64,000 nucleotides of DNA from a virus. The DNA lies in IMG/VR virus record IMGVR_UViG_3300045988_115142; one strand, written 5' to 3'. Shown here one piece after another: positions 1 through 64,000 of the stretch. Position numbers and translations under genes: made by a program. Positions within the stretch are counted from its first letter, which is position 1; each line of letters begins with the position of its first letter. The notes under the pieces are model-generated. The model saw nothing but the letters and a program-made list of their open reading frames with translations. It was not told the origin of the DNA and searched no databases.

Positions 1-2757
1 AGTACCAGCAGGCATACCAGAATCGAAGTTAATAGAATTTCTATCTACTGTATATTTAGAAGGTTCTACATATTCACCATTAGCGAATAAAACCATAGTA
101 TTCGGATTCATATCAATAGGAGAGAACCCAGGTAAGTCAACAAAGTCAGCATAAGGCATAGTTAAACTAATAGGGTAGAAGTTTATAGAGAGTACTTTAT
201 TAGAAAGATTTTCTGCATAGATAAATTCAATCTTATCACCAGTTCTATTAAAGTCTTCTCTATGCATGATTACTAACTTATCTCTAGTAATACCATAATC
301 ATTAGGATCCATTAATTTACCATTGAAGAATACCATATAAGAATCAGGTATATTTGCTTTAGGTAAAGTAATAGGATTTTCTGCTTTAGATGTAATAGTA
401 TAAGTATAATGAGAAATCTTGATATTGTTAGATTCAAGTTTCTTTTTGTCGGTACAAACTACAGCAGTTACATCAGTACCAGCTTTAACTGTATCTGTAA
501 ATATAATATGAGAACCTTCAATAGTATAAGCATTAGACTTTTGAATTTGAGAATTCTTGAATACTAATACTGAACGGTTATCGATCATATTTAAATCACC
601 GAAGTCTACATCTGTAGTATCAGCAGCTACATTTACAGTCTTAGGTAAGTATTGGGTGGAGTTATTATCCGTAGGAATAGAATACATATAAGGTTTAGTT
701 GAGTAGTATGGGAATAAGAAGGTTACTTCTTCACCAATAATACACTCATCATCTTGGTCTAGGAATGTAATATACCATTTATCCCCATCTTTATAAGTAT
801 AATAAGTTTCAGGAGATTTAAACAAACCATGTTTAAATACAGCTACAGCACCTTGAGCAGATGCATCGTAGTCTTTAAATGGTAATGGAATTTCAAAAGT
901 AGTTTGCATATCACTAGTAGCATATGACATAATACTCTTGATAACCAAGTTATTAGTATATGATTCCAAACCCTTACCAGTATTCATACCTAAATAGAAT
1001 ACTTCTACTCTATCTGTAGGTTTAACTGTCTTCATAGTATAAATAACTTTGAAGTTGATCTTAGGTTCAGATAAAGTAGGAACTAGAGTCTTATAATAAA
1101 TGCTATTCAATAAACGACCATTGATAAACAATAAGAACTTATCTTGATTATAAGCACTATTGAAATATAGTGGTAAAGAAATAGCATTTGTTTCTTTTTT
1201 GATGTTTATCTTAGCGTATCTAAATTGGTTTACAGAACCTACATAGAGGTCTGTATTTATATATTCATCCTTAGGTAGTTTAACCTTACCTGTCTCATAA
1301 TCATATTTGATATTAAGAGGACACAAAGCATGATCACCTAGTTTATTAGTATATACTAATAACTCTTCTGGTGGAATATAATAATCAGATACGTTTAGAT
1401 ATGTTTCATCTGTCTTATGTTCTTGGTCTATAGGTAATACTTCATTACGTATATTTTTAATATACACGATCTCAATGAAGTCATTTACGCCAAGATTAGT
1501 AGGTTTGAATTTGAATGTATCGTGTTCATACACAATATCTTTATAGTACTCTGGAAGTTCATTGTTATGGAAGATCATTACATAAGTTTCATTATGGAAG
1601 TTAGACTTACCATAAATATCTCTACTCATTGTAACCCAACCATCAGCATCCATTCGTTTTACTATATCGGTATAAGTGTATTCACAACAATGCATCGTAC
1701 TATTCTTATCGAAGATAGGATCAAACTTATTCTTATCGTAGTCAAAGATATATTGAATAGAATTATTAATATTCTCTTCATATGATAATGATGGAAGATG
1801 TTTAAAGTCGAATTCTTTTTGCATCAACTTCCTATCTATAGTATCAATCCCTGGTACATCGGTGATAGTTTCTTCAGCAGCAATACGTCTAGCTAATACA
1901 TTATTAGGGAAACGATTGATATAATCTTCTGAATCAATACCTTCATCGAAGTAAGTGACTACTGCAGATACAGGATGAGTTCTGAAGAATGGATCATCTA
2001 TAGTCAATAAGTTCCCAGCATAAGTTACTACACGGTAGTATGTACTGAATTTACCATCAGGAGTAAATACAGCTACAGAACTACGAGGTATCTTCTTCTT
2101 AGTATTAATATCCAACTTGAATTTTCTAAATTCTTGATTACGATATACTAATACTTTAGCTTTAGGATGCAATGTACCGACTACGATATTACCAGTTGGG
2201 TCAAATAGACCTCGCTCATTAAATCTGAATTGAATCTTAGTACCATCTTTAGCATAACTATCTTCAGAATATGATACCTTTGTAGGAAGCATCAATATAG
2301 ATACATCTTTTGGTTCATAATCGTAGTCATAACCATCAATAATAGCAGTAAGGTGTTTATTAGACTTAACCAACTTCAATTTAGACCATGGGATAAATAC
2401 ATCATCTACAAATAATAAGAATGGTGTGATGTATTCCTTTTCTACTGCATCTAGCATTAGACTTTCAAAGAAGTCCGGAGAAGTTCTAGAATAAACATAG
2501 TTATTCTTGATATCATATAAGTGAAGGAATAAGTTCTTACGTCTATGAAGAGTTCTATACTTACCATCTTTGAAGTGAAGTTTATCTGTACTAAAGCCAG
2601 GCTTAACAAGATAAGGAACTAAACCAACTTGTACGTTGTCTATAGCTTCTGCAGCTTGGGTACGCTTATATTCGGTGAGAGATACTATATCGGAATAACG
2701 AGAGATCTCTTCTTCGGTATCTTTCCATTCATCTGGATTATGAACGTAGTTATCCAA
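1..2757 (-). CDS. virion structural protein (tail-fibre/baseplate-like); C-terminus lies beyond the left window edge
   Basis: Uninterrupted minus-strand frame of 919 codons, translated by hand. It is absent from the ORF track because there is no stop in the window. TTG at 2757 sits 10 nt after AAGGAG (2768-2773). At least 5 repeats of a (L/V)F-x-NG-x6-9-Y...I-x-F module, e.g. LFINGRLLNSIYY, VFFNGKLMDPNDYGITRDKLVI, LFANGEYVEPSKYTVDRNSINF. Confidence 0.6.
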   Translation of the reverse strand, partial: MDNYVHNPDEWKDTEEEISRYSDIVSLTEYKRTQAAEAIDNVQVGLVPYLVKPGFSTDKLHFKDGKYRTLHRRKNLFLHLYDIKNNYVYSRTSPDFFESLMLDAVEKEYITPFLLFVDDVFIPWSKLKLVKSNKHLTAIIDGYDYDYEPKDVSILMLPTKVSYSEDSYAKDGTKIQFRFNERGLFDPTGNIVVGTLHPKAKVLVYRNQEFRKFKLDINTKKKIPRSSVAVFTPDGKFSTYYRVVTYAGNLLTIDDPFFRTHPVSAVVTYFDEGIDSEDYINRFPNNVLARRIAAEETITDVPGIDTIDRKLMQKEFDFKHLPSLSYEENINNSIQYIFDYDKNKFDPIFDKNSTMHCCEYTYTDIVKRMDADGWVTMSRDIYGKSNFHNETYVMIFHNNELPEYYKDIVYEHDTFKFKPTNLGVNDFIEIVYIKNIRNEVLPIDQEHKTDETYLNVSDYYIPPEELLVYTNKLGDHALCPLNIKYDYETGKVKLPKDEYINTDLYVGSVNQFRYAKINIKKETNAISLPLYFNSAYNQDKFLLFINGRLLNSIYYKTLVPTLSEPKINFKVIYTMKTVKPTDRVEVFYLGMNTGKGLESYTNNLVIKSIMSYATSDMQTTFEIPLPFKDYDASAQGAVAVFKHGLFKSPETYYTYKDGDKWYITFLDQDDECIIGEEVTFLFPYYSTKPYMYSIPTDNNSTQYLPKTVNVAADTTDVDFGDLNMIDNRSVLVFKNSQIQKSNAYTIEGSHIIFTDTVKAGTDVTAVVCTDKKKLESNNIKISHYTYTITSKAENPITLPKANIPDSYMVFFNGKLMDPNDYGITRDKLVIMHREDFNRTGDKIEFIYAENLSNKVLSINFYPISLTMPYADFVDLPGFSPIDMNPNTMVLFANGEYVEPSKYTVDRNSINFDSGMPAGT

Positions 2758-2794
2758 TTTCTGTTATCTCCTTTCATAAAATAAAGCAAAGAAA

Positions 2795-2820
2795 GATGTA
2801 GGGTAATTATACCCTACATC
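2795..2820 (-). terminator. intrinsic terminator (minus strand)
   Basis: Palindrome GATGTAGGGTAATTATACCCTACATC, followed on the minus strand by TTTCTTTGCTTTAT. Confidence 0.7.
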
Positions 2821-2828
2821 ACCTTTAG

Positions 2829-3758
2829 CTAAGCAATTTCAGTATAAATAATATATTTACCGTAAGAAACTAGACTAGTACCAAGTACTTTTTCAATTGT
2901 CTTTTGATTGTTTAAGTATACACCACAGAAAGCATCTGTAATCATAGTAATCAAAGCAGGAACGTATTCAGCACCAAAGATAGTAGCAGGTCCATATAAA
3001 TACATCCATTTTTCAATGAATAAAGTTGTAGTTAAACGATCAAGTTTGAATGTTTCTTTAATAAACTCAATGAATGTAGGAAGATCTTTATAATCTTCTT
3101 CATTAGCTACGATAGAAAGAGTCTTAGCTTCAATAGGTCGAACACCAGCAGCTTTAGCAGCTAGTTCAATAACCTTATCTTCATTTACATCTAATTCTGC
3201 TACTGATTGAATGAAGTAACGAGCAGCATGATACATCATCTTATCTTTTTGACCAGGAATATTAGAAATATTACCTACGAAGTCAATAATATGAGTAAAT
3301 AGACGAGCATAGATGTAAGTTAAATCGATAAAGTTCTTACTTGTATTTACATAAGTCTTAGGGATTTTATTATAAACCATATTTACTTTAGCAGATACAA
3401 GATAAGCAATCAACGTTTCAATATTAGCATTGAAACGATTGTTCTTATTTGTTTTAACCAATCCAGTTACATCGATATAGATTTTCTTATTTCTTTTATC
3501 TCTACCATCGCCAGAGTAAATTACTTTAAATGGACGAGGGAAAGGTTTCTTTGGTACAAGAAGTACACAGTTTTCAGAAGTAAGAATCTTCATCAAATAA
3601 GCTGGAGCATTACTACGTTTTACTGGGCTAGCAATGTCTTCGATAAATTCCGTTGTGTTTTTATCTATTCTGGAACCATGCATAATTTCTTTAAGCATGT
3701 CTTGTTCATTTAGCTTATAGCTTTGAAAAATAAAGCCATCTGTAATAGATTTAGCCAC
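2829..3758 (-). CDS. hypothetical protein
   Basis: 309-aa ORF with GTG start, AAAGGA 9 nt upstream, followed by a minus-strand hairpin terminator. No motif recognised. Confidence 0.75.
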   Translation of the reverse strand: MAKSITDGFIFQSYKLNEQDMLKEIMHGSRIDKNTTEFIEDIASPVKRSNAPAYLMKILTSENCVLLVPKKPFPRPFKVIYSGDGRDKRNKKIYIDVTGLVKTNKNNRFNANIETLIAYLVSAKVNMVYNKIPKTYVNTSKNFIDLTYIYARLFTHIIDFVGNISNIPGQKDKMMYHAARYFIQSVAELDVNEDKVIELAAKAAGVRPIEAKTLSIVANEEDYKDLPTFIEFIKETFKLDRLTTTLFIEKWMYLYGPATIFGAEYVPALITMITDAFCGVYLNNQKTIEKVLGTSLVSYGKYIIYTEIA

Positions 3759-3888
3759 TATATATCATCCTTTCATTAAACGAAACGGGGGTATTTTAGT
3801 AATTTTACTACTATGTTTTTGTAATCTATTTGTACCGGCACATCATTATAAAATGCGAAAGTTTATAATTTTTAATAGGAGAATAAAA

Positions 3889-4230
3889 ATGGCTAATTTA
3901 TTAAAAGAGACTCTAGAAGTATTAGATAATTTAGGGATAAAAGAAGAAGAAGTAATATACGTTGTTAATAGAGAGAAACCTAAAGATTGTAAGTTTATGA
4001 CTTGGGAAATGTTTAAGGATATAGCTAGATATAAAACATACGATGAAGGTCTTGGTACTGTTGAGGTTAATACCGATATTATCATCTATACTGTCGACTA
4101 TATTCTATACCGTCATGAATATGATGGGGCAGAAAGATGGGAAGAAATCCCAACACCAGAACACATGCACGAATTATTATCCGGTAAATCACCAGAAATA
4201 TTCTCTATTGATGGTCATGATTTTTACTAA
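3889..4230 (+). CDS. hypothetical protein
   Basis: ORF-track frame 3853..4230. I prefer ATG 3889 (MANLLKE...), which has AGGAGA 6 nt upstream. Confidence 0.7.
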   Translation: MANLLKETLEVLDNLGIKEEEVIYVVNREKPKDCKFMTWEMFKDIARYKTYDEGLGTVEVNTDIIIYTVDYILYRHEYDGAERWEEIPTPEHMHELLSGKSPEIFSIDGHDFY

Positions 4231-4254
4231 ACTGGTTATCTTTTACAATAATTG

Positions 4255-4269
4255 TATATTATAATAATG
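4255..4269 (+). promoter_or_regulatory. variant motif TATATTATA-N3-ATG
   Basis: TATATTATAATAATG, then GGAGGAATAAG. Confidence 0.3.
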
Positions 4270-4287
4270 GGAGGAATAAGTCGAACA

Positions 4288-5052
4288 ATGGTCTTAAATA
4301 GTGATTTAACAAAATCTTATATCAAAATTATTGAAGATATTGTATTACAAGATAAAGATTTTAAAAGTAGTTACGAATGTAACGGTATCAAAGTCCCAAG
4401 AGTAACATCAGTTCTTGGGAGAACTATCCATGATGATTTTTTGATGTATTGGGCTAATAGTTTAGGATTTAAACGTCAAAGTTATAGAAAAGTATTAAAC
4501 CATGCAGCGAATATTGGTACAGAAGTACACAATTACCTTGCTAAACTTATAACTAATTCACCAAATCTAGAACCAGGTCATGATTTGATGCAGGAATCGG
4601 TTAATTGTATTGAATCGTTTGAAACTTGGTGGAGAATGCTTAATGACAAGCACAAAGTAACGGTATTAGGTTCTGAAAAGACTCTAACTTGTCCATACTT
4701 TGGTGGTACTTATGATTTACTACTATCAGTAGATGACAGAATCTTCTTAATGGACTTTAAGACTTCTAATCAAGTATCTTTTAAGTACTTCTTACAATTA
4801 GCAGCTTATAGATATCTTTTATGGTATTGTGAAGGTATTGAAGTTGATGGATTTACTATACTTCGAATGGATAAACGTGATAGTGTATTTGAAGTAGTTC
4901 ATTGTGATATGAATATACCAGAACAAGCTGAATTTATGGAATATTGTCATCAGATGTTCTTTAGTCTATTGACTTCCTATAACTATATCCTAAATATGGA
5001 GAATAAGTTCAAAGATATTTACAAGGAGCTAAAATGGTCGAACGCATTTTAA
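4288..5052 (+). CDS. PD-(D/E)XK (Cas4/RecB/lambda-Exo-like) nuclease, putative
   Basis: GGTYDLLLSVDDRIFLMDFKTS followed by QLAAY matches the D...(D/E)xK...QxxxY nuclease core. Start is uncertain: ATG 4288, 4267 or TTG 4252 are all in frame, and GGGAGGA lies at 4269-4275. Confidence 0.5.
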   Translation: MVLNSDLTKSYIKIIEDIVLQDKDFKSSYECNGIKVPRVTSVLGRTIHDDFLMYWANSLGFKRQSYRKVLNHAANIGTEVHNYLAKLITNSPNLEPGHDLMQESVNCIESFETWWRMLNDKHKVTVLGSEKTLTCPYFGGTYDLLLSVDDRIFLMDFKTSNQVSFKYFLQLAAYRYLLWYCEGIEVDGFTILRMDKRDSVFEVVHCDMNIPEQAEFMEYCHQMFFSLLTSYNYILNMENKFKDIYKELKWSNAF

Positions 5053-5561
5053 TAAGATATATAGTCGGTTATTCTATGACTATACAAAAACTAAGATGGT
5101 TTGCTCCTATTCTTTACTCTATAGTATTATGGTTCTATACTCTTAGCTTCAAATCCACTATAAAGCGATTATTTAAGAGAAATAATCTCTATTGGGCAGC
5201 ATTATGGACTTTTGAGTTAAGTAAAAATAATACTAAGACACATAGCCTATATCTAAATAAACCTATTGGTAGTAAGCTTAAGTATAATATGATTAGGTTT
5301 GTAGGACCAAGTTATAAAGTAACTAAAGATGATATGTACTTTATCGATATCGGTATATTTAGAAACCGTTTGATGAGATATAAGGTCTGTCCTTATGATG
5401 ATGATAGAGTTTCTTGGTCATTATATGAATTAAAACCGAATAGGTATATAGATTCAGGTAATTATAGATTACCTCAATTAGAATCTGAAATAACCAATGA
5501 GTTAGTAGAAATATGTGTACAACTATTCTTAGAACAAGCTAATGAAATTTATAATAAGTAA
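5034..5561 (+). CDS. hypothetical protein with N-terminal hydrophobic segment
   Basis: 175-aa ORF with AAGGAG 5 nt upstream of the ATG. It overlaps the upstream gene by 19 nt and is followed by a terminator hairpin. Confidence 0.65.
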   Translation: MVERILIRYIVGYSMTIQKLRWFAPILYSIVLWFYTLSFKSTIKRLFKRNNLYWAALWTFELSKNNTKTHSLYLNKPIGSKLKYNMIRFVGPSYKVTKDDMYFIDIGIFRNRLMRYKVCPYDDDRVSWSLYELKPNRYIDSGNYRLPQLESEITNELVEICVQLFLEQANEIYNK

Positions 5562-5577
5562 TTTTGCGAAAAAGCCT

Positions 5578-5601
5578 CCGTTACCAGATATCTGGTAACG
5601 G
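5578..5601 (+). terminator. intrinsic terminator
   Basis: CCGTTACCAGATATCTGGTAACGG, then GACTTTTATC. Confidence 0.7.
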
Positions 5602-5650
5602 GACTTTTATCATAAAATTCTCTTCCGGTTTTTCTAAACCGGCAAAATAA

Positions 5651-5664
5651 ACCAAGAACCAAGA
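5651..5664 (+). repeat. tandem ACCAAGA x2
   Basis: ACCAAGAACCAAGA. The first copy is part of an 11-bp complement to 5894-5904. Confidence 0.7.
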
Positions 5665-6083
5665 ATTGACTTATAAAGTTTGTAGTTAATTCTATAGATT
5701 GAGATAATCTACAGTGTGTATTTATAATGTATTTAGCTTTTTTCTGATTTGTCTTATATATGATTTTGATAAGTTTACAGTTTATCTAAAATAAATAAGA
5801 AATGTGGTTAAGTCTAATTCTATTACATCATCTTATTCCATATCAAAAATATAAAAGGTAATGTGATGTTTTGCGAATATGAATAAAATGAAGGGTTCTT
5901 GGTTATGAATTATTAGAAGTATAACAGGGTAATCGTTTAGATTGTTGTTTGACGTATTATAAATGAAAGATGGTCTAAATCGTTACCACAATTATATTCT
6001 AATTATTTATATGTAAATTGATGTAATAAAAAATAAAGTAGGGTGGTCTACTCCATATGGAGTAGACCGAGTACACACATCAT

Positions 6084-6203
6084 TAGTTTGGAGCAGCAAT
6101 GTACGCTTAAGGAAGAAGATACTAGTTTGGCATTAAACGTACAGTATTAAGAGTCATGTTAAGTAGTGTAAGACAGAAAGGTCCACAAGGAGCTTTAGTT
6201 TGG
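6084..6203 (+). repeat. three direct copies of TAGTTTGG (iteron-like)
   Basis: Copies at 6084-6091, 6123-6130 and 6196-6203, read directly from the sequence. Confidence 0.7.
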
Positions 6204-6521
6204 CCATCAAACAAACTAAAGTATTATATTATCTATAAGGAAAGTTACTATAAACGAACAACAGTAGTTATTTAAGCATAGGAGTTTTTATAGACCTGAT
6301 TTTAAATATGTTAATCAACTAAAAACCATATTTAAAACCAACACGAACGGTCTATATCATGTCAAGTATCTTTTTAGTCAGCAGGCTAAAAACGAATATA
6401 AACTAATCACCAAATTTATATTCTTGTAAGTTCACATTTGTTATGGCTGTGTAAAACAAAATGTGACTGATTAAGGTATATATTTTATAAGAGGAAACAA
6501 AACTAGTATCTTTCTTCCTTA
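6108..6521 (+). ncRNA. candidate large structured RNA domain (unclassified)
   Basis: A 21-bp helix (6108-6128 with 6500-6521, one bulged T) encloses at least 5 hairpins with 7-11 bp stems. No ORF in the region. The strand guess rests on G-U pairs in neighbouring stems. Confidence 0.3.
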
Positions 6522-6602
6522 CAATATAGTTCTCAAATTAAAATGTAAAGTTGCTCTAACACGACCATAAGAGACACTTTAAGACAATTTTAGGGGGATA
6601 AT

Positions 6603-7727
6603 ATGCAAGATTTTTTCGTTGAAGCCCATATATCGGATATACATTTTGGAGCTATGGATCCAAAAGAGCAATATAAACTGTTAAAAGACCAATTCATAGA
6701 TCGGCTTATGACCCTACCGATTCTAGATATAGTATCGGTTAATGGTGATATTTTTCATCATAAATTTATGGCTAACTCTGAGTCTGTTTCGTTAGCTTGT
6801 TATTTTATTTCTGATTTGATCAAAGTATGTGCAATCAAAAATGCTACATTGTTAATTATTGCCGGTACTTACTCCCATGATGCGGATCAAATAAAATTAT
6901 TCTACCCTATGGCTGAACAAGCTATAGCAAATGGGACAGACGTTCGGATTATCGAAGAAGTTAAATTCGAAACAGTCAAAGGTAAAAGAATTCTATGTAT
7001 TCCAGAATTATATGGAAAAGGTTCTGAATACTATGAGCAATTCTTATACCAATCTGGATTCTATGATGCATGTTATATGCATGGTACATTCGTAGGTGCT
7101 ATCTTTGGTAAAGATATACCTAATTTGAATTCAGATAGAGAACCAGTATTCTATATGGATCATTTCAGACACTGTGCTGGTCCAATTATATCTGGTCATG
7201 TGCATACACCTGGGTGTTATGCAAAACATTTCTACTATTGTGGTTCTCCATATAGATGGCAATTTGGTGAGGAAGAAGAAAAAGGATTCATCATCATGAT
7301 GCAAGATATGAGAACTCGACAATATGCCGTTCATTATGAACCAATCATATCTGATAAGTATATTACTATCAATATGGATTCCATGATTAATGGAGACCCT
7401 AAAGATATGATAGCATATATTGCTCAAACTATGAAAGAAGAAGATATTAAATATCTTCGAGTTCGATTTACTGAGAGCAATCCAGAGAATTTAGAGATTA
7501 TTCAGACATTTTATCGGAATAATCCTAACGTAAAAATCGAAACTAAAATTCATAATGACAATATAGTACAGAATCTTCAAGAGATTCAAAACGAGTACGA
7601 AAATTATGATTATCTATTCGATAAGAATATTACGCCGGAGAATAAATTGGTTCGATATATTAATCAATCCGAGGGAAGCGTATTTTTGACTTACGAAGAT
7701 TTAATCGGAATCTTACAAAATATTTAA
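6603..7727 (+). CDS. Mre11/SbcD-family (T4 gp47-like) metallophosphoesterase nuclease
   Basis: Calcineurin-like motifs in order: HISDIHFG, NGDIFHH, IAGTYSHD, MHGTF, SGHVHTPG. SD AGGGGG sits 5 nt upstream. Confidence 0.75.
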   Translation: MQDFFVEAHISDIHFGAMDPKEQYKLLKDQFIDRLMTLPILDIVSVNGDIFHHKFMANSESVSLACYFISDLIKVCAIKNATLLIIAGTYSHDADQIKLFYPMAEQAIANGTDVRIIEEVKFETVKGKRILCIPELYGKGSEYYEQFLYQSGFYDACYMHGTFVGAIFGKDIPNLNSDREPVFYMDHFRHCAGPIISGHVHTPGCYAKHFYYCGSPYRWQFGEEEEKGFIIMMQDMRTRQYAVHYEPIISDKYITINMDSMINGDPKDMIAYIAQTMKEEDIKYLRVRFTESNPENLEIIQTFYRNNPNVKIETKIHNDNIVQNLQEIQNEYENYDYLFDKNITPENKLVRYINQSEGSVFLTYEDLIGILQNI

Positions 7728-7757
7728 TTTTAATTCTTGGGAAGGAATTGTGGTACG

Positions 7758-9608
7758 ATGGCAGAAACTATCCGTGAAAGACAGCGTCGTAGAACCAGTA
7801 AGTATGGTACAAAAAGAAACCAAACAGTACGTTTGAATGTAAATTACAACATCCAAATGTTTACTAAGTTCTGTGAATACGCGTTGAGCGAAAATCAAAT
7901 GATTGGAGTTACTGGTCTTGAAAACTTATTGAAAGTATTAAAGGCTAGTGAAGTAAAACACTTCAGCGAAAACGAATCTATGATGCTCAGATATCTATTT
8001 GCTATAGATGCTATTGAGCTTAGATTAAGATACGGGTCTACAATTGGTCGTGATTTATTATTAACCACAATTTGTGGATTGGTTGGTAATAAATATGAAA
8101 ATTTAGATATTCCATCTTTCCAAGAACTTTCTGATGGTGAAGTTAAATGGGTAGAAGATGTTGTTACAAATATCTTAGATACTCAAACTGTAAATAAAAC
8201 TATCGAAAGTTTGAATCTATCCATCGCGGATTATATAAACGGAAGTCCTGAAAATTATTTCGAAAATGCAATGCGTATTAAAGAAATAATTAATGGTGCA
8301 TCTACTCAATTCAATGAAAACTATATTGATACAAATACAGATGAAACAGACTTCTTGTTATCTAATCCAAGAGGACCATTAGATTTAATCATCAATCGTA
8401 AGAAACAACCTTCTTACAAATTGAAAACTGGTATGCATCGGTTTAATGACATTCTTTCTGGCGGTTTCGAAGGTTCTCGTGTTTATTGTTTATTTGGTTT
8501 ACCAGGTGAAGGTAAAACGACAACCTTACTTAATATCTTCTATCAAATTAAGAAGTATAATACAAACTTCAAATGCAAAGATAAAACTAAGAAACCTCTC
8601 TTGTTATTCTTCACAATGGAAAATACAATGAGAGAAGCCGTTGATTCTTTATATACTATCTCTTGCGGTACAGACAAAGATATGGCTGAGTTCACAACAG
8701 ACCAAGTATTAGAACAACTAGCTGAAGAAGGAATGGTAGTTAATGAATCCTCTCCAATTAATATGGCGATTCGTTATAAACCAATCAATTCTGTTGACGT
8801 AAGTTATTTACATCAAATGACAGAAGATTTTGCTAATAGAGGATATGAAGTCATTGGGGTATTATTCGACTATATTAAACGTATTAAACCAATTGATAAT
8901 TATCAAATGGAAGAACGTTTTAAATTAGGTGCAGTAATCAATGACTTGAAAAACTTTGCGAATAGATTTGATATTCCAGTAATCACCGCATCACAAATTA
9001 ACCGTGAGGGTGCTAAAACTGTAGATGAAATTCGTAATAATTCTAAGAAAGATGTTACCGATGGTATCGGTCGTGCTAATATCGGTGAGTCTAGTCTTAT
9101 CGATGAAAACGTAGATGCTACTATCTTTATCGTTCCACAATGGGTCGGTGAAGAAAAGTATATGGGTTTCAAAGTAACTAAGACTCGTTATAAATGCACA
9201 GCAACTGATAGGACTTTCTTCCAACCATTTGACAAAACTAATACTATTAAATTAGTAGAAGATTCTAGACTTGCTTCACCATTGAGTGTACTTAACCTTA
9301 GTGGTAGTAAGAAAGATATTATGAACGGAGCTCCATCAGAAATGTATCGCTTTGATGGTAGTGTAAAATTACCAGAAAGAGAAAATAAATTACTGACAGA
9401 GCCAAGTCCGTTTATGGGTTTAGATAGTGAAGATGAATTAGATATTATACCACAACCTACAGTAGTTCGTAATGAACCAAAAGAGGAAATAGTGGTTGAT
9501 GAATCTGAATTATTACACCCATTCAGTATGATAGAAGAGCCATTGTATGTAATGGATGATATGGATATGAGTAATGGTGAGATTAAAGTAATCTCATTCC
9601 TTGCTTAA
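7758..9608 (+). CDS. DnaB/T4 gp41-like replicative helicase (RecA-fold ATPase)
   Basis: Walker A GLPGEGKTT, Walker B-like GVLFDYI, and a DnaB-type ITASQINREGAK motif. Start chosen at ATG 7758 (MAETIRE...); the track start 7737 is TTG. Confidence 0.75.
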   Translation: MAETIRERQRRRTSKYGTKRNQTVRLNVNYNIQMFTKFCEYALSENQMIGVTGLENLLKVLKASEVKHFSENESMMLRYLFAIDAIELRLRYGSTIGRDLLLTTICGLVGNKYENLDIPSFQELSDGEVKWVEDVVTNILDTQTVNKTIESLNLSIADYINGSPENYFENAMRIKEIINGASTQFNENYIDTNTDETDFLLSNPRGPLDLIINRKKQPSYKLKTGMHRFNDILSGGFEGSRVYCLFGLPGEGKTTTLLNIFYQIKKYNTNFKCKDKTKKPLLLFFTMENTMREAVDSLYTISCGTDKDMAEFTTDQVLEQLAEEGMVVNESSPINMAIRYKPINSVDVSYLHQMTEDFANRGYEVIGVLFDYIKRIKPIDNYQMEERFKLGAVINDLKNFANRFDIPVITASQINREGAKTVDEIRNNSKKDVTDGIGRANIGESSLIDENVDATIFIVPQWVGEEKYMGFKVTKTRYKCTATDRTFFQPFDKTNTIKLVEDSRLASPLSVLNLSGSKKDIMNGAPSEMYRFDGSVKLPERENKLLTEPSPFMGLDSEDELDIIPQPTVVRNEPKEEIVVDESELLHPFSMIEEPLYVMDDMDMSNGEIKVISFLA

Positions 9609-9644
9609 TATAAATTATATTTTTAAAAATCAGGAGGATTACCC

Positions 9645-9965
9645 ATGATTACAGCACAAGATGCATTTAACATCATCACAGAATTCAAAAACTATTCTGA
9701 TACAGCAACAGCTTTCATTCAAGCTATGAATGAAGAGATTGTATCATTGATTGAAAATGCTAAGACTCAAAAAGAGCAAATATTTGAGTACAGCAAATTA
9801 GCTGTACTCAAAAAGAAAGACCTAGAAGATATTATTGGCTATTACGAATTACTTGGTTATGAAGTTGTAGTTAAAGGTTCTGGGACTAATCTATACGGTG
9901 ATAGAGTAGACGTTAGATTTATCGTTAAATGGGATAAGAATGAATCTACAGATGTGAATGCTTAG
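9645..9965 (+). CDS. hypothetical protein
   Basis: 106-aa ORF with AGGAGGA SD. Its 3' end overlaps the convergent gene 9946..10395 by 20 nt. Confidence 0.7.
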   Translation: MITAQDAFNIITEFKNYSDTATAFIQAMNEEIVSLIENAKTQKEQIFEYSKLAVLKKKDLEDIIGYYELLGYEVVVKGSGTNLYGDRVDVRFIVKWDKNESTDVNA

Positions 9966-10395
9966 CATTATACTTCTCTAGATTAATTCTTTCAGATGTA
10001 TTGATCTTAGAAATCATATCCATTAGAGTACTTCTACGAAGTAATCTAATTTTATGAATATCTCTAAACTCTCTGACATCAATCATGTCATTAAGCATCA
10101 AGATAATGAAGTATAAATCTGTACTTCCATAAATATCTAGTGCTAGGTGTTTAGGATTATATCTATATTTTAACTGCTCCTCAAGGCTTAGAGTACATTC
10201 GATTGTTTCTTCCTTGAGTTCTTCTATATAATCCCTCAAAATATTTCGTACCACGAAATTAATACTTCCCAATTTCTCCATATAGCAGAAATCAACATAC
10301 CGATTTTCGGCATGGGTTTTACCAGCAGTAACAAATTCGGATAACGTATGGGCATTTTCGGGAGCAGTTAAATTAGAGTAATCATAATACGACAT
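9946..10395 (-). CDS. hypothetical protein
   Basis: 149-aa ORF with GGAGGTG SD and a TAATG overlap with the upstream minus-strand gene. Confidence 0.65.
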   Translation of the reverse strand: MSYYDYSNLTAPENAHTLSEFVTAGKTHAENRYVDFCYMEKLGSINFVVRNILRDYIEELKEETIECTLSLEEQLKYRYNPKHLALDIYGSTDLYFIILMLNDMIDVREFRDIHKIRLLRRSTLMDMISKINTSERINLEKYNAKHSHL

Positions 10396-10730
10396 TAGTA
10401 GTCACCTCCAACGATGATAGGATTCTTGATATCACCAGAAGAGAACGATACTAAGAAACGAGTCCCTGGTGGGATAAATTTAACAGGAAATCTTCTTGAG
10501 ATTTCATAAGGTACATCAATTGTGATTACAGCTGATGTATTGGCACTGCCTAAAGGTAGATGGTCGGTTTCTTTATTCAAAAGATTACCACCTTGGTTTT
10601 CAGTCTTCTCTATTTGATTAGAGTTTTCTTTGAGACCAACTAAGCTTTGAATACGAAAAGTTTGTTTTCCTGGAGTGTATTTATCACAGGTTGTTAGTAA
10701 TACAGCAATATATGTATCATTATAAGCCAT
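10395..10730 (-). CDS. hypothetical protein (weak resemblance to gpV/gp5-type OB-fold baseplate spike)
   Basis: 111-aa ORF with AAGGAGG SD. The C-terminal PPGTRFLVSFSSGDIKNPIIVGG resembles the vGd.V.v.F..GD...P.i.G motif of spike OB domains. This is a weak, memory-based match. Confidence 0.55.
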   Translation of the reverse strand: MAYNDTYIAVLLTTCDKYTPGKQTFRIQSLVGLKENSNQIEKTENQGGNLLNKETDHLPLGSANTSAVITIDVPYEISRRFPVKFIPPGTRFLVSFSSGDIKNPIIVGGDY

Positions 10731-10765
10731 CTAAATTTACCTCCTTAGATAAAATAGAACTTGGG

Positions 10766-10782
10766 TATATAATATAAATATG
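10766..10782 (+). promoter_or_regulatory. TATATAATAT-N4-ATG motif copy
   Basis: TATATAATATAAATATG, then AATAAG. Lies in the divergent intergenic region, 54 nt upstream of ATG 10836, and overlaps hairpin 10774-10808. Confidence 0.4.
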
Positions 10783-10835
10783 AATAAGTAATTTCTTATT
10801 ATATTTATGTGAATGATTTAAAGAAGGAGTTCCAA

Positions 10836-11468
10836 ATGCCTCGTATAACCAAGAAAGAGTTAGCTAAACAGCAACGATATTATGAGACTATGAATCATAA
10901 TGCTGAGTTATTCTCAGATCGTATGATTCAACGATTGGGTCTTATCCCATTTATTAATGATAATCTCCTATGTTCCGAGGAGTCTTTAGAGAATAATGAG
11001 TTATTATACTTCACATATGATGGTAATAAATACATCGACTATGGAATGTATAATAGACTAAAGGAACAAGCTGTTATGGCTACTGGAGATCCAGAAGCTG
11101 TACCAGAATTGCCATTAGGGATTAAACTATTTGATCCATATAATGATATTAAACTTTGTATCAACTGTGTTTGTTGGTTCCTTGAAGTAAACCTTAACAA
11201 AGACACAGATAGAATCTTATTCCTGAATGTAACAAATGCTAAGATGAATGATCTTGGTCATGCTACGATCAAATTCGATAATATGTATGAATTATCTGGT
11301 AATGAATATCATCGTGATTGTATCAAATATCTAGATTTGATTTATAAGATCGATGATGCTAATGTCTTTGAATATAGAGACTTATCTAAATTGGATATTG
11401 GTACTTATGAAGAATTTGAACAACCAGAAAACCCAGATGGGTTGATTACTGTATTCAGAAAAATTTAA
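10836..11468 (+). CDS. hypothetical protein
   Basis: Track frame 10809..11468. ATG 10836 (MPRITKK...) has GAAGGAG 6 nt upstream. Confidence 0.7.
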   Translation: MPRITKKELAKQQRYYETMNHNAELFSDRMIQRLGLIPFINDNLLCSEESLENNELLYFTYDGNKYIDYGMYNRLKEQAVMATGDPEAVPELPLGIKLFDPYNDIKLCINCVCWFLEVNLNKDTDRILFLNVTNAKMNDLGHATIKFDNMYELSGNEYHRDCIKYLDLIYKIDDANVFEYRDLSKLDIGTYEEFEQPENPDGLITVFRKI

Positions 11469-11481
11469 TTTGGAGATAATT

Positions 11482-12666
11482 ATGATAGAATTAAGTCAAG
11501 AACAAGAAAGAGTTGTTCAAGCCGCCGTTGATTTTTATCATAATTCATCAGAACAAGTATTTCAATATTCTGGCAAAGCCGGAACAGGTAAATCTGTTGT
11601 TATGATGGAGATAATTCGACGTCTAGGCTTAATGCCAGAAGAGGTTGCACCTATGGCATATATAGGTGCCGCCGCTATCGTTCTTAGAACTAAAGGGTTA
11701 ATGAATGCTAAGACAATTCATTCATGGCTCTTTGAACCTAAGTGGGAATATGATTATGATAATATAGACCCATATTTCAATAGACCAAAAAGAAGATTGG
11801 TATTTGTACCAACTCCTCTTATTGGTAAGAAGTTGATATGTATAGATGAAGCAGGTTCTGTTCCATATTCTCTTAAGAAAGAAATAGAATCTCGTGGAAT
11901 TAAGATTATTGCCGCAGGAGATTTAAACCAATTACCTCCTGTAGCAGATAGACCAGCATACTTATATGATGGTAAGGTTCATGTGCTCAATACTATTATG
12001 AGACAAGCTCAAAGTTCAGCGATTGTGTATCTTGCAGACCGTATTTTAAATAATCAACCAATCCATCGTGGATTGTATGGTGATGTAAACGTAATCTATG
12101 AAGATGAATTACATCCAGATATGTTTAAAGTAGCAGATATTGTAATCTGTGGTCGTAATAAAACAAGAGAACGTTATAATCGTTTTATGAGAGAGCTCTG
12201 TGGTATAGATCCTATGCTTAAGATACCAGCTTATGGTGAACAATTGATTTGTCGTAAGAATAACTGGTTAAGATCTGAGCATGGTATCAGTCTAGCTAAT
12301 GGTTTAACCGGTAGAGTAATCAATGAACCGTCTGTGTTGGGAGTATCTTCTGATAGTTTCCATATAGACTTTATGCCAAATCTATTCCCATCTGTATTTA
12401 GAGACTTGAAATGTGATTTCAAATACTTTAACGCCGCTTATGAAGATAAAGACATGTTTAAGAGTGGTCATTATCGTCCAGCTGGTGAATTATTTGAATT
12501 AGGTTATGCTATCACTACTCATATCTCCCAAGGTTCTCAGTTCATGAACGGTATTTATATTTCTGAATACATGAATAAGAATATCAATAGAAACTTAGAT
12601 TATGTAGGTATTACTCGATTCAGTAATACTTGCATCTATGTATTAAAATCGAAGAAGTTCTATTAG
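11482..12666 (+). CDS. SF1B DNA helicase (Dda/RecD-like)
   Basis: Motifs GKAGTGKS (Walker A), IDEAGSV, AAGDLNQLPPV, AITTHISQGSQF, YVGITR. Confidence 0.85.
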   Translation: MIELSQEQERVVQAAVDFYHNSSEQVFQYSGKAGTGKSVVMMEIIRRLGLMPEEVAPMAYIGAAAIVLRTKGLMNAKTIHSWLFEPKWEYDYDNIDPYFNRPKRRLVFVPTPLIGKKLICIDEAGSVPYSLKKEIESRGIKIIAAGDLNQLPPVADRPAYLYDGKVHVLNTIMRQAQSSAIVYLADRILNNQPIHRGLYGDVNVIYEDELHPDMFKVADIVICGRNKTRERYNRFMRELCGIDPMLKIPAYGEQLICRKNNWLRSEHGISLANGLTGRVINEPSVLGVSSDSFHIDFMPNLFPSVFRDLKCDFKYFNAAYEDKDMFKSGHYRPAGELFELGYAITTHISQGSQFMNGIYISEYMNKNINRNLDYVGITRFSNTCIYVLKSKKFY

Positions 12667-12678
12667 GGAGTGAAATAA

Positions 12679-12990
12679 GTGGAGCAGGAGAGATGTCCTA
12701 AATTTAGGAATGTTAAGAAACATAATCGTCTTAGATTTGTTCCTGAAAATGGTTGTACTGGTTGTAGGCATTACAATCAGTACTATAATGAGTGTAAATT
12801 TCCTTTCAAGGAATTGACTATAGCTAATATAGATTTCAAAAGGAATAAATCAATTCCTCCAAGAGAGACAACTGATATAAATAGCAAAAAAGAATTTATT
12901 ATAAATAATCGAGTATTATTAATCGGTGTATTTATAACCTCTTTTGTTTTAACTTATATCTGGGCATTGTTTGTATACTGGAGGGACTGA
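12679..12990 (+). CDS. small Cys-rich, C-terminally membrane-anchored protein
   Basis: GTG start 8 nt after AGGGAG. Contains CPKF...GCTGCRHY...ECKF, then a C-terminal hydrophobic helix LLIGVFITSFVLTYIWALFVYW. Confidence 0.6.
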   Translation: MEQERCPKFRNVKKHNRLRFVPENGCTGCRHYNQYYNECKFPFKELTIANIDFKRNKSIPPRETTDINSKKEFIINNRVLLIGVFITSFVLTYIWALFVYWRD

Positions 12991-12991
12991 T

Positions 12992-13078
12992 ATGTTTAAG
13001 GACGATGCTAAAGTCTTTGCCCTTAGCATAATTATATTAGGTATAATTATGGCTTTTATGATAGATATTATATGGTAG
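12992..13078 (+). CDS. 28-aa hydrophobic peptide, putative
   Basis: Hand-found ORF, MFKDDAKVFALSIIILGIIMAFMIDIIW. GGAGGGA lies 5 nt upstream. Below the ORF-track size cutoff. Confidence 0.4.
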   Translation: MFKDDAKVFALSIIILGIIMAFMIDIIW

Positions 13079-13088
13079 GAGGAAGTTA

Positions 13089-13532
13089 ATGGGTCGTAAA
13101 GTAAAACAAAGACGCCATAGGAAGTTAGATTTAACTAAAACTAATTACAAAGCAACTTCCTGTGAAGATACTACAGTCGATGTAAGTACATTGACTGAGG
13201 TCAAAGAAGCTAATAAAGAGATTATGGAAAAGAAATCCAAGAAATCTCGTAAATATGATAATAATAAAGATCTACCAGCTATTCTCGAAAGAGATGTGTG
13301 CTTCGGCTTTGTCGAGCACTCTGGTAGACCATTAGCACAGCACTTCAATTCCCAAGGAATGTGCTATTGTTGTATGTTCTATGATATCAAAAACGGTGGC
13401 GGCTGTACATATCATCATGTAGAATTAGACGACAATGGTATTTCTGGTAAGAAAGTATTGAAATACGTAGTTATGATTCAATCTATCATTATAGCTGCTC
13501 TAGTTATATTCTGTATATTGGCAGTACTATGA
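13089..13532 (+). CDS. small Cys-rich, C-terminally membrane-anchored protein
   Basis: TAGGAGGAAG SD. Contains CFGF...GMCYCCMFY...GGGCTYHH, then a C-terminal TM helix MIQSIIIAALVIFCILAVL. Confidence 0.6.
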   Translation: MGRKVKQRRHRKLDLTKTNYKATSCEDTTVDVSTLTEVKEANKEIMEKKSKKSRKYDNNKDLPAILERDVCFGFVEHSGRPLAQHFNSQGMCYCCMFYDIKNGGGCTYHHVELDDNGISGKKVLKYVVMIQSIIIAALVIFCILAVL

Positions 13533-13654
13533 AAAAGACCACATTTGTATTATTCTGGCTTTTAGTGTTTATCCTGTCCAGTGTATTCTGGACATGGATA
13601 TTCAAATCCGGATATAATAAAATTCTATACGATTATATAATATCTATATGGTAG
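13529..13654 (+). CDS. 41-aa hydrophobic peptide, putative
   Basis: Hand-found ORF, MKKTTFVLFWLLVFILSSVFWTWIF.... It has an ATGA start/stop overlap with the upstream gene. Confidence 0.4.
   Translation: MKKTTFVLFWLLVFILSSVFWTWIFKSGYNKILYDYIISIW
13634..13650 (+). promoter_or_regulatory. TATATAATAT-N4-ATG motif copy
   Basis: TATATAATATCTATATG abuts hairpin 13650-13672. Lies 63 nt upstream of ATG 13713. Confidence 0.4.
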
Positions 13655-13712
13655 GGTAATATTAACTCTACCTAAAATTATATTTTTTAATAAAGAAAGG
13701 AGTAAAACACCT

Positions 13713-14252
13713 ATGCAAAAATTAACAAGAACTGACTTTATCCAACCGTTTATATTCTTGGATGAAGAAAACAAACCTATCGTTCCTTCTGAGATCAAGA
13801 AGTATCTATTACTAATTGAATTTAGTGAATCTTCTGATACTCCAGTGGAACAAGAAAGAACCTATGCAGTAATCGAAGGTCGTGGTAATGCGGCTAAAGA
13901 GATTATTAAGAATCTACCAGATCTTTATGGTGAAGATTCTATCAATTGGTTCAAATCTATGATCATCTCTGATTCTCAAAAGATCAGTGATGGTATTTCG
14001 TTCTATTCCTTTATCAGAATGCTTTTAGAAAATAATATGCTAGCCGAATCCGACTGGAATAATATTATCTTCAATGGTTCTGATGAAGGTTTTGATTTAT
14101 CTGTATGGAATGAATTCATTCTAGATAAAGCAGAGCAAATCATTGAATTAGATCCAATCGATCCTGAATTTGGTGAAGATACATATGAAGCTCGCATCGA
14201 AGCATTCTATCGTTGGGATTTGTATGGTGATGAGGAGGAAAATAATGGCTAA
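13713..14252 (+). CDS. hypothetical acidic protein
   Basis: 179-aa ORF with AAAGGAG SD. Confidence 0.7.
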   Translation: MQKLTRTDFIQPFIFLDEENKPIVPSEIKKYLLLIEFSESSDTPVEQERTYAVIEGRGNAAKEIIKNLPDLYGEDSINWFKSMIISDSQKISDGISFYSFIRMLLENNMLAESDWNNIIFNGSDEGFDLSVWNEFILDKAEQIIELDPIDPEFGEDTYEARIEAFYRWDLYGDEEENNG

Positions 14253-14685
14253 ACCTAATAAGAAGAATAATTATGGTTCTGCATTCTTCGACCCTTTGAT
14301 TAAATCCAAAGGTGATACCTTTATGGTAATGGAACGTCCTGAACGTTTAATGAAGAAAGTACCATTATTACTTAAGGACTTAGCATATGGAAATATTACT
14401 GAAAAGTATAATAAGTATTTCACATATGACTTCGTAACTCACATCGTAATCCCAGCATTACAAACTTTGCATTTGAATGCTTTGATTCATTATAATGCAA
14501 CCAAAGAATTCTATGAGAAATATGGTGCTCAAGATATCTTTACTGTAATGCAAACAGATGGAGAACTTCTAGCTGTTTACGATATTGCATTATCCGGCTT
14601 CAACGATATGGTAGCTTCTAATGGTAATTTAGGATACTTGATTAGTATGGGTGTAAAATTAAAGCAGTATAAATTTATAATTTAA
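14245..14685 (+). CDS. hypothetical protein
   Basis: Track frame 14170..14685. ATG 14245 (MAKPNKK...) has GAGGAGGA 5 nt upstream and an ATGGCTAA overlap with the upstream stop. Confidence 0.65.
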   Translation: MAKPNKKNNYGSAFFDPLIKSKGDTFMVMERPERLMKKVPLLLKDLAYGNITEKYNKYFTYDFVTHIVIPALQTLHLNALIHYNATKEFYEKYGAQDIFTVMQTDGELLAVYDIALSGFNDMVASNGNLGYLISMGVKLKQYKFII

Positions 14686-14765
14686 TTTTTAATATCCGGC
14701 TAACAATATTGTAAGAATACTCTTATATGAGTATGATGCTATTTTTATCGCATGGAGGTGAAATA

Positions 14766-15299
14766 ATGGAAAAAGCACAAGTTATCGCTCTACGAGATGC
14801 TTTCATGAGCGTCTTGAGATATAGTGAATCTCTCAAAAAGAACATTGCTGAACCACTCTGTATTCGTTTAGATAATGATGTAATCTTAAGTGGAGCTCAC
14901 AAGCATTTCATTTGGGATGATGATAACGACATTCTATTCTATTATTCTACAAATGAAAAAGGAACAGGATTCGAACCTGCTGGTACTGGACGTAAAGTCT
15001 ATGCTGGTATGTTATCCGCATCTAACTATGACAATATTCAAGAGATGTGGACTCAATTGACCGAAGAATCCTTTGGTCAATCATTAGCAGTATTGAAAGC
15101 TAAATTCCCATCTGCTCATGGTGTTGGTGATGGTGCTAAAGTAATTCCAATCGATGACAATATCGGTGGTCTTATTAAAGCCGCTATCTTCGATCCATTG
15201 GATGTGAATAAACACTCTGCTTATCGTAACAACTATGCCAAGACTAAAAAACCATCTGAATTACCACTTGGTATGGTAAGCGAAGAGCTTAAAAAATAA
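14766..15299 (+). CDS. hypothetical protein
   Basis: Track frame 14727..15299. ATG 14766 (MEKAQV...) has GGAGGTG 5 nt upstream. Confidence 0.7.
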   Translation: MEKAQVIALRDAFMSVLRYSESLKKNIAEPLCIRLDNDVILSGAHKHFIWDDDNDILFYYSTNEKGTGFEPAGTGRKVYAGMLSASNYDNIQEMWTQLTEESFGQSLAVLKAKFPSAHGVGDGAKVIPIDDNIGGLIKAAIFDPLDVNKHSAYRNNYAKTKKPSELPLGMVSEELKK

Positions 15300-15321
15300 T
15301 ATAGTTAAAATGAATTATAAC

Positions 15322-15338
15322 TATATAATATCGTTATG
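15322..15338 (+). promoter_or_regulatory. TATATAATAT-N4-ATG motif copy
   Basis: TATATAATATCGTTATG, then AAATAAG, which forms the 5' arm of hairpin 15339-15357. Lies 69 nt upstream of ATG 15407. Confidence 0.4.
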
Positions 15339-15406
15339 AAATAAGAAAATCTTATTTTAAAAAATATTTTTATATTACACACATTTTTAGTCAGGAGGAT
15401 AAAACA

Positions 15407-16387
15407 ATGACTAACAATTACAACAACTTCAATCAACAACCTCAACAACCAATGATGGGTGGTTATGGCTATGGTATGGGTATGCAACCACAATGGCCAC
15501 AACCTATGGCAGCTCAAATGGCACCTCAAAACACGAATATGCCTATGAACAGCACATTGACTCAAGACGAAATCAACGCTCTTCGTAACCGTAATACTCG
15601 TGATATGGAAGCTTTCTTCCAACCACCAAAAGACTCTACAGAAATCGCACGTTACAAATGTAACCACCGTGATCACAATGGTCAATCTACATTAAGTGCG
15701 AATGCAGACGGCTCTTGCACATGTGGTATCTGCCATGAAACGTTTAATTATATTGAACCATCCAACGAAAATCGTAAAGAATTGTCCAACAACGTTCGCC
15801 ACGTAGTTTCCCAATTCAACGATATCTGGAATACAATGAAAGCTAACTGGGGCCCAATCTCTCCAGAATTGGCTGACAAATTGTATGTATTTGGCACGGT
15901 TATCGACCAATTGCCAAAAATGTGGGATAAATCCGCTGAATACATTTTGAACTACTATGGTTCCATGAATGTAGCTCAAGGTGGTTATGGTTACGCTAAC
16001 GATTACAACACATTGAATCGTTTGTCTGCAATCACAACTGGTGCTCCTATGTATGGTTATGGATACCCTGGTATGCAACAACAACAATGGGCTCCTCAAC
16101 CAGCTCCTCAAATGAATGGTGCATTCTGGAATGGTGGTTACCAACAACAACCTCAACCAGTAGCAGGTATGCAAATGCAACAACCTCAAGCTGGTGGCTG
16201 GGGTGCTCCTCAAAGCTACCAAGCTCCTGTAGCTCCAGCACAAGCTGCTCCTCAACAACCTGTAGCTAACCCTGCTGAAGGCATGGCTAATCCTATTGGT
16301 CAACAAGCTCCTGTAGCAGCTCCACAAGCTCAACCTGCTACAACAACAGCATCTGCGGCAGCGGCTATCCCTGGTTTTGAAAACTAG
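15407..16387 (+). CDS. low-complexity Q/P/G/M + aromatic-rich protein with a central Cys/His cluster
   Basis: AGGAGGA SD. The N-terminal ~45 aa and C-terminal ~130 aa are Q/P/G/M/A-rich with spaced Y/W/F. The middle carries CNHRDH...CTCGICH. NNC-biased codons suggest high expression. Strong terminator downstream. Confidence 0.8.
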   Translation: MTNNYNNFNQQPQQPMMGGYGYGMGMQPQWPQPMAAQMAPQNTNMPMNSTLTQDEINALRNRNTRDMEAFFQPPKDSTEIARYKCNHRDHNGQSTLSANADGSCTCGICHETFNYIEPSNENRKELSNNVRHVVSQFNDIWNTMKANWGPISPELADKLYVFGTVIDQLPKMWDKSAEYILNYYGSMNVAQGGYGYANDYNTLNRLSAITTGAPMYGYGYPGMQQQQWAPQPAPQMNGAFWNGGYQQQPQPVAGMQMQQPQAGGWGAPQSYQAPVAPAQAAPQQPVANPAEGMANPIGQQAPVAAPQAQPATTTASAAAAIPGFEN

Positions 16388-16410
16388 TAGATGAAGTTAA
16401 GATAACATTT

Positions 16411-16436
16411 GGAAGTAGAGATTATTCTCTACTTCC
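16411..16436 (+). terminator. intrinsic terminator
   Basis: GGAAGTAGAG-ATTATT-CTCTACTTCC, then TTTTTTATC. Confidence 0.8.
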
Positions 16437-16480
16437 TTTTTTATCTTTATTTTTATCTTATTTGAAAGGGTAATAAATAG

Positions 16481-18880
16481 ATGACCTCGATTGAGAAATT
16501 TAAAAAGAATATCAATTCTTACGGCAAATCTATTCGAACCATGGGTTCTTTTACAGAGGCTGTAAGAAAAACTCCAGGTCAATATATAGGTTACGTTGGA
16601 GATAAAGGTTTTATTAATATGATCCGTGAAGTATTTCAGAACTCCATGGATGAATTGATGAAAGATAAATCTCCGTGTACTGAAATTTGGACTGAATATT
16701 ATGAAGATACAAATACTTTCGTAAGTATGGATAATGGTCGTGGTATTCCATTTGACAATATCGAACGTATCTTCACAAAACCAAATACATCATCTAACTT
16801 TGATAAAGAAAAAGGTACAGGTGAATTCTCCTCTGGTCGTCATGGTGTTGGTGCTAAAGTTACCAATGCTTTGTCTAGTCGCTTTATTGTAGATAGCTAC
16901 TTATGTAAAGAAGTTTCTCCAAGTGGTAAAGCTGAACATCGACATATGGAATTCATCGAAGGCTTCCCATGGAGTAAAGGTGAAGTTAGCCAACCTAATA
17001 AAGAAAATCGTCAAGGTTCTAGAATTGAATTCTCACCTTGTTATGATATTATGGGTGAAATCACTACAACATGTGATGACGTACTTAATCTTATCAGTAC
17101 TTTAGTACCATTGATGAAGATTGGTGCTATCGTAAACTTCAAAGGTGTAACTAAACGTGGTCAAGTAATTGAGAAACGTTTAGTAAATGAAAAAGGTATC
17201 CTTACGTTCTTAGATACAATGACTAAGAAACGTGTATGTGATCCTATCTATATCTCTGGTATGAATCCAGAGAAAACAATGCGTGCAGAAATTGCATTCA
17301 CTTGGGGTGCTGATGATATCGACAGTTCTGAAGAAGTAGTCTCCTTCGGTAATATGTGTCCTACCATCAGCCAATCTATTCATGTATCTGCTTTAGTTGA
17401 TGCGGTAGCAACTTACTTCCGTAATTATTTGAATAAATTTGTATTCAATAATTCTAGTAAGATATCTGTTATTAATAATGATATCAAATCTGGTTTCAAG
17501 GGTGTAATCTCTGCATTCCATATTGAACCGATGTTCTCTGGTCAAGCTAAAGAAATTCTTTCCAATGCTGACTTAGAACCATTTATCAAAGACCTAGTTA
17601 AACTAGCATTAGATGAATGGTGTAAAAAGAACGCTGATGGTGTGTCTAGAATTTCTAACCATGCTAAAGCTGCCGCTACCTTACGTTTGAACGTAACCAA
17701 AGAGAAGATTGATACATTAAAGAAATCTCAAGTATCAGTATTCACAGGTCTTCCTTCCAAGTATGGTAAACCAACTGGTAAGAAGAATCTTGAATTCATA
17801 TTGGTAGAAGGGGATTCTGCATTGAATCCATGTCGTACTGCAATCGACCATAGCTGTCAAGGTATTTTCCCACTTCGTGGTAAAGTAAAGAATGCTATGA
17901 CATGTAGTCGTAAAGACTTCTTCGATAATGAAGAAAACAAAGCTATCTATACTATCTTAGGTTGCGGTGCTGGTAAAGCATGCGATCCAGACAAATGTAA
18001 ATTTGATAAGATTATATTCTTAGCCGATGCCGATACTGATGGACTTCATATTCGTTCTTTGTTGTTAAAAATGTTCTTGATATACTACCGTCCATTGGTA
18101 GAGCAAGGTCGTGTATACGCTGCTATTCCACCATTGTATGGTATTAAGAAAAAGAACAAACGTATGGTTACTAAGGATGATTACCTTAGCAACATGCAAT
18201 ACTTTACAGATAAATCTGATTATATCGAATATATCTATAAACTATTTGCTAAGAATCATGTAATCACACAATGGGATGGTACTCCATTCCATGGCAAAGA
18301 AATTGAACGTCTATTGAATAAGAATTTCAATTACCTTCAAAACATGGATATCTTGTGCCAAGACTATGCAACAGATCCAGAGTTAATGGAAACGTTGTAT
18401 AAACTTATTACAAGAAAAACCCCATTGAATGGTATTAAGAAAGCTATTCATAAAGAATATCCATATCTCTCTGTAAGAGAAGAGAATGGATGTCTTGTAG
18501 TAGATGGTCTAGCTAAAGATAGAGTTCAAACTCTTATCTTTACATCTAATATGCTAAAGGATTGCTATCGTTTAATCGGAGATAGCATTAATGAAAACTA
18601 TAAAGATGAAGGTTACCAAATTGATGGTAAACGAGTTAGTCTTTATACATTAATGAAAACTCTAGATGATTCCAAACCAGATACAATCCAACGCTATAAA
18701 GGTTTAGGCGAAATGAATCCAGTAGAATTAATGATTTCTACAATCCATCCAGCTTATAACCGAACTCTAATTCAGTTCACCGCTGAAGATATGCAACGTG
18801 AAATCAACGAAATTCGTCGATTAGATACAGATAAACATAATCTATTAGATGACGTTGACGTTGCTGGATATGATATTTAA
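16481..18880 (+). CDS. type II DNA topoisomerase, ATPase/TOPRIM subunit (GyrB/ParE/T4 gp39-like)
   Basis: Motifs EVFQNSMDE, DNGRGIP, GRHGVGAKVTNALS, LVEGDSA, PLRGKVKN, LADADTDGLHI, YKGLGEMNP. Confidence 0.9.
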   Translation: MTSIEKFKKNINSYGKSIRTMGSFTEAVRKTPGQYIGYVGDKGFINMIREVFQNSMDELMKDKSPCTEIWTEYYEDTNTFVSMDNGRGIPFDNIERIFTKPNTSSNFDKEKGTGEFSSGRHGVGAKVTNALSSRFIVDSYLCKEVSPSGKAEHRHMEFIEGFPWSKGEVSQPNKENRQGSRIEFSPCYDIMGEITTTCDDVLNLISTLVPLMKIGAIVNFKGVTKRGQVIEKRLVNEKGILTFLDTMTKKRVCDPIYISGMNPEKTMRAEIAFTWGADDIDSSEEVVSFGNMCPTISQSIHVSALVDAVATYFRNYLNKFVFNNSSKISVINNDIKSGFKGVISAFHIEPMFSGQAKEILSNADLEPFIKDLVKLALDEWCKKNADGVSRISNHAKAAATLRLNVTKEKIDTLKKSQVSVFTGLPSKYGKPTGKKNLEFILVEGDSALNPCRTAIDHSCQGIFPLRGKVKNAMTCSRKDFFDNEENKAIYTILGCGAGKACDPDKCKFDKIIFLADADTDGLHIRSLLLKMFLIYYRPLVEQGRVYAAIPPLYGIKKKNKRMVTKDDYLSNMQYFTDKSDYIEYIYKLFAKNHVITQWDGTPFHGKEIERLLNKNFNYLQNMDILCQDYATDPELMETLYKLITRKTPLNGIKKAIHKEYPYLSVREENGCLVVDGLAKDRVQTLIFTSNMLKDCYRLIGDSINENYKDEGYQIDGKRVSLYTLMKTLDDSKPDTIQRYKGLGEMNPVELMISTIHPAYNRTLIQFTAEDMQREINEIRRLDTDKHNLLDDVDVAGYDI

Positions 18881-18892
18881 AAATAAATGAGA

Positions 18893-18918
18893 GGTGGTAC
18901 CGAATATTCGGTACCACC
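18893..18918 (+). terminator. intrinsic terminator
   Basis: GGTGGTACCGAATATTCGGTACCACC, a perfect palindrome, followed by CTTAATTTC. Confidence 0.65.
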
Positions 18919-18946
18919 CTTAATTTCGCAAAAGGAGGAATTTGTT

Positions 18947-19345
18947 ATGGGATTAGATGCATATATTGAAGTGAGAGCGTATGATAAGAAAACTCATACA
19001 AAGATGTTAGAAATGGAAATTTCATACTTCAGAAAATATAGACACCTTCAAGCATTTATGGAAGACTTGTATTACAATAAATACAACGGTAATGAAGTAT
19101 TTAATACTGTTCCTTTGGAGTTAGAAAAAGTTGATATTCTAGACTTAGAAGATTCTTGTAGAAGAAATATGGAAGAATATTCCGATGCTTCTGGATTCTT
19201 CTGGGGTCAAAGAGACTTTGATGGTGAATTTGGTGAGAAAGAAAAGATTCTTAAAACCATTAAATGGTGTAAAATATTCTTAGAAGCTAATGAAGATCCA
19301 GATGAGGAATTAGAATATGTGCTTGTCTATAATTGCTGGTGGTAA
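18947..19345 (+). CDS. hypothetical protein
   Basis: Track start 18887 runs through the terminator hairpin. ATG 18947 (MGLDAYIE...) has AAAGGAGGA 7 nt upstream. Confidence 0.7.
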   Translation: MGLDAYIEVRAYDKKTHTKMLEMEISYFRKYRHLQAFMEDLYYNKYNGNEVFNTVPLELEKVDILDLEDSCRRNMEEYSDASGFFWGQRDFDGEFGEKEKILKTIKWCKIFLEANEDPDEELEYVLVYNCWW

Positions 19346-19466
19346 TGAATGGTAAATGTTCTTTACTATAAAAATTATTTTATCGAGTATAATTAACCTT
19401 ATGGGTGAATTATAAAGATAGATAAAGAATGTCAATCAAAGACAGGTTTCATATTCAAACGATAAT

Positions 19467-19488
19467 GGAGAGTCTGAGAAGACTCTCC
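19467..19488 (+). terminator. intrinsic terminator
   Basis: GGAGAGTC-TGAGAA-GACTCTCC, then TTATCAACTTTTCATTTTTT. Confidence 0.65.
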
Positions 19489-19636
19489 TTATCAACTTTT
19501 CATTTTTTATCTATTTTTATACAATCCAGTAAGCGTTAACGTTCCACGGGCGATTAAGAAAGCTCTGGAAACAGCATATTTGCCTGAGTTATAAGGCTAT
19601 ATAATTTTCATAAGAAGAGGTAGGAGTGATTAGAAA

Positions 19637-20710
19637 ATGCTAAACAAACAATTTAGTACTATGTCGGAAGTAGGAGACCATCTACAAAAAGTATCTGAGA
19701 TACTTACATCTTATTTTACTAGTGATGAAGTAAAAGGTAAAGAAGTTATTATTCTTCACCATACAGATATGGATGGTATTTCCGCTAGAGAGATACTTAG
19801 ATCTTTCCTTAATCAGTATACTGAATATAAGGATATCAAGACAATAGCATATAATTATGAAAAAGATTATGATTTTGCATCCTTCAATCCAGATGGATTA
19901 GATGTAATTTCGGTAGACCTTTCCTTAAAGGTAAATGATATTGAATTAATATCTCAGGTTAGTCATAGATTTATTATGACAGACCATCACGCTACATCCA
20001 TTAGGCAGTTTGGTAGTACCAGCGACCGATTATTACGTATAGTCAAACCTAATGAAGAAAGTTCTGATAATGAGTTCAAGACTCTTGTGTTATTAGATAC
20101 TAATAGATGTGGTGCTAAAATCGTTTATGATGTGCTTAAGAAAACAAAATGTCCAGATAATGGTGACTATGCAATGAAATTGCTACGTCATTTTGGAAAT
20201 ACTTTTGATCATATTAATCCAGTTACAGTGAACCTAATTGACCAATACGATAGATGGGTATATACCGATAATGATCCTGTCTACTTGAATGAATATTTTT
20301 ATGCTAGTAATAGAGTAAGAATGCCAGATAATGAATTCTATTTCCTAGGGATCCTTACAGAATTAGACGTTAGTGGATTCTTGAAGATTGGTAGGGATAT
20401 CTTTAATGCTAAGAGAATAATTAGTGATATTCAAGCAGATAATTTCACTCAACCAACTAATATCACTATTGGTGGTAGAACATACTCAGTTTGTCGAGCA
20501 TTTGGTTTTACTAACTCTTTATCCTTCGGTGATAAAATGAAAGAATATGATATCTGCGAAAGTATCAGATATTATGATCAAAAGACTGGACGATATACAG
20601 TTTCTCTTTATACGTCAAACCCCGATATAGATGTAAGCAGAATTGCAGAACTATTTGGTGGTGGAGGACATCCTGGTGCCGCTGGGTTCTGCTCAACAGA
20701 ATATATCTAG
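19637..20710 (+). CDS. DHH/DHHA1-family phosphoesterase (RecJ/NrnA-like)
   Basis: Motifs HHTDMDGISA, VDLS, MTDHHAT, and the DHHA1 motif GGGGHPGAAG near the C-terminus. Confidence 0.85.
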   Translation: MLNKQFSTMSEVGDHLQKVSEILTSYFTSDEVKGKEVIILHHTDMDGISAREILRSFLNQYTEYKDIKTIAYNYEKDYDFASFNPDGLDVISVDLSLKVNDIELISQVSHRFIMTDHHATSIRQFGSTSDRLLRIVKPNEESSDNEFKTLVLLDTNRCGAKIVYDVLKKTKCPDNGDYAMKLLRHFGNTFDHINPVTVNLIDQYDRWVYTDNDPVYLNEYFYASNRVRMPDNEFYFLGILTELDVSGFLKIGRDIFNAKRIISDIQADNFTQPTNITIGGRTYSVCRAFGFTNSLSFGDKMKEYDICESIRYYDQKTGRYTVSLYTSNPDIDVSRIAELFGGGGHPGAAGFCSTEYI

Positions 20711-20728
20711 ACAAAAGAGGTTTTATTA

Positions 20729-23422
20729 ATGATTAAACATATTGAAAAACGTGACGGGAGTATTGTTGAATTTGACCGTACTAAAATTTTAAATGCAATT
20801 CTTAATGCTATGAATTCTGTGGGTGCTGTAGATGAAGAAGCAGCCAACAATACAACCACAGCTGTAGTTCGTAATTTAAATAAATTAGATTCCGATACAG
20901 CTGCTGTAGAAGATGTACAAGATTTAGTTGAAGTTCAATTAATGAAGAAATATCCAGACGTTGCTCGTGAATATATCACATACCGTAAACGTCGTAATGA
21001 TATTCGTACAGCTAAAACAGAAACAATGAAAGAAGTTATGAGTATTCTTAAATGCGAAGACGTCAAAAACTCTAATGCTAACGTTGATGAATACTCCTTT
21101 GGTGGTCGTAAGAAAGAAGCATCTGATGTAATTCAAAAAGAAATTGCATTGAATACTCTTATCGACCCAGACATTGCTGAAGCTCACCGCAAAGGTATTC
21201 TTTACATTCATGACTTATCTGAATATGCAGTAGGTCTTCATAACTGTTTGAATGCCGATATTGCTTATTGCTTAGCTCATGGTTTCGAAGCTCGTAACGG
21301 TGGTGTCCGTCCAGCTAATTCCTTTGCAACAGCATGTCAATTAATTGCAGTTATTTTCCAAATTCAATCCCAATGTCAATTCGGTGGTATTGCAACTACT
21401 AAGATTGACTTTGACTTAGCTCCATATGTACGTATTTCCTTCTTGAAACATTTCAAACGTGGTTTACGTTACTTTGGTACAGGTGTTGGTAACGATTATG
21501 ATACATTCGTATCTAAATATGGTAAAGATGTAGTCAATACAGCATCCATCGAAGCTGATTGGAATATCTTCAAAGACTTCTGTACTCCAGCATACATTTA
21601 TGCTTTAGAAGAACTCGAACGCGAGGGTAAACAAGGTGCTCAAGCACTTTATCACAACTTAAATACTTTAGAATCTCGTGCTGGTTCTCAAGTACCATTC
21701 ACTTCCATTAACTTTGGTTTAGATACTTCTTGGGAAGGTCGTAAAGCTACACAATGGATGATGAATGCATCTCTTGATGGTATTGGTATTAACCATACTA
21801 CTTCCATCTTCCCTATTTCCATCTTTGTTTATAAGAAAGATGTAAATGACCGTCCTGGTACAGACAACTATGATTTGAAGAAACTTGCTATCAAATCTTT
21901 AACTAAACGTATTTATCCTAACTTCGTAAATGCTGATTGGCAATCCAATGTTCCAGATGTACACCCAATTCGTATTGTAAATAAAACAGTATTCCATCCA
22001 ATTGAATCTGAAGTAACTTTACGTATTGACCATCATGTTGGCGAAACTAAAGTATTTGATCCATTGAACTTCAAGAAAACTTTAGTAAGCGATTATGACA
22101 AACTTACTTTGAAACGATTGATTAATTCTATTCCTGAAGAATATGTATCTGCTCCAGATGAAGATGGTATCCAAGTAATAGATCTTCGCTTCACTGATAG
22201 ACGTTATTTGATTAAAGATTCAACTTCTAAATTCAATAAATACAATACTGATCGTAATGATCATTATACTAAATTGAATTGGTTAGCTGTAGATACAGAA
22301 ACTAATGAAGTAGCAATCACCACAGAATCTTTCAATTACGATATCGAATGTACTGAAGAAGAAGGTCCTTACAAAGCTAAAGTACTTCGTACAATGCAAC
22401 TCCCTAAACCTGAATACAATAACGATACAGAAATGTCTACCATGGGTTGCAGAACGCTAGTTGGTTATGACTTACATGGTATGGGTTATCAAAAGACTGG
22501 TCGTGGTAACTGTACACCTGTAACTATTAACTTAGCTCGTATTGGTATTCGTCATGGTATTTGCTTAGGTGAACGTAAAGAAGCTGATATTGATGGTTTC
22601 TTCAAAGAACTTGACGAAATCTTGGAAATGTGTGAACGTGAACTTCTTAAACGTTTCGAACACATCTGTTCTCAAGATATTCGTTCTGGTTTCTTCACTT
22701 ACCATAACCATGTAGCTGCTGATACCGAAGCTGCTCTTGAGAAGGGTTCCATTTATGAAACAATGAGACACTTCTCTCAAGCATTAGGTTACATTGGTGT
22801 GGCTAATATGTGCTATGCTATGTTTGGTAAATACCATAACCAAGATAAAGACGTATTGAAATTCGCTGTATCTGTAGTTAAACATATTGCAGACTATGCT
22901 GATGAATGCAAGAAACGTCATAACTTGAACTTCGCAGCATATGCTACTCCTGCAGAATCAACTTGTTTAACTTTAGCTTCCAAACTTCAAAAAGAATTTG
23001 GTAAGATTAAAGGTGTATGTGATCGTGAGTACTTAACTAACTCCCATCATGTTCCAGTATATGAAAACATTTCCGTTCGTGATAAAATTGATACAGAAGC
23101 TGAATTCTCCATCTATCCAACAGCTGGTTGTATAATGTACGCTGAAATGTCCTCTGGTGTAATTGGTAATCCTAGAGCAGTAGAAAAGATTATTGATTAT
23201 GCTATGGCTGACACTCGTGTTCCATACTTCGCTATCAACTTCCCAATCGATAGCTGTGATGATTGTGGATACACTGGTGAAATCAATACAGATACTTGCC
23301 CAGTTTGTGGTTCTACTAATATCAACCGTTTACGTCGTGTAACTGGTTATATTACTACAGACTATCGCAAATTCAACAAAGGTAAATTCTGTGAAGTTAA
23401 TGACCGAGTAAAACACATTTAA
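20729..23422 (+). CDS. nrdD: anaerobic ribonucleoside-triphosphate reductase (class III), with N-terminal ATP-cone and a ~164-aa internal insertion
   Basis: ATP-cone IEKRDGSIVEFDRTKI, active-site STMGCR, C-terminal Zn site CDDCGY...CPVCGS, and glycyl-radical motif RRVTGYIT. Confidence 0.93.
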   Translation: MIKHIEKRDGSIVEFDRTKILNAILNAMNSVGAVDEEAANNTTTAVVRNLNKLDSDTAAVEDVQDLVEVQLMKKYPDVAREYITYRKRRNDIRTAKTETMKEVMSILKCEDVKNSNANVDEYSFGGRKKEASDVIQKEIALNTLIDPDIAEAHRKGILYIHDLSEYAVGLHNCLNADIAYCLAHGFEARNGGVRPANSFATACQLIAVIFQIQSQCQFGGIATTKIDFDLAPYVRISFLKHFKRGLRYFGTGVGNDYDTFVSKYGKDVVNTASIEADWNIFKDFCTPAYIYALEELEREGKQGAQALYHNLNTLESRAGSQVPFTSINFGLDTSWEGRKATQWMMNASLDGIGINHTTSIFPISIFVYKKDVNDRPGTDNYDLKKLAIKSLTKRIYPNFVNADWQSNVPDVHPIRIVNKTVFHPIESEVTLRIDHHVGETKVFDPLNFKKTLVSDYDKLTLKRLINSIPEEYVSAPDEDGIQVIDLRFTDRRYLIKDSTSKFNKYNTDRNDHYTKLNWLAVDTETNEVAITTESFNYDIECTEEEGPYKAKVLRTMQLPKPEYNNDTEMSTMGCRTLVGYDLHGMGYQKTGRGNCTPVTINLARIGIRHGICLGERKEADIDGFFKELDEILEMCERELLKRFEHICSQDIRSGFFTYHNHVAADTEAALEKGSIYETMRHFSQALGYIGVANMCYAMFGKYHNQDKDVLKFAVSVVKHIADYADECKKRHNLNFAAYATPAESTCLTLASKLQKEFGKIKGVCDREYLTNSHHVPVYENISVRDKIDTEAEFSIYPTAGCIMYAEMSSGVIGNPRAVEKIIDYAMADTRVPYFAINFPIDSCDDCGYTGEINTDTCPVCGSTNINRLRRVTGYITTDYRKFNKGKFCEVNDRVKHI

Positions 23423-23424
23423 AT

Positions 23425-23441
23425 TATATAATATAGAAATG
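23425..23441 (+). promoter_or_regulatory. TATATAATAT-N4-ATG motif copy
   Basis: TATATAATATAGAAATG, then AAGAG. Begins 2 nt after the nrdD stop and abuts hairpin 23447-23470. Confidence 0.4.
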
Positions 23442-23446
23442 AAGAG

Positions 23447-23470
23447 CCTCTAGTCATTATTGACTAGGGG
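23447..23470 (+). terminator. hairpin/terminator after nrdD
   Basis: CCTCTAGTCA-TTAT-TGACTAGGGG (one G-U pair), then TGCTTCCTTTCC. Confidence 0.6.
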
Positions 23471-23517
23471 TGCTTCCTTTCCATTTAATTATATTTTAAA
23501 CAAAAGGAGAATTACTT

Positions 23518-23676
23518 ATGGAAGCGAACACAGAAAGAACAATTAAAGTCAATACTCTTAATCTTAAAGAACGTAAAGAGGACTTAATTACTATCGACAT
23601 TAGCGGTTACGATGTAGTATCTGAAAATAAAAATACTATCGTATTACTTCGCTCTGAAATGGTCGATAAAAAATAA
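23518..23676 (+). CDS. 52-aa hypothetical protein
   Basis: Hand-found ORF, MEANTERTIKVNTLNLKERKEDLITIDISGYDVV.... AAAGGAGA SD lies 7 nt upstream. Bracketed by hairpins 23447-23470 and 23681-23705. Confidence 0.45.
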   Translation: MEANTERTIKVNTLNLKERKEDLITIDISGYDVVSENKNTIVLLRSEMVDKK

Positions 23677-23680
23677 TTAT

Positions 23681-23705
23681 TTAGGGGAGGTAATTCCTCC
23701 CCTAA
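23681..23705 (+). terminator. intrinsic terminator
   Basis: TTAGGGGAGGTAATTCCTCCCCTAA, then AAACCTTTATTTTTA. Confidence 0.7.
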
Positions 23706-23766
23706 AAACCTTTATTTTTAACTAGCTATAATCTATAGCTAAGAAAACTAATAGAAAGGAAACAAT

Positions 23767-24312
23767 ATGGGATATATTAAACATCCTGAATTGACTACTA
23801 ATGTAGCAGCAATCAACCCAGAATCTATAGTAGATGGACCTGGTGTTAGATTGACTCTATACTTGTCAGGTTGTAAGCATAATTGCTACAACTGCCATAA
23901 CAAAGAAGAACAAGATTTCAACTTTGGTACTAAATACACTTTACAAGAACTATTCGATCAAGTGACACAAATGATTGATAGTAATCCTATTGTAGATGGT
24001 ATTACATTAAGTGGTGGAGACCCACTATATCAACCAGAAATAGTACAAGAATTAACCTATGCTCTTAAGAAGTATTATGGTACTGAATTTAGTATTTGGC
24101 TATACACTGGATTTGTTTTAGATAAAGACTTCGAAGATACAGAAGCTTTATATGCTACTATTAAAAATATCGATGTTATTGTAGATGGATTATATATCGA
24201 AGATTTAAAAGACTATTCTCAAGCTTTTAGAGGCTCTACGAACCAACGCTTTATAGATGTACACACCCTTGTTAAAGAGGGGCAAATTGTAGAATTAAAT
24301 TATCTAATTTGA
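23767..24312 (+). CDS. nrdG: anaerobic RNR activating enzyme (radical SAM)
   Basis: CKHNCYNCHN has CxxxCxxC spacing; GGDPL motif present. Lies next to nrdD. Confidence 0.9.
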   Translation: MGYIKHPELTTNVAAINPESIVDGPGVRLTLYLSGCKHNCYNCHNKEEQDFNFGTKYTLQELFDQVTQMIDSNPIVDGITLSGGDPLYQPEIVQELTYALKKYYGTEFSIWLYTGFVLDKDFEDTEALYATIKNIDVIVDGLYIEDLKDYSQAFRGSTNQRFIDVHTLVKEGQIVELNYLI

Positions 24313-24364
24313 TACGTTTGTGTACATTTAAGTAGGTAATTTTACGTAGATAAGGAGCAATACT

Positions 24365-24871
24365 ATGAAATTTGAAAAAGTCTCTTTAAAAACTTTCATA
24401 CAAGAAGTACGAGAATCGTACTTATGGAAATACAGAGAGTATACTGATGAAGAATTAGAAATCTTCTATAATCGAATTCAACTTCCTGAAAGATCTACAG
24501 CTGGTTCTGCAGGATATGATTTCGTAAATCCATTCAATACAATTGAACTAAATACGACTAATGTAGAAATTCCTACTGGTATTAAAGTACAACTAGATCC
24601 AGATAAGATCTTGATGTTAGCACCACGATCTTCATCCGCAAGAAATGGTTATATGTTCTCTAATACTTTAGGTATCATCGATAGTGATTACTACAACAAT
24701 CCAACTAACGAAGGTTGTATTAGAGTATCTCTTAAAGCTATGGGCACTAGTCATCCTATATTCGACTATGGTGATAAAATTGCTCAAGGTGTTATTTTAC
24801 AATACTTTACAACTGAAGATGATAAAGCTACTGGTAAACGTACTGGTGGTCATGGTTCTACTGGTAAATAA
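24365..24871 (+). CDS. dut: dUTP pyrophosphatase (trimeric dUTPase)
   Basis: Motifs AGSAGYD, PRSS, GIIDSDY, GDKIAQ, and C-terminal RTGGHGSTG. Confidence 0.92.
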   Translation: MKFEKVSLKTFIQEVRESYLWKYREYTDEELEIFYNRIQLPERSTAGSAGYDFVNPFNTIELNTTNVEIPTGIKVQLDPDKILMLAPRSSSARNGYMFSNTLGIIDSDYYNNPTNEGCIRVSLKAMGTSHPIFDYGDKIAQGVILQYFTTEDDKATGKRTGGHGSTGK

Positions 24872-24884
24872 AGGATAGGAAACA

Positions 24885-27287
24885 ATGGCTGAAAAAATTA
24901 TCCAAGCTAATATCTTGGAACAATCTAAACGTGACTTGACTACTTATGCAATATATGTAGCTCGTCGTCGTGCATTACCAAATCCTTTCGATGGATTAAA
25001 ACCAGTTCATCGGAAGATTCTATATTCTCTATTTTATGATTTTGGTAAACAAACTCGTCGTAGAGAAACAATTAAAACTCAAGCAGTTGTAGGTAACGTA
25101 TTACAGAAGTATCATCCACATGGTGATTCATCTGTAAATGCTTCTATCAAACCTATGACTAACTGGTTTGAATCTTATATCCCAACTATTGACCATCAAG
25201 GTTCATTCGGTAATATGTCTGGAGATGGTGCAGCAGCTCCTCGTTATACAGAAGTAATGATTTCCGATTATGGTCTTGAATGTGTAGTTGGTGATCTTGC
25301 ACAATCTCCAAACTCTACTGATTGGCAAGAAACTTATAATGGTTCTGAAAGAGAACCAATCTACTTCCCAGCAGTTGTACCAAACTTGTTAGTTAATGGT
25401 GCATTTGGTATTGCTGTAGGTTTAAGAACTTCTGTACCTAAGCATAACATTTCTGAAGTAATTGCAGCAACTATTAATTTAATTCAAAACCCTAGTGCTG
25501 ATGTAGTATTATTGCCAGATGACTGTTGTGGTTGTGATATTGTAGAAGCAGACTTCAAAAAGATTTCCGAAACAGGTAAAGGTACTTTTAAAGTACGTGC
25601 TCAAACAGAAATTTGCGAGTTCAATAAGAAACCTGCAATTAAAATCACTTCTTTACCACCTATGGTATATCTATCTAATATTCAAAGTAAGATTGAAAAA
25701 TTAGTAGAAGGTAATGTATTACCACAAATCGAAGAAGTACTCGATGATTCTCAAGTAGATGAAAAGAATGTAGCATTCGATAAATTCACAGCTTATATTA
25801 TGCTTAAGAAAGGCTGTGATCCTAACTACGTTAGAGATTGTTTATATTCTCTTACAGATTTAGAGAAAACTATTTCTGTAAATATGGAAGTAGTTTATAA
25901 TGAAGCACCAGCTTTATTGAACTATAAACAATATTTGGAAATCTTCATTAACTTCCGTCGTGAACGTAAGTATCGTGCTTTCTCCAATATCTTATCCGAA
26001 GCTAAAACAAAATTCCATAGAATGGAAGCATTTGTTAACTTATTAGAAACAGGTAAGATTGATGCTGTAATCACTAAGATTCGTTCTAAGAATCTTAAAG
26101 AAGCTGAGTTACAAGAATTCTTGATGAAAGATATTAAGATGAAGAACCCATTGACACCTTTGCAATGTAGTTACATCTTATCTGCTCAACTTAAAGCACT
26201 TTCTAAAGAACGTTTGGGGTATTACAAAGACCAAATGGCTGAAGCAGCTAAAGTAATCGATCAATGCTTCCACACAATTACACATCCAGAAGAAATTGAT
26301 CGTATTATTATCGAAGAACTCAAAGCAGCTGATAAGAAGTTTGGTTGTCCTCGTCGTAGTAAGTTCATTTCTGCTTCTGAAGCAGCTGGTATCCCAGAAG
26401 GTACTTTCAAAGTAGTACTTACAGAAAAAGGTATTATTAAGAAATGCGACCAATCTGAAAATATCCGTGAATTGAAAGATGACCGCATCAAGTTGAACTT
26501 GGTTGTTGATAATAAAGACAATCTACTTCTATTCAGTCGTCTTGGTAAGGTATTTAAAGTACCAGTAAACAAAGTTCCATTCGGTAAAGGTGCTTCTGGT
26601 GGTGTAGATCTTCGTGTTCTTATGAAGAAATATACTGGTGAAGGTATTTGTACTATTATTCCAGAATCTGTAGTTGAACAAATCATCGAAAATAGTAAAA
26701 AGAACAAAGAACGTGTTCTTGTTTATGTGATGACAAAGAATGGTATCTTTAAGTCTATGGATATTGCTGAATTACTTGGAGTTCCATTAAGTGGGTTAAT
26801 CTATACTAAGTTATCTGACAATGATATGGTAGCTGATATCATTTTCATGGGTCAGTATAACGAAATGATTATTTACTCTAATAATAAAATCCTTAGAGTT
26901 CCTGGAACTGAAGCTCCTATGCTTACACGTTCAGCTAAAGGTGTTATTGGTATGAAATCTAAGAATAAAGTCGATGGTTTCATCTGTTTAACTCCTAATT
27001 CTACTGACGTTGTAATCATTACAGCTTCTGGTAGAGTAAATCGTATTCCATTAGCTATTGTACCATTGTCTAAACGTGGTATGGCAGGTATGACTGGTAT
27101 TAAATTGAATAAAACTGATTCTATCGTTTCTATTCATGTATGTAATGCTCATGATACTCTTAATGTAGTATCTATGAAAGAAAAATACCAAATTCCTGTA
27201 GCTAGTATTCCAGAAGGTTCTAGTGTTAGTACTGGTGCTAAACTTATTGATGCTTCTGGTATCATTCATACTTCTATTTCTCGATAA
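24885..27287 (+). CDS. type II DNA topoisomerase, DNA breakage-reunion subunit (GyrA/ParC/T4 gp52-like)
   Basis: Motifs DGLKPVHRKILY, YHPHGD, and the AAPRYTE catalytic-Tyr motif. Confidence 0.9.
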   Translation: MAEKIIQANILEQSKRDLTTYAIYVARRRALPNPFDGLKPVHRKILYSLFYDFGKQTRRRETIKTQAVVGNVLQKYHPHGDSSVNASIKPMTNWFESYIPTIDHQGSFGNMSGDGAAAPRYTEVMISDYGLECVVGDLAQSPNSTDWQETYNGSEREPIYFPAVVPNLLVNGAFGIAVGLRTSVPKHNISEVIAATINLIQNPSADVVLLPDDCCGCDIVEADFKKISETGKGTFKVRAQTEICEFNKKPAIKITSLPPMVYLSNIQSKIEKLVEGNVLPQIEEVLDDSQVDEKNVAFDKFTAYIMLKKGCDPNYVRDCLYSLTDLEKTISVNMEVVYNEAPALLNYKQYLEIFINFRRERKYRAFSNILSEAKTKFHRMEAFVNLLETGKIDAVITKIRSKNLKEAELQEFLMKDIKMKNPLTPLQCSYILSAQLKALSKERLGYYKDQMAEAAKVIDQCFHTITHPEEIDRIIIEELKAADKKFGCPRRSKFISASEAAGIPEGTFKVVLTEKGIIKKCDQSENIRELKDDRIKLNLVVDNKDNLLLFSRLGKVFKVPVNKVPFGKGASGGVDLRVLMKKYTGEGICTIIPESVVEQIIENSKKNKERVLVYVMTKNGIFKSMDIAELLGVPLSGLIYTKLSDNDMVADIIFMGQYNEMIIYSNNKILRVPGTEAPMLTRSAKGVIGMKSKNKVDGFICLTPNSTDVVIITASGRVNRIPLAIVPLSKRGMAGMTGIKLNKTDSIVSIHVCNAHDTLNVVSMKEKYQIPVASIPEGSSVSTGAKLIDASGIIHTSISR

Positions 27288-27298
27288 AGATAATAAAT

Positions 27299-27324
27299 CC
27301 CATAACCTAATATTAGGTTATGGG
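27299..27324 (+). terminator. intrinsic terminator; CCCAT..AATATT..ATGGG palindrome family
   Basis: CCCATAACCTAATATTAGGTTATGGG, then TTATCTTTTATT. Confidence 0.75.
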
Positions 27325-27346
27325 TTATCTTTTATTGGAGGTTAAA

Positions 27347-27997
27347 ATGTCACATACAGTTGCACTAATCTTCACTATTATAACCATAGCAGTTCTAGGA
27401 TTGATGGTTATTAACTTACTTTGGATTAGTGGTATTTATATCGATACATTTGGCATGGCTTATCCTGCTAAACTGGATATATATCGAAAGTTTAAGAAAT
27501 TAATTACCGAAAGAACACCAGAAAATGTTAAAGAAATGCTATTCTTATTTGGGTTAAGTGAATTCGAATACCCAAGCGGTACAGCATTCAGTATATCTAT
27601 GCCAAATAAGATAGATTTGCAACCAATGAAAGGTGTTCTTATTAGAATCGGTAGTGTTGTCGATTTGATTACACACAAACCACTGTTTGTAAGACTTCTC
27701 GGTAAGAAGAAAGCAAATACTTTTATTGAAATATATAATGGTGCTGCCGAAGGTAAAGCTATTATTGCTTACACTAGAATAAATGCTGACGATGGTACCC
27801 CATTTTCAACATTTTCGGTATTCTTATACTCAAACTCGGATTTTGAAACTCTTAAGATAGATATACATAATCCGAATTCATTATTTGCTTGTGCATATAT
27901 AGCAGATTTCTCTATAGTATATAAACGTTATCTTACTTTAGGAGAATCTAAATTCATGCATGACTATATGATGGAAAAAGAAAATAAAGAAGCTTAG
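27347..27997 (+). CDS. membrane protein, hypothetical
   Basis: Track start 27320 lies inside the terminator palindrome. ATG 27347 has GGAGG 6 nt upstream. N-terminal TM helix VALIFTIITIAVLGLMVINLLWI. Confidence 0.65.
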   Translation: MSHTVALIFTIITIAVLGLMVINLLWISGIYIDTFGMAYPAKLDIYRKFKKLITERTPENVKEMLFLFGLSEFEYPSGTAFSISMPNKIDLQPMKGVLIRIGSVVDLITHKPLFVRLLGKKKANTFIEIYNGAAEGKAIIAYTRINADDGTPFSTFSVFLYSNSDFETLKIDIHNPNSLFACAYIADFSIVYKRYLTLGESKFMHDYMMEKENKEA

Positions 27998-28004
27998 CCT
28001 TCTT
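27985..28004 (+). terminator. intrinsic terminator overlapping the stop codon
   Basis: AAAGAAG-CTTAGC-CTTCTTT, then ATTTTTTG. Confidence 0.55.
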
Positions 28005-28044
28005 TATTTTTTGTTTACTTTTGATTAAAGGAGGTAATTTAATA

Positions 28045-28380
28045 ATGAATATTAAAACTGGAGATATTATTAAATTCGTGAATAAGAATAAACGTTCACT
28101 TAATAAAGATTTCACTGTTCATATTCAACATGATCACAAAGGTTGTAAACCTTCAGTAGTTACTAAATTTACTGAAGCATCTTCTGAAGACTTAACACCA
28201 ATGAGTAATACTGTAGTAGAAAAAGCTACTCAATACACTAAGTTCTTAAAAGGTTTTGATCCTGAAACAGTAGTACTCAATAAATGTAACACTTGTGGTA
28301 AAATCTTCTATGCTGATTCTCTTGATATCGGTGAGAATGGTGAATTGGTTATTAGTGGTAAAGAAACTAAAGAAGACTAA
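28045..28380 (+). CDS. hypothetical protein
   Basis: ATG 28045 (MNIKTGD...) follows AAAGGAGGT. Confidence 0.65.
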   Translation: MNIKTGDIIKFVNKNKRSLNKDFTVHIQHDHKGCKPSVVTKFTEASSEDLTPMSNTVVEKATQYTKFLKGFDPETVVLNKCNTCGKIFYADSLDIGENGELVISGKETKED

Positions 28381-28385
28381 GATGT

Positions 28386-29567
28386 ATGAAGAATAATACT
28401 AGCGTAATCAAGAAACTTGTATATCCTATAGTACAAGAAGCTATGGATAAACGAGGTAAACGTGAATTTGCTAAGATATTCAAAGAATTTATTGATGCTA
28501 GAGCTGAATATGTATTCTCTACTTTACCTTTAAAACGAATTCCATACACTAAAGCAGATTCAGATAAACTATTTGCTGGTATTGGTATAGATATCAATCT
28601 AGTTAAAGATGCTATCGCTAATACTTATTATGGTGATGACAAACGGTATAACTTCGTAGCACCACAAGACCCAACATCTGTACTATGTCTCTGTATCGTA
28701 AAATACTTTATGGATAAACATGATACAAAGATGCTAGAATTAGCATCGGTGTATATGGGATTCACTGGTAAATTCTATCCTTCATTACACTATCGCTCTT
28801 TCCCTATTGAACCAGTAGATTATGTAATGGAATGGGTAGTAAATAATGCGATGTCTCAGAAGTTCGATATCGTAAGTAAAGGTAATATCTTTGGTGCTAT
28901 TCGCTCTAAATGTCAAGTATGGTATAGTACGTATAAGACTAAGTTCAGAGACTTCGATGACGATGATGTAGTATACATAATCTTACAGTTACGGAACCGT
29001 TTGGGAGACTTTATTAAAAATATTGCTAAAGAATACTATAAAGCATATGAAAATAAAGACTACATGGTATACAATTCCGATAATGAAGATTCTGAAAACC
29101 CATCAGAGTATAGAATTGCTAAATCAGACTCTTTCTTAGCCGAAAAGAATATCGATAAAACTATGGCGTTCATAACTGCTGGTGGTGTATCATATAGAAA
29201 CTGTAAACTTGCTTCTAATACAGCAGTTAAAACAGATGAACTCAAATCTATTATCGAATCCATTACCAATACACCGAATGCTACTCGTAAGATTCGTGAA
29301 GTTATATCTATCATGATATATACTTACTTTGAACAATCTAAAGATAAAGATGTTTTGAATATGGATTTCATTGTATTTACCACAAACCCAAAACCAAATT
29401 CAAAAGATCCTCATATTGCTCGAATGAAACAAATTATAGAAGATTGGTTAGAAACAGGTTCTATTGCATACCGTAGACGTAAACAACGTCTAGCTACTAG
29501 AAACTTATATTTCAAATCAATCCTCATGTATTTTGCTATGAGTATCTATGAAGCAAATAAACGATAA
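28386..29567 (+). CDS. hypothetical protein
   Basis: 393-aa ORF with no recognised motif. Followed by a bidirectional palindrome. Confidence 0.7.
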   Translation: MKNNTSVIKKLVYPIVQEAMDKRGKREFAKIFKEFIDARAEYVFSTLPLKRIPYTKADSDKLFAGIGIDINLVKDAIANTYYGDDKRYNFVAPQDPTSVLCLCIVKYFMDKHDTKMLELASVYMGFTGKFYPSLHYRSFPIEPVDYVMEWVVNNAMSQKFDIVSKGNIFGAIRSKCQVWYSTYKTKFRDFDDDDVVYIILQLRNRLGDFIKNIAKEYYKAYENKDYMVYNSDNEDSENPSEYRIAKSDSFLAEKNIDKTMAFITAGGVSYRNCKLASNTAVKTDELKSIIESITNTPNATRKIREVISIMIYTYFEQSKDKDVLNMDFIVFTTNPKPNSKDPHIARMKQIIEDWLETGSIAYRRRKQRLATRNLYFKSILMYFAMSIYEANKR

Positions 29568-29572
29568 AAAGG

Positions 29573-29596
29573 TCCACTACCCAATATTGGGTAGTG
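29573..29596. terminator. bidirectional terminator between convergent genes; palindrome family
   Basis: CCACTACCCAATATTGGGTAGTGG, flanked by AAAAAGGT upstream and TATTCTTTTC downstream. Confidence 0.75.
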
Positions 29597-29609
29597 GTAT
29601 TCTTTTCGC

Positions 29610-30713
29610 TTATTTATCAAGGTAATAGTCAACACCACGAACTTGGTTGTTATTGGTATCAGAACGTTGTTTATCAAAACTTTTCTTGATATCGGATTTA
29701 GCACGTTGTACAATATAGTTATCATCGTCATCTTTGAGATATTGTTCGATAGTCTTTTCGATCTTTTTGATATCCTCTTGGATTTTCTTCTTATCGGAAG
29801 GTTTAAGAGTTTTATTGTGCTTCAATTCATATTCAAGATATGTAATTACATCAGCAGCACGTTCACCGAAGTCTGGATGCGTTTTTACATCAGATAAAGT
29901 ATTGATGAAAATTCTTAGTTCGAATAAAGCTTTATCAAAGAAGTTCAAATCTTCAATACGAGATGTTGTTTGTCCAGAACGGAAATCATTTAATCTATCT
30001 TCAGTAATTTTAAGAACTTGAGGAATGAAAGAACCATAACCAAACATAGAAGCAAATTGGTCAGCAAAAGTTTCTTTCTTCCATACACGGTCTTTCAAAC
30101 CTACATATACTTTACCAAATATATTGTAAAGCACATTACTGGTCAAAAGTAAACGCTTTCTTTCAGCACCAAGTAAATTGAAACGAGAAAGAGTTTGATA
30201 AATACTTTCTACAGTTTCTTCACGATGCATAACCATACGGAATTGTTTTTCAAATGTATGACCAATCTCATGTAAGATTGTAGCCATACCTAACTTAGCA
30301 TCTTTACATTTACGAAGGAAGTTAGTATTTAAATAAATATCAACCCATGGTTGATATTTATCATTGAATTTAAAGGTACCTTTATTCATATCAATACTGA
30401 CTACTTTACGGACGCTAGCTAGGTTATCTTGTGCAAAGAAACCAGTAGGCATTGTCCATCGAATAGATGCTGGTCCGCATTCGGAACTCAATACTATATC
30501 GGATTTATAATAGAATCCAAATTGGTCACATAGAGAGTTGCACATAATTTCTAATTTATCTCTAAAGAAATCCATGTTTTTGTCTGTAATAGACTCTTTA
30601 AGTAATCTATCGATAATATCTTGTAAAGCTTTTTCTGCTTTAAAGATAGGCTTAGGAATATTCGAAAAATACGCTTCAAGATAATATTCTTGCTCAAAAT
30701 CTTTATAATCCAT
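29610..30713 (-). CDS. putative Zn-metallopeptidase (HExxH)
   Basis: ILHEIGHTFE contains HEIGH. This lone minus-strand gene is bracketed by two copies of the CCAATATT palindrome family. Confidence 0.6.
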   Translation of the reverse strand: MDYKDFEQEYYLEAYFSNIPKPIFKAEKALQDIIDRLLKESITDKNMDFFRDKLEIMCNSLCDQFGFYYKSDIVLSSECGPASIRWTMPTGFFAQDNLASVRKVVSIDMNKGTFKFNDKYQPWVDIYLNTNFLRKCKDAKLGMATILHEIGHTFEKQFRMVMHREETVESIYQTLSRFNLLGAERKRLLLTSNVLYNIFGKVYVGLKDRVWKKETFADQFASMFGYGSFIPQVLKITEDRLNDFRSGQTTSRIEDLNFFDKALFELRIFINTLSDVKTHPDFGERAADVITYLEYELKHNKTLKPSDKKKIQEDIKKIEKTIEQYLKDDDDNYIVQRAKSDIKKSFDKQRSDTNNNQVRGVDYYLDK

Positions 30714-30780
30714 TATAATGAAAATCCTCCTTTTCTTTTTGAACTTAATATCATTACTTAACTGTTTTAAGCGGAAGATT

Positions 30781-30806
30781 ACCCATAGCCAATATTGACT
30801 ATGGGT
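30781..30806. repeat. palindrome-family copy in a divergent (promoter-side) intergenic region, not in terminator context
   Basis: ACCCATAGCCAATATTGACTATGGGT with one C/A mismatch. No T-tract on either side. Flanked by a CGGAAG direct repeat. Confidence 0.8.
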
Positions 30807-30966
30807 TAATCCGGAAGGTTAGAATTAAAGATAGAAATCGTCGCATTAACAGGGATTAGCTATTGATCTCTACTAATATGTTTCCTCTAGTGTAAAAACC
30901 AATCTATGCTGAACATTTGTATAATCCTACCCTACCTAAATTAATTAAAGGAGGTACTTACGCTAA

Positions 30967-31707
30967 ATGGCTATAACTAAGAAACAACGTCATGATGTAG
31001 AGATGTTGATATACAAAGTTATGGATACTTTAGACCCAACAGAACAGAACTCTGCTTGGTATAAAGAGAAATTCCGTAATATGAATGACGATCAGTTCTA
31101 TAAATTCTTCCAACAAGAATTCCCTATTAAATTCCAAATGAAAGTATTCGAAATCGAACCTAATTTGGAACAAATGTATGCGGTAATGGATAATATCCTC
31201 CATGTACCAGTAATGGAGAATGTTAATCTACCATTCTTATATAGAAATAAAGACGGTAAACCTGTAGGAACTAACTACAAAGCAACCGTAGTTTATGTCC
31301 CAATGAAAAAGATGAAACAGTTCTTGGCTAAAAAGAACTCCATGTCTATCAATATCGACGAACGTAATATGAAAACAGGACGTTTATTAGGTGCAGATAA
31401 GAACGGTAACACTTCTGACCGTGAATTTGAATGTATGGCTGTAATGGGTTTAGAGAAAACTATGAAAGAGTTCTCTACTTATAGAGCTGATACTGTAAAT
31501 GCTAAAAACGAGTTCTACAATACAATAGCGACTAAAGGTATGGTATCATTAGATGATGTCGATGTATCTGTAGACGACTCTATTTCTCGTAATACGTTAA
31601 ATGCATATCTTATTGGTGCTGGTATTAATACAAACCTTATCAATATTGGTAATTACTTACCAGGTACTGTAAAAGGTAAAGAAGCTGTCAAAATTAAGCG
31701 TCAATAA
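30967..31707 (+). CDS. stand-alone RNAP beta-subunit C-terminal module-like protein
   Basis: Hand alignment to the recalled E. coli RpoB C-terminus. [10 protein letters not shown] matches [48 protein letters not shown] matches [61 protein letters not shown] matches ESFNVLLKEIRSLGINIEL. Confidence 0.5.
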   Translation: [246 protein letters not shown]

Positions 31708-31722
31708 TAGTGAATTTAACTG

Positions 31723-31737
31723 TATATTATATTCTTG
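31723..31737 (+). promoter_or_regulatory. variant motif TATATTATA-N3-TTG
   Basis: TATATTATATTCTTG, then ATAAG. Begins 16 nt after the upstream stop. Confidence 0.3.
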
Positions 31738-31782
31738 ATAAGTCTATTGAAAATTTAAATATAGAAAAGGAGGTGTAGACTT

Positions 31783-31911
31783 ATGTCCGAAGATAAAAAT
31801 CAAGTAGGTGTTATCCATGAAGTGGGTGACTTTGGTTTAATTGGTGAATTGTCCCAAGAGGATCAAAAAGCCTTTAAAGAAAAAGACAAAAAAGAAAATA
31901 AGGCTGAATAA
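31783..31911 (+). CDS. 42-aa hypothetical acidic/lysine-rich protein
   Basis: Hand-found ORF, MSEDKNQVGVIHEVGDFGLIGELSQEDQKAFKEKDKKENKAE. AAAGGAGG SD upstream; followed by terminator 31922-31950. Confidence 0.45.
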   Translation: MSEDKNQVGVIHEVGDFGLIGELSQEDQKAFKEKDKKENKAE

Positions 31912-31921
31912 TTTTAAAGTT

Positions 31922-31950
31922 AGGTGCTCTACTATATTGGTAGAGCACCT
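31922..31950 (+). terminator. intrinsic terminator
   Basis: AGGTGCTCTAC-TATATTG-GTAGAGCACCT, then TTTATTATCC. Confidence 0.75.
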
Positions 31951-32037
31951 TTTATTATCCTTTATTACAAAATATTTATCGAAAGGTGGCTGAGTTATTA
32001 AAAGTACGATAAAGGATTGTCTAAAGGAGGAAATACG

Positions 32038-32775
32038 ATGTATAAATTTTTAGAAAAACACAAAGGATTTATGACTAGATTTCTTTGTATTATAATAGCC
32101 GCATTATTGGTATCTAACGTATTCATGTTAGAACGTGCCAGTGCACTTGAAATGAAAATACAAAGTGCTCAAGAACAGATTGAACAACATGACGAATATA
32201 TTAGCAAGCATGTTGAAGAAATAAAAGAAGTTACTAAAGCACAACAAACTGTAAAAAATCATATCGATGCAATGACAAAACATGAAGATGCTATCAATGC
32301 CATTAAAGGTGGTTATGGATACGATTCAGACTTATCAAACAACAACCCATCTTCTCTATTAACAGCTGATGATATGAATAAGATCATCAATTACTGGATA
32401 GAACGGAGAGGTGTATCTAAAGAGTTTGCTGGTAAAGGACAAGCTTTTATCAATGCTTCTATTCAAACAGGAATGAACCCTATCTATATTCTAGCTCATG
32501 CAGCTGCAGAATCTGGTTGGGGTAGTTCTCATTTGGCTAGGACTCGTCACAATTATTTCGGTATCAATGCAGTAGACCAAGATCCTGGTAGAGCTTCTAC
32601 AATGGGTGGAAGTTTAGAAGAAGGTATTACTGCTGGTGCTGATTGGATTAAGCGTCATTTCTATAACAATGGTTATACTTCGCTTAGATCTATGAAACAT
32701 GGTAATTATGCTACCGATCCTAAATGGGCTGGTAATATTTTACATATAATGAATGAAAGTGTTTCAGTATTGTAG
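32038..32775 (+). CDS. peptidoglycan hydrolase, N-acetylglucosaminidase domain, with N-terminal membrane anchor and coiled coil
   Basis: AHAAAESGWGSSHLARTRHNYFGINA matches the glucosaminidase/FlgJ-type signature. TM helix FLCIIIAALLVSNVFML. ATG 32038 follows AAAGGAGGA. Confidence 0.8.
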   Translation: MYKFLEKHKGFMTRFLCIIIAALLVSNVFMLERASALEMKIQSAQEQIEQHDEYISKHVEEIKEVTKAQQTVKNHIDAMTKHEDAINAIKGGYGYDSDLSNNNPSSLLTADDMNKIINYWIERRGVSKEFAGKGQAFINASIQTGMNPIYILAHAAAESGWGSSHLARTRHNYFGINAVDQDPGRASTMGGSLEEGITAGADWIKRHFYNNGYTSLRSMKHGNYATDPKWAGNILHIMNESVSVL

Positions 32776-32789
32776 AAAGGAATTTGAAA

Positions 32790-33941
32790 ATGCTATTAAA
32801 TGCAAAAGTAATTGGCATTGGTGCAGCTGGTAACAAAGCTACTATTGCCTTATTTAAGAAATATCCTGAGATTGCTAAGGATATGGTTTTAATCAACTCT
32901 ACGTTAAAAGATATTCCAGAAGAATATCATGACCGTGCTATTGAATTAGATGGTGAATATCGTGGTTGTGCTAAAGAACGTACAATTGCTAATCAAATGA
33001 TGGTAGATACTCTTAAGAGTGGTCATTTCGAATATGAAAAAGACCCTAAAGATTGTATGACTATCATTGTTACATCTTCTGAAGGTGGTACTGGTTCTGG
33101 TGCATCTGTACTTCTAGCAAACTACTTGCACAAAGTACATGGTACACATATCCACTTCTTCGTATTCACTGGTTTTGAAGACGACGTTCGTGGATTAAAA
33201 AATACAGTAGATCTATTCAAAGAAATGGATGATAGCTTTACAGTAGAAGCTTTATCTAACAAATCTTTCTTAGAAGCTGCTGGTAATAATCGTTTACGTG
33301 CAGAACAATTAGCAAATGAAAAGTTTGCTGATAACGTAAACATCTTATTAGGTGGTACTATTAATAAATCTTCTCAAAATATTGATGAATCCGATTTGTT
33401 AAAAACTGTACGTACACCTGGTTTTATGTATATTGACCGTGTCAATATGACTAAAATCAAAAACTCTGATGATTTCAACCGTCGTATTACTGAAGTAATT
33501 GATGATATGAAATCTTTAGAAACCCAACCATCTGCAAAGCGTATCGCTACAGTTCTTGATGTAAAAGAACGTGCATTAGAATTCATTGACTTTGGTTATG
33601 AAGTTATTAAGAAACGTTTTGGTATGCCTTTCGAAGCATTCTCTCATGTGCAAGACTTACATGAACCTGAATACTTAGATATTATTGTATCTGGTTTGAA
33701 AATGCCTATCAATGAAATCGAAAAGACATACGAAGATTTCAAAGAACGTTCTAAGTTTGTAGATACTACAGCTGATGACTTCTTCAACAAAGAATATGCT
33801 ACTAATGCAGATATCTTTGATACACTTCAAGCAGATGCAACACCGGCAGATGTAGACGCTGCCAAAGATGACTTCTTTAAATCTCTTGGTAAAGATAAAA
33901 AAGAAGAATCTAAGAAAATTAAAGTTGTACAAGACTTTTAG
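32790..33941 (+). CDS. tubulin/FtsZ-superfamily GTPase (PhuZ/TubZ-like)
   Basis: G1 motif KVIGIGAAGNKA, tubulin signature SSEGGTGSGAS, and T7-loop-like QNIDESD. Long acidic/amphipathic C-terminal tail. Confidence 0.85.
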   Translation: MLLNAKVIGIGAAGNKATIALFKKYPEIAKDMVLINSTLKDIPEEYHDRAIELDGEYRGCAKERTIANQMMVDTLKSGHFEYEKDPKDCMTIIVTSSEGGTGSGASVLLANYLHKVHGTHIHFFVFTGFEDDVRGLKNTVDLFKEMDDSFTVEALSNKSFLEAAGNNRLRAEQLANEKFADNVNILLGGTINKSSQNIDESDLLKTVRTPGFMYIDRVNMTKIKNSDDFNRRITEVIDDMKSLETQPSAKRIATVLDVKERALEFIDFGYEVIKKRFGMPFEAFSHVQDLHEPEYLDIIVSGLKMPINEIEKTYEDFKERSKFVDTTADDFFNKEYATNADIFDTLQADATPADVDAAKDDFFKSLGKDKKEESKKIKVVQDF

Positions 33942-33964
33942 AGTCAAACTAAAGGAAGAACATT

Positions 33965-33990
33965 TCCCATACCCAATATTGGGTATGGGA
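33965..33990 (+). terminator. intrinsic terminator after the tubulin-like gene; palindrome family
   Basis: TCCCATACCCAATATTGGGTATGGGA, then GTTCTTTC. Confidence 0.75.
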
Positions 33991-34022
33991 GTTCTTTCGC
34001 AAAATCTATAAGGGGGTAAAGT

Positions 34023-34673
34023 ATGATATATAGTAAACTTAATACTACACGAGATGGTAGAAAACCAAAAGATGTATTGTTTAGTGATACGTATACCGAT
34101 GGAACTGAGAAAGATGTATTATTACGGTTCTTGAATAAATATGATGATAGGGATGAAATAGATATAGACGATATATCTAAATTAATAGCTATATCAGCAC
34201 TAAACGTTAAGTATAAGCTTAGAGGTAAGGGTATAAAGCATTATCTTAGTCCTCGTACTATTGATGGTAAATTACGTAGAACAATCAACAGAGCTTCTAT
34301 TGCTCAAATTAAAGAAATAGTACATGATAGAACTATCAATAAAGAATTCCGAGGGGAATTATTAGAATTCTTAGATGATAGAGTAAATCCATCTAGCCCA
34401 AATTATGGTATTCCATTTAATCTTAACGATAACTGTACTTGGGATGATTACGATTTTAAAGAGGAATTCTCTGATTGTAAAATCAAAGACTTATTTAAAC
34501 TTGGTCTGACTAGAGGAATTATTAGAGTTCCTACTAAAGAGGAATATCTGAATAATTTACTACGTTCCCATAATTTACCATACAGGGTAAGTTGCACTGG
34601 TAAAGGCAATAAACCAATATTCAAGGTTTATGAAGTCAAACCAGAACTTATGGTTATTAAAATTTATAGATAG
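34023..34673 (+). CDS. paralog 1 of a tandem HTH-like protein family
   Basis: Shares DEIDIDDISKLIAISALNV and a C-terminal LFKLGLTRGIIRVPTKEEYLNNLLRSHNLPY block with the next two genes. Confidence 0.7.
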   Translation: MIYSKLNTTRDGRKPKDVLFSDTYTDGTEKDVLLRFLNKYDDRDEIDIDDISKLIAISALNVKYKLRGKGIKHYLSPRTIDGKLRRTINRASIAQIKEIVHDRTINKEFRGELLEFLDDRVNPSSPNYGIPFNLNDNCTWDDYDFKEEFSDCKIKDLFKLGLTRGIIRVPTKEEYLNNLLRSHNLPYRVSCTGKGNKPIFKVYEVKPELMVIKIYR

Positions 34674-34684
34674 GAGAAATTACT

Positions 34685-35413
34685 ATGGATGCAAAGGAAA
34701 TCAAACTAAGAGAAGAATTAGATTCCATTGACGAAACTATGGCTTTAAAAAGAAGAGAAATAGAAGATCTTAAAAAGAAAAAAGAAAAGCTAAAAGTAGA
34801 ACTCGATGATCATATGTATACCAATATGAATACATTGATTTACAACTCCTTAAAATCCGATGACCCGGCTATTGAGTTATTAAATATGGCTAATGATAAA
34901 GACGAATTATCTTTAGATGATGCTGCATTTATTCTTGGTATCACTCCAAATACACTCAGAGCTAGAGTAGATTCTGATCATATAAAGAAATATCGTAGAT
35001 ATGATGCTCATAATACAATAATGAGTAGACTTGAAGTTGGATATATCAAATCCCTTCTCGATATGAAGAAGTCCGATCCAAAGATTCGTGAATGTGTAAA
35101 ATACATTCTAGAATTTTATAATATTACCGGATTTCCTCTTTCTATATCGACACCATTGAAAGAGTTAGAGGCTCCTATTAAGCAGTTTAGAAGTTATAGA
35201 GACATGACAGTTTGCGATCTGATAGCTAAAGGATTTGGTCGTGGTCTCATTACATATCCTCAACACAATACAGTAGAACGTATGCTTTATTCGTATAATA
35301 TTGGTTATAGATTGGGATGGTTGAGATCCAGTTTAAGGGGTCGTACCGTATATAAAAGCATTAAAGATGATACAGTAAGACCAATTAGTGTTTATATTAA
35401 TAAGGAGAAATAA
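34685..35413 (+). CDS. paralog 2 of the tandem family (N-terminal coiled coil + HTH-like)
   Basis: Contains KLREELDSIDETMALKRREIEDLKKKKEKLKVEL (coiled coil), DELSLDDAAFILGITPNTL, and LIAKGFGRGLITYPQHNTVERMLYSYNIGY. Confidence 0.7.
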   Translation: MDAKEIKLREELDSIDETMALKRREIEDLKKKKEKLKVELDDHMYTNMNTLIYNSLKSDDPAIELLNMANDKDELSLDDAAFILGITPNTLRARVDSDHIKKYRRYDAHNTIMSRLEVGYIKSLLDMKKSDPKIRECVKYILEFYNITGFPLSISTPLKELEAPIKQFRSYRDMTVCDLIAKGFGRGLITYPQHNTVERMLYSYNIGYRLGWLRSSLRGRTVYKSIKDDTVRPISVYINKEK

Positions 35414-35414
35414 G

Positions 35415-36122
35415 ATGGACTTCAACTCAAGAGAAGATTTACAAAAAGAATTGAAAAAGGTAGACGATGATATAGCGAAAGCAGAAATAAATCTTACTAC
35501 TTTACGTCTATATAGACAAACTATAGCTGACCGATTAAGTCAAGTAATGGAAAGTAAATGTAAGATTGTCAACGTTGGAGATTTCGACGGCTCTATAGAT
35601 CCTATCAAAGCTTGTTTAAATTCTTTAAATGATTCTGATGAAATTAGAATCGAAGATGTGTCTTACATGTTTGGTATCTCTGTGGCTGTATTATTGACTA
35701 AGATCGATACTAAAGAATTGAGAGTATTCAAATACTCCAATAAAAGAAATAGCCGTACTGGTAAAGTATTGACAGTAAAATACATAAAGAAACTCTTAGA
35801 AGAACATAATAGCGATGATATCAAAAAGCGTAAATATGTAGAATATATATTTAAAGAGTATCATGAAAATGCTATGTCTTTAAATATTAAGAGTAGAGTA
35901 AAAGACCTACTATATAAACCTTATGATAATCCTGAGTATGAAAATTTGACTCTAAAACAACTAATCATTGGTGGTTTTAATCGTGGGTTTATTAAGTTTA
36001 CTCACTATAATACTATGATTAAGATGCTTGATTCTTTCAACTGTGAGTATACTCTAGATTATTCTTCTTACAGAGTTATGGAAAAATCTACAAATAAACT
36101 AATTAGGGTATATTCTAAATAA
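35415..36122 (+). CDS. paralog 3 of the tandem family (N-terminal coiled coil + HTH-like)
   Basis: ATG 35415 sits 7 nt after AAGGAG. Contains DEIRIEDVSYMFGISVAVL and LIIGGFNRGFIKFTHYNTMIKMLDSFNCEY. Confidence 0.7.
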   Translation: MDFNSREDLQKELKKVDDDIAKAEINLTTLRLYRQTIADRLSQVMESKCKIVNVGDFDGSIDPIKACLNSLNDSDEIRIEDVSYMFGISVAVLLTKIDTKELRVFKYSNKRNSRTGKVLTVKYIKKLLEEHNSDDIKKRKYVEYIFKEYHENAMSLNIKSRVKDLLYKPYDNPEYENLTLKQLIIGGFNRGFIKFTHYNTMIKMLDSFNCEYTLDYSSYRVMEKSTNKLIRVYSK

Positions 36123-36128
36123 TATATT

Positions 36129-36150
36129 GGGAGCTGAATATTCAGCTCCC
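36129..36150 (+). terminator. intrinsic terminator
   Basis: GGGAGCTGAATATTCAGCTCCC, then ATATTTTTATTTTTTATTTTTT. Confidence 0.8.
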
Positions 36151-36174
36151 ATATTTTTATTTTTTATTTTTTAA

Positions 36175-36202
36175 TTGACAATTTTATAAATATCCATATT
36201 TT
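36175..36202 (+). promoter_or_regulatory. possible host sigma-A-type promoter
   Basis: TTGACA (36175-36180), a 16-nt spacer, then TATTTT (36197-36202). Lies just after terminator 36129-36150 and 30 nt upstream of ATG 36232. Confidence 0.3.
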
Positions 36203-36231
36203 ATATTTAAATCTAATAAGGAGAATACATT

Positions 36232-37071
36232 ATGAACGGACAATTCGCCACAACAGGGCGATATACATTTGAACAATTACTAGTCATGATGGCTGATATA
36301 GATACTATGTCTTATCATGAACTTTATCGTATCTTGGAAAACTATTATCATGTCATTCTAGAACATTTAGAAGATAGACATTCTAAGAAGTTAATACCTC
36401 TTTATGGTTCACCTAAATTCTTATTCACTCTTCTTCAAGTATTGAATAATACAGAAAGAAGTTCTGAAAGATGTAGATTGGTAAACACATTCCTTAGAAG
36501 TACTTTATTCTCTGAGAATGGACCATATATCCGAGATATTGCTTACTTGATTGCTAAGTTCTATAATTATGACACAGTAGCAAGATTAGAAGCATTAGGT
36601 ACATTAGATGAAGAATTATGTATCTATCTCTCTATTATTTCTAAAGCATCTATTAGAGATTATGTGAATATCAACCGCATCAATTACACTATCTGCTCCT
36701 TTACTAATAGAGATTTAACTCCTATGGAGATAATTCAAATCTATAACGTTCTTTACCCTAGAAACTTTACTGATGTATTCATCAACTCTATGGCAAATGA
36801 TATAGTGGATACAGAGACAACTGATCCATCTATACTTCCAAGAGCTTTACTTATCGAAGAGTCTCTCAAACAAGCCGTATGTATGATTTTAGAAACATTC
36901 GATACTGGTATTATCTCTCAAATACTTATTTCTTATAATGAGTATTGTATGTTTAATGGGAAGAAATCTCCATCTATTCTCAAGTACTGTTCTGATAAAC
37001 TAGGGTATCCTTTCCTCAAAGTTCCTATCATCGTTAGAGAACTAGAAAAGCAAGATATCTTTATCGGATAG
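36232..37071 (+). CDS. hypothetical protein
   Basis: 279-aa ORF with TAAGGAGA SD. Confidence 0.7.
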   Translation: MNGQFATTGRYTFEQLLVMMADIDTMSYHELYRILENYYHVILEHLEDRHSKKLIPLYGSPKFLFTLLQVLNNTERSSERCRLVNTFLRSTLFSENGPYIRDIAYLIAKFYNYDTVARLEALGTLDEELCIYLSIISKASIRDYVNINRINYTICSFTNRDLTPMEIIQIYNVLYPRNFTDVFINSMANDIVDTETTDPSILPRALLIEESLKQAVCMILETFDTGIISQILISYNEYCMFNGKKSPSILKYCSDKLGYPFLKVPIIVRELEKQDIFIG

Positions 37072-37154
37072 AAAATCGTTTTTAATGTAGAGATGTACTC
37101 TATAATACATATAATAAAACACTTATTTTTTATTTAAAATAAAGGAGTAAATCC

Positions 37155-38426
37155 ATGGCAAAAGAAGTTACTGTATACAACAACGATGTAGATTATCAAT
37201 CATCTTTAGCATACGAATTCAGAAATGTAGTATCTAAAGATAAAGATCTTCGTATGTCTTCTGAAGCTAAAATTGATATTGGATATCCAACTGGTTTCTT
37301 GGGCTTTGACTTCATGAATGGTTACAAAGTTCATAATAATGGCGAAACTAAATACAACCTAGGTATCTCTGATGGTAGTATGGTAATGGTAATTGGTCGT
37401 TCTGGTTGTGGTAAATCTACATTCTGTACACAAATGGCGGCTAACATTGTACGTCCATTCAAAACTTCTACAATCTTCGAAGATTCTATCGAAGGTGGTA
37501 TGGTTAAAGAACGCCGTATGCAGTTAAGTGGTTTCAATACAGAAGCTGAATATAAGAAACGTTTTGTAATTCGTAATACTGGTATTACAGCAGAAACTTT
37601 CTTAGCTCGTATTAAATTCATTCATGATTTGAAATTAGCAGATCCTGAAAGATATAAATACGATACTGGTTATGTAGATGAAGAAGGAAACCCAATCAAA
37701 TTATTTGAACCAACGGTTTATATCTTAGACTCCATTGCTTTGATTATGCCAGATGATTTGGTAGAAGAAGGCGAAGTATCTACCAACATGTCTGTTACTC
37801 GTACAGCTAAAGTTGTAACTGATATTATTCGTCGAGTAGTACCTATGCTTAAAATGGCTAATATCATTTTAATCGTAGTAAACCATATCCTTTCTGATGT
37901 ATCTATTCGTCCTAAGAAAGCTGACTTAATGTATTTGAAACAAGGTGAATCTTTACCTCGTGGTAAAACTGTAATCTATCTTTCTAATACAGTAATTCGG
38001 TTAGATGATACTAAACTTAAAGCAGACGAAAAGTTCAAAGTAGCTGGTTCTTTAGTAGATGTAACTAATACTAAGTCTCGTTCAGCTGGTGCTGGTCAAA
38101 CTTCTACAATGGTATTTACTTATGACCACGGTTTTGACCCAGAACTTTCTTTATTTATGCTATTACAAAACAATGGTCGTGTAAACGGTGCTGGTATTGG
38201 TTACTACTTTGATGACCATACTGACTTCAAATTCTCTTTGAAAGGTTTCAAAGAAAAACTTCGTAAAGATCCAGAGTTCTATAAGCTCTTTATGGAAGTA
38301 GCTAAAAGTGAATTAGAAAAATTGCCTTCTAACGCAAACGATATAGTTGATGTAGATGAACAAGATCAAAACGAAAGTAATAATGTTACTTCTGATATTC
38401 TTGGTACAATTGGCATCAAATATTAA
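37155..38426 (+). CDS. RecA/UvsX-family recombinase
   Basis: Walker A GRSGCGKST, Walker B VYILDSIA, and a RecA-like IILIVVNH ... TKSRSAG layout comparable to T4 UvsX. Confidence 0.75.
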   Translation: MAKEVTVYNNDVDYQSSLAYEFRNVVSKDKDLRMSSEAKIDIGYPTGFLGFDFMNGYKVHNNGETKYNLGISDGSMVMVIGRSGCGKSTFCTQMAANIVRPFKTSTIFEDSIEGGMVKERRMQLSGFNTEAEYKKRFVIRNTGITAETFLARIKFIHDLKLADPERYKYDTGYVDEEGNPIKLFEPTVYILDSIALIMPDDLVEEGEVSTNMSVTRTAKVVTDIIRRVVPMLKMANIILIVVNHILSDVSIRPKKADLMYLKQGESLPRGKTVIYLSNTVIRLDDTKLKADEKFKVAGSLVDVTNTKSRSAGAGQTSTMVFTYDHGFDPELSLFMLLQNNGRVNGAGIGYYFDDHTDFKFSLKGFKEKLRKDPEFYKLFMEVAKSELEKLPSNANDIVDVDEQDQNESNNVTSDILGTIGIKY

Positions 38427-38439
38427 TATATCTTTTAAT

Positions 38440-38456
38440 CATATAATATCAATATG
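38440..38456 (+). promoter_or_regulatory. motif copy (CATATAATAT-N4-ATG)
   Basis: CATATAATATCAATATG, then AAGTG. Lies 39 nt upstream of the RNAP beta-C ATG. Confidence 0.35.
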
Positions 38457-38494
38457 AAGTGATATTAGTGCTTAAAAGAAAGGAAGGTTAGAGA

Positions 38495-40945
38495 ATGGCA
38501 ACATCACTTAATTTAATTCAAGCCGCAATGGAAAAACAAAATGCTTATCCAAGTGCGGAATATGTAATTGGCAAATCGTTACAACAGCCAGCTACTAATA
38601 CAAACTCTGGTCCTCGTAAACTCATGTATGGTTTACAGGCAGAACAAACTATTCAGATCTCGAAGCCAGAAACGCCTTTAATGGCTACTGGCTTTGAAGG
38701 TCAATTTGCTGAGTATTCCAGCAACTATATTATTGCCGAAGACGACTATGAAGTCATTGACAAAGTATATAAAAACAAAATGATGTATTGGATGTTCGTT
38801 AGAAATACTAAAACAGGGAAAGTCGACGTATTCGCTAGAACAACTTATGAATACATCACAGAAATGTATGGCTATGAAATGAATACAGAATATATTGATG
38901 CGTTAACTCCAGGTGATATAATCCCTAAGAACTCACCAATTATTCTACCAGATTCATTTGATAGTGCATTAAATGCAGGTACTGGTGTAAACTTAACTTG
39001 TGTTTACATGGCATTAGCAGAAACTACAGAAGACCCAGTGGTCTTATCTGAATCTGCAGCTCGTAAACTTACTGCACCTACCTACAAAAACGTAGAAGTC
39101 ATGGTCAATGATAATGATATTCTACTAAACCTTTATGGAGATGAAACAGGCAACTATAAATCTTTCCCAGATATTGGTGAAGAGGTTAAACATCGTACAC
39201 TCTGTGCTCTTCGTAAAGAAAAGAAAGAGGATGAAGCACTCTATACACAATCGGTACAGATGCTTAAAGAAAGGCTACAATCCGATACTGCTTTCCTCGC
39301 AAATGGTACTGTTATAGATATCGATGTATATTGTAACAATACAGAATATGATAATCCACAAATCGAGAAATACTATAATAAAACTTTAGAATATTCTCAA
39401 AAGATTGTGGATATTCTAGAAAAGGAAAAACGAAAAGGTTATACACTTACTAGTGAAGCTGACAGATTGCTTTATAACTCCAAGTCTATTCTTGAAGGCA
39501 AGCCTTATATGACTAAAGACAAAGTATTTACTAACTTAGTAATCAACTTTGTAGTCAAAGAAGAAAAGCCTATGGAGCAAGGTGATAAATGTACAGACCG
39601 TTATGCTGGTAAAGGTGTAGTATCTTACATATGGCCGGACGAAGAAATGCCAATGTATGAACGTAATGGTGAATTATTCCCAGTGGATATCATCTATAAC
39701 TCTTCTACAATGGTTAACCGTCAAAATCCAGGACAAACATTCGAAACTGAAATCAACTATGTATCAGATCGCATAGTAGAAAGAATGCGTAAGATGTATT
39801 ATGGAGCTTCTGAACTAAATAGATCAGATATGGTTCCAGAATGCGAAAATATGATTCTTAAGTTTATGAATGTAGTAAATCCTGAAGAAGCATTCTTCTA
39901 TAATGAACAAATTATGGAATATGGATTACAAGAACGTGAGTTCTTCTTACAATCTGTAATGGCAGACAATGCTTTATTCTTAGTTTGTAAGCCAATATCT
40001 GGTAATATCAACTTAACTACTTTGTATAATTTATATACTGAGTTTCCTTGGGTTGAATTAGATAAACTTTGGGTAAAACAAAAATGTTCTGATGGTTCTT
40101 ATAGACGTATTCAAACTAATCGTGGTGTTATCACTGGAAAAAAGTATATCTATAGATTGAAACAAATTGCAGAAGAAAAATTCTCTGCTGTATCTTTAGC
40201 GTCTACTAACTTACGTGGTGAAAATACTAAGACTAGAGCTCATAAACAACACAGAAGTGTACATTCTGACACTCCTGTAAGATTAGGTGCAATGGAATCA
40301 TCTAACTTATTAGATGCTGCCGATGTATCAATGAGATTAGCTATTGTATTTATGCTACTTTCATCTTCATTCAAATACAGACGTCAAGCTTATCAATTAT
40401 TGGTAGGTGATCCATTTAAACCATATATCAAACTTGATGCAGAAGCAAACGTATTGGCAACATCACGTTCAGCTGAGATTGCTAAAGTATTGATGAAAGC
40501 TATTGGTCTTAAGATCAACTTCAATAAGACAAAGAAGATGTATAAAGCACCAGTACTTCTTAATGTATTTGAACAACTTCCAGATATCAATAATCCATAT
40601 TATAGATATGGGTGTTATGATCAAGACATTGTTCAATCTCCAATTATTCGTATGCCATTCTTTGTTAAGAATGAAGATATGGATAGATTGGTTAAGTTGT
40701 ATAAGAAACACCATAAAGATGAATTGCTTATGAGTCCAATTAACTTCAATGGTGTTGATAATATTATCGATGCAGATATTATCAATAAAGTAATGACATT
40801 GATTAGTACTTGTGAAAATATGGATGAAGCTGAAGCAGCAGTTAAAGCTAAGACTCCAGAACCATTAGCAATTCCAATGCATGTAATGCCTGTTATTAGA
40901 ACCGGAGGCGAAAGATATGAACCAACGTCTAATAACAATTCTTGA
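38495..40945 (+). CDS. multisubunit RNA polymerase beta subunit, C-terminal half
   Basis: SGPRKLMYGLQAEQ matches NRALMGSNMQRQA. GVNLTCVYMALAETTEDPVVLSES matches GQN..VA.M.W.GYN.ED...SE. GDKCTDRYAGKGVVSYIWPDEEMP matches GDK..GRHGNKGV.S...P.EDMP. NRQNPGQTFE matches SRMN.GQ..E. VRLGAMESSNLL matches QRFGEMEVWAL. Confidence 0.88.
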   Translation: MATSLNLIQAAMEKQNAYPSAEYVIGKSLQQPATNTNSGPRKLMYGLQAEQTIQISKPETPLMATGFEGQFAEYSSNYIIAEDDYEVIDKVYKNKMMYWMFVRNTKTGKVDVFARTTYEYITEMYGYEMNTEYIDALTPGDIIPKNSPIILPDSFDSALNAGTGVNLTCVYMALAETTEDPVVLSESAARKLTAPTYKNVEVMVNDNDILLNLYGDETGNYKSFPDIGEEVKHRTLCALRKEKKEDEALYTQSVQMLKERLQSDTAFLANGTVIDIDVYCNNTEYDNPQIEKYYNKTLEYSQKIVDILEKEKRKGYTLTSEADRLLYNSKSILEGKPYMTKDKVFTNLVINFVVKEEKPMEQGDKCTDRYAGKGVVSYIWPDEEMPMYERNGELFPVDIIYNSSTMVNRQNPGQTFETEINYVSDRIVERMRKMYYGASELNRSDMVPECENMILKFMNVVNPEEAFFYNEQIMEYGLQEREFFLQSVMADNALFLVCKPISGNINLTTLYNLYTEFPWVELDKLWVKQKCSDGSYRRIQTNRGVITGKKYIYRLKQIAEEKFSAVSLASTNLRGENTKTRAHKQHRSVHSDTPVRLGAMESSNLLDAADVSMRLAIVFMLLSSSFKYRRQAYQLLVGDPFKPYIKLDAEANVLATSRSAEIAKVLMKAIGLKINFNKTKKMYKAPVLLNVFEQLPDINNPYYRYGCYDQDIVQSPIIRMPFFVKNEDMDRLVKLYKKHHKDELLMSPINFNGVDNIIDADIINKVMTLISTCENMDEAEAAVKAKTPEPLAIPMHVMPVIRTGGERYEPTSNNNS

Positions 40946-43244
40946 TGCTTTACGAAATGGTAAAGATATCATTACTCCAGAAGATGTAACTGATATCAAT
41001 AATATTTCTGTAAATTATATTCAAGGTCAAGGTAAAGTAGAACCAAGAGATATTAGAAATATATTGGAGATATCCAATATCTTATACAATAATACTCAAA
41101 GAGCTATATTACCTTTGGATGATGCCATCTATGATTCAGTTGTAGTTAAGTTCAAGAATCAAGGGTTTGAACCACCAGTTGGTGCAGTTGGTATTACTAT
41201 AGACAGTAAAGATAACGTTGGTTCTTTATTAGAAGATCAATCTCTTCTTGAAGTGTTTAAAACTATCCCAGAAGAGAAAGCTAAGGAAATGCTTTATGAT
41301 AAAGATCTTATGAGATTTGAAATGCCTATTAAAGAGGATTTCTATAATCCAAATAGCGTAGGTAATTATACAGAACTCTCTAAGATTAAGCATAGTGCTG
41401 AGCATAATTATCCTGAGCTTGTTGGTACTCTTTACAAATGTAAGTATACCACAATGAATGAAGCTGTAGCAGCTGGAGTAGAACCAGATGATATCACAAC
41501 TATGGTATTTGAAAGAGATTTCTTGAGTAAATACTATAATGCAGTTTTCCCATATACAATGGATGGTAAAGCTGGATTGATAGCTGAGCTTAAATACGAT
41601 GGTGTATCTATAGAAGCTACAGTTGATGGTGATACTATCATTGCAGCTTATAGTCGTGGTGATACAGCTAATGGAATAGCTTCTGACTACACTCCAATCT
41701 TTGGTGGTAAAGTATTCCATCGTGCTAAAGGTATCATTCCAAAAGGAACTGTCTTTGGTATTAAATTCGAAGCAATAGTTACGGATAGAAATCTTGAAAT
41801 TCTCAAATATAAATTCGGGAAAGAATATAAGAATTCTCGGGTAGCTATTATTGGCTTGCTTGGTAGTTCTGATGTAAACAAATATAGAGATTTGATTACA
41901 CTGGTACCAATCAGAACCAGTGGATTACAATTCGATGATATGGTTCAAGAAGTAGAATTCTTGAATAAGTATTATTCCTCTGGTGTAGAGATGAAGTATA
42001 CTTATATGAGAGGGAATTATAATGAACTCTTATTCCAAACTTATCGATTCGTTCAAGATGCTTCTGCTCTAAGAGGTATCATGGGATTCATGTATGATGG
42101 TGTAGTAATCTCATTCGCTGATTATAATATCCATAAGATTCTTGGTAGAAATAACTTTACTGATAATTGGGCTATGGCTATTAAATTCAATGCTATGAGT
42201 GCTGATACTATCTTCAATGGGTATACATACACAGTAGGTCAAAATGGTCTAATCACACCAATGGCTCACTTCAAACCTGTCCAATTCCTTGGTTCTACGC
42301 ATGACAAAACGACTGCTCATAGCTATAAGAGATTCAAAGAATTGGCTTTAAAGGTTGGGGATCCAGTTAGGATTACATATGTGAATGATGTTATCTGTTA
42401 TATAGATAAACCATTTAAAGATGTAGACAATCCTAATCCAGTTATCCCATTCCCTACACATTGTCCAGCTTGTGGCAGTCCTATTACTTTATCTATGTCT
42501 GGTGATAGTGCTTATTGTCTAAATCCTCTTTGTCCAGAACGTAATGCTACTCGTATTACGAACATGGTTAAGAAGTTAGGATTCAAAGACTTCTCCAGAG
42601 CATACATCTCCAAGCTAGATATAAAATCATTTAGAGATTTGATTGAATTAGATAAGATATATTCAGCAGAACTAATTGGTGATGCTTTAACTAATAAACT
42701 ATTCGACCAAATCAATAAGATTAAATCTGAACCATTACCAGATTATAAAGTGGTAGGTGCTCTTGGCTTCAGTTCTATTAGTGCTGAACGCTGGAGAATT
42801 ATTCTAAATAATGTATCTTTAAATGCTATCATTCATAATGATGACGATAGTGTTAGACGTTTGATTAGTATGGTTAAAGGTATTGGTAAAGTAATTGCTG
42901 ATACTATAGCTAAAGAACGCCATGTCTTCATGGATGATTTGTTATTGATAGAATCTATGCCTAATTTACAAATAACCTTCAGAGGTGAAGGAGCTTCTGT
43001 ACAAGATAGAAAGACAGTTCGGTTTACTGGATTTAGATCTGCTGTATTAGAAGAAGAATTTAATAAATTAGGATTCGATGCAGATGGTAACAAATCTGTA
43101 ACTAAGAAGACCGATATCTTAGTTATTCCTTATCCAGGATTTGTATCTTCTAAGTTAAGCAAGATAAGTCCTAATTGTTTAGTACTTTCTGAGAAAGATG
43201 CTTATGACTACATAATGTATCTTCAAAGTCAAAATAATTTATAA
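40917..43244 (+). CDS. ligA: NAD-dependent DNA ligase
   Basis: Adenylation motif ELKYDGVS, then SRGDTANG. Zn finger CPACGS...CLNPLCP. C-terminal BRCT-like VRFTGFRS...SVTKKTDILVI. The start overlaps the upstream gene by 29 nt and has a GGAGG SD. Confidence 0.92.
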   Translation: MNQRLITILDALRNGKDIITPEDVTDINNISVNYIQGQGKVEPRDIRNILEISNILYNNTQRAILPLDDAIYDSVVVKFKNQGFEPPVGAVGITIDSKDNVGSLLEDQSLLEVFKTIPEEKAKEMLYDKDLMRFEMPIKEDFYNPNSVGNYTELSKIKHSAEHNYPELVGTLYKCKYTTMNEAVAAGVEPDDITTMVFERDFLSKYYNAVFPYTMDGKAGLIAELKYDGVSIEATVDGDTIIAAYSRGDTANGIASDYTPIFGGKVFHRAKGIIPKGTVFGIKFEAIVTDRNLEILKYKFGKEYKNSRVAIIGLLGSSDVNKYRDLITLVPIRTSGLQFDDMVQEVEFLNKYYSSGVEMKYTYMRGNYNELLFQTYRFVQDASALRGIMGFMYDGVVISFADYNIHKILGRNNFTDNWAMAIKFNAMSADTIFNGYTYTVGQNGLITPMAHFKPVQFLGSTHDKTTAHSYKRFKELALKVGDPVRITYVNDVICYIDKPFKDVDNPNPVIPFPTHCPACGSPITLSMSGDSAYCLNPLCPERNATRITNMVKKLGFKDFSRAYISKLDIKSFRDLIELDKIYSAELIGDALTNKLFDQINKIKSEPLPDYKVVGALGFSSISAERWRIILNNVSLNAIIHNDDDSVRRLISMVKGIGKVIADTIAKERHVFMDDLLLIESMPNLQITFRGEGASVQDRKTVRFTGFRSAVLEEEFNKLGFDADGNKSVTKKTDILVIPYPGFVSSKLSKISPNCLVLSEKDAYDYIMYLQSQNNL

Positions 43245-43247
43245 AAG

Positions 43248-43260
43248 TATATTATAGATG
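43248..43260 (+). promoter_or_regulatory. variant motif TATATTATA-N1-ATG
   Basis: TATATTATAGATG. The ATG end forms the 5' arm of stem 43257-43263/43281-43287. Confidence 0.3.
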
Positions 43261-43334
43261 TGGTAAGGGTGGTGTATTTTCCACATCACCCATACACAAT
43301 TTTAATATTTTTATATTTCAAGGAGGACAAACCT

Positions 43335-43931
43335 ATGAAAGACTATCAAGCTAGTTATAGCGAAAAGTTTAAAGAAGCATTAAGAAAGTTTAATGACTCT
43401 GCAACAGCATTGTACTTCGTAGTACAAACATCTACAAGTCATGACTACGAAGATCCATTCACAACAGTAACTGTGTACAACAAGAAGAAAAATACAGATT
43501 GGGAAGCTACACTCTTATCCGAGTTCTGCTCCGATCCTAATAAAGATCTTATTGCTACATATCAAAAAGTTTCACTCACCACCAAACCTGGTAAGGAATC
43601 TATAAATATTACTGTAATTAAAAACGTCATTGGTTTTGGTATTGCTACAAGCTTAGAACAAGTAAACGAAATCATCACTTATATGGAAGCAGATAATCGC
43701 GATCTTCGTAAAATCTATTTCTATGATTATGATTTGGTCATTCAAGAACTTGTACCACCTAAAGCTTCTGATTTAATTGCAACTAAACCAAACTTTAGTC
43801 AACCAATTAATGGTGCTTATGGTACAATCACCACCTTCAATTCAGGAACAGCAGATACTGACAGTGTTGTTGATAAAACCGAGAAAGTACCGCTTCAACA
43901 AGTCGGTTCTATCCCTGGTTTTGAAGGGTAA
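43335..43931 (+). CDS. hypothetical protein ending in IPGFEG
   Basis: Track start 43260 runs through a hairpin. ATG 43335 follows AAGGAGGA. Confidence 0.7.
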   Translation: MKDYQASYSEKFKEALRKFNDSATALYFVVQTSTSHDYEDPFTTVTVYNKKKNTDWEATLLSEFCSDPNKDLIATYQKVSLTTKPGKESINITVIKNVIGFGIATSLEQVNEIITYMEADNRDLRKIYFYDYDLVIQELVPPKASDLIATKPNFSQPINGAYGTITTFNSGTADTDSVVDKTEKVPLQQVGSIPGFEG

Positions 43932-43966
43932 TTAATTTTGGTTTAAACTGACAATAGCAGTTTGAA

Positions 43967-43983
43967 TATATAATATTTTATTA
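43967..43983 (+). promoter_or_regulatory. motif copy (TATATAATAT-N4-TTA variant)
   Basis: Exact 10-mer TATATAATAT, 31 nt upstream of ATG 44007. Confidence 0.3.
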
Positions 43984-44006
43984 ATCCACTTAGGAGGAAA
44001 CAATCA

Positions 44007-44597
44007 ATGAAATTCGCAGAATCCGCAGTAGCAAATGCAGTACAATCCAACTTATTACAAGAAAAAATCGCTTGGTCTGCAAGCTTTACAGAAATCTTTA
44101 TTAAAGCAGCTGTAGAAGGTATCACTACTTACCTTGGTCAAGTTAAAAACGAAGGTCCTAAAACTGTAGTAGTTAAAAATGGTGATAATACAGTAGTCTT
44201 TTCCGCATCTATCGAAAAACATGAATCCGATGATGGCGAAGGCTTCAGTGTAAACATGTTGGTTAACCCAACTGAAGATGAATTAGTTGGTGATAAAGTA
44301 ACATTCGACGATGTAGTATTATCTGCTATCTTCGAAAAAGTTGCTTCCAAATATCGTTTCAATATTGCACCAATCAATGGTCAAGAATACACTTCTAAAT
44401 TGATTGCTGTAATGATCAAATCCATTAAGGAATACTTCCGTACAAATATCGATGTAGATCCTGTATTGGAAATTCCTAACTTCGTAATCTTCGAAGGTTA
44501 TGTAGAAGATGACAAAGTTAAAGTTAAAGTAGTACTTGATGCAGCTATCAAACAAATCGTAAAAGATGATGCTGTATTAGAAGAAGAAGCAAAATAA
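44007..44597 (+). CDS. hypothetical protein (codon usage suggests high expression)
   Basis: 196-aa ORF with TAGGAGGA SD. Confidence 0.75.
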   Translation: MKFAESAVANAVQSNLLQEKIAWSASFTEIFIKAAVEGITTYLGQVKNEGPKTVVVKNGDNTVVFSASIEKHESDDGEGFSVNMLVNPTEDELVGDKVTFDDVVLSAIFEKVASKYRFNIAPINGQEYTSKLIAVMIKSIKEYFRTNIDVDPVLEIPNFVIFEGYVEDDKVKVKVVLDAAIKQIVKDDAVLEEEAK

Positions 44598-44611
44598 TTG
44601 CTGGGGTAACA

Positions 44612-45265
44612 ATGGACATCAAAAAAGCAGTATTACAAAATAAGACTTTAGACGTAGTTTCTATGTCTGAATTTGGTCGCTTAATTGATAATAATGCTCC
44701 ATTCTTACGAGATGTCTGTGTAGAGATCGGAGACTATGTATATCCATACAAAGAGTCTCCGAAATCTAAACGTGATGTCTGTATTACTAATTTTGGTCCT
44801 CTTATTACTTGGCAAGAACCAACTACAGAAGAGGATAAAGAAGCATACTCTGCTAATAACATCGTTGACTTATCTCCAAAGAATACAAAAAGTTTGGTAG
44901 ATAATATTCGAGCAGCTGATAAGATTAAAAGTCTTGAAAGTACTCGTTTAGCTAAAATCAGTAATGTACTTACCTTACCTATCAATGAAGAAGATTCCGA
45001 AGAATTAGTTGCTATCAAGCAAGCTATTAACGCTAAAGGAATCGACTCAGATTCATATAAGGCTAAGTTCCCATCTGAATCTGATTTTAACAACGATATG
45101 CGTGCTCTTAAATCCGCAGCTAATAATAACATTAGTTTCTTTAAAGCTAAGCGTGTATTAAATGCATTTGATATTGATATGGAACTCATTATCAAAGACA
45201 AACCAGATGCAGTTAATCCAATTGGTGAAGAAATCCGTGTATCATTAACTGGTGAAAAAGATTAG
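44612..45265 (+). CDS. hypothetical protein
   Basis: 217-aa ORF. Confidence 0.7.
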   Translation: MDIKKAVLQNKTLDVVSMSEFGRLIDNNAPFLRDVCVEIGDYVYPYKESPKSKRDVCITNFGPLITWQEPTTEEDKEAYSANNIVDLSPKNTKSLVDNIRAADKIKSLESTRLAKISNVLTLPINEEDSEELVAIKQAINAKGIDSDSYKAKFPSESDFNNDMRALKSAANNNISFFKAKRVLNAFDIDMELIIKDKPDAVNPIGEEIRVSLTGEKD

Positions 45266-45331
45266 TAATTACTGTAGTTATATTATGCAAAAATTTTACA
45301 ATAGATTACTAATTGAAGGAGCAATACAATA

Positions 45332-47044
45332 ATGATCACTCAAAGAGAATTCATTAAACGATTTACCGAGAAAACAACTATTCCATTCAACGGTGATTTA
45401 TTTGTGCGTTCTGATGATGATATTGTAGAGCATTTGAAAAAGATAATCCTTTCATGTCAAACATCGAATGGTATCTTTGCAGTCAAAGTTAAGGGCTTTG
45501 AACTTATCGAAGGATATACAAACGTCCAAGAAACTTTGAAAGAGTATTATTCTAAAAATAATAATCGGAATCGTAAGAAAGGTGCTGCTGATGAAAATCA
45601 GTATAACTATATCAATCTAAAAGATTCGATTATCAAGATTTTAGTCGTAGATTATCATCTAATGGCTAAGGGTCAGGAAGAGAACCTTCGGGTTCTCATC
45701 ATGATCCCTGAAGTTGTTAAAAAGTTTTATTTTTATCTTAATGGGAATTATTACCTCCCTATGTATCAAATCGTAGATAGAAGTACTTACAATTCAACTT
45801 CAGCTAAGAATGAGAAGGATTATATCACACAGAAGACCAACTTCCAACCGATAAATATCTATCGACATGTGTATGAACTTAATACTTCTGATGGTGAAAC
45901 AGTTCCAGCGACTGAGTTCGATTGTAATATCTTCAAAAAGACATTCCCAGCATCATTATTCCTATTCGCTAGATATGGTTTAACTGGTGCATTACGTGAA
46001 CTTGGTTTAGATAAGATATTTGTATTCACATCAGACGATAAGTTCAAAGATGATCCTGAAATACTCACATTTATTCCAAATACTAATACGAATATACACA
46101 TCAACGTACCAAAAAGTATTTATAAAAATAATCAACTCGTTCAGCATATAGTCTATACACTCTGTATGCGAACTGATAAGCATCTCAGTCTAAATGGTCT
46201 ATTCGATACTGAGTATTGGGTAGGTAAGTTAGGTGAGACATTTAGTGTAGCTAATAAGCTCATTAAAGGTCACAGTATTCTACGTTCCTTTGAGTCTATC
46301 TTAGACTTCAATATCCAAGAGCAACTTCGTTTACCTTGGACAGCTAAGAAAGATATGTTCTGTGTTCTTATGTGGATGCTTAAAGAATATTCTTCCTTAA
46401 GAGAACGTGATACATTGGATGTAACTAAGAAGAAATTGCGTTATGGTGAATATATCGCAGCTACTTATGCTAAGACTTTAAATTCTAAGATTTATCGTCT
46501 AAGCAATAACGGTAACCGTGTAGATATTGATTATATTCGCAAAAACTTAGATATCCAACCGGACTATTTAATAAAAGAGCTTACTCGCAGTCAATTGATT
46601 GCGTTTAGAAATGCTGTAACGAGTGTTGACTCTATTACAGCATTGAAATTTACTTACAAAGGCATCTCTGGTATTGGTGAAAACAAAGCCAATAGCGTAT
46701 CAGATTCTTTCCGTCTATTAGATATCTCTAATATGGGTATCCTAGATCCAGATGCATCTTCCGCATCAGATCCTGGTATTTCTGGTTCTGTAGTTCCTAT
46801 GCTTAAACCAGCTGCTCATGGATATCTTTCAGATGAACCTGAACCGATGTTCTGGCAAGATGATTTCAATGCACTTTATGAAGAGTATAAAAAGATTAAA
46901 GGGCTACAAGAACTCATCGAATTCAAAGCTGACGTTTTGGGTGACGAAGAAGCTGCTAAGAATGTGGCTATGGCTCGCATTGCTACAGAGATGGCTACTA
47001 ATGTTAACTCTACTTTAGCAAGAATCGTTGAGGAAAATGAATAA
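45332..47044 (+). CDS. multisubunit RNA polymerase beta subunit, N-terminal half
   Basis: C-terminal region KGISGIGEN...FRLLDISNMGILDPDASSASDPGISGSV matches LGPGGL...RDVH.SHYGR.CP.ETPEG.NIGL. The protein ends where 38495..40945 picks up the next conserved beta block. Confidence 0.75.
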   Translation: MITQREFIKRFTEKTTIPFNGDLFVRSDDDIVEHLKKIILSCQTSNGIFAVKVKGFELIEGYTNVQETLKEYYSKNNNRNRKKGAADENQYNYINLKDSIIKILVVDYHLMAKGQEENLRVLIMIPEVVKKFYFYLNGNYYLPMYQIVDRSTYNSTSAKNEKDYITQKTNFQPINIYRHVYELNTSDGETVPATEFDCNIFKKTFPASLFLFARYGLTGALRELGLDKIFVFTSDDKFKDDPEILTFIPNTNTNIHINVPKSIYKNNQLVQHIVYTLCMRTDKHLSLNGLFDTEYWVGKLGETFSVANKLIKGHSILRSFESILDFNIQEQLRLPWTAKKDMFCVLMWMLKEYSSLRERDTLDVTKKKLRYGEYIAATYAKTLNSKIYRLSNNGNRVDIDYIRKNLDIQPDYLIKELTRSQLIAFRNAVTSVDSITALKFTYKGISGIGENKANSVSDSFRLLDISNMGILDPDASSASDPGISGSVVPMLKPAAHGYLSDEPEPMFWQDDFNALYEEYKKIKGLQELIEFKADVLGDEEAAKNVAMARIATEMATNVNSTLARIVEENE

Positions 47045-47289
47045 TGGCTACTATGTATACTCGTTACTTTGTTTTCTCTTCTAAACAAGTAGAAGAGATG
47101 AACAAAATTGCTGATCAACGCGGAGCTTCCAGACCTAAGCTCGGCACAGTTGTTGTAAATGGAATTCCAAAAGAATTTACAGCAATTTTAACAAACATCG
47201 ACCATATGAAATATGCCGATAGTAAGGTACTCATCTCTGGTGATATCAGAACTATCAAGCATAATATGGGAGACCTTAATTTACTATAA
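47044..47289 (+). CDS. hypothetical protein, translationally coupled to the RNAP beta-N gene
   Basis: 81-aa ORF with a TAATG overlap to the upstream stop. Confidence 0.6.
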   Translation: MATMYTRYFVFSSKQVEEMNKIADQRGASRPKLGTVVVNGIPKEFTAILTNIDHMKYADSKVLISGDIRTIKHNMGDLNLL

Positions 47290-47579
47290 TGGAAAATGAC
47301 GGTCTACTTCATGTAATCAAAAGGCTCCCTATGGGAATCTGCCCAGTATGTGGGAAACCACTAATGCTACTTAGGTCTGAATATACTGCGTATATTTTAG
47401 CAGAGTCTGGTTACATTAGAAGCAAAGTGGATGAAAAATCCGAAATGAAAATGATTTGTCCTAAATGTGGATATACTGAAAATGCTAGAGTTGGTGATGA
47501 TGGTATCATCCCAGAACGTCTAGATGATTTAGTACCATCTACTGGAGAAATCAAGAACAACCCTATTGGGTCGAAATAA
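47289..47579 (+). CDS. zinc-ribbon protein
   Basis: Two CxxC pairs, CPVCGK ... CPKCGY. TAATG overlap with the upstream gene; terminator palindrome follows. Confidence 0.65.
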   Translation: MENDGLLHVIKRLPMGICPVCGKPLMLLRSEYTAYILAESGYIRSKVDEKSEMKMICPKCGYTENARVGDDGIIPERLDDLVPSTGEIKNNPIGSK

Positions 47580-47590
47580 GAAGTTGTTAT

Positions 47591-47616
47591 CCCATTACCC
47601 AATATTGGGTAATGGG
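47591..47616 (+). terminator. intrinsic terminator; palindrome family
   Basis: CCCATTACCCAATATTGGGTAATGGG, then GTTTCTTTC. Confidence 0.75.
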
Positions 47617-47682
47617 GTTTCTTTCAAAAAAATATTAAGCGAGTAATATAAATTACTTGATATAAATTAGGAGGAATTACTC

Positions 47683-49215
47683 ATGGAAAAAATCAAATTA
47701 ACAGAAGAACTTGAAAGATTAATTAGTCGTGGTCAATACAATGGTCAAGATGACAAATTAAAAGATGTCATTACAAATGAAGGTGTTTGTAGAAATATCT
47801 TTGCAGATGACGATTCTTTTGATGCGGTAAGTGAATTTACTGTAGATATGCTAGCATTATTATTAGGATACATGGCTGTAAGATTAGGTGAGTTTAACGA
47901 TCCTAATGAATACATTCATACTATTTCTAAATTCGCTGCATTGTTCGATATCGATTCAGCTTCTTATTATGATGAAGAGAAAAAAGATTTTGATTTAGAA
48001 CGATTAGTGTATGATATCGCTACTAAAAATTATGAATCCTATTGGAATTATGATGAAATTTCCAAACACCCAGAAGAATTAGAATTATTCACTAAGGTAT
48101 ACAATAACGATATCCAAACTTTATTGGCTGCTGTAGCTGCTGGTGATAGAAGTATTGCTATGCAAATACTTAATCCAAAAACAATGCTATTCTATAGCAG
48201 CAAACTAATAGCTAAGAAACCTGAAAATGAAGAAGAAGAAATGAAGATGGTTGCTAAATTAGAAACAATGAATGATCTTTCTGTTATTTTAGCAAAAGCT
48301 ATTGGTCTTTATGGTGAAGGTGATAAAGATAAATTATTCCTTGATTCTATTAAGGATAATCCAATTAATAATGTTATGGATCCTGATAGTATTCTTAAAT
48401 TATCTAAGACTCTAATGTCTATTTTCAATGGATATTTAGATTCTCAAGCTGAAGAAGATGGTCCATTCCCAGTATTTAATTTACTAAGTCAAGAAGGTCA
48501 TACCTTCCCATTGACTTTCACACCTAAAGTTGTTGATGACTTCAAATTCTTAGTATCTGTATTGACAATCAAATTATTCTATGATAAGAAAAAATTCAAT
48601 GCAGATACCTTTGATTCTATCTTCCGTCCTAAGGATAAAGAATTAGCTGAAAAGGTATTGGCTAAACTTGTTGAAAGCCCACTATTTAAAGAAACCATAG
48701 TTAAGGATATCGATATCTTTAATGAAAGTGGTGACTTTGATTTATTCGAAGCTCTTCAAGAACTTACAAGTGTAACTAACCCTTGTAATCTATTCTTAAA
48801 ACGTTATGCATTTTATGCAGGATTTGAAGAACTTAGAGAGACTTATGAAACTATAAGATCTATTTTTACTGAAACTAAGGAACAAAAGATCGTCTTCGAT
48901 GCCTTTGAATCTAGACTTCTATTCAACTTATTATATCCTGCATTCATGGCATTCCTAGTAGTCTCTGAAGATCAAGAAATCTATACAGAATTCTTGAAAA
49001 AGACAAGAGAAATTCTTCATGATAATATTGGAGAAGAAAAGCGGAATGTTTCTCTACTAGCAGCTTCCTATAATATAGTAGCAGACGATGAATTCTTCGA
49101 AATCTGTACTCTAGCTCAAAAGATTGATGAATTATCTGCCAGAGCTGTTGAAGATTGTGAGATCGATGAATTACCTGATAACGTTGTCAAATTCGATAGA
49201 AGCAAATTAAGCTAA
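47683..49215 (+). CDS. hypothetical protein (predominantly helical by composition)
   Basis: 510-aa ORF with TAGGAGGA SD. Confidence 0.75.
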   Translation: MEKIKLTEELERLISRGQYNGQDDKLKDVITNEGVCRNIFADDDSFDAVSEFTVDMLALLLGYMAVRLGEFNDPNEYIHTISKFAALFDIDSASYYDEEKKDFDLERLVYDIATKNYESYWNYDEISKHPEELELFTKVYNNDIQTLLAAVAAGDRSIAMQILNPKTMLFYSSKLIAKKPENEEEEMKMVAKLETMNDLSVILAKAIGLYGEGDKDKLFLDSIKDNPINNVMDPDSILKLSKTLMSIFNGYLDSQAEEDGPFPVFNLLSQEGHTFPLTFTPKVVDDFKFLVSVLTIKLFYDKKKFNADTFDSIFRPKDKELAEKVLAKLVESPLFKETIVKDIDIFNESGDFDLFEALQELTSVTNPCNLFLKRYAFYAGFEELRETYETIRSIFTETKEQKIVFDAFESRLLFNLLYPAFMAFLVVSEDQEIYTEFLKKTREILHDNIGEEKRNVSLLAASYNIVADDEFFEICTLAQKIDELSARAVEDCEIDELPDNVVKFDRSKLS

Positions 49216-49230
49216 TCGTAAACTCCCAGT

Positions 49231-49252
49231 AATGGGCACTTATGTGCCCATT
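49231..49252 (+). terminator. intrinsic terminator
   Basis: AATGGGCAC-TTAT-GTGCCCATT, then ATTTTTTG. Confidence 0.75.
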
Positions 49253-49320
49253 ATTTTTTGTCTTATATGAACTTTATAATAATTGAAATGGATTTTAGAT
49301 TAAAAAATTAGGGAGGACAA

Positions 49321-51570
49321 ATGAGACCGTATCCATTGATGAAAAATTACAAACGCACCGACCATTCAAATCTCATCGATGCTCTCCGGGAATGGAAATC
49401 ATTCTCTGACAATGTTGAAAACAACTTTGAACAAGCTACTTTTATTTTTTCTCAAGCCCTTAAAGGAATTGATGAATTAGAAGCTAGTAATGAATTTAGA
49501 GGAAAGAACGATTATATTTTCTCCCTAATTCACACTGCGTCGAGGTTCTATAATATAGCATTAGATGAGTATATCAAACTTTCCGGTAAGTTTAAACCAA
49601 CTAAGTATTTAGAACTACTTCATTTATATCTTAAAGATTCTAAATCAGGTGAAGGTTATATCAAAAAAGAGTATGAATTATATACTATGGGTTTAGCTGC
49701 TAAACGTGTCGAAGAAAACCATAATATTATTCAAAAACGTTTTGATATCAAATCTATTATCGTCAAATTACTTGGTATCGATGAAGAAGGTTCTGATATT
49801 TATTATAAATATAGATATATCGTTCCAATCCTTGGGGTTCATCTTGCTTCTTTGATTGATACTTATAGAATGGATCCTGTTCAAAAAGCTGTCTTGACTA
49901 TTGAAGAACTTCACTACGTTATCAAATATATTGAAAGAAATTCCAAAGAAGAATGTTTCTCTACTATATTCGATAATATCTTAGGACCTGCATTCTATTA
50001 TATCAATGCATATAAAGATACAGATAATGAAGTTACTTTAGAAGATATTGTAGATGAATTATTAAAGGCTAATTGGATTCCTTTCGATGGTAAACAATAT
50101 CTAAAGAATAGTTTTAGTGAATTTGAAGATCGTATTAAAGAATACAAAGGTTTAGTTCCTGTATGGGCTAATGGTATAACTGCAAATGTAGTTTGTTATA
50201 TCTTAAAAACTTATGCAGAAGATAATACTATTGGTAGACCTAAGTCTTTCTTCAACTTTATCAACGAAGAAGATTACCCTATGGAAATCAAAGGTATTGA
50301 AGTAGATTATACTGATAAAATTTTCCTTTATACTATCCTAACTATCTTACCTATTCTTTATACAGATAAAACAGCAGAGGGTACTCATATTGATGATCCT
50401 ATAGCTATAGAAGTATTCGTTAAAAAACGAATCAAAGAATCTAAATCTACTAAACTTGTATGTGATGCTATCAGATTCTCTTCATATATCATTGGTCTAG
50501 TATGTGGCAATGAAAAATTAGGTAATTTCTTAAGAAGTATTGCCGATGAATATATGATTGCAGAAGAAAAGAAAGAAGAAAAAATGGACGCAATTGATCA
50601 TGCTCTAATGAGACCTTCATACATTAAATGTGCTGAAATGGCAGAAGAAGCCGCTGAGATTATTTCTCTATCTGAAGAGTATTCCTCTGCTCCTAAATTT
50701 AATATTTGTCAAGATACAATTATTAAATTCCCAGAAGCAATTCCATTCTTTGAATACTATGCTCGTACTTATCCAGAACACCTCGACAGAGATATTCTAT
50801 TAAATAGAGCAGAATTGGTAATTAAAGAAAATGCTATCTCTAGTAAGATGGATATGGATCTTGCTGCTAATATCTCTAAAGTAAATACATATCGTAATCG
50901 TCTAGTAGAAACTGTTAAAGTAGATGATCCTGTAGAATACTTCCGAAACTTCACAGAAGCTACTCAATTAATGGAAGATATCATGGCTTTCATTGAATCA
51001 TATGACTCTGATTTTGATGATGACTACGATGATGACGATGACGAAAAAGAAGAATTAACTCCTAAGCAAAAACAAGAACAAAAGAAAAAAGTTGAAGCAA
51101 CTAAGAAAAGTCTTCTTAGTAGAATGGCTGATGTTCTAGCTAAAGCTGGTGGTGCTGTTGAAAAGGTAAAACCTAAGCTTAAATCTGTCAGTAGTAAAAT
51201 TATCGATGTTTTAGCCAATATTACTACTATGGGTGATGAAGAAAAGATCGCTCAATTAAAGACAAAGATCTTACCTAACCTTAGAAATATCTTGATGGTA
51301 ATCGTAACAGCTGGTTTAGCTATTACAACACCATATCTTTTGGTATTGGTATTAGTAATTAACGCTATTAGCACAACAAATACTTCCGTTGAAACTAAGA
51401 AGATCGTTAAAGATGAACTTGATGTAGAATTGGGTATTGTTGAAAAGAAACTCAATACAGCTGACCTTACTGAAAGTGATGAAAAGAAACTTCTTATGCT
51501 TAAGAGTAAAATCAATCGTCAAATTGAACGTATTGATAAAGAAATTGAAAAGGCTAAATCCAAGAAATAG
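49321..51570 (+). CDS. hypothetical large protein with acidic patch, one TM segment and C-terminal coiled coil
   Basis: 749-aa ORF with GGGAGGA SD. Contains DSDFDDDYDDDDDEKEE and the TM segment ILMVIVTAGLAITTPYLLVLVLVINAI. Confidence 0.75.
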   Translation: MRPYPLMKNYKRTDHSNLIDALREWKSFSDNVENNFEQATFIFSQALKGIDELEASNEFRGKNDYIFSLIHTASRFYNIALDEYIKLSGKFKPTKYLELLHLYLKDSKSGEGYIKKEYELYTMGLAAKRVEENHNIIQKRFDIKSIIVKLLGIDEEGSDIYYKYRYIVPILGVHLASLIDTYRMDPVQKAVLTIEELHYVIKYIERNSKEECFSTIFDNILGPAFYYINAYKDTDNEVTLEDIVDELLKANWIPFDGKQYLKNSFSEFEDRIKEYKGLVPVWANGITANVVCYILKTYAEDNTIGRPKSFFNFINEEDYPMEIKGIEVDYTDKIFLYTILTILPILYTDKTAEGTHIDDPIAIEVFVKKRIKESKSTKLVCDAIRFSSYIIGLVCGNEKLGNFLRSIADEYMIAEEKKEEKMDAIDHALMRPSYIKCAEMAEEAAEIISLSEEYSSAPKFNICQDTIIKFPEAIPFFEYYARTYPEHLDRDILLNRAELVIKENAISSKMDMDLAANISKVNTYRNRLVETVKVDDPVEYFRNFTEATQLMEDIMAFIESYDSDFDDDYDDDDDEKEELTPKQKQEQKKKVEATKKSLLSRMADVLAKAGGAVEKVKPKLKSVSSKIIDVLANITTMGDEEKIAQLKTKILPNLRNILMVIVTAGLAITTPYLLVLVLVINAISTTNTSVETKKIVKDELDVELGIVEKKLNTADLTESDEKKLLMLKSKINRQIERIDKEIEKAKSKK

Positions 51571-51578
51571 GAGGTCAT

Positions 51579-52517
51579 ATGTTTGCATTTGATGATGAAT
51601 TTGGTTTATTTGATGAAGATGTGATCTTCGATAACGAAGATATACTTCATGAAGCACCAAATGATGATAATAAAAAAGAAAATAAAGGACAAAATGGTAG
51701 TGGAGATAATACCGACTCAACAGAAGATGATGCTCCTACTGACTATACTGATGGTAGTGAAAGCCCTAACACCCCCGTAGACGATGAGGGCAATCCAGAT
51801 TATACAGAAGAAGAGGAACCGGATTATGATGAAGAATCCGGTAATGATCCAGAAAATGATCAAACTAATACTGATTCTGAATCTGATGATACTAACACAG
51901 AAGTAAAGTCAGATGAAGGAGATGGTGAAATACCAGATTCTGATAACGCTGACGGTAATATCGATACTGATACTGAAGGAACTGATGATGATTCTGATTC
52001 ACCAGATTATACTTCAGAAGAAGATCCTTCTGCAGCTGAAGGAGAACCAGGGGATGACACCGATGGTGCTGGTGACGAAGAAGCTGGAGATGGTGACGCT
52101 ACTGGAGATGATATGGGTGGAGAAGATACCACTGATGATACTTCAGGTGATACTACCGAAGGTGGAGATGGTGAAATCTCTCAACTTCAAAATGACTTGT
52201 TCTCTAACCTTTCTGATGAGCAAATGAAGCTTAGGATTAATAGTATTAAAGACTCCTTTATTGAGTTATACTCAAACGTTGATAATACGTCTAAGCAGAT
52301 CCTGCTAGTTAATCGATCTTCTGATAATATCGTAGCTATCAATTATATTAATGAAACTTTAGGTGCCCTAAAAGATATGATTAGGGATGCCCTTACAGTT
52401 TCTTTTGGTACTCGTTCTATAGCAGAAAATCAGATTGTGTTACAAAAGCTTGTTGCTATCTATTCTTTGGTTTATAAAATCGTAGAAAAGATTGGCAACA
52501 GGAAAGAAGAAAAATAG
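51579..52517 (+). CDS. hyper-acidic disordered protein with C-terminal helical domain (scaffold-like?)
   Basis: About 200 aa is almost entirely D/E/T/G/S/N, then a ~110-aa ordinary domain. TAGGAGGT SD. Lies directly upstream of the probable capsid gene. Confidence 0.75.
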   Translation: MFAFDDEFGLFDEDVIFDNEDILHEAPNDDNKKENKGQNGSGDNTDSTEDDAPTDYTDGSESPNTPVDDEGNPDYTEEEEPDYDEESGNDPENDQTNTDSESDDTNTEVKSDEGDGEIPDSDNADGNIDTDTEGTDDDSDSPDYTSEEDPSAAEGEPGDDTDGAGDEEAGDGDATGDDMGGEDTTDDTSGDTTEGGDGEISQLQNDLFSNLSDEQMKLRINSIKDSFIELYSNVDNTSKQILLVNRSSDNIVAINYINETLGALKDMIRDALTVSFGTRSIAENQIVLQKLVAIYSLVYKIVEKIGNRKEEK

Positions 52518-52640
52518 AAATTATTTGGGATAAGAACCCAACCACTTATAAATAGATTCTACTGATGATAGTAGAGATGTGTGTGACAGATAGACACTGT
52601 GATGAAATTTAATATTCTCATATAAGGAGGAATATTCCTA

Positions 52641-54587
52641 ATGGCAATCGTAGGCTCTACAGATAATGCTAATAAAGAGATTCTTCGTGGTTACGAACAA
52701 GACTCCATGCATGAAACTGCTGCTCGCTTTGTTGAATTAGCACGTGCAGCTAAACAAGAATCCGGCTTGGATATCTTCAATAACCCAACAGAATTCTTAA
52801 CTAATAACCTTGGTAAAGAAGATCTTAAATCTTTCTTCGTAAACGAATCTTACGACGCAGAAGATCCTCGTTTCAAAGGCAACTCCGCTGCTCTTCGTTC
52901 TCACTTAGAAAACATGGAAATGTTGTTCGAAAACGACGTACAAGCAGCTGTTACTGAATCCACTAACTTGGGTGCATTGTCCCCAGTAATCGGTATGGTA
53001 ACACCAATCCATAAAAATATCTTGATGAACGCTGTTTATGATCAAGTAATGCCAAAAGACGTTTCCCGTAGCCCTAAATTCACTTTGACTATGGAAACTC
53101 GTAACTTGGTTGATACTAAAGGCAACAAAATCGATATGTATGCTGAACAAAACTTGATCAAGAAAGCTATCGATGAATCCGTTCCTACATTCGACAAAGT
53201 TATCACTACTTTGCCTGAACAAGAAGCTACTGACTTCGTTGCTGAAGCAGTTGCAGCTAATGTAATTGACGCTTCCGTTCAATCCATTGCTAACCTTTCC
53301 ATGCGTACAGAAGTTTTTGGCGTTGTAGTTAAAAACGTATACGTAGAAAAAGGCGAAATGGTTTGGGATGCTACTCAACAAAAAGAAGTTCCTGCTACAG
53401 CAGCTGGTGCTAACTCCGTATTGTTCAAATTACATGCATTCTTCACTCCTGGTTATGGCGACCATGTTCGTCAAATGCATCGTGCATTCATGATTTCCTT
53501 CAAGAAAAATGCTACTGATACAGTAACTGCTTCTGGTACAATCATGGGTTACTTGAATGAAAAGAACCGTATGTTGCTTCAATGTGGTCCATTGAAAGTT
53601 AAAGACGGTGCTACTGAAGCATTCGATACTACTACTTTCTTGGTAGAAGCACTTGTTGTTCGTGCTGTATTTGATGTATCTTCCGCTGCATTCCCAACTG
53701 TTAAAGTTGAATGGTCCAGTACTACAGATATCTTCCAAATTCCAGAAGCTCCACATGTAACTGTACCTATCACTCCAGAAGAAGTTAAAGACGTTCAAGC
53801 TCTTTATGACGTAAACCAAGTTACAAAACTTATGTCCATGATCCGCCTTGCTCTTCTTCATTGGAAAGATGATTCCATCCGTGATGATCTTGATGCTTCT
53901 TACTTGGCTATGCCTGAATCCAAACAATACAAAGCAGCATTTGACTTCACACCTCCAATTAACTTCACTGGTCTTCCAGTAGTATGGCGTAATGGTCAAT
54001 TCATGGATCGTTTGGAAACTATGGTTACTGAAATGCTCCAAGAATTGAATGATGAAAACATGACTATCGCTATCTTCGGTCGTCCTGACTTGATCCGTCG
54101 TATTGCTCCTCAACAATACACTTATCAAACAGCTTCCAACATCGGTCCTGTTGAATTAGACTTCACTCGCACTGTTGTTACTTCCGAACATCGTGTATAC
54201 AACTTCATCTCCACTAACAAAATGCGTAACAACAATAACTTCGTAGTATTGTTGATTCCTCGTAACTCCATGCGTATTACTTACAAAGTGGTAGATTACC
54301 AAATGTACTTAAGCAACGAAATTCGTGATGCTCGTCAAACTGCATTGCCAGCTATGACTGCATTCGAACGTTGGTTATTCTTACAATATCAACCTGTTCA
54401 AGGACGTATGCATATTATGAATCCTACTGGCTTACGCAACAACCCTGAAGACGACGTTAAAGACTTCATCGGTGCTAATGCTATGAACGATTACACTGCT
54501 AACCGTGCAGATTATGCTAACGAAGTTAACGGTGTAGTTGATCCAGCTACAGGTCACTTCCAAATTCCACCTATCAAAACTAACTAA
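52641..54587 (+). CDS. probable major capsid protein (alternative: another very abundant shell protein)
   Basis: 648 aa with the strongest NNC codon bias in the window. LSPVIGMVTPIHKNILMNAVYDQVMP resembles T4 gp23 GPAVMGMVRRAIPNLIAFDICGVQPM. The C-terminal EHRVYNF...TYKVVDYQMYL pattern is also gp23-like. An acidic scaffold-like gene lies upstream and a strong terminator downstream. Confidence 0.55.
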   Translation: MAIVGSTDNANKEILRGYEQDSMHETAARFVELARAAKQESGLDIFNNPTEFLTNNLGKEDLKSFFVNESYDAEDPRFKGNSAALRSHLENMEMLFENDVQAAVTESTNLGALSPVIGMVTPIHKNILMNAVYDQVMPKDVSRSPKFTLTMETRNLVDTKGNKIDMYAEQNLIKKAIDESVPTFDKVITTLPEQEATDFVAEAVAANVIDASVQSIANLSMRTEVFGVVVKNVYVEKGEMVWDATQQKEVPATAAGANSVLFKLHAFFTPGYGDHVRQMHRAFMISFKKNATDTVTASGTIMGYLNEKNRMLLQCGPLKVKDGATEAFDTTTFLVEALVVRAVFDVSSAAFPTVKVEWSSTTDIFQIPEAPHVTVPITPEEVKDVQALYDVNQVTKLMSMIRLALLHWKDDSIRDDLDASYLAMPESKQYKAAFDFTPPINFTGLPVVWRNGQFMDRLETMVTEMLQELNDENMTIAIFGRPDLIRRIAPQQYTYQTASNIGPVELDFTRTVVTSEHRVYNFISTNKMRNNNNFVVLLIPRNSMRITYKVVDYQMYLSNEIRDARQTALPAMTAFERWLFLQYQPVQGRMHIMNPTGLRNNPEDDVKDFIGANAMNDYTANRADYANEVNGVVDPATGHFQIPPIKTN

Positions 54588-54608
54588 TTTCTAAGTGACT
54601 AATAATCG

Positions 54609-54634
54609 GGACTAGAGGATAATTCCTCTAGTCC
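54609..54634 (+). terminator. intrinsic terminator after the probable capsid gene
   Basis: GGACTAGAGGATAATTCCTCTAGTCC, then TCTTTTATTTCC. Confidence 0.8.
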
Positions 54635-54663
54635 TCTTTTATTTCCTTAGAGGAGGGTGCGAA

Positions 54664-55776
54664 ATGCAAAAAGACGATACTGCCTTGTTCGAAAGCATTG
54701 GTGAGTTACGATACGAACTGATGCAATTAAAGGTTGATCCTGATAATTCTGCGTTACTATCTTCCATTAAGAGAATACTTAACGATATTTTCGATGACTC
54801 GAAATGTGAAGACGTTATCTTTACTAATAATACAGATAAAATCTTCTTTGGTCTAACGGTAATGCCCGTGTTTAATGACTCTCAACAGGTCGTCGATATA
54901 GTTTTAAACAGTACTAACTTTGCTATATCCAAATATCGTGTTGAGATCGATTCTAAGCTTCTTGATAATTACACAGGATTGAATATTGATGAAATTACTT
55001 CTATCTTATTACACGAAGTAGCTTCTCTGGTATACAATGACACTCCTGCTCGTAAAGCTCGCTACTTAATCGATTTGTGTTTAACTCAAAATAATACAAA
55101 TATCAAGATCTCCAGCTATATCTCCTATGTGGAGTTATTAGCTTATGGTCTTAAAGAAGCGATCCGTAAATCAGCTTCCATTTTCTACGTTAAAGATAAT
55201 GGTGCTATTCAAGAATTTGATGACGCATTAGAATTGACTCGATTCTTAGAAAGTGCTATTGCTAAATTAGATGCTCTTGGTTATCTATATGATAAAGGTA
55301 CCAATGCAGCTGAAGTAGTTATTAAATGGACTTTACGTCTATATAAGGATATCCTTACATACCGTATTCCAGCTTTACATACTATCAATAAATCTTGTTT
55401 AGTAACAGCATCTGAATTGGAACAAGATGAGTTGAAGAATGTTGCTCGTCATTTAACTCGTATTGATGATTCTTTCTTGATTCAAGAGTCTGGTATTCTT
55501 GCCGATACTCCTGATAAGAAAGATATTGTTGCTAAGTTAAATGAACGCAAATCTATTAAGAGTTTCTTTGATACATTTGCAGAAACAGTTGCTCTTGGCA
55601 AAACTGCAAAGACTATTACTGAAGCTCAAGATTTATTCTTTAAATCTAACAGCGAGATGAGTCAAATCAAATATTATCTAGAAAATAATGAGCTTGATGC
55701 AAAGACAGCTAAGGATTTGGACAGATTGTATTGTCGATATGATATCATCAGGACTTCCTTACATACTAAGATCTAA
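54664..55776 (+). CDS. hypothetical protein; apparent degenerate paralog of the HExxH protein at 29610..30713
   Basis: KYRVEIDSKLL...ITSILLHEVASL compares with KYQPWVDIYLN...MATILHEIGHT. The lengths are similar (370 vs 367 aa), and the second His of HExxH is lost. Confidence 0.7.
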   Translation: MQKDDTALFESIGELRYELMQLKVDPDNSALLSSIKRILNDIFDDSKCEDVIFTNNTDKIFFGLTVMPVFNDSQQVVDIVLNSTNFAISKYRVEIDSKLLDNYTGLNIDEITSILLHEVASLVYNDTPARKARYLIDLCLTQNNTNIKISSYISYVELLAYGLKEAIRKSASIFYVKDNGAIQEFDDALELTRFLESAIAKLDALGYLYDKGTNAAEVVIKWTLRLYKDILTYRIPALHTINKSCLVTASELEQDELKNVARHLTRIDDSFLIQESGILADTPDKKDIVAKLNERKSIKSFFDTFAETVALGKTAKTITEAQDLFFKSNSEMSQIKYYLENNELDAKTAKDLDRLYCRYDIIRTSLHTKI

Positions 55777-55790
55777 TCTTAATATATAAT

Positions 55791-55816
55791 GAGAGTACCC
55801 AATATTGGGTACTCTC
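55791..55816 (+). terminator. intrinsic terminator; CCAATATTGG core
   Basis: GAGAGTACCCAATATTGGGTACTCTC, then TTTCTTTTC. Confidence 0.8.
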
Positions 55817-55933
55817 TTTCTTTTCGTAGATTGTTAATTTTAATATTTAATATAACAAACTAGTAAAAGTAATTATAAGCATTAGCTTATTATTGTATTT
55901 AGTTAAATTATATTTTTTTAGGAGGCTATTATC

Positions 55934-56644
55934 ATGGCACTAGGAGACAACAACAATCGCGAATTAAGACCTACAGTATACTCTGGTTATACTTTCTACA
56001 ACACACGTTCTGAGAAAGCTAAATCTCGTATGAACTTCTCTATGTGGAAGAATACTATTAAACTTTCTATCGAACGTATGGTAAAAGAATCTAACGACGG
56101 TTATGGTGCAGAATTCGATACAGAAAATCCAGCATTATTATACTTAACTGCTTCTAAAGCATTAGTATTGGCTGATCTTCTTAAAGCTTACTTACGTGAC
56201 CCAGAACAATACTCTGGTTTCGGTGTAGAATCTGCACGTGCATTGATTACTATCACTCGTGAAGGTGATGACGATGTTCTTACTGTATCTACTAAGAACG
56301 GTTCTGAAATCGGTGATGGTTTATCTTATGTATTAAATCATTCTTTCCCTGTAGTTGAAAAAGTTAAAGAAGATGGTAGTATTTCTTACAATAATTCTTT
56401 TGCTTCTTCTACAGATATCAAACAATTGATTTTCCAATTGGATGACTATGTACATGCAATGAATAATACTATTGCTTTCTCTGTTATTGATAACTTGGCT
56501 AGAAACACTCAATCTAAATATAGCTTCTTGAAAGAAGCATTAAGTGGTGGTTCTTCCTATGGTAACAATAATGGTGGTAGCCGTTATGGCAAAGGTTCTG
56601 CAAGCCAAAACAACGAAGTTGACGACTTAGACGACTTCATGTAA
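55934..56644 (+). CDS. putative single-stranded DNA-binding protein
   Basis: A Gly/Asn/Ser-rich linker (GGSSYGNNNGGSRYGKGS) precedes an acidic tip, EVDDLDDFM, like the SSB C-terminal tail architecture. Codons suggest high expression. The fold was not verified. Confidence 0.45.
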   Translation: MALGDNNNRELRPTVYSGYTFYNTRSEKAKSRMNFSMWKNTIKLSIERMVKESNDGYGAEFDTENPALLYLTASKALVLADLLKAYLRDPEQYSGFGVESARALITITREGDDDVLTVSTKNGSEIGDGLSYVLNHSFPVVEKVKEDGSISYNNSFASSTDIKQLIFQLDDYVHAMNNTIAFSVIDNLARNTQSKYSFLKEALSGGSSYGNNNGGSRYGKGSASQNNEVDDLDDFM

Positions 56645-56674
56645 TAGACAAAATATACTAAAGAAGATACAATG

Positions 56675-56701
56675 GAGAGTATACGATATCCGTATACTCT
56701 C
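56675..56701 (+). terminator. intrinsic terminator
   Basis: GAGAGTATACG-ATATC-CGTATACTCTC, then TATACTTCGTTTC. Confidence 0.65.
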
Positions 56702-56726
56702 TATACTTCGTTTCAGGTAGGTTTAT

Positions 56727-57413
56727 ATGGATACTACTATTAAATACGTAACTAAGAACTTTATTGAATTTGAAGTATTATTTGATTTAGATTTGGCTAT
56801 AGCTCAGTATATCTTATTGAATACTAAGAATACTAATTTCATTGATAAATCTATTAGGGAATCCAAGGTAGAGATCACTAATAATTATCTTAAGAATAAG
56901 CTACTATATAGAAAGTATGATAATCCATTATCTGCAGTATTGGATAATAAATACAAAGATAGCTTTGACGACATATTGGAATCTATCATGAAAGATCACG
57001 CTGATGATGTATATGAAAGAATTATTCCTACAGATCTATTACAAGCTATCAATGCTATGGGTGTAGCTGATGATATTATCAAATCTAGAATCAAATGTAA
57101 TAACGAAAAACAAGTCAATATAGTTGAGAAATATTCTGAGGTATTGGAGACAGTTAGAACCAATGAATTATTCGAAGATTCTACTTCTCTATTTATCAAA
57201 TACCTTAATAATATTCAAGATTATGCTCCTATTGGTGGTAAATACATTTATATCGTTAAAGGTAATTACAATCTAGGTCCAAATTTTCTCCCAAGTCCAG
57301 TTGTAACTATATTGGGAGAACAAAATGTAATACGGATGGTTGATATCTATTCCAATATCACTATTCCAGAAGTAAACTTGGAGGATTATATTAATGAACA
57401 CAGCAAGAATTAA
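56727..57413 (+). CDS. hypothetical protein
   Basis: 228-aa ORF. Overlaps the chaperonin gene start by 20 nt. Confidence 0.7.
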   Translation: MDTTIKYVTKNFIEFEVLFDLDLAIAQYILLNTKNTNFIDKSIRESKVEITNNYLKNKLLYRKYDNPLSAVLDNKYKDSFDDILESIMKDHADDVYERIIPTDLLQAINAMGVADDIIKSRIKCNNEKQVNIVEKYSEVLETVRTNELFEDSTSLFIKYLNNIQDYAPIGGKYIYIVKGNYNLGPNFLPSPVVTILGEQNVIRMVDIYSNITIPEVNLEDYINEHSKN

Positions 57414-59196
57414 AGCGGTTTCTAATATTGTACCTAAAAACGTTCTTCGTGAAGTCCAATTAGAAACTATTGAACGTATAGCTAATGCTTTGGCTAACTC
57501 TTATGGTCCATCTGGTTCCACTACACTCATTCGTAAAGGTGATGATGTAAAAGGTTCTGGTGTGACTGCTTATACTAAAGATGGTCATAGTATTTTAGGA
57601 GCTATTAAGTTCAATAAACCTATCGAAATGAGTATTCTCGATGATCTTAAAGATATTACTCGCAATACTGTTAAAACAGTTGGTGATGGTACAACATCTG
57701 CTGTAATCCTCTCCTATGAAATCTTCCGTGCATTGAACGAAATCATTAGCGACCACGCCAATTTCACCGAAAAGGCTGTAGTCGCTGAACTACAGAAAGT
57801 AGTTAAAGATATTACTACTATTATTGAAAATAGTAAGCAAAAACCTACTATTGATAAAATCTACCAAATTGCTTTGACATCTACTGATGGTAATGAAGAA
57901 GTAGCTAGCTCTATTCGTGAAATCTACGAACAATTTGGTCTTGGTGTATATATCGACGTAGGTATTTCTAATACTACTAACCACATGGTGAAAACTTATG
58001 AAGGTTTGACTATTGATGGTGGTTATTTCAATCCATGCTTCATAAACCGTGCCAAAGACGCTGTTTCTGAACTTCAAAATCCTAATATTTACATTTTTGA
58101 AGACCCTATTGATAATAACTACACGCTTAATCTTTGCTACAAGATTGTAGAGCAAAATTTAATTGCTCCTTTAACTAAATACAATACTTTGGTTCAACAA
58201 GGTAACCAAGCTGAAGCAGATGCTGTAATTACTAATGAACTTAAGGCAACTGCAATCATTACTCCTACATTTGGTCGTGATATTCGTTCCCAAATGGATA
58301 GTATCATCGATATGATGAGTAGTTCTAAAATTGAACAACGTGCTCCATTGACTATTATCACTGGTATGACTGATGTAGATCGTCTTGCTGACTTAGCTAC
58401 TATGACTGGTGCTAAGACTATCAAGAAATATGTAGATCCTGAAGTTCAAAAATCTGATGTAGAAAAAGGTATTGCTCCTACATTGGATAATGTGGCTACT
58501 GAATTCGGTGGTAAAGCTGAATTATTAGTTGCTGATACTAAAACTACTAAAGTTATTAACCCAGAATTAATGTTTGATATTGATGAAGAAGGTAAACGAG
58601 TATTCAGCAGTGAATATAGCAATCTTCTTGCTTCTTTAGAAGCTCAATTAGCTCAATTGGATACAGTAAAAGAATCTGCTACTGAAGTAAATGTACTTCG
58701 TCGCCGTATTCAATCTTTGAAATGTAATATGGTAGATTACTTAATCGGTGGCGTATCTTATACTGACCGTGATGCATTAAAAGATGCTGTAGAAGATGCT
58801 GTTCTTAACTGTCGTTCTGCTGCTAAAGAAGGTATTGGTTATGCTGCTAACTTCGAAGGTCTTCGTGCTGCTCATGAAGTTGCTGAAGTTACTTCTAACC
58901 TAAGCCCAATTAGAGAGGCTGTAAGCAATGCTGTATATAAAGCATATGCTAATACAGTTGCTCGTATCTATGTAGACTATATGGCGGTTGAAGATATTGA
59001 GCAAGATGATTTGATTAAAACTCTTATTGAACGTAATAAACCTATTGATGTAACTGGTAATGATCGTGAAGTATTATCTTCTATCAAAACAGACCCAACT
59101 ACATTACAAGCTATTGTAGATATCGTAGGTTTGATGTTCAAAACAAATCAATTCTTGTGCCCAATTCCAGATATGAATACATATACTGCTGAATAG
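57394..59196 (+). CDS. GroEL-like (Cpn60) chaperonin
   Basis: GPSGSTTLI ... YTKDGHSIL ... VGDGTTSAVILS matches GroEL GP.GRNV.. ..T.DGVTVA.. .AGDGTTTATVLA. Length is 600 aa. GGAGGA SD. Confidence 0.85.
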   Translation: MNTARIKAVSNIVPKNVLREVQLETIERIANALANSYGPSGSTTLIRKGDDVKGSGVTAYTKDGHSILGAIKFNKPIEMSILDDLKDITRNTVKTVGDGTTSAVILSYEIFRALNEIISDHANFTEKAVVAELQKVVKDITTIIENSKQKPTIDKIYQIALTSTDGNEEVASSIREIYEQFGLGVYIDVGISNTTNHMVKTYEGLTIDGGYFNPCFINRAKDAVSELQNPNIYIFEDPIDNNYTLNLCYKIVEQNLIAPLTKYNTLVQQGNQAEADAVITNELKATAIITPTFGRDIRSQMDSIIDMMSSSKIEQRAPLTIITGMTDVDRLADLATMTGAKTIKKYVDPEVQKSDVEKGIAPTLDNVATEFGGKAELLVADTKTTKVINPELMFDIDEEGKRVFSSEYSNLLASLEAQLAQLDTVKESATEVNVLRRRIQSLKCNMVDYLIGGVSYTDRDALKDAVEDAVLNCRSAAKEGIGYAANFEGLRAAHEVAEVTSNLSPIREAVSNAVYKAYANTVARIYVDYMAVEDIEQDDLIKTLIERNKPIDVTGNDREVLSSIKTDPTTLQAIVDIVGLMFKTNQFLCPIPDMNTYTAE

Positions 59197-59226
59197 TAAA
59201 ATAAATTATGTAAGGGAGGGATATGA

Positions 59227-60000
59227 TTGTCCGTCGAAACTACATTTGCTAATTATATACGACGACCTGGTATTGTCGGGAGTACTACACCACAAATTAA
59301 ACTAATTGAAATGGATGCTCGTCAAAGATATGAACGTATCTTGATGCGGGAAGGTGGTAGTTTAAAGTTTTATCAATTCAAAGACGATAAAAACGATACC
59401 TATTATATTCATATCAAAGTCCCATCAGAAGTATTAGATAAATTCTATTACGATGTGATTATAAAGTTCTGTGGTCATACAGGTACAGAATCTTATCCTA
59501 CCCTTACTAACTATAATATTCAAGTCTTCTCTAATGACCCCGCTTTCTGTTATACATATGCCTATGTATTTAATAAAGAAGGGATGTTAATTAAAGACTT
59601 TGCTGATAAGATTGGTCCAGACTTCTTAAAGAGTAAGCCTAGAGAACGAAATCCTAAAGAAACTTTTGGATTTGTTAAATCTCTATACTTTGCTTACTTC
59701 TTTATGGAGCAAAAGAAGTTATTTGAAAAACGTTGGTGGGATAAAGCTAAGCCTTATAAAGCTGATGCTATATCCCGCAACATTATGAAGGCTGATTCTA
59801 AGATTGTTAAGCGTCAAAGAGAAGCAGAACAGCTTAGAAAAACTGAGAAGGCTACTAAACAAACCCCTCAACCTCCTAGAAATACTTTCACTGGAAGTGA
59901 TCATGTCAAGCCAGCTAGAGTTGCTAGCGGTGTACGTAAAACAGGGACTGTTAAAACTACCAAGACAGTACGTACAACTAAGGCGATTCGAAAAAGATAA
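59227..60000 (+). CDS. hypothetical protein with basic K/T/R-rich C-terminal tail
   Basis: TTG start 6 nt after GGGAGGG. Tail sequence VRKTGTVKTTKTVRTTKAIRKR. Confidence 0.65.
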   Translation: MSVETTFANYIRRPGIVGSTTPQIKLIEMDARQRYERILMREGGSLKFYQFKDDKNDTYYIHIKVPSEVLDKFYYDVIIKFCGHTGTESYPTLTNYNIQVFSNDPAFCYTYAYVFNKEGMLIKDFADKIGPDFLKSKPRERNPKETFGFVKSLYFAYFFMEQKKLFEKRWWDKAKPYKADAISRNIMKADSKIVKRQREAEQLRKTEKATKQTPQPPRNTFTGSDHVKPARVASGVRKTGTVKTTKTVRTTKAIRKR

Positions 60001-60008
60001 TATAGCTG

Positions 60009-60023
60009 TATATTATAGAAATG
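60009..60023 (+). promoter_or_regulatory. variant motif TATATTATA-N3-ATG
   Basis: TATATTATAGAAATG, then AAGAAGG. Shares the 14-mer TATAGAAATGAAGA with the 23425 copy and abuts hairpin 60028-60054. Confidence 0.35.
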
Positions 60024-60077
60024 AAGAAGGTTATTTGATCTTTATAAATAACCTAAAATCCATTTAGGAGGGTTAAA

Positions 60078-61664
60078 ATGGTAGAAGAATTAAAGAACGT
60101 TTTTATTGATCTCGGAGAAGCTCAGCCATTTGTCTATGTAGATGACTGGGTTCCTCAACCTGAAGACTTTATTTTTACAACCTCAAAAGGTTTAATTGAA
60201 TTGAATGATATCGCTAGGATCTATGGCTTAGAAGATCATCATCCAATTGCTTTCTATTCGATGGCTAGTAAGAAATGCTACAATGGTGCAACTGTAGTAA
60301 AACCAAATGGCGATGTATCCATTGGTTTCCGTGACCATTGTATTCATTATCTTAACTATTTCGAAAAGTTTTATGATACTGAACATACTGTAGTTAATAT
60401 TTTAGCTCAGTTGAAGTATCTAATTGAATATCTTGAAGGGTATAATGAAGATAAGTTGGTATCGGATATCCAACGTTACTTCATTTCTAAGGATAGTAAT
60501 CCTGTACTCCATTATGATATCCATAGATTTGTAAGGGATAATTATAATATACATTTAACGTATAAGAATAAGAATAATCCATGTCTAGAATATAGAGATT
60601 ATCATGCTTGTATTTTGTTTGAAATTTCTATTCTTCAAAATATGATTATTCCTACTCTTATTCATTTCTCTTATCTACATCAATACACAAACCAAGATAT
60701 CCAAAGACTCTTATTGAGAGTATTTGATAATATCTTATTTGAAGTAGATAATAAATACAATGTCGATATGGCTTCTAAGTTATTTGAAACTATCTTGACA
60801 AATGTAAATAAAAATAAGAAGGGTAATCCAGTGTTATGGGATATGCAAGAAATCCGAGCTCGTAATCCTATTTCACATGCAATGGAAACCCAACAAAATA
60901 TTTTGGTACAAATCATTCCAAAATATTCATTCAAAGAAAATATCATCTCGTTTAACTTCTTCTCTATTCAAAATGATTTGAATAATAAAGTTCTACGAGC
61001 TAAGTATGAGTATGCTTTAGCATCAGTATCTTCTTCCAATGTGGATGAAGATAATAATTCTGAAGCAGATAAGTTCGAAGCTCACTTAGCTAAGATGAAT
61101 GAATCAGCAGTTATTCAATCTACATTAAACTGTAATCAAACAATTCAACGTATTGAAGCTTTATATGGTCCATTCTCTGAAGATGAAATTAATTTCTATA
61201 TGAAAGAGCTTGGTAAAGAAGGTAAGAATATCAAAAACCAATTCCAATTCAATTTGGTTTCTTATCTATTCTTAAAAGAGTTTAAAGATATCCAAGCAGT
61301 TAAGTTAGTTACATTTAGACAATATGTGATTATGCTATTAGCTGCTAAGAAGTATCTTATCTCAGCTGGTCAATCTCTATTACCATATATCATTGGTGGT
61401 AGAGTAGAAAAGATTGTTAGTCGTAAGACTGTAAATAAGAAGATTCTTCAAAAGATTCAATTCTCCGAAAACTATCCTAAAATAGTTGCTAAATACAATA
61501 ATAAGAAAATCCAAGAAGAAATCATCTTTAAAACAATCTCCCAAATCTTAGCCTCTGATTTCAGAAATATTGACTTCTATAATCAAGAGCTTAATGGAAT
61601 CAAAATCCAATGTATTCCAGAAAAGATTTCTGAAGAGTTGCTTCAATATATTCTGTTAATTTAA
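60078..61664 (+). CDS. hypothetical protein
   Basis: 528-aa ORF with TAGGAGGG SD. No RNAP beta-prime or polymerase motif found. Confidence 0.75.
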   Translation: MVEELKNVFIDLGEAQPFVYVDDWVPQPEDFIFTTSKGLIELNDIARIYGLEDHHPIAFYSMASKKCYNGATVVKPNGDVSIGFRDHCIHYLNYFEKFYDTEHTVVNILAQLKYLIEYLEGYNEDKLVSDIQRYFISKDSNPVLHYDIHRFVRDNYNIHLTYKNKNNPCLEYRDYHACILFEISILQNMIIPTLIHFSYLHQYTNQDIQRLLLRVFDNILFEVDNKYNVDMASKLFETILTNVNKNKKGNPVLWDMQEIRARNPISHAMETQQNILVQIIPKYSFKENIISFNFFSIQNDLNNKVLRAKYEYALASVSSSNVDEDNNSEADKFEAHLAKMNESAVIQSTLNCNQTIQRIEALYGPFSEDEINFYMKELGKEGKNIKNQFQFNLVSYLFLKEFKDIQAVKLVTFRQYVIMLLAAKKYLISAGQSLLPYIIGGRVEKIVSRKTVNKKILQKIQFSENYPKIVAKYNNKKIQEEIIFKTISQILASDFRNIDFYNQELNGIKIQCIPEKISEELLQYILLI

Positions 61665-61674
61665 GACAATTAAT

Positions 61675-61700
61675 TCCAGAGACTAATATTAGTCTCTGGA
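61675..61700 (+). terminator. intrinsic terminator
   Basis: TCCAGAGACTAATATTAGTCTCTGGA, then GTTTTATTTG. Confidence 0.75.
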
Positions 61701-61728
61701 GTTTTATTTGCTAAAAGGAGGTGAGATT

Positions 61729-62772
61729 ATGGATATACAAGAAGAATTAAAATACTATCTAATGGAAACATTTCCAGATGCTAAATCCGCATCAAATGGA
61801 AGAGAAGTAGTTATTAGATGCCGCTTCTGTGGTGATAGTAAGAATAAAGACTCTAGACACTTATACTTATCATTAGGAGATTCTGTTAAAGGAATACCTC
61901 CATTGTATCATTGCTTTAAGTGTAATGAGAGTGGTGTATTGTCTAAAGATGTTATCAGAGAACTTATGGGTTATGCTGATACATCTGAAGTATTATATAA
62001 ACTGGATAAATCGAATAAAGAGATATTTAAGAATTCTAAATATCGACCATTAAATAACAATTACTATTTGAATCAAAATTACCCATATACCGATAATACT
62101 TATAACACAAAGAAAATTGAATATATATCTAATCGTCTTGGAATAGATTTTTCTTATGGTGAAATAATCTCTAACAAAATAATACTTGACGTAAAAGAAT
62201 TATTAAGTTATAATAAGATTAACGTTGAGAATCGATTTCGTGATCTAATCGATTATGCTTCGCTGAATTGTATTGGCTTTCTAAGTATGAATAATAGTTT
62301 TGTCACATTTAGAAATCTCCGTAAGAATCCACCAAGACAGTTTAACTTTAGATACATGCAATACAACATTTTCAATTCATTTGAATCAGGGAATAAGTAT
62401 TATTGTATTCCGACCATAATAAACACGATGTCGAATGAACCTATACATATTCGAATAGCGGAGGGGGCTTTCGATATATTATCCGTTAAGTATAATTTAT
62501 GTGGAGGTAACACTGAACAACAGATGTACATATCTGCTAATGGTAAAGGTTTTAGTAGTGTAATTAAACATGTTTTAACTACATATCCTATACCTAATTT
62601 AATTTTAGACCTGTATTTAGACAACGATTATGGTAATGATTACGCCATATGGAATTGTAAAAAAGCTCTTGAATTAAATATACCAGTATACTTACACAGG
62701 AACAGGTTTGAAGGTGAGAAAGACTTTGGAGTTCCCGCTAATAAAATTTGTGAACAGGTTTTGAAAGTTTAA
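61729..62772 (+). CDS. DNA primase (zinc-finger + TOPRIM)
   Basis: CRFCGDSKNKDSRHLY...CFKCNESG zinc-binding element. TOPRIM Glu in IAEGAFDILS and a DxD in DLYLDNDYGND. ATG 61729 follows AAAGGAGGTG. Confidence 0.7.
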   Translation: MDIQEELKYYLMETFPDAKSASNGREVVIRCRFCGDSKNKDSRHLYLSLGDSVKGIPPLYHCFKCNESGVLSKDVIRELMGYADTSEVLYKLDKSNKEIFKNSKYRPLNNNYYLNQNYPYTDNTYNTKKIEYISNRLGIDFSYGEIISNKIILDVKELLSYNKINVENRFRDLIDYASLNCIGFLSMNNSFVTFRNLRKNPPRQFNFRYMQYNIFNSFESGNKYYCIPTIINTMSNEPIHIRIAEGAFDILSVKYNLCGGNTEQQMYISANGKGFSSVIKHVLTTYPIPNLILDLYLDNDYGNDYAIWNCKKALELNIPVYLHRNRFEGEKDFGVPANKICEQVLKV

Positions 62773-62806
62773 GTAAACTTTGTTTATGAGAAGGGAAGTG
62801 TTATTT

Positions 62807-63088
62807 ATGAAATCTCCAAAAGAGCTTTTACGGGGAGTGTCTGATTGGATGATGTTTATTGAGGAACTTAAATTGACTAAATACGAAGTATTTATCATTT
62901 TCCTCTCCTATACTATTTTCCTCATGGCACTCTTCTTCTCTATTCTTGCTTTCATATCTCTTTATTGTAGTGGAAATCTTTCAATGATATGCCCAGTTAT
63001 ATTACTGGGTATAGTCGTTGATATTTTTCTCTTCATCAAGTCGTTTAAACTATATGAAGAGATAGTTGCTAGTAAGAAATTCAAATAG
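62807..63088 (+). CDS. small membrane protein
   Basis: Two hydrophobic helices. ATG 62807 sits 8 nt after AAGGGAAG. Confidence 0.6.
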   Translation: MKSPKELLRGVSDWMMFIEELKLTKYEVFIIFLSYTIFLMALFFSILAFISLYCSGNLSMICPVILLGIVVDIFLFIKSFKLYEEIVASKKFK

Positions 63089-63096
63089 ATCACTTG

Positions 63097-63120
63097 CCCA
63101 TAGCCAATATTGGCTATGGG
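63097..63120 (+). terminator. intrinsic terminator; palindrome family
   Basis: CCCATAGCCAATATTGGCTATGGG, then AATTTTATTTTCTC. Confidence 0.75.
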
Positions 63121-63150
63121 AATTTTATTTTCTCAGGAAGGAATAATGAA

Positions 63151-63615
63151 ATGAAAACATGCGTAACACTTTATGAAACACATTTAGTCAGATATTATCT
63201 ACCAACAACTAAAAGAGAAAAACTAGGGTTTATGATACAATCTGATATAGATACAGAGGATCTAATAAACTTAAATTTAGTTGCCCATATTCTTCATAAT
63301 CACATTTGGAATGAATATCAAGGCATCTATGTATATATCTATTCTAACGGTACACATCAATTATTTATAGATAATGGAGTTAAAGAAGAAAAGAGCTTAT
63401 ACTTCAGAGATACTATAAATAATATCCCAGCTGAAATAGTAATCCTAGCTAAATATATCTTCGAAGGGAAATATAGAAAAGCTGCTAGAATTATTAAACA
63501 AGCTAGACTAAATGTAAGTCTAAGTGAACTACTTAGAATTCCATTAGCTCGTTATTATAATGGTATCAATTTCCCATTAGAAGAACTAAGAGATATTTGT
63601 AAAAAAGGAGTTTAA
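63151..63615 (+). CDS. hypothetical protein
   Basis: Track start 63094 lies inside the palindrome 63097-63120. ATG 63151 (MKTCVTL...) sits 8 nt after AGGAAGGA. Confidence 0.65.
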   Translation: MKTCVTLYETHLVRYYLPTTKREKLGFMIQSDIDTEDLINLNLVAHILHNHIWNEYQGIYVYIYSNGTHQLFIDNGVKEEKSLYFRDTINNIPAEIVILAKYIFEGKYRKAARIIKQARLNVSLSELLRIPLARYYNGINFPLEELRDICKKGV

Positions 63616-63616
63616 A

Positions 63617-63841
63617 ATGGATACAGAAAGAGAATATAGCCATATGGTAAAAAATAAAATGTTACCAGGCGGTAAACTAATTTCAGATTACCAAATAATG
63701 ACTGGTTATGGGTTATCTGAATTAGAAATGAAGTATATAGATGAAGTCGGTATAATACCAGAAGTTCCAGAACATATACGAATAATTCCTAAAGGATTTT
63801 ATAAAGATGATGATGGGAAAATTCGTAAAATAGAAAAATAA
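63617..63841 (+). CDS. hypothetical protein
   Basis: 74-aa ORF with AAAGGAG SD. Confidence 0.65.
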   Translation: MDTEREYSHMVKNKMLPGGKLISDYQIMTGYGLSELEMKYIDEVGIIPEVPEHIRIIPKGFYKDDDGKIRKIEK

Positions 63842-63845
63842 TCAG

Positions 63846-63869
63846 AGGGTAGCCAATATTGGCTACCCT
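63846..63869 (+). terminator. intrinsic terminator; palindrome family
   Basis: AGGGTAGCCAATATTGGCTACCCT, then ACTCTTTTATTTATTTTTTTTTT. Confidence 0.8.
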
Positions 63870-63915
63870 ACTCTTTTATTTATTTTTTTTTTGTAATAGT
63901 ATGAATTTTCAGCGA

Positions 63916-63930
63916 TATATTATAATAGTG
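63916..63930 (+). promoter_or_regulatory. variant motif TATATTATA-N3-GTG
   Basis: TATATTATAATAGTG, then AATAAG. Lies 49 nt upstream of ATG 63979. Confidence 0.3.
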
Positions 63931-63978
63931 AATAAGAGTATATTTCATTTATATATTAATTTAAAAGGAGAAATAAAA

Positions 63979-64000
63979 ATGAAAAACACAGTATTGAAAA
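63979..64000 (+). CDS. 5' end of a gene continuing beyond the right window edge
   Basis: ATG 63979 sits 8 nt after AAAGGAGA (MKNTVLK...). Confidence 0.4.

What the first reader, a model, noticed from the sequence alone, without database searches (positions are those of the whole stretch)
6108..6521. 414-nt domain closed by a 21-bp long-range helix with at least five internal hairpins
TAAGGAAGAAGATACTAGTTT (6108-6128) is the reverse complement of AAACTAGTATCTTTCTTCCTTA (6500-6521), apart from one extra T in the 6511-6513 run. That gives 11 + 10 contiguous base pairs across a 371-nt separation, far longer than I would expect by chance within 1 kb.

Inside the helix are these hairpins:
- 6193-6202 with 6212-6221 (10 bp).
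- A nested pair: 6289-6296 with 6349-6356 (8 bp), enclosing 6300-6310 with 6327-6337 (11 bp).
- 6371-6377 with 6386-6392 (7 bp).
- 6394-6402 with 6415-6423 (9 bp).
- 6432-6439 with 6459-6466 (8 bp).

This closed multi-branch layout is what a folded RNA domain looks like. It does not look like a string of terminators, because none of the internal stems is followed by a T-tract.
Basis: seen in the sequence. Interest (0 to 1): 0.75.

Follow-up and report, generated by a model that had tools for sequence, protein, structure and literature searches.

The report
Structured non-coding spacer before phage replication genes
A real, evolutionarily maintained 21-base-pair long-range pairing and several hairpins sit in an unusual 1-kb non-coding spacer in front of the replication genes of an uncultivated giant phage; it is most likely a new regulatory RNA leader rather than a free-standing RNA gene, but no one has measured its transcription.

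Summary
The 6108-6128 / 6500-6521 inverted repeat is the longest within 600 nt in the 64 kb, and 0 of 200 shuffles reach 20 bp. All listed hairpins exist.

The window is an AR9/PBS1-like jumbo phage. The feature lies in its only large non-coding gap (5562-6602), upstream of an Mre11/SbcD-like nuclease gene and a DnaB-like helicase gene. Relatives at 67% protein identity or less lack this sequence.

A sister lineage whose spacer is about 73% identical keeps the hairpins through compensatory changes: 14 pairs changed on both sides, against 2.9 in shuffles. It keeps 16 of the 21 closing pairs, one of them compensated and with the bulge shifted.

Three things weaken the "one folded RNA domain" reading:
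- The folding z-score (-4.2) is ordinary for this genome (mean -3.0).
- No Rfam family matches.
- AR9-type early promoter motifs (6225, 6479) lie inside the "domain", and a late one (6558) lies just after it.

Best reading (confidence 0.35): a plus-strand leader module. The pyrimidine-rich 3' arm can mask the gene's ribosome-binding site, the distant 5' arm can capture it in longer transcripts, and late transcripts bypass both.

Rivals are a free-standing ncRNA, a replication origin, an invertible promoter and a mobile-element relic. Transcription is untested.

The parts
5577..5602 (.). Strong bidirectional terminator ending the upstream operon (PD-(D/E)XK nuclease and 175-aa ORF). It marks the left edge of the non-coding spacer.
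   Evidence: Terminator scan on both strands. A 12-bp palindrome with an ATAT loop, like the other terminators of this phage. Conserved in L043.
5928..5987 (.). Long imperfect hairpin in the left half of the spacer. Its left arm carries a minus-strand late-type promoter motif (AACAACAATCTAA, 5949-5937).
   Evidence: Folds at -14 to -16 kcal/mol in the window, L041, L042 and L043, with the inner stem sequence replaced in L043. Promoter motif; the motif is kept in L043 despite sequence change.
6045..6068 (.). H0: a 10-bp palindromic hairpin with an ATAT loop, of the phage's terminator class. The T-rich tail is on the minus strand in this window and on both strands in the sister lineage. It abuts the left end of the long-range stalk.
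   Evidence: Four pairs compensated on both sides in L042/L043. Class comparison. Tails read.
6069..6095 (+). Outer extension of the long-range stalk, 5' side. It pairs with 6528-6556.
   Evidence: RNAalifold consensus. Present in the + strand MFE and centroid. Duplex energy -17.0 kcal/mol on + (z -3.3, p 0.003) against -8.7 on - (z +0.3). Weaker in L042/L043.
6108..6128 (+). 5' arm of the 21-bp closing helix. It is purine-rich and resembles a Shine-Dalgarno sequence (TAAGGAAGAAGATACTAGTTT).
   Evidence: Invariant in 18 close versions. L042/L043 carry AAG->GGA, matched by T->C in the other arm and a shifted bulge, leaving 16 bp.
6193..6221 (+). H2 hairpin (10 bp). Both the sequence and most of the loop are conserved. 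A T-rich tail follows it in most sister contigs, so it may be a weak terminator or a protein-binding site.
   Evidence: It contains one of three copies of TAGTTTGG, an 8-mer found nowhere else in the 64 kb.
6225..6239 (+). P1: an exact match to the AR9 early-promoter core TATATTAT-N6-G. The predicted start is G6239.
   Evidence: PWM rank 14 of ~128,000 positions. Conserved in L043, one mismatch in L042, and a 2-nt insertion in L008/L036. Consensus taken from PMC5312081.
6289..6356 (+). H3: a two-tier hairpin (8 bp + 11 bp) with an invariant loop core AATCAAC.
   Evidence: Five pairs compensated on both sides in L042/L043, plus a G-C->A-U change in L036. A shortened but still paired variant occurs in six contigs.
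6371..6392 (+). H4: a 7-9 bp hairpin. It is not conserved; the sequence is replaced in L041, L042 and L043.
6394..6423 (+). H5: a 9-bp hairpin. Stem and loop (CTAATCACCAAA) are nearly invariant even in the sister lineage, and the loop shares TAATCAMC with the H3 loop.
6432..6466 (+). H6: a hairpin of 8 bp, plus 3 bp after a bulge. It is kept with altered details in L036, L041, L042 and L043.
   Evidence: one compensated pair and one G-U change.
6479..6493 (+). P2: an early-promoter-like motif. It reads TATATTTT-N6-G here and is an exact TATATTAT-N6-G in L042/L043. It is homologous to the single early promoter of the distant relatives.
   Evidence: PWM rank 18.
6500..6521 (+). 3' arm of the closing helix. 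It is pyrimidine-rich (…TCTTTCTTCCTTA) and lies at +7 to +28 of a P2 transcript. It is predicted to pair with the ribosome-binding site when the 5' arm is absent.
   Evidence: Probability of arm-SD pairing is 0.85 in the window, 0.63 in L042 and 0.78 in L043. Arm-SD duplex energy is -8.1 kcal/mol against -26.0 for arm-arm.
6528..6556 (+). Outer extension of the stalk, 3' side. It lies inside a block (6522-6590) that is nearly identical between the lineages.
6558..6570 (+). Late-promoter motif AACA-N6-TA(A), with a predicted start at A6569. [quoted passage not shown]
   Evidence: 8 of 17 such motifs fall in the 7.6% of the window that is intergenic, all correctly oriented. Consensus from PMC5312081. 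The same motif occurs in L011/L013.
6592..6598 (+). Shine-Dalgarno sequence AGGGGGA of the downstream gene (GGGAGGA in L042/L043).
6603..7727 (+). 374-aa Mre11/SbcD-like metallophosphatase gene, a homologue of AR9 g002. It is the first gene of the replication block, followed by the DnaB-like helicase at 7737-9608.
   Evidence: BLASTP against AR9 g002 gives E = 2e-29. AR9 annotation. Helicase assignment.

Best explanation
The feature is part of a lineage-specific, about 1-kb non-coding regulatory spacer. It sits at the head of the early replication operon (Mre11/SbcD-like nuclease, then DnaB-like helicase) of an AR9/PBS1-like jumbo phage, and it works as structured RNA on the + strand.

Shown:
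- The 21-bp pairing is real. On the + strand it extends to roughly 45 bp in total (6069-6128 with 6500-6556).
- Several hairpins are real and are maintained by compensatory change.

Inferred from motifs:
- Two early promoters (P1 at 6225, P2 at 6479) lie between the two arms.
- A late promoter (6558) lies between the 3' arm and the ribosome-binding site.

Inferred mechanism:
- The pyrimidine-rich 3' arm acts as an anti-Shine-Dalgarno element. In P2 (and P1) early transcripts it pairs with AGGGGGA and damps translation of the nuclease.
- In transcripts that start upstream of 6069, or in the presence of a separate upstream RNA that carries the 5' arm, the much stronger arm-arm stalk captures the 3' arm. 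That stalk is also long enough to be an RNase III substrate.
- Late transcripts start after the 3' arm and escape it.
- H3, H5 and H6 would be additional leader elements, with conserved loops of unknown partner.
For: - The inverted repeat is exceptional.
- Stems are maintained across a sister lineage whose spacer is ~73% identical, while third-codon identity of the flanking gene is 83%.
- The four substitutions in the two arms convert one fully paired register into another.
- The stalk extension is stable only on the + strand. The + strand fold has z = -5.4 and contains the whole stalk.
- AT and GC skews of 5850-6600 resemble + strand transcribed DNA.
- The early motif TATAWTAT-N4-RTG occurs 9 times, always on the + strand and always intergenic. 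It equals the AR9 early consensus. P1 and P2 are among the best-scoring sites outside that set, at ranks 14 and 18.
- The late motif is enriched in intergenic DNA.
- Distant relatives have the early and late promoters 17-26 nt apart. Here the 3' arm and its extension fill that interval.
- Arm-SD pairing is predicted in all three lineages tested, despite substitutions on both sides (P = 0.63-0.85).
- SD accessibility is lowest in the P2 transcript: 0.04, against 0.15-0.26 in long or late transcripts.
- AR9 g002, the homologue, has a late monocistronic unit inside an early operon.
- T4 genes e, soc, 49 and I-TevI use the same logic of promoter choice and masked ribosome-binding site (PMC3014915).
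Against: - No transcript data exist, and every promoter is a motif match only.
- No promoter was found that would produce a + strand RNA holding both arms.
- H0 lies immediately upstream of the stalk and looks like a terminator.
- P1- and P2-initiated leaders fold no better than shuffles (z = -0.19 and +1.11).
- The arm-SD pairing is weak (-8.1 kcal/mol), and the SD is mostly paired in every model.
- The arm-SD match in the sister lineage needs a one-base register shift, so it is not strict covariation.
- Pyrimidine runs complementary to an SD are common by chance.
- The stalk extension is weak in L042/L043.
- G-U versus C-A counts in the local hairpins do not favour either strand.
Confidence: 0.35

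Rival explanations
1. A free-standing structured non-coding RNA of about 420-490 nt whose 5' and 3' ends pair in the closing stalk. It could be on the + strand, or on the - strand ending at the 6045-6068 hairpin.
For: - The closed multi-branch fold appears on both strands.
- Stems are compensated and loops conserved.
- The core helix has probability 0.99-1.00 in long transcripts of all three lineages.
- In this window H0 has its T-rich tail on the - strand, as if it ended a leftward transcript.
- There is no conserved ORF.
Against: - No promoter motif of either class is placed to make such an RNA on either strand.
- Conserved + strand promoter motifs lie inside it.
- The stalk extension fails on the - strand.
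- No Rfam match, including the large phage-associated families.
- It is confined to one species-level lineage and its sister.
- The spacer 6134-6192 and hairpin H4 are not conserved.
Confidence: 0.2
2. A DNA-level replication element: an origin or a single-strand priming/helicase-loading signal. The hairpins would extrude in single-stranded DNA, and transcription from P1/P2 would help initiation, as at the T7 and T4 origins (own knowledge).
For: - It is the only large non-coding gap in 64 kb.
- It lies directly next to nuclease and helicase genes.
- It is AT-rich and carries tandem promoter motifs.
- TAGTTTGG occurs three times here and nowhere else in the window, and other local repeats are present.
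- Strand-specific hairpins with conserved loops also fit single-strand origins.
Against: - It is absent from syntenic relatives, which have only 14-110 nt here or unrelated spacers of 390-480 nt. An essential origin would be expected to persist.
- The change in gene orientation and GC skew lies at about 3.8 kb, not here.
- There is no iteron array.
Confidence: 0.15
3. A relic of a mobile or rearranged DNA segment, with no present function for the long-range pairing. It could be a MITE-like element with 19-21-bp terminal inverted repeats and a TA duplication, or an inverted duplication.
For: - The inverted repeats bound a 414-bp non-coding segment.
- TA lies at both outer ends.
- The whole spacer is an insertion relative to more distant relatives.
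Against: - It is single-copy in the window and in public viral, metagenome-derived and genome collections.
- No empty site is known, and no transposase remnant was found.
- The arms changed in a coordinated way between lineages instead of decaying.
Confidence: 0.1
4. An invertible promoter segment. The 21-bp repeats would be recombination sites, and flipping 6129-6499 would turn P1/P2 away from the nuclease gene toward the 6045-6068 terminator.
For: - The architecture matches known switches: imperfect inverted repeats of about 20 bp flank a few hundred bp that contain outward-facing promoter motifs just upstream of a gene.
- H0 has a minus-strand T-tail that could stop leftward transcripts.
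Against: - All 22 distinct assembled versions are collinear and none is inverted.
- The bulge differs in position between lineages.
- The strand-asymmetric stalk extension and the compensated internal hairpins are not explained.
- No recombinase was looked for or seen.
Confidence: 0.05

Closest known systems
T4 promoter-dependent masking of ribosome-binding sites (genes e, soc, 49, I-TevI; PMC3014915)
   Same: An upstream segment of the leader pairs with the Shine-Dalgarno region in longer, earlier transcripts. A late promoter lies between that segment and the ribosome-binding site, so late transcripts lack the inhibitory arm.
   Different: - The inhibitory pairing here is weak and only predicted.
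- There is a third partner, the 5' arm, about 400 nt upstream. It pairs far more strongly with the inhibitory arm.
- The promoters are of the AR9 (phage multisubunit RNA polymerase) type.
- The gene is a replication/recombination nuclease, not a lysis or homing gene.
Anti-antisense opening of a leader (rpoS leader with DsrA/RprA) and same-strand antisense RNAs of phage P1 (c4) and satellite P4 (CI RNA) (own knowledge, not tested here)
   Same: A sequence encoded upstream on the same strand is complementary to a downstream leader segment, and it changes that segment's pairing state.
   Different: - No evidence here that the 5' arm is released as a separate RNA.
- No processing signals were identified.
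- There is no sequence similarity.
RNase III processing stalks (rRNA precursors, T7 early mRNAs) (own knowledge)
   Same: A long-range duplex of at least 20 bp brackets a several-hundred-nt RNA segment.
   Different: Cleavage is untested, and no conserved internal-loop features of known sites were examined.
Large phage-associated structured RNAs in Rfam (GOLLD, ROOL, HEARO, OLE)
   Same: A long non-coding region of several hundred nt, with many hairpins, in a phage genome.
   Different: - No match to any of the 4,227 Rfam models, even at E up to 10.
- The distribution is very narrow.
- Promoter motifs lie inside it.
AR9 early operon g001-g009 (PMC5312081; KU878088)
   Same: - The first long gene is homologous (g002 Mre11/SbcD-like) and a DnaB-like helicase lies downstream.
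- The same early and late promoter consensus sequences are used.
- The gene is served by both promoter classes.
   Different: AR9 has only about 150 nt of divergent promoter region here and a small gene, g001. It has no 1-kb spacer and no long inverted repeat.
Invertible promoters (fimS; Clostridioides difficile cwpV and flgB switches) (own knowledge)
   Same: Imperfect repeats of about 21 bp flank a promoter-bearing segment next to a gene.
   Different: No inverted version occurs among 22 assemblies, and no recombinase was identified.

Membership tests
Any Rfam 15 RNA family | Covariance-model score at or above the family's gathering threshold | tested here: not met
   Zero matches at gathering threshold in the whole window. 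In 5400-6800 only chance-level matches to snoRNA and lncRNA models, E = 2-9, far below their thresholds.
Structured RNA under selection (generic) | Base pairs kept through compensatory substitutions in relatives, above controls | tested here: met
   Fourteen pairs changed on both sides, against 2.9 +/- 1.5 in shuffles (0 of 500 reach it) and 0-2 when partners are slid. The signal is concentrated in 6045-6068 and 6289-6356. The closing helix contributes one compensated pair.
Structured RNA under selection (generic) | Folding energy lower than expected for this genome | tested here: not met
   z = -4.2 against the region's own shuffles, but the genome background is mean -3.0, sd 1.8, and 12 of 44 windows are as low.
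AR9-type early (virion RNA polymerase) promoter | TATATTAT-N6-G core in intergenic DNA, oriented toward a gene | tested here: met
   P1 at 6225-6239 is exact. P2 at 6479-6493 has one mismatch here and is exact in L042/L043. Activity cannot be tested with these tools.
AR9-type late (non-virion RNA polymerase) promoter | AACA-N6-TA/G upstream of a gene | tested here: met
   6558-6570. The motif is enriched in intergenic DNA, with 8 of 17 sites in 7.6% of the sequence. Whether the DNA contains uracil, and whether the promoter is active, cannot be tested.
T4-like promoter-dependent translational masking | Leader segment complementary to the SD, with a late start site between it and the SD | tested here: met
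   6513-6519 pairs with 6592-6598 in the MFE and centroid folds, with P = 0.85. The pairing is also predicted in L042/L043. The late motif at 6558-6570 lies between the two.
T4-like promoter-dependent translational masking | Lower translation from the longer transcripts | not testable with these tools
   Only predicted SD accessibility is available: 0.04 in the P2 transcript against 0.15-0.26 in the others.
Invertible promoter (inverton) | Both orientations of the segment found in natural populations | tested here: not met
   All 22 distinct assembled versions are collinear with the window. Read-level data were not available.
Invertible promoter (inverton) | A site-specific recombinase encoded by the element or genome | not tested
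   Only 9 of about 60 window proteins were scanned, and the rest of the ~255-kb genome was not available.
MITE / non-autonomous transposon | Multiple copies, and target-site duplication flanking the terminal repeats | tested here: not met
   Single copy in the window. In public collections it occurs only at this locus. The TA at both ends is self-complementary and therefore uninformative.
Intrinsic terminators of this phage | 10-13-bp palindrome with an (A)ATAT(T) loop followed by a T-rich tail | tested here: inconclusive
   6045-6068 has the stem and the loop. Its + strand tail is not T-rich in this window but is in L042/L043, and its - strand tail is T-rich. None of the hairpins inside the domain belongs to the class.
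Replication origin | Skew or orientation switch, iterons, conservation of position | tested here: inconclusive
   The region is AT-rich and has local repeats. However, the orientation and skew switch is at about 3.8 kb, and the sequence is absent from syntenic relatives.

The most novel reading that the evidence does not exclude
The roughly 490-nt segment 6069-6556 is a new kind of phage riboregulator: a closed, multi-hairpin RNA module inserted between an operon's terminator and its late promoter. Its roughly 45-bp long-range stalk would act over about 400 nt as an anti-anti-Shine-Dalgarno element or as an RNase III gate. The translational fate of the replication nuclease mRNA would then depend on which of three or four start sites was used. 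Alternatively, it could be an excised stable ncRNA with conserved AATCAMC loops that bind an unknown partner. Unrelated spacers with their own long inverted repeats at the same site in other lineages (L044/L051) would then be analogous modules.
Probability: 0.25. Interest if true: 0.6.

Novelty: new member of a known kind. Interest (0 to 1): 0.45.

Why it matters
Jumbo phages of the AR9/PBS1 type transcribe their genomes with their own multisubunit RNA polymerases, and almost nothing is known about their post-transcriptional control.

If this spacer works as proposed, several things follow:
- It would be the first example in this group of promoter-dependent RNA structure controlling a replication/recombination gene.
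- It would extend the T4 "masked ribosome-binding site" logic with a long-range third partner.
- It would show that the head of the early replication operon is a hot spot where different lineages have acquired different long non-coding inserts.

Practically, it gives a compact set of compensatory-mutation experiments. It also shows that AR9 early and late promoter motifs can be read directly in uncultivated human-associated relatives.

If instead it is an origin or a relic, the finding is of local interest only.

Tried and rejected
- **Rfam:** nothing at gathering threshold on the whole window, and only chance-level matches in the permissive search of 5400-6800. No tRNA or tmRNA.
- **Nucleotide searches of the phage collection:** both near and distant modes found no match.
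- **Decayed gene:** all six frames carry 19-34 stops and give no Pfam hit at E up to 1.
- **Small conserved ORF or type I toxin:** every ORF of 12 aa or more is broken by frameshifts or stops in close or sister versions. The one exception is a 14-aa minus-strand ORF inside an invariant block, which carries no information.
- **Multi-copy element:** the arm and the H5 hairpin sequence occur only at this locus. The extra 18-mer hits in viral and bacterial collections are chance matches without the hairpin.
- **Minus-strand promoter for an RNA across the domain:** none of either class. The only minus-strand late motif, at 5949, points away from the domain.
- **Upstream plus-strand promoter:** the conserved TTATAATGTATT at 5720 has no counterpart elsewhere in the window.
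- **Strand assignment from G-U versus C-A mismatches in the hairpins:** about equal, so uninformative.
- **Repeated loop motif TAATCAMC elsewhere in the window:** not found in hairpin loops.
- **Recurrence of long inverted repeats in the unrelated spacers of L044 and L048:** they are present, but only slightly above the background of those AT-rich loci.
- **AR9 itself:** it has no equivalent spacer.
- **First z-score background scan:** it timed out and was repeated on a smaller scale.
Full report
**What is in the sequence**

TAAGGAAGAAGATACTAGTTT (6108-6128) pairs with AAACTAGTATCTTTCTTCCTTA (6500-6521) as 10 + 11 bp around one bulged T. The duplex energy is -26.0 kcal/mol.

A scan of the whole 64 kb for inverted repeats within 600 nt, allowing one defect, puts this pair first at 21 bp. 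The next long-range pair has 14 bp. In 200 dinucleotide shuffles of the window, the longest stem was 12-19 bp. The five internal hairpin groups are all present in the minimum-free-energy folds of both strands.

**The energy test does not discriminate**

The region folds better than its own shuffles: z = -4.16 on the + strand and -3.61 on the - strand. However, 44 other 451-nt windows of the same genome average z = -3.03 (sd 1.77), and 12 of them are at least as low. This is probably because most genes are followed by a strong palindromic terminator. Most of the signal here comes from the 21-bp helix. Leaders that start at the predicted internal promoters fold no better than shuffles (z = -0.19 and +1.11).

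**Context**

- The window comes from a jumbo phage. Near-identical contigs are 252-255 kb long and come from IMG/VR and public metagenome assemblies, some carrying Human Microbiome Project-style sample numbers.
- Its DnaB-like helicase is closest to those of Bacillus phages AR9 and PBS1, at 31% identity.
- The feature lies in the only large non-coding gap of the window, 5562-6602 (the apparent gap at 1-2760 is an ORF running off the window edge).
- Upstream are a PD-(D/E)XK nuclease gene and a 175-aa ORF, ended by a strong terminator at 5577-5602.
- Downstream is a 374-aa gene homologous to AR9 g002, an Mre11/SbcD-like metallophosphatase (E = 2e-29). The helicase gene follows it.
- In AR9 this is the early operon g001-g009, in which g002 also has its own late transcription unit.

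**Distribution**

Twenty-two distinct versions of the spacer were recovered.
- Twenty are 90-99% identical to the window.
- Two (L042, L043) belong to a sister lineage. Its nuclease gene is 93% identical in nucleotides (83% at third codon positions), but its spacer is only about 73% identical.
- Relatives whose nuclease is 44-67% identical keep the gene order but lack this sequence. They have only 14-110 nt at this position, or unrelated spacers of 390 and 480 nt.
- The sequence occurs nowhere else in the window or in the viral and bacterial collections.
- It matches no Rfam family, contains no detectable gene remnant and has no conserved small ORF.

**Covariation**

| Measure | Observed | Shuffles | Slid partners |
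|---|---|---|---|
| Cells paired | 96.9% | – | – |
| Pairs changed on both sides | 14 | 2.9 +/- 1.5 (0 of 500 reach 14) | 0-2 |

Helix by helix:
- **6045-6068:** four compensated pairs with an invariant ATAT loop.
- **6289-6356:** five compensated pairs in L042/L043, a further G-C to A-U change in L036, and a shortened but still paired variant in six contigs. The loop core AATCAAC is invariant.
- **6432-6466:** kept with altered details.
- **6193-6221 and 6394-6423:** invariant or nearly so, including most of their loops. This says nothing about pairing, but it does indicate sequence-specific constraint.
- **6371-6392:** not conserved.
- **Closing helix:** invariant in the close versions. In L042/L043 the 5' arm carries AAG to GGA and the 3' arm T to C. 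Together these turn a 10 + bulge + 11 helix into a fully Watson-Crick 6 + bulge + 10 helix, while the inner five pairs are lost. The helix is still in the predicted fold of both sister sequences, with probability 0.99-1.00 in long-transcript models.

This is suggestive support for selection on the long-range complementarity, not strong support.

**Which strand, and RNA or DNA?**

- Watson-Crick covariation cannot tell strands apart, and G-U versus C-A counts in the hairpins are balanced.
- RNAalifold extends the stalk outward, pairing 6069-6095 with 6528-6556.
- This extension contains several G-U pairs. Its energy is -17.0 kcal/mol on the + strand (z = -3.3, p = 0.003; 2.8% of genomic segment pairs at the same spacing do as well), but only -8.7 (z = +0.3) on the - strand.
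- The extension is weaker in the sister lineage.
- Base skews of 5850-6600 also resemble + strand transcribed DNA.

I take this as moderate evidence for a + strand single-stranded molecule, most simply RNA.

**Promoter motifs**

The AR9 early consensus is AAATATATATTAT-N6-G and the late one is AACA-N6-TA/G (PMC5312081).
- **Early motif in the window.** TATAWTAT-N4-RTG occurs nine times, always on the + strand and always in front of a gene.
- **Late motif in the window.** AACA-N6-TA(A/G) has 8 of its 17 occurrences in the 7.6% of the DNA that is intergenic, all correctly oriented.
An exact early core lies at 6225-6239 (P1). A one-mismatch core lies at 6479-6493 (P2); it is exact in L042/L043 and homologous to the single early promoter of the distant relatives. 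These two rank 14th and 18th of about 128,000 positions with a matrix built from the nine sites.
- **After the domain.** A late motif lies at 6558-6570, 34 nt before the start codon.
- **Comparison with distant relatives.** There the early and late motifs are 17-26 nt apart. In this window the 3' arm and its extension (6500-6556) fill that interval.
- **Consequence.** P1 and P2 transcripts would carry only the 3' arm, late transcripts would carry neither arm, and only transcripts that start upstream of 6069 would carry both.
- **Missing promoter.** I found no promoter motif for such an upstream-starting transcript. In addition, 6045-6068, immediately upstream, belongs to the phage's terminator class, although in this window its T-rich tail is on the - strand.

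**Proposed mechanism (inferred)**

The 3' arm is pyrimidine-rich (UCUUUCUUCCUUA) and the 5' arm resembles a Shine-Dalgarno sequence.
- In a P2 transcript the 3' arm is predicted to pair with the true ribosome-binding site AGGGGGA (6592-6598), with probability 0.85.
- The sister lineage has CUCCC opposite GGGAG and gives 0.63-0.78, though with a one-base register shift.
- Predicted accessibility of the ribosome-binding site is 0.04 in P2 transcripts, 0.12-0.15 in P1 transcripts, 0.15-0.19 in late transcripts and 0.17-0.26 in long transcripts.
- The arm-arm duplex (-26 kcal/mol, more with the extension) would easily out-compete the arm-SD duplex (-8.1).

This is the logic of T4 genes e, soc, 49 and I-TevI, where a late promoter lies between an inhibitory leader arm and the ribosome-binding site (PMC3014915). 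Here there would be an added distant anti-inhibitor. That stalk is also long enough to be an RNase III substrate, by the roughly 20-bp rule (own knowledge).

The differences in predicted accessibility are small and every step is computational, so I give this specific model a confidence of 0.35.

**Rivals**

- **Free-standing ncRNA (0.2).** This fits the closed fold and the compensated stems. It lacks a promoter, it has promoter motifs inside it, and on the - strand it loses the stalk extension.
- **Replication origin or single-strand priming signal (0.15).** This fits the location, the AT-richness, the tandem promoter motifs and the local repeats (TAGTTTGG three times, only here). However, the sequence is missing from syntenic relatives, and the skew and orientation switch is about 2 kb away.
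- **Mobile-element relic (0.1).** It is single-copy, and the arms co-vary rather than decay.
- **Invertible promoter (0.05).** The architecture is right, but none of 22 assemblies is inverted and the strand asymmetry is unexplained.

**Verdict**

There is real selection for base pairing, including modest evidence for the long-range helix. The best reading is a composite regulatory leader, with promoters embedded in it, rather than one autonomous folded RNA domain. It is restricted to a narrow phage lineage and matches no described RNA family. Transcription is untested.

Noticed in passing
window 61675-61700, 55791-55816, 47591-47616, 33965-33990, 27299-27324, 18893-18918, 63846-63869, 63097-63120, 36128-36151, 29574-29597, 5578-5601, 6045-6068: The phage's intergenic terminators form a stereotyped family. 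They are perfect 10-13-bp palindromes centred on (A)ATAT(T), usually …CCAATATTGG…, followed by a T-rich tail and often preceded by an A-rich stretch. They probably explain why ordinary 451-nt windows of this genome fold about 3 sd better than their shuffles.
   Followed up: partly
window 4255, 10768, 13636, 15324, 23427, 38442, 43248, 60009, 63916 (+ strand): Nine exact copies of TATAWTAT-N4-RTG, all on the + strand and all upstream of genes. The motif equals the AR9 early-promoter consensus. Most copies are followed within about 5-25 nt by a small hairpin, presumably a 5' stabiliser.
   Followed up: partly
window 3817(-), 5949(-), 6558(+), 14702(+), 30766(-), 30882(-), 30912(+), 55854(+): The AR9 late-promoter motif AACA-N6-TA(A/G) is strongly enriched in intergenic DNA and correctly oriented, including in front of the virion-protein gene 2829-3758. 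AR9 promoter grammar can therefore be read in this uncultivated relative.
   Followed up: partly
window 5578-5949, minus strand: A minus-strand late-type promoter (5949-5937) points toward the bidirectional terminator at 5601-5578. No ORF lies between them, and AT skew is negative there. This may be a separate non-coding late transcript of about 350 nt. The promoter motif is kept in L043 even though the surrounding sequence changed.
   Followed up: partly
window 5928-5987: A long imperfect hairpin in the left half of the spacer is structurally kept in L041, L042 and L043, with the inner stem replaced in L043.
   Followed up: partly
L044 2684-2707 / 2899-2922 (also L051); L048 2609-2625 / 2765-2781 and 2827-2843 / 2910-2926: Lineages with 57-67% nuclease identity carry unrelated spacers of 390-480 nt at the same position, and these have their own long inverted repeats. 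In L044 the repeat is 24 nt and 92% complementary, again with a purine-rich left arm and a pyrimidine-rich right arm. These repeats are only slightly above the background of those loci.
   Followed up: partly
window 6522-6590: A block of about 70 nt is almost identical between the window and the sister lineage, although neighbouring third-codon positions differ by 17%. It holds the stalk extension, the late-promoter motif inside a small inverted repeat (AAAGTTGCTCT…AGAGACACTTT), and a 14-aa minus-strand ORF (6533-6577). What constrains the whole block is not explained.
   Followed up: no
window 6084, 6123, 6196 (+); 5985-6000 and 6409-6424: Two local direct repeats. TAGTTTGG occurs three times within 120 nt and nowhere else in the 64 kb. 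ACCA(C/A)A(A/T)TTATATTCT occurs twice, both copies conserved in the sister lineage. They could be protein-binding sites.
   Followed up: no
window 5034-5561: The 175-aa ORF just upstream of the spacer has no Pfam or PHROG match. It is much more diverged from L043 (79% nucleotide identity) than the neighbouring nuclease and helicase genes (92-93%).
   Followed up: no
L005 and L010 (IMGVR_UViG_3300006832_000004): One 86-kb contig contains the locus twice, in opposite orientations, with identical sequence. This is probably a fold-back assembly artefact.
   Followed up: no
phage records OM728297 (Goe21) and MW749003 (Internexus): The DnaB-like helicase match is split into 2-3 pieces in these AR9-like Bacillus phages. 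This is consistent with introns or inteins interrupting the gene. The window's helicase gene is uninterrupted.
   Followed up: no

What the first reader, a model, noticed from the sequence alone, without database searches (positions are those of the whole stretch)
15407..16387. Abundantly expressed prion-like Q/P/G/M + Tyr/Trp-rich protein with a small Cys/His core
The N-terminal part (NNFNQQPQQPMMGGYGYGMGMQPQWPQPMAAQMAPQ) and the C-terminal third (GYGYPGMQQQQWAPQPAPQMNGAFWNGGYQQQPQPVAGMQMQQPQAGGWGAPQSYQAP...) have a sticker-and-spacer composition, like condensate-forming or FG/prion-like domains. That is very unusual for a phage protein.

The middle has a potential zinc knuckle (CNHRDH...CTCGICH) and a normal-looking helical segment. 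Codon choice (cgt, ttc, aac, tcc), a consensus SD and a strong terminator point to high expression.

In a phage that also encodes a tubulin and its own RNAPs, a condensate or selective-barrier role is conceivable, but this is pure speculation.
Basis: partly seen in the sequence, partly recalled or inferred. Interest (0 to 1): 0.65.

Follow-up and report, generated by a model that had tools for sequence, protein, structure and literature searches.

The report
Prion-like early hub protein, jumbo phage
A jumbo phage, probably early in infection and in large amounts, makes a small zinc-binding protein flanked by two uncharged prion-like tails ending in a docking peptide; it belongs to a large unstudied phage family, and bacteria carry tail-less copies of its core in a defence island.

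Summary
The ORF (15407-16387, +, 326 aa) is real and has the composition described. It has charge-free N/Q/G/Y/M/P tails (residues 1-46 and 216-326) around a folded core. The zinc site is C85-x-H87...C106-x2-C109.

It belongs to a large unannotated family: 1046 clusters at 50% identity, with no Pfam, PHROG or PDB relative. In all eight phage lineages examined the gene sits between a Dda-like helicase and GyrB. These are uncultured ~250-kb phages distantly related to AR9.

Each gene is an insulated unit:
- An AR9-type early promoter motif (ATAWTAT-6N-G).
- A strong Shine-Dalgarno sequence.
- Its own terminator.
- Codon bias equal to the major structural genes.

New findings:
- The C-terminal tip AIPGFEN is shared with a second early protein (43335-43931, ...SIPGFEG). 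That tip is invariant while its linker varies.
- Bacteria carry tail-less tandem copies of the core, up to 82% nucleotide-identical to a phage allele. They form a hypervariable cassette behind a kinase/vWA/PP2C operon in a defence island.

Best reading: an abundant early multivalent hub built like SSB's linker-plus-tip and probably self-associating. Condensate formation remains untested. The FG-like and evenly spaced sticker claims are not supported.

The parts
15319..15339 (+). Early-class promoter-like motif AACTATATAATAT-CGTTAT-G; predicted transcription start at G15338, giving a 69-nt 5' UTR
   Evidence: The motif matches the AR9 early (virion RNAP) consensus AAATATATATTAT-(6N)-G (PMC5312081). 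The pattern ATAWTATNNNNRTGR has 10 hits in the window, all on the + strand, against 1.67 expected; 0 of 100 shuffles reach 10. Exactly one ATAWTAT-6N-G lies 53-147 nt upstream of the homologue in each of 7 lineages, against a background of 0.06 per 250 nt. The same motif precedes the non-virion RNAP beta gene at 38495.
15393..15399 (+). Shine-Dalgarno sequence AGGAGGA, 7 nt before the ATG
   Evidence: Read directly from the sequence. An AGGAGG-type SD is present in five of the six lineages compared; L019 has AAGGAG.
15407..16387 (+). CDS of 326 aa, member of an unannotated phage protein family
   Evidence: 1046 clusters at 50% identity with E<=1e-3. No Pfam or PHROG hit for any of 85 members. 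Codon variants are 68 synonymous to 5 non-synonymous in 10 alleles.
15407..15544 (+). N-terminal prion-like tail (residues 1-46): N/Q/G/Y/M/P-rich, no charged residue, includes GGYGYGMGM
   Evidence: Composition; pLDDT <50. Family-wide, N-tails have 0% charged residues (median), 19% aromatic and 71% Q/P/A/G/M/N.
15545..16051 (+). Folded core (residues 47-215): TQPLT-type helix, Zn ribbon, helical hairpin. It is acidic (pI 5.5).
   Evidence: pLDDT >90 for most of residues 47-188, with helices 53-61, 77-84, 123-147, 153-160 and 162-183. A second family member gives the same fold. Foldseek finds no PDB match with E<0.5. Family core pI has a median of 5.3.
15659..15733 (+). Zn ribbon C85-N-H87 ... 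C106-G-I-C109
   Evidence: These four residues are invariant in alignments of 12, 85 and 113 members. Beta strands are predicted at 96-98 and 104-106.
16052..16384 (+). C-terminal tail (residues 216-326). It has a proximal Y/W/G/M/Q zone (YGYGYPG...GGWGAPQSYQAP) and a distal aromatic-free P/A/Q/V zone, with embedded motifs including NPIG (16289-16300).
   Evidence: NPIG is conserved in the distant subfamily members P0010 and P0129. In the main subfamily the motifs NP[MF]xY..P and PAPGVMP recur, by inspection of the tail sequences and consensus.
16364..16384 (+). C-terminal tip AIPGFEN, a putative docking peptide
   Evidence: IPGFEN is invariant in relatives of 78-88% identity while the preceding residues vary. 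The same IPGFE sits at the same C-terminal register in ORF 43335-43931. The chance expectation is about 3e-5.
16411..16446 (+). Intrinsic terminator: 11-bp stem, 4-nt loop, T-run
   Evidence: -28.4 kcal/mol, z = -6.4. A GC-rich hairpin follows the stop codon in all six lineages compared.
43335..43931 (+). Second early protein (198 aa, unknown fold): folded N-domain, variable linker and the same tip ...GSIPGFEG (43908-43928). It is a candidate co-client of the same docking partner.
   Evidence: In 8 strain variants (72-93% identical) the roughly 30-aa linker occurs in clearly different versions, but G[ST]IPGFEG is invariant. An early-promoter motif lies at 43249. No Pfam, PHROG or PDB hit.

Best explanation
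The gene encodes an abundant early 'hub' protein of the phage's replication and nucleotide-metabolism module.

Proposed mechanism:
1. The injected virion RNA polymerase transcribes the gene from an AR9-type early promoter as an insulated monocistronic unit, and it is translated efficiently.
2. The product has a small acidic Zn-ribbon/helical-hairpin core that acts as a protein-protein interaction module, probably homotypic.
3. The core is flanked by two charge-free prion-like disordered tails that give weak multivalent Tyr/Trp/Met/Gln contacts.
4. The long C-terminal tail works like the disordered linker of bacterial SSB. It carries conserved short motifs and ends in a docking tip (AIPGFEN) that at least one other early phage protein also carries, so both bind the same partner.
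5. The net effect would be to concentrate phage replication and early factors in one place, possibly as a condensate-like assembly.

Shown here:
- The architecture and the disorder of the tails.
- The Zn ligands.
- The size of the family and its synteny.
- The early-type promoter motif, the SD, the terminator and the codon bias.
- The shared invariant tip.
- Purifying selection on the tails.
- Capture of the core by bacteria.

Inferred:
- Actual abundance and timing.
- Self-association.
- The identity of the partner.
- Any phase separation.
For: Genomic position. In eight phage lineages sharing only about 25-35% identity the gene lies between a Dda/PIF1-like helicase and GyrB, downstream of divergent DnaB. 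AR9 has the same backbone, with annotated early promoters but no homologue of this gene.

Early class. ATAWTAT-6N-G equals the AR9 early consensus. It is enriched 6-fold in the window and found only on the + strand. It is present upstream of the gene in 7 of 7 lineages. It also precedes the homologue of AR9's non-virion RNAP beta subunit, which lies downstream of an annotated early promoter in AR9.

High expression. The gene has its own SD and terminator in all lineages compared. Its codon bias equals that of the major structural protein gene.

Architecture. The core is confidently folded and the tails are disordered in two independent models. Tail composition is tightly conserved across 196 members: 3-5% charged, 68-77% Q/P/A/G/M/N. 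Tail sequence is under purifying selection in the population, 16 synonymous to 3 non-synonymous variants.

Docking tip. IPGFE is shared with ORF 43335-43931 at the same register. It is invariant there despite linker replacement. The main subfamily has its own conserved tip, G-E-V-Q-Q-x-K-[VT]-F-N-V. In L004 a second protein with an acidic disordered tail ends ...AIFNV, next to the family member's ...KVYNV.

The core as an interaction module whose valency matters. Bacteria keep 2-3 tandem cores without tails.

Precedents. E. coli SSB phase-separates under physiological conditions and its condensates store SSB-interacting proteins (PMC7584906). Phage-encoded condensate drivers are known: SPO1 Gp27 (PMC13401047) and ChmC.
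Against: - There are no expression, localisation or biophysical data.
- AlphaFold does not dock the tip onto the core; pLDDT at the tip is about 50.
- Aromatic residues are clustered, not evenly spaced as in well-studied liquid-forming prion-like domains.
- The core is a new fold with no informative structural neighbour, so 'interaction module' is argued by exclusion.
- The partner of the tip is unknown.
- The 198-aa co-client has no known function either.
- Codon bias could also fit a virion protein.
Confidence: 0.4

Rival explanations
1. It is the phage's non-canonical single-stranded-DNA-binding protein. The Zn-ribbon/helical core coats ssDNA, and the linker plus tip recruits replisome proteins exactly as in SSB, T4 gp32 or T7 gp2.5.
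For: - The gene sits in the replication module.
- It is early and apparently abundant.
- Its linker-plus-tip architecture has a composition close to the E. coli SSB linker (my own knowledge of that sequence).
- No OB-fold SSB has a Pfam hit in window positions ~5,400-64,000, the part covered by the precomputed look-ups.
- phiKZ/AR9-type ('group 1') jumbo phages are distinguished from group 2, which has a classic OB-fold SSB (PMC7824862).
- One family member weakly hits an SSB PHROG (E 0.0085) and one hits the RPA70-C Zn-ribbon Pfam (E 0.006).
Against: - There is no OB fold. The core is acidic (median pI 5.3) with few conserved basic or aromatic surface candidates.
- There are no sequence or fold matches to gp32, SSB or gp2.5.
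- The weak hits are explained by low complexity or generic Zn ribbons.
- The tip lacks the acidic run of SSB tips.
- Only 64 kb of about 255 kb was searched for a canonical SSB.
Confidence: 0.17
2. It is a host-takeover or anti-defence protein. The core or the tip binds and blocks a host factor. One candidate is a kinase/vWA/PP2C immune module; another is a host hub that normally reads IP-x-F-type tails such as the FtsZ or SSB C-termini. The bacterial tandem copies would be decoys or sensors evolved against it.
For: - Early, abundant, clade-specific accessory genes are typical of takeover functions.
- AR9 lacks the gene despite shared synteny.
- Bacterial copies lie in a defence island directly behind a TerY-P-like triad and are hypervariable between strains.
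- TerY-P-like modules are reported as antiphage systems (PMC11090510).
- IPGF resembles the IP-x-F of FtsZ and SSB tips (my own knowledge).
Against: - The gene is universal and syntenic across a very deep phage radiation: 1046 clusters at about 30% identity. That fits a core function better than a lineage-specific counter-defence.
- The main subfamily's tip (...KVFNV) does not resemble FtsZ or SSB tips.
- No host is known, so no target could be examined.
Confidence: 0.2
3. It is a virion component, such as an internal, ejected or decoration protein. Its disordered tails serve packaging or ejection, and the tip is a capsid- or scaffold-targeting peptide.
For: - Its codon bias is in the range of the major structural protein gene 52641-54587.
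- A baseplate gp53-like gene lies nearby on the opposite strand.
- Targeting peptides at the end of disordered linkers are known in encapsulin cargo (my own knowledge).
Against: - The promoter motif is of the early type, shared with the non-virion RNAP gene, and conserved in 7 of 7 lineages.
- The flanking genes are replication genes.
- No similarity to any virion protein family was found.
- There is no repeat or collagen-like structure.
Confidence: 0.08
4. The tails have no collective behaviour. They are merely flexible, protease-resistant spacers, and the protein is a soluble monomeric adaptor or a small Zn-ribbon regulator, for example of gyrase or RNAP.
For: - The gene is always adjacent to GyrB.
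- Small Zn-finger proteins such as YacG regulate gyrase, and DksA/TraR-type coiled-coil Zn proteins regulate RNAP (my own knowledge).
- Aromatic clustering argues against a tuned liquid-forming design.
Against: - Regulators are rarely expressed at structural-protein level.
- Tail composition (Tyr 13% and Met 11% of N-tails) and specific tail motifs are conserved over the whole family. That is more than a spacer needs.
- In L006/L007 the gene is not next to GyrB.
Confidence: 0.15

Closest known systems
Bacterial SSB C-terminal region (disordered G/Q/P-rich linker plus the C-terminal tip DDDIPF) and its phase separation
   Same: - A folded domain followed by a linker of about 100 aa that is nearly uncharged and Q/P/G/A-rich with scattered W/Y.
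- A conserved hydrophobic tip (…IPGFEN against …DIPF).
- The protein sits among replication genes and appears abundant.
- SSB condensates store tip-binding client proteins (PMC7584906).
   Different: - There is no OB fold and no detectable homology.
- The core is an acidic Zn ribbon plus helical hairpin.
- A second prion-like tail sits at the N-terminus.
- The tip lacks the acidic run.
- ssDNA binding is untested.
Phage T7 gp2.5 and gp4 C-terminal tails (the C-terminal Phe is essential; Ghosh et al. 2009, cited in PMC9917605)
   Same: Two different early or replication proteins of one phage end in the same short C-terminal peptide and so address one partner. That both T7 tails bind the polymerase is from my own knowledge.
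   Different: - The T7 tails are short and strongly acidic. Here the linker is long and uncharged in the target and variable in the 198-aa protein.
- The partner is unknown.
FET-family proteins (FUS/EWS/TAF15) and other prion-like low-complexity-domain proteins
   Same: - Uncharged Q/G/Y-rich low-complexity domains with [G/S]Y[G/S] triplets (4 in this protein), combined with a small Zn-binding domain.
- Met-rich low complexity is reminiscent of yeast Pbp1 and TDP-43 (my own knowledge).
   Different: - There is no RRM or RGG and no homology.
- The tails are shorter.
- Aromatics are clustered rather than evenly spaced.
- The context is bacteriophage.
Phage-encoded condensate drivers: SPO1 Gp27 (PMC13401047) and chimallivirus ChmC (bioRxiv 10.1101/2023.09.22.559000)
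   Same: Phage proteins reported to form condensates in infected cells. The same class of role is proposed here.
   Different: - These are different phages. SPO1 uses the host RNAP, and ChmC belongs to nucleus-forming phages.
- I did not have their sequences, so homology was not tested directly.
- Neither appears among the profile or fold hits.
TerY-P triad (TerY-like vWA + PP2C phosphatase + Ser/Thr kinase) defence-associated modules
   Same: The bacterial tandem-core genes lie directly behind a kinase - vWA - PP2C gene set in a defence island. TerY-P-like modules are reported as antiphage systems (PMC11090510).
   Different: - The vWA and PP2C proteins here hit no PADLOC model.
- The PP2C is fused to Sel1 repeats, and a TPR/Sel1 protein leads the operon.
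- An accessory gene derived from a phage protein has not, to my knowledge, been described for these modules.
Host-captured viral genes that restrict the virus (for example mouse Fv1, derived from a retroviral gag; my own knowledge)
   Same: A host keeps a fast-evolving copy of a gene for an abundant viral protein.
   Different: This is a bacterial setting. The capture is a tandemly duplicated core without tails, embedded in a signalling operon. Restriction activity is not shown.

Membership tests
Bacterial/phage OB-fold SSB (PF00436; T4 gp32 PF08804) | OB-fold ssDNA-binding domain detectable by sequence or structure | tested here: not met
   No Pfam hit at E<=1. The PDB profile search gives only generic Zn-finger noise at E>=0.04. 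The AlphaFold core is a Zn ribbon plus helices with no beta-barrel. Foldseek finds no SSB.
Bacterial/phage OB-fold SSB | Disordered linker followed by a conserved acidic-hydrophobic C-terminal tip (D-D-D-I/L-P-F) | tested here: inconclusive
   A linker and a conserved hydrophobic tip are present (AIPGFEN), but there is no acidic run. The main subfamily tip is ...EVQQxK[VT]FNV.
Bacterial/phage OB-fold SSB | Binds ssDNA | not testable with these tools
   This needs EMSA or fluorescence titration. The acidic core (pI 5.3-5.5) argues weakly against it.
Prion-like / low-complexity-domain proteins (FUS-like) | Long uncharged region enriched in Q/N/G/S/Y and predicted disordered | tested here: met
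   The N-tail is 46 aa with 0 charges, 35% Q+N and 11% aromatic. The C-tail is 111 aa with 2 charges and 25% Q+N. pLDDT is <50. Composition is conserved family-wide. PLAAC itself was not available.
Prion-like / low-complexity-domain proteins (FUS-like) | Evenly distributed aromatic 'stickers' | tested here: not met
   Spacing variance against 500 shuffles in 142 tails gives mean z +0.54, with 32% above +1 and 4% below -1. The aromatics are clustered.
Prion-like / low-complexity-domain proteins (FUS-like) | Forms condensates, hydrogels or heritable aggregates | not testable with these tools
   This requires purified protein or in-cell imaging.
FG-nucleoporin-like barrier proteins | Multiple FG / GLFG / FxFG repeats | tested here: not met
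   The protein has one FG and one GF dipeptide. The dominant aromatic residue is Tyr.
Collagen- or fibre-like virion proteins | G-X-Y or other tandem repeat periodicity | tested here: not met
   TRF finds only trivial arrays of about 2-2.6 copies with periods of 9-13 nt inside the gene. There is no G-X-Y periodicity in the translation.
AR9/phiKZ-type early (virion-RNAP) genes | AT-rich promoter element ATATTAT with the start site (G) 6 nt downstream | tested here: met
   AACTATATAATAT-CGTTAT-G lies at 15319-15338, against the AR9 consensus AAATATATATTAT-(6N)-G. The motif is conserved in 7 of 7 lineages. Use by a virion RNAP is inferred.
AR9/phiKZ-type early (virion-RNAP) genes | Transcript appears early and independently of protein synthesis | not testable with these tools
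   No cultured host and no RNA-seq are available.
TerY-P triad accessory (applies to the bacterial homologues only) | Co-operonic with a vWA protein, a PP2C phosphatase and a Ser/Thr kinase | tested here: met
   In L026/L027 the order is TPR/Sel1 - Pkinase - VWA - PP2C/Sel1 - tandem-core, all on the + strand with gaps of 15-85 nt. In L028 the order is PP2C/Sel1 then tandem-core. The window's phage gene is NOT in such an operon.

The most novel reading that the evidence does not exclude
The core of this abundant early phage protein has been captured by bacteria. There it is duplicated in tandem, stripped of its tails and installed as a hypervariable specificity cassette behind a Ser/Thr-kinase / vWA / PP2C signalling operon in a defence island. 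In other words, it would be an 'integrated decoy' or bait that recognises the phage hub protein, or the peptide tips that dock on it, and triggers immunity. By implication the phage protein is a self-assembling, tip-binding scaffold that organises a membraneless replication compartment in AR9-like jumbo phages that lack a chimallin shell.
Probability: 0.25. Interest if true: 0.85.

Novelty: new variant of a known kind. Interest (0 to 1): 0.72.

Why it matters
This is a large, completely unannotated family: at least 1000 clusters at 50% identity, with no Pfam, PHROG or PDB relative. It marks a diverse clade of uncultured ~250-kb phages seen in hundreds of metagenome assemblies, some of them apparently human-associated.

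If the hub or condensate reading is right, the gene would show how jumbo phages that carry their own RNA polymerases and a tubulin-like protein, and in whose 64-kb window no shell-protein gene was recognised, organise early replication. It would also be a compact bacterial-virus model for prion-like domains working together with a docking peptide.

The shared IPGFE tip gives an immediately testable interaction network. The bacterial tandem-core cassettes suggest a new way for defence systems to acquire specificity, by borrowing the target's own domain. They also point independently to this protein as a key vulnerability of the phage.

Tried and rejected
- Homology to known families. Pfam, PHROGs and PADLOC give nothing beyond generic Zn-ribbon noise, on the protein and on 85 family members.
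- Cultured phages. tblastn of the window protein and of a consensus-like member against 50,697 phage records gives no match. No plasmid matches the bacterial homologue.
- Fold search. PDB was searched with two models and BFVD with one. The only hits are two uncharacterised family members from uncultured 'Myoviridae sp.' with automatic names ('Rad50 zinc hook motif', 'Zinc-finger double domain protein'). I give those names no weight.
- TATATTAY (my memory of the phiKZ early element) as a promoter. It is not enriched, 28 found against 26.7 expected, so I dropped it. The longer ATAWTAT-N4-RTGR pattern is enriched.
- Even aromatic spacing. Rejected.
- Intramolecular docking of the tip on the core. 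AlphaFold does not predict it in either model.
- Tip sharing in other lineages. Only L004 gave a candidate (...AIFNV). The apparent second L004 match (...QYKYNI) is the conserved C-terminus of an orthologous small protein seen in L007, L018 and L019, not a shared tip.
- P0029 (436 aa) looked like an informative fusion. Its extra C-terminal domain is unrelated, so I set it aside as a likely assembly chimera.
- Host identification. No relative of the protein exists in GTDB genomes. The only hint is that the endolysin's catalytic domain is 43-45% identical to Finegoldia sequences.
- A profile-based scan of IMG/VR failed for lack of conserved words.
Full report
**1. The observation**

It has three parts.

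- Residues 1-46 have no charged residue. They are 20% Q, 17% M, 15% N, 15% P and 11% G, with five aromatics.
- Residues 47-215 have ordinary composition.
- Residues 216-326 have two charged residues and are 22% A, 21% Q, 16% P and 12% G, with ten aromatics.

No other ORF in the 64-kb window comes close: low-complexity score 36 against a next best of 13. The long ORFs on the opposite strand (15305-15685 and 15692-16333) are by-products of the stop-poor low-complexity coding sequence.

The reading frame is conserved through both tails in homologues of 25-30% identity. Ten natural alleles carry 68 synonymous against 5 non-synonymous codon variants. The split is 16:3 in the tails and 52:2 in the core. 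So the tails are translated and constrained.

**2. Structure**

AlphaFold2 was run with an 85-sequence alignment. It gives pLDDT >90 for most of residues 47-188 and <50 for residues 1-42 and 212-326.

- Core helices lie at 53-61, 77-84, 123-147, 153-160 and 162-183.
- A two-stranded ribbon lies at 96-106.

A second, consensus-like member (P0034, 113 sequences) gives the same picture.

The Zn site is C85-x-H87...C106-x2-C109. These four residues are invariant in every alignment.

The fold has no informative neighbour:
- Foldseek against PDB gives no hit better than E 0.5.
- A profile search of PDB sequences gives only generic Zn-finger noise.
- BFVD returns only two family members from uncultured 'Myoviridae sp.' with automatic names.

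The core is acidic: pI 5.5 in this protein, family median 5.3.

**3. The family**

An exhaustive profile search of 1.84 billion representatives finds 1046 clusters at 50% identity with E<=1e-3, and 757 with E<=1e-10. None of 85 members scanned hits a Pfam or PHROG family. No cultured phage in INPHARED encodes a relative, and no GTDB genome encodes a close one.

The architecture is constant across the family:
- A short N/Q/G/Y/M/P N-tail: median 24 aa, 0% charged, 19% aromatic.
- A '(N)TQPLTxEQIxKLR' helix.
- The Zn ribbon 'CTHK..NG.S.L...DG..C.IC'.
- A helical hairpin carrying 'D.LQT.K'.
- A C-tail: median 92 aa, 4% charged, 73% Q/P/A/G/M/N.
- A conserved tip.

In most members the tip is G-E-V-Q-Q-x-K-[VT]-F-N-V. 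In the window's subfamily it is ...IPGFEN (P0129...TPGFQA), preceded by a conserved NPIG motif.

The aromatic residues of the C-tail are clustered near the core. They are not evenly spaced (mean z +0.54 over 142 tails). The tail is therefore better described as a sticky Y/W/M/Q zone, then a P/A/Q spacer, then a tip. It is not a uniform sticker-and-spacer polymer. There is one FG dipeptide, so nothing is FG-like. There is no tandem-repeat or collagen-like periodicity.

**4. Genomic context and regulation**

The window comes from a phage of about 255 kb and 33% GC. It is seen in hundreds of metagenome contigs.

Its closest cultured relatives are AR9/PBS1-type phages:
- GyrB is 28% identical.
- The RNAP beta-like protein at 38495-40945 is 34% identical to AR9 gp088, the non-virion RNAP beta C-terminal half.

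In eight lineages the order is: divergent DnaB; a gp53-like gene on the minus strand; a Dda/PIF1 helicase; two to five small ORFs; this gene; then GyrB. L006/L007 are the exception, with other genes following. AR9 shares the backbone but has no counterpart of this gene.

In all six lineages compared the gene has its own Shine-Dalgarno sequence and a GC-rich hairpin right after the stop codon. In the window these are AGGAGGA at 15393-15399 and the hairpin plus T-run at 16411-16446 (z = -6.4).

Upstream lies AACTATATAATAT-CGTTAT-G (15319-15338). This matches the experimentally defined AR9 early promoter AAATATATATTAT-(6N)-G(+1), which the injected virion RNAP uses (PMC5312081).

- The pattern ATAWTATNNNNRTGR occurs 10 times in the window, always on the coding strand, against 1.67 expected.
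- It lies mostly 27-69 nt before start codons, including that of the non-virion RNAP beta gene.
- Exactly one ATAWTAT-6N-G lies 53-147 nt upstream of the family gene in 7 of 7 lineages.

Codon usage is also extreme. NNC/(NNC+NNT) is 0.56 and 8/8 Arg codons are CGY. Only genes 52641-54587 and 55934-56644 are comparable. The first of these matches a 'major structural protein' in PDB entry 7x30.

So the sequence predicts an early, insulated and heavily translated gene. Timing and abundance are inferences.

**5. A shared docking tip**

A scan of the C-termini of all 174 ORFs in the window found one outlier. ORF 43335-43931 encodes 198 aa, lies just after the NAD-dependent ligase gene, and has an early-type motif at 43249. 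It ends ...QQVGSIPGFEG, against the target's ...SAAAAIPGFEN (tip score 29, next best 14).

IPGFE at the same register in two of about 70 proteins is expected about 3e-5 times by chance.

In eight strain variants of the 198-aa protein the roughly 30 residues before the tip occur in clearly different versions, yet G[ST]IPGFEG is invariant. In the target's relatives of 78-88% identity IPGFEN is likewise invariant while the residues before it vary.

This is the signature of a short linear motif read by a common partner. Known parallels are the SSB tip and the C-terminal tails of T7 gp2.5 and gp4.

Two weaker echoes:
- In L004 a 172-aa protein with an acidic disordered tail ends ...AIFNV, beside the family member's ...KVYNV (expected 0.02).
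- The window's 96-aa ORF 47289-47579 ends ...NNPIGSK, echoing the target's NPIG (expected 0.008).

**6. Bacterial copies of the core**

Three top hits contain two or three cores in tandem and lack long tails. No context could be recovered for one of them, P0124.

P0032 (2 cores, 19 contigs) and P0028 (3 cores) lie on cellular-looking contigs of 39% GC. Each sits directly behind a PP2C-Sel1 gene.

In L026 the full unit is TPR/Sel1 - Ser/Thr kinase - vWA - PP2C/Sel1 - tandem-core. Its neighbours are:
- an ABC-transporter gene;
- a mad3-like gene (9e-69);
- PDC-S01 (8.5e-147);
- three genes with weak matches (E 1e-10 to 1e-13) to LeoA/LeoBC GTPase models;
- a Phd-family antitoxin gene fragment at the locus end (weak Pfam hit).

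Kinase + vWA + PP2C is the TerY-P triad. TerY-P-like modules are reported as antiphage systems (PMC11090510).

The P0032 gene is 82% nucleotide-identical over 400 nt, ribosome-binding site included, to the gene for P0203. P0203 is a typical single-core, tailed family member in canonical phage synteny. The bacterial cores are 68-80% identical to that phage subclade but about 30% identical to the rest of the family. The transfer therefore went from phage to bacterium.

L026 and L028 are 96% identical on both flanks, and their PP2C proteins are 94.8% identical. The cassette between them is only about 50% identical at the protein level and has 2 against 3 copies.

A phage-derived, hypervariable, multivalent copy of the core inside a signalling operon of a defence island has two implications. 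The core is a recognition or assembly module, and the phage protein is worth targeting. Whether the cassette acts as bait, decoy or poison subunit is unknown.

**7. Interpretation**

The best-supported reading (confidence about 0.4) is an abundant early hub of the replication and early-gene module. It has an interaction core, probably homotypic, flanked by prion-like tails that add weak multivalent contacts. The C-terminal tail carries motifs and a tip that dock on a partner shared with other early proteins.

This is how bacterial SSB's linker and tip work. SSB condensates store SSB-interacting proteins (PMC7584906). Phage-encoded condensate drivers now have precedents in SPO1 Gp27 and ChmC.

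The rivals are:
- A non-OB SSB (0.17). Against it: the acidic, non-OB core.
- A host-takeover or anti-defence factor (0.20). Against it: the depth and universality of the family.
- A soluble adaptor or regulator with inert spacers (0.15).
- A virion protein (0.08). Against it: the early promoter class and the context.

Its 'FG-like', 'sticker-and-spacer' and 'very unusual for phage' statements do not. Prion-like domains are common in phage proteomes (PMC5694896). Its condensate idea remains possible but untested.

**8. Novelty**

The family, its fold and its regulation are undescribed in the libraries available here. The working principle (disordered linker plus docking tip, possible condensation) is known. 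I therefore rate it a new variant of a known kind.

The more novel possibility is the bacterial capture as an integrated decoy, with the phage protein acting as a self-assembling compartment scaffold. It is stated separately, with probability about 0.25.

Noticed in passing
L026 8001-9014 (P0032), L028 2306-3727 (P0028); operon L026 1316-9014: Tail-less tandem (2x or 3x) copies of the phage protein's core sit behind a TPR/Sel1 - Ser/Thr kinase - vWA - PP2C/Sel1 operon on bacterial contigs. The neighbours are mad3-like and PDC-S01 genes, genes with weak LeoA/LeoBC GTPase matches, and a Phd-family antitoxin fragment. One allele is 82% nucleotide-identical to a phage gene (L030 9001-9846). Two strains with 96%-identical flanks carry cassettes only about 50% identical at the protein level.
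   Followed up: partly
window 43335-43931 (+): A 198-aa protein of unknown function lies after the NAD-ligase gene and ends in the same tip as the target (...GSIPGFEG). The linker before the tip exists in clearly different versions among strains, while the tip is invariant. The protein as a whole is far more variable between strains (72-93% identical) than the target (97-100%).
   Followed up: yes
window 47289-47579 (+): A 96-aa ORF ends ...GEIKNNPIGSK. It shares the NPIG motif that is conserved in the target's C-tail (residues 295-298). The chance expectation is about 0.008.
   Followed up: no
window 4256, 10769, 13637, 15325, 23428, 38443, 40597, 43249, 60010, 63917 (+): There are ten copies of ATAWTAT-N4-RTGR, all on the + strand, against 1.67 expected. 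This is a candidate early-promoter set equivalent to the AR9 virion-RNAP promoters. No late-promoter motif could be recognised upstream of the structural genes.
   Followed up: partly
window 32017-32775 (+); L024, L025: The endolysin's glucosaminidase domain is 43-45% identical to sequences in Finegoldia magna DSM 20470 and a Finegoldia MAG. Together with the phage's 33% GC this is a weak hint to the host.
   Followed up: no
window 52641-54587 and 55934-56644 (+): These are the only two other genes with comparably strong codon bias. The 648-aa product matches 'Major structural protein ORF12' (PDB 7x30, E 2e-10). The 236-aa product has no match anywhere.
   Followed up: partly
window 32784-33941 (+): A tubulin/FtsZ-like GTPase domain is detected only below the Pfam threshold (E 5.5e-6, 27.2 bits against a cut-off of 33). 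There is no PDB sequence hit. It is a very divergent PhuZ/TubZ-like protein, if it is one at all.
   Followed up: partly
window 37155-38426, 38495-40945, 40917-43244, 57394-59196 (+): These genes are a weak RecA/UvsX-like ATPase, the non-virion RNAP beta C-terminal-half homologue (syntenic with AR9 gp085-gp088), an NAD-dependent DNA ligase and a GroEL-like chaperonin. The window also carries a dUTPase (24365-24871). According to PMC7824862 this argues against uracil-DNA of the PBS1/AR9 kind.
   Followed up: no
L004 11805-15673 and 20248-20930: In one distant relative GyrB is split by an inserted gene with a weak NUMOD4 (homing-endonuclease-type) domain hit, and GyrA carries an intein.
   Followed up: no
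L004 7879-8280, L007 6695-7189, L018 8939-9451, L019 8700-9158: A small syntenic protein one to three genes upstream of the family gene has a conserved C-terminus: ...L(P/T)xY(K/R)Y... in three loci, ...LRNYRDYV in L019. Its function is unknown.
   Followed up: no
window 13089-13654 (+): Two small ORFs lie between the Dda-like helicase and the target. One is a Cys-rich 147-aa protein with a C-terminal hydrophobic segment. The other is a 41-aa hydrophobic peptide. They may be membrane proteins inside the replication module.
   Followed up: no

What the first reader, a model, noticed from the sequence alone, without database searches (positions are those of the whole stretch)
32790..36122. Tubulin/FtsZ-family GTPase followed by three tandem paralogous HTH-like / coiled-coil genes: a possible cytoskeletal positioning module
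The gene at 32790..33941 has all the polymerising-GTPase hallmarks: GIGAAGNKA, GGTGSGAS, a T7-loop NIDESD, and a long C-terminal tail.

After its terminator come three consecutive paralogs (34023, 34685, 35415). They share a DE(I/L)x(I/L)xD(I/V/A)(S/A)xxxGI helix-turn-helix-like block and a conserved C-terminal block, (D/Q)L(F/I)xxGxxRGxIxxxxxxxxxxxLxSxNxxY. Two of them add an N-terminal coiled coil.

Known tubulin-based systems pair the filament with DNA-binding adaptors: TubR, plus TubY in Clostridium phage c-st. PhuZ phages instead position a nucleus-like compartment. The N-terminus here looks more FtsZ/TubZ-like than PhuZ-like (KVIGIGAAGN...INSTLKDI). So this may be a TubZ-type DNA or compartment positioning system with a new, triplicated adaptor family in a Gram-positive jumbo phage. 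I saw no obvious iterated centromere next to the genes. The TAGTTTGG repeats at 6084-6203 are the only iteron-like element noticed.
Basis: partly seen in the sequence, partly recalled or inferred. Interest (0 to 1): 0.75.

Follow-up and report, generated by a model that had tools for sequence, protein, structure and literature searches.

The report
Phage tubulin beside a hypervariable gene cassette
A genuine, conserved tubulin-like filament gene of an uncultured giant phage lies next to three fast-evolving, strain-specific DNA-binding-type genes. Those three genes were inserted beside it in a single lineage, so the two are neighbours rather than a proven working pair.

Summary
32790..33941 encodes a tubulin/FtsZ-fold GTPase with every quoted motif. 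34023, 34685 and 35415 start three true tandem paralogs.

The tubulin is a core gene of a large uncultured jumbo-phage clade that carries a split multisubunit RNA polymerase:
- 838 protein clusters match it.
- It has no BLAST-level match in 50,697 phage genome records.
- Its best structural match is phage c-st TubZ.

The "adaptor module" reading is not supported:
- The paralogs occur only in one ~255-kb phage lineage. They are absent from ten related loci that carry the same tubulin.
- In most of those relatives the tubulin is followed by a conserved 273-298-aa orphan protein (p279).
- Within the lineage the tubulin stays 98-99% identical (dN/dS 0.02-0.04). The paralogs fall to 36-54% identity, with both dN and dS raised. 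Copy number is 3 or 4.
- A sister lineage has two Bro-N genes in the same slot.
- The paralogs show no significant similarity to TubR or TubY. No centromere-like iterons lie nearby.

Best reading: a conserved cytomotive tubulin, plus an unrelated hypervariable accessory cassette. The cassette encodes proteins with a coiled coil, a winged helix-turn-helix of the MerR/Xis type and an orphan C-terminal domain. These are probably strain-specific DNA-binding host-interaction or regulatory factors.

The parts
32790..33941 (+). Tubulin/FtsZ-fold GTPase, 383 aa. Motif positions: T1 GIGAAGNKA at nt 32814-32840; GCAKER at 32964-32981; T4 GGTGSGAS at 33084-33107; T7 NIDESD at 33378-33395. The flexible C-terminal tail starts at about aa 322 and carries conserved motifs: VDTTADDFF (33759-33785), IFDTL (33813-33827), AKDDFF (33861-33878) and a terminal DF.
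33964..33991 (+). Perfect-palindrome hairpin with a 12-bp stem and an AATATT centre, followed by a T-rich tail. It is the terminator-like element after the tubulin and marks the left boundary of the hypervariable island. A relative that lacks the cassette (L011) has an equivalent hairpin after its tubulin.
34023..34673 (+). Paralog A, 216 aa. It has no N-terminal coiled coil. The HTH block DEIDIDDISKLIAIS is at nt 34152-34196 and the C-terminal block at 34488-34583.
34685..35413 (+). Paralog B, 242 aa. Predicted long helix at aa 3-46; winged HTH at about aa 74-117 (HTH block nt 34901-34945); helical region at aa 118-203 holding the invariant G183, R186 and G187 (C-terminal block nt 35216-35308); three-stranded sheet at aa 208-237.
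35415..36122 (+). Paralog C, 235 aa, with an N-terminal coiled-coil-like helix. HTH block at nt 35637-35681 and C-terminal block at 35958-36050. This is the most mosaic and recombinant of the three across strains.
36128..36151 (+). Second perfect-palindrome hairpin (10-bp stem, AATATT centre) followed by a T-run. It marks the right boundary of the cassette.
36232..37071 (+). p279, an orphan protein. In six related loci (L011, L012, L015, L019, L020 and, after two inserted genes, L001) its homolog is the conserved gene downstream of the tubulin. The cassette splits this pair in the window.
32038..32775 (+). Glucosaminidase with a hydrophobic N-terminal segment and a coiled-coil-like stretch (inferred from the sequence, not tested). 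It ends 14 nt before the tubulin ATG. It lies just upstream of the tubulin in L001, L002, L011, L012 and L020, and one gene away in L019. L015-L018 gave no BLASTP match within the stretches held.

Best explanation
Two unrelated things lie next to each other.

(1) The tubulin. The 383-aa protein is a polymerising tubulin/FtsZ-fold GTPase with intact T1, T4 and T7 loops. It is a strongly constrained core gene of a large clade of uncultured jumbo phages of about 200-310 kb that carry split multisubunit RNA polymerases. By inference it forms GTP-dependent cytomotive filaments that position replicating phage DNA or assembling particles in the infected cell. Its conserved acidic/aromatic tail motifs would mediate filament contacts or recruit a partner that is conserved across the clade.

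(2) The triplet. The three genes between the two hairpins are a lineage-restricted, hypervariable accessory cassette, inserted between the tubulin and its ancestral downstream neighbour p279. Each encodes a MerR/Xis-type (HTH_17-like) winged helix-turn-helix plus an orphan C-terminal domain. B, C and the occasional fourth copy also have an N-terminal coiled coil, which probably makes them oligomers. By inference they bind DNA. Deep allelic divergence maintained by recombination marks them as strain-specific host-interaction, anti-defence or regulatory factors, not dedicated tubulin adaptors.

Shown: fold, motifs, paralogy, distribution, synteny and evolutionary rates. Inferred: filament function, DNA binding and the arms-race role.
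For: Tubulin:
- Motifs are present.
- AF2 pLDDT is 87. Foldseek gives c-st TubZ at E 7e-19 with target-normalised TM-score 0.80.
- The family profile matches c-st TubZ at probability 96% and FtsZ at 1e-10.
- 838 clusters match, many on 200-310-kb contigs.
- dN/dS is 0.02-0.04.
- The tail motifs are conserved in relatives with and without the cassette.

Cassette:
- The family has only 70 hits, or 12 representatives among 1.84e9 proteins.
- It is present in L004, L005, L007 and L009. It is absent from L001, L002, L011, L012 and L015-L020.
- The order in most relatives is tubulin, p279, UvsX-like recombinase, RNAP beta.
- Nucleotide identity to sister strains is 0.91-0.97 across the tubulin gene, 0.50-0.71 across 34100-36100, then 0.82-0.95 beyond.
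- Paralog amino-acid identity is 36-54% while the tubulin is 98-99%.
- Paralog dN is 0.35-0.64, dS about 1.0-1.4 and dN/dS 0.26-0.49. Flanking genes have dS of 0.1-0.75.
- L009 has four copies. Alleles are mosaic.
- L001 carries two Bro-N genes in the same slot.

HTH:
- HTH_17 is hit weakly by 8 of 31 members.
- The only distant profile hits, P0196 and P0197, are bona fide HTH_17 proteins.
- The model shows a strand-helix-helix-hairpin layout.
- The best BFVD matches are HTH or MerR-like proteins.

No link to the tubulin:
- Strains whose paralogs differ at about half their residues differ at only 2-8 tubulin positions (D341E is inside the DIFDTL tail motif, D356E two residues before AKDDFF, and both are conservative).
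- hhalign of the paralog profile gives probability 0.8% against TubY and 0.1% against TubR.
Against: - Adjacency to the tubulin holds in every genome that has the cassette.
- The gap of about 30 nt after the first hairpin leaves no obvious room for a separate promoter. The triplet may therefore be read through from the tubulin transcript.
- c-st TubZ is the best structural match of this tubulin. It is followed by TubY, a 239-aa MerR-type HTH plus coiled-coil protein of similar size. TubY sequences are poorly conserved (PMC7762940), so an analogous, non-homologous role cannot be excluded.
- A few residues (D71, D73, E74, K122, G183, R186, G187 in B) are invariant despite the hypervariability. 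They could form a conserved interface.
- No direct evidence exists for DNA binding or for an arms-race function. Overall dN/dS is below 1.
Confidence: 0.7

Rival explanations
1. The three paralogs are TubR/TubY-like DNA-binding adaptors or modulators that couple the tubulin filament to phage DNA or to a compartment, forming one positioning module.
For: - They lie immediately downstream of the tubulin, on the same strand and tightly packed.
- They carry a MerR-superfamily HTH and a coiled coil.
- The c-st locus has TubZ followed by a 239-aa MerR-type TubY.
- c-st TubZ is the top structural match of this tubulin.
- TubY is known to be poorly conserved in sequence (PMC7762940).
Against: - They are absent from ten related loci with the same tubulin and the same conserved tail motifs.
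- The family is restricted to one lineage.
- There is no co-variation with the tubulin.
- Divergence of both dN and dS is extreme relative to the tubulin.
- Domain order is the reverse of TubY, and there is no lysine-rich tail (PMC7762940).
- hhalign probability is below 1% against both TubY and TubR.
- No small TubR-like gene and no tubC-like iterons are present.
- A sister lineage fills the same slot with Bro-N genes.
Confidence: 0.12
2. The paralogs are selfish mobile genes: homing-endonuclease-like or other site-specific DNA enzymes with an HTH targeting domain. They invaded an intergenic hotspot and duplicated there.
For: - The site is an insertion slot between conserved genes.
- Copy number varies between 3 and 4.
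- Acidic and lysine residues (D71, D73, E74, K122) are invariant.
- Alleles are mosaic.
Against: - No nuclease family appears in Pfam, PHROGs or PADLOC.
- No significant structural match exists. The LAGLIDADG enzyme I-DmoI appears only at E >= 0.77.
- There are no other copies in the 64-kb window.
- Gene order A-B-C and orthology are stable across strains.
- The invariant acidic residues sit at the N-cap of the HTH, and similar acidic residues precede the HTH in the ordinary HTH_17 proteins P0196 and P0197.
Confidence: 0.06
3. The triplet encodes ordinary phage transcription regulators (for example temporal-class switches). They drift fast because they are under weak constraint, with no role in conflict with the host.
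For: - The HTH and coiled-coil architecture fits a regulator.
- dN/dS is 0.26-0.49, which is below 1.
- The genes sit among replication and transcription genes.
Against: - dS is raised 3-4 fold over the tubulin gene. This points to old alleles kept and exchanged, not simple drift.
- An essential regulator would be expected in sister clades, but it is absent there.
- Paralog number varies.
Confidence: 0.12

Closest known systems
TubZ of Clostridium botulinum phage c-st (type III TubZRC partition system; PDB 3v3t, 4xcq)
   Same: - It is the best structural match: Foldseek E 7e-19, target-normalised TM-score 0.80.
- Profile-sequence homology is supported at probability 96%.
- Both share the G-C-G/A-K-E-R motif after T2, and both have a flexible C-terminal tail.
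- Both are followed by an HTH plus coiled-coil protein of about 240 aa.
   Different: - Sequence identity is only 14-16%.
- The window has no TubR gene, no tubC iterons and no TubY homolog.
- The host element looks like a jumbo phage with its own RNA polymerase, not a plasmid-prophage.
- The tail carries acidic/aromatic FF motifs.
PhuZ of Chimalliviridae (phiKZ gp39, 201phi2-1 gp59, Goslar)
   Same: - Both are phage-encoded tubulins in a jumbo phage with a multisubunit RNAP.
- There is a weak hit to PHROG 4733 'tubulin PhuZ' at 1.8e-6.
- Goslar PhuZ appears in the Foldseek list at rank 36.
- Both have a C-terminal tail with acidic residues.
   Different: - hhalign against phiKZ PhuZ gives probability 2%.
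- tblastn finds no match to any phage genome record, including all chimalliviruses.
- No chimallin-like ORF is detectable in the window.
- The RNAP beta subunit is closest (34% identity) to the chimallin-less AR9/PBS1 group (PMC10299810).
TubY (MerR-like modulator of type III partition; PMC7762940)
   Same: It is of similar size, has a MerR-superfamily HTH and a coiled coil, and is encoded downstream of the tubulin gene in c-st.
   Different: - In TubY the HTH is N-terminal, followed by a tetrameric coiled coil and a Lys/Phe amphipathic tail.
- In the paralogs the coiled coil comes first, then the HTH, then a globular alpha/beta domain.
- hhalign aligns only 21 HTH columns, at probability 0.8%.
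BRO-type multigene families and hyperplastic accessory regions of large DNA phages
   Same: - Both are tandem paralogous DNA-binding-type genes in a slot between conserved core genes.
- Both show presence/absence and copy-number variation and extreme divergence.
- A sister lineage has two Bro-N genes in the very same slot.
   Different: There is no Bro-N, KilA-N or ANT domain. The C-terminal domain has no detectable relative anywhere.

Membership tests
Tubulin/FtsZ superfamily GTPase | T1 glycine-rich loop, T4 signature GGGTG(S/T)G and T7 loop NxDxx(D/E) | tested here: met
   GIGAAGNKA (aa 9-17), EGGTGSGAS (aa 98-106) and NIDESD (aa 197-202) are present. G99-G104, N197, D199 and D202 are invariant in 44 family members.
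Tubulin/FtsZ superfamily GTPase | Two-domain fold: a nucleotide-binding domain and a C-terminal activation domain | tested here: met
   AF2 pLDDT 87, pTM 0.82. More than 1000 PDB matches at E <= 1e-3; all 50 listed are TubZ, CetZ, FtsZ or PhuZ.
Tubulin/FtsZ superfamily GTPase | GTP-dependent polymerisation into filaments | not testable with these tools
   Requires biochemistry or imaging.
TubZRC type III partition system | TubZ-type tubulin | tested here: inconclusive
   c-st TubZ is the top structural hit and hhalign gives probability 96%. However, plain hmmsearch of the PDB lists only FtsZ and CetZ among tubulin homologs, and identity is 14-17%.
TubZRC type III partition system | A small winged-helix centromere-binding protein, TubR, encoded with tubZ | tested here: not met
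   The upstream genes are a glucosaminidase and an RNAP fragment. The paralog profile against c-st TubR gives probability 0.1%.
TubZRC type III partition system | An iterated centromere, tubC, next to the operon | tested here: not met
   There are no iterons or tandem arrays in 31500-37500. The TAGTTTGG cluster lies 26 kb away and is not enriched window-wide.
TubY | N-terminal MerR HTH, then a C-terminal tetrameric coiled coil, then a Lys/Phe amphipathic tail (PMC7762940) | tested here: not met
   Domain order is reversed and the C-terminus is a globular domain. hhalign gives probability 0.8%. c-st TubY hits MerR_1 at 1.5e-11, whereas the paralogs hit no MerR model.
PhuZ (Chimalliviridae) | Sequence membership in the PhuZ family | tested here: inconclusive
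   PHROG 4733 at E 1.8e-6 over aa 8-210. Against that, hhalign versus phiKZ PhuZ gives probability 2% and tblastn finds no match in any phage genome.
PhuZ (Chimalliviridae) | Co-occurrence with the nuclear-shell protein chimallin | tested here: inconclusive
   phmmer with phiKZ gp54 against all window ORFs gives a best E of 0.72. Only 64 kb of a genome of about 255 kb is held.
HTH_17 / MerR-Xis type winged helix-turn-helix | Match to the family model and a strand-helix-helix-wing topology | tested here: inconclusive
   The best Pfam E-value is 0.006, below the gathering score, in 8 of 31 members. The reverse profile search finds true HTH_17 proteins at 2e-5 and 6e-4. The model has E74-76, H77-83, H88-94, E100-104 and E112-117. 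BFVD HTH matches reach probability 0.94 but E >= 0.01.
Hypervariable accessory cassette between core genes | Presence/absence among relatives, sharp drop of identity at the boundaries, and variable copy number | tested here: met

The most novel reading that the evidence does not exclude
The tubulin defines a third kind of phage tubulin system, neither TubZRC nor the PhuZ-chimallin spindle. It would operate in jumbo phages with multisubunit RNA polymerases that infect anaerobic, low-GC hosts. Its real partners would be the conserved neighbours: p279 downstream and the membrane-anchored glucosaminidase upstream. In one lineage the filament would additionally have acquired strain-variable, TubY-like HTH/coiled-coil modulators that tie it to different DNA targets.
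Probability: 0.12. Interest if true: 0.7.

Novelty: new variant of a known kind. Interest (0 to 1): 0.4.

Why it matters
Phage tubulins have been studied in two settings: TubZRC partition of plasmid-prophages, and PhuZ spindles that position the chimallin nucleus.

This tubulin belongs to a large family known only from metagenomes. It is about 15% identical to any solved homolog. Its phages have polymerase genes closest to the chimallin-less AR9/PBS1 group. Finding out what this filament positions would show whether cytoskeletal organisation of infection extends beyond nucleus-forming phages.

The neighbouring cassette is a clear example of a recombining hypervariable island inside an otherwise 90-99% conserved core. 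It is a good place to look for strain-specific host-interaction or anti-defence factors. It also shows that adjacency alone can suggest a module that comparative genomics does not support.

Tried and rejected
- Megablast of 32000-37000 and tblastn of the tubulin against 50,697 phage records gave no match.
- phmmer of the tubulin alone against PDB sequences found nothing relevant. The family profile was needed.
- Foldseek of the paralog B model against the PDB gave nothing at E < 0.01; the menin, ScpAB and I-DmoI hits are noise. BFVD gave only weak HTH and Bro hits.
- An exhaustive profile search of 1.84e9 representatives found no distant paralog relatives beyond generic HTH_17 proteins.
- PADLOC and Pfam scans gave no family for the paralogs beyond weak HTH and coiled-coil hits, and none for p279. 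PHROGs gave only two weak hits for paralog B (phrog_66 at 0.0052, phrog_3865 at 0.0077). The p279 profile against the PDB gave nothing.
- hhalign of the paralog profile against the two slot proteins of L001 showed no homology.
- Looking for chimallin: phiKZ gp54 against window ORFs was negative. tblastn of the large orphan ORFs 47683-49215 and 49321-51570 against phages gave no match. This is not informative for the whole genome.
- The genome-contig scan for a host returned only four MAG contigs with unreliable bin labels.
- Rfam and tRNA scans of the window found nothing.


Full report
**1. What is in the sequence**

The region holds four same-strand ORFs exactly as described:
- a 383-aa protein at 32790..33941, counted from the ATG; an upstream TTG at 32784 is unlikely to be the start because homologs are 383 aa;
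- three tightly packed ORFs at 34023..34673 (A, 216 aa), 34685..35413 (B, 242 aa) and 35415..36122 (C, 235 aa).

A perfect-palindrome hairpin with a T-rich tail follows the first gene at 33964-33991. A second one follows gene C at 36128-36151. Terminator-like sites are enriched in 31500-37500: 6 were found against 1.7 expected.

**2. The tubulin**

Sequence models recognise it only weakly:
- Pfam Tubulin scores E 5.5e-6, below the gathering score.
- PHROG 4733 'tubulin PhuZ' scores 1.8e-6.

An AlphaFold2 model built on 44 family members is confident (pLDDT 87, pTM 0.82). It has a low-confidence tail (pLDDT below 50 at 343-351 and 365-383).

Foldseek against the PDB returns only tubulin-superfamily proteins among its 50 listed matches:
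- phage c-st TubZ first (E 7e-19, target-normalised TM-score 0.80);
- then CetZ, B. thuringiensis and B. cereus TubZ, and FtsZ;
- Goslar PhuZ at rank 36;
- all at 13-17% identity.

Profile comparisons agree:
- hhalign against c-st TubZ gives probability 96%, E 1.7e-9, and shows a shared GC(G/A)KER motif.
- hhalign against phiKZ PhuZ gives probability 2%.
- hmmsearch of PDB sequences gives FtsZ at 1e-10 as the best hit.

The protein belongs to a large family known only from metagenomes:
- 838 clusters match at E <= 1e-3, and many sit on contigs of 200-310 kb.
- None of 50,697 phage genome records matches at BLAST sensitivity.

**3. The genome around it**

The window is the replication and transcription region of a jumbo phage. 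It encodes:
- a DnaB-like helicase and a Dda-like helicase;
- both topoisomerase II subunits;
- an anaerobic ribonucleotide reductase (NrdD);
- a UvsX-like recombinase;
- an NAD-dependent ligase;
- a primase;
- a GroEL;
- fragments of a split multisubunit RNA polymerase.

The RNAP beta subunit is closest (34% identity) to the AR9/PBS1 group. That group is used in the literature as the example of phages with a multisubunit RNAP but no chimallin (PMC10299810).

No window ORF resembles phiKZ chimallin. Only about a quarter of the genome is available, so this says little about the whole phage.

Host hints are limited to MAG bin labels: Tenericutes, Solobacterium and Acidaminococcales.

**4. The paralogs**

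Pairwise BLASTP confirms paralogy: B-C 2e-24, A-B 2e-8, A-C 2e-5.

The AlphaFold2 model of B is confident (pLDDT 88) and shows four parts:
- a 44-residue N-terminal helix;
- a strand-helix-helix-hairpin unit at aa 74-117;
- a helical region carrying the invariant G183, R186 and G187;
- a three-stranded sheet.

The HTH assignment rests on several weak but consistent lines:
- HTH_17 is hit by 8 of 31 members, best E 0.006.
- The only distant hits of the family profile in 1.84 billion representatives are two bona fide HTH_17 proteins.
- The best BFVD matches are HTH or MerR-like phage proteins.

The full architecture, and the C-terminal domain in particular, has no match in the PDB or BFVD at E < 0.009.

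**5. Do the four genes form a module?**

Comparative genomics says no.

*(a) Distribution.*
- The paralog family has only 70 hits in 5.8 billion clusters and 12 representatives in the exhaustive search.
- All four loci examined come from one phage lineage of about 255 kb whose tubulin is 98-99% identical to the window's.

*(b) Relatives.*
- Ten related loci have tubulins 39-67% identical to the window's (L001, L002, L011, L012, L015-L020). Their conserved genes keep the same order.
- None of the eight searched by BLASTP has a paralog homolog, and the gene tables of L019 and L020 show none either.
- In most of them the tubulin is followed by a homolog of p279 (window 36232..37071), sometimes only 20-26 nt downstream.
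- The triplet is therefore an insertion between the tubulin and p279.
- In L001 the same slot holds two Bro-N genes, which are unrelated to the paralogs.

*(c) Evolutionary rates.*
- Against sister strains L005, L007 and L009, nucleotide identity is 0.91-0.97 through the tubulin gene. It drops to 0.50-0.71 from about 34100 to 36100. It returns to 0.82-0.95 afterwards.
- The tubulin has dN/dS 0.02-0.04 and dS 0.21-0.32.
- The paralogs have dN 0.35-0.64, dS about 1.0-1.4 and dN/dS 0.26-0.49.
- The raised dS shows that the alleles are older than their flanks. They have been kept and exchanged by recombination. The mosaic C alleles and the window-L004 comparison, where only C differs, fit this.
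- L009 carries four copies.

*(d) No co-variation.*
- Strains whose paralogs differ at about half their residues differ at only 2-8 tubulin positions, nearly all conservative.
- The tail motifs (VDxSKDxFF, FDTL/FDM, aKxxFF and a terminal acidic-aromatic pair) are conserved in relatives that lack the cassette.

*(e) No homology to known adaptors.*
- The c-st locus was fetched: TubR CST190, TubZ CST189, TubY CST188.
- The paralog profile gives probability 0.8% against TubY, aligning 21 generic HTH columns, and 0.1% against TubR.
- TubY is defined by an N-terminal MerR HTH, a C-terminal tetrameric coiled coil and a Lys/Phe tail (PMC7762940). The paralogs have the opposite order and a globular C-terminus.

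*(f) No centromere.* No iterons or tandem arrays lie near the genes.

**6. What keeps the adaptor idea alive**

- The cassette always sits right after the tubulin.
- The 30-nt gap after the first hairpin leaves little room for a promoter. Some co-transcription with the tubulin is therefore plausible.
- The parallel with c-st is real: its TubZ is followed by an HTH plus coiled-coil protein of about 240 aa.
- A handful of residues remain invariant in the otherwise hypervariable proteins.

I rate this reading at about 0.12. At most it would be a lineage-specific add-on, not the partner of this tubulin family.

**7. Most likely mechanism**

The tubulin has intact nucleotide-binding and T7 activation loops. 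It very probably forms GTP-dependent filaments.
- Its strong constraint and its core position among replication genes suggest that it organises phage DNA or particle assembly in the cell.
- Its conserved tail motifs would act in filament contacts or in recruiting a partner conserved across the clade. p279 is a candidate by synteny alone.

The cassette proteins are most likely oligomeric DNA-binding proteins under diversifying or balancing selection. They would act as strain-specific regulators, host-takeover factors or counter-defence factors. They behave like BRO-type multigene families and like other hyperplastic regions of large phages.

Fold, distribution and rates are shown here. DNA binding, oligomerisation and the biological role are inferred.

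**8. Novelty and score**

- The tubulin is a divergent new branch of a known kind (phage tubulins).
- The cassette is an orphan family in a familiar evolutionary setting.
- The proposed new 'triplicated adaptor' module is not supported.
- Interest is moderate (0.4). It comes mainly from the unstudied tubulin clade, which may sit in chimallin-less jumbo phages of anaerobes, and from the sharply bounded hypervariable island.

Noticed in passing
window 5560-6600: A noncoding stretch of about 1 kb lies upstream of a 374-aa orphan ORF and the DnaB-like helicase. It holds all three window copies of TAGTTTGG (6084, 6123, 6196) within 120 nt, and a hairpin at about 6040-6070. The window-wide count is not above chance (3 found, 2.1 expected), but the clustering is striking. 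It could be an origin or a regulatory region.
   Followed up: partly
window 32038-32775, and L001, L002, L011, L012, L019, L020: A glucosaminidase with a hydrophobic N-terminal segment and a coiled-coil-like stretch (read from the sequence, not tested) sits directly upstream of the tubulin, 14 nt away in the window. It is adjacent in five relatives and one gene away in L019, but was not found in L015-L018. A peptidoglycan hydrolase next to an FtsZ-like protein is an intriguing pairing. It may, however, only reflect general synteny of the core block.
   Followed up: partly
window 36232-37071; L011 3941-4762; L012 7305-8201; L019 7194-8024; L020 7197-8057; L015 6455-7300; L001 10612-11463: The orphan protein p279 is the conserved gene downstream of the tubulin across the clade (18-36% identity, with six invariant residues including L57, F63, N112, R149 and N151). 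It has no Pfam, PHROG, PADLOC or PDB match. By synteny it is a better candidate tubulin partner than the triplet.
   Followed up: partly
window 31922-31950, 33964-33991, 36128-36151; L011 about 3849-3878: Gene-end hairpins in this phage clade are perfect palindromes. Three of the four are centred on AATATT, and 31922-31950 on TATATT. This suggests a shared terminator or RNA-processing signal.
   Followed up: no
L009 8001-8768: One sister strain carries a fourth paralog (255 aa, with a coiled coil) inserted between the tubulin and paralog A.
   Followed up: yes
L001 9396-10323: In a sister lineage whose tubulin is 62% identical, the slot after the tubulin holds two tandem Bro-N domain genes (143 and 161 aa) instead of the triplet. 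The site is therefore a recurrent landing place for tandem DNA-binding-type accessory genes.
   Followed up: yes
window 47683-49215, 49321-51570, 52641-54587: There are three large ORFs without a Pfam or PHROG family. Two have no tblastn match in any phage genome record. The 648-aa ORF lies in a locally GC-rich stretch (0.39) and matches PDB 7x30 'Major structural protein ORF12' at 2e-10, so it is probably a virion structural protein.
   Followed up: partly
window 20729-23422 and 57394-59196: An anaerobic ribonucleotide reductase (NrdD) and a GroEL-like chaperonin are encoded here. The NrdD suggests an anaerobic host.
   Followed up: no
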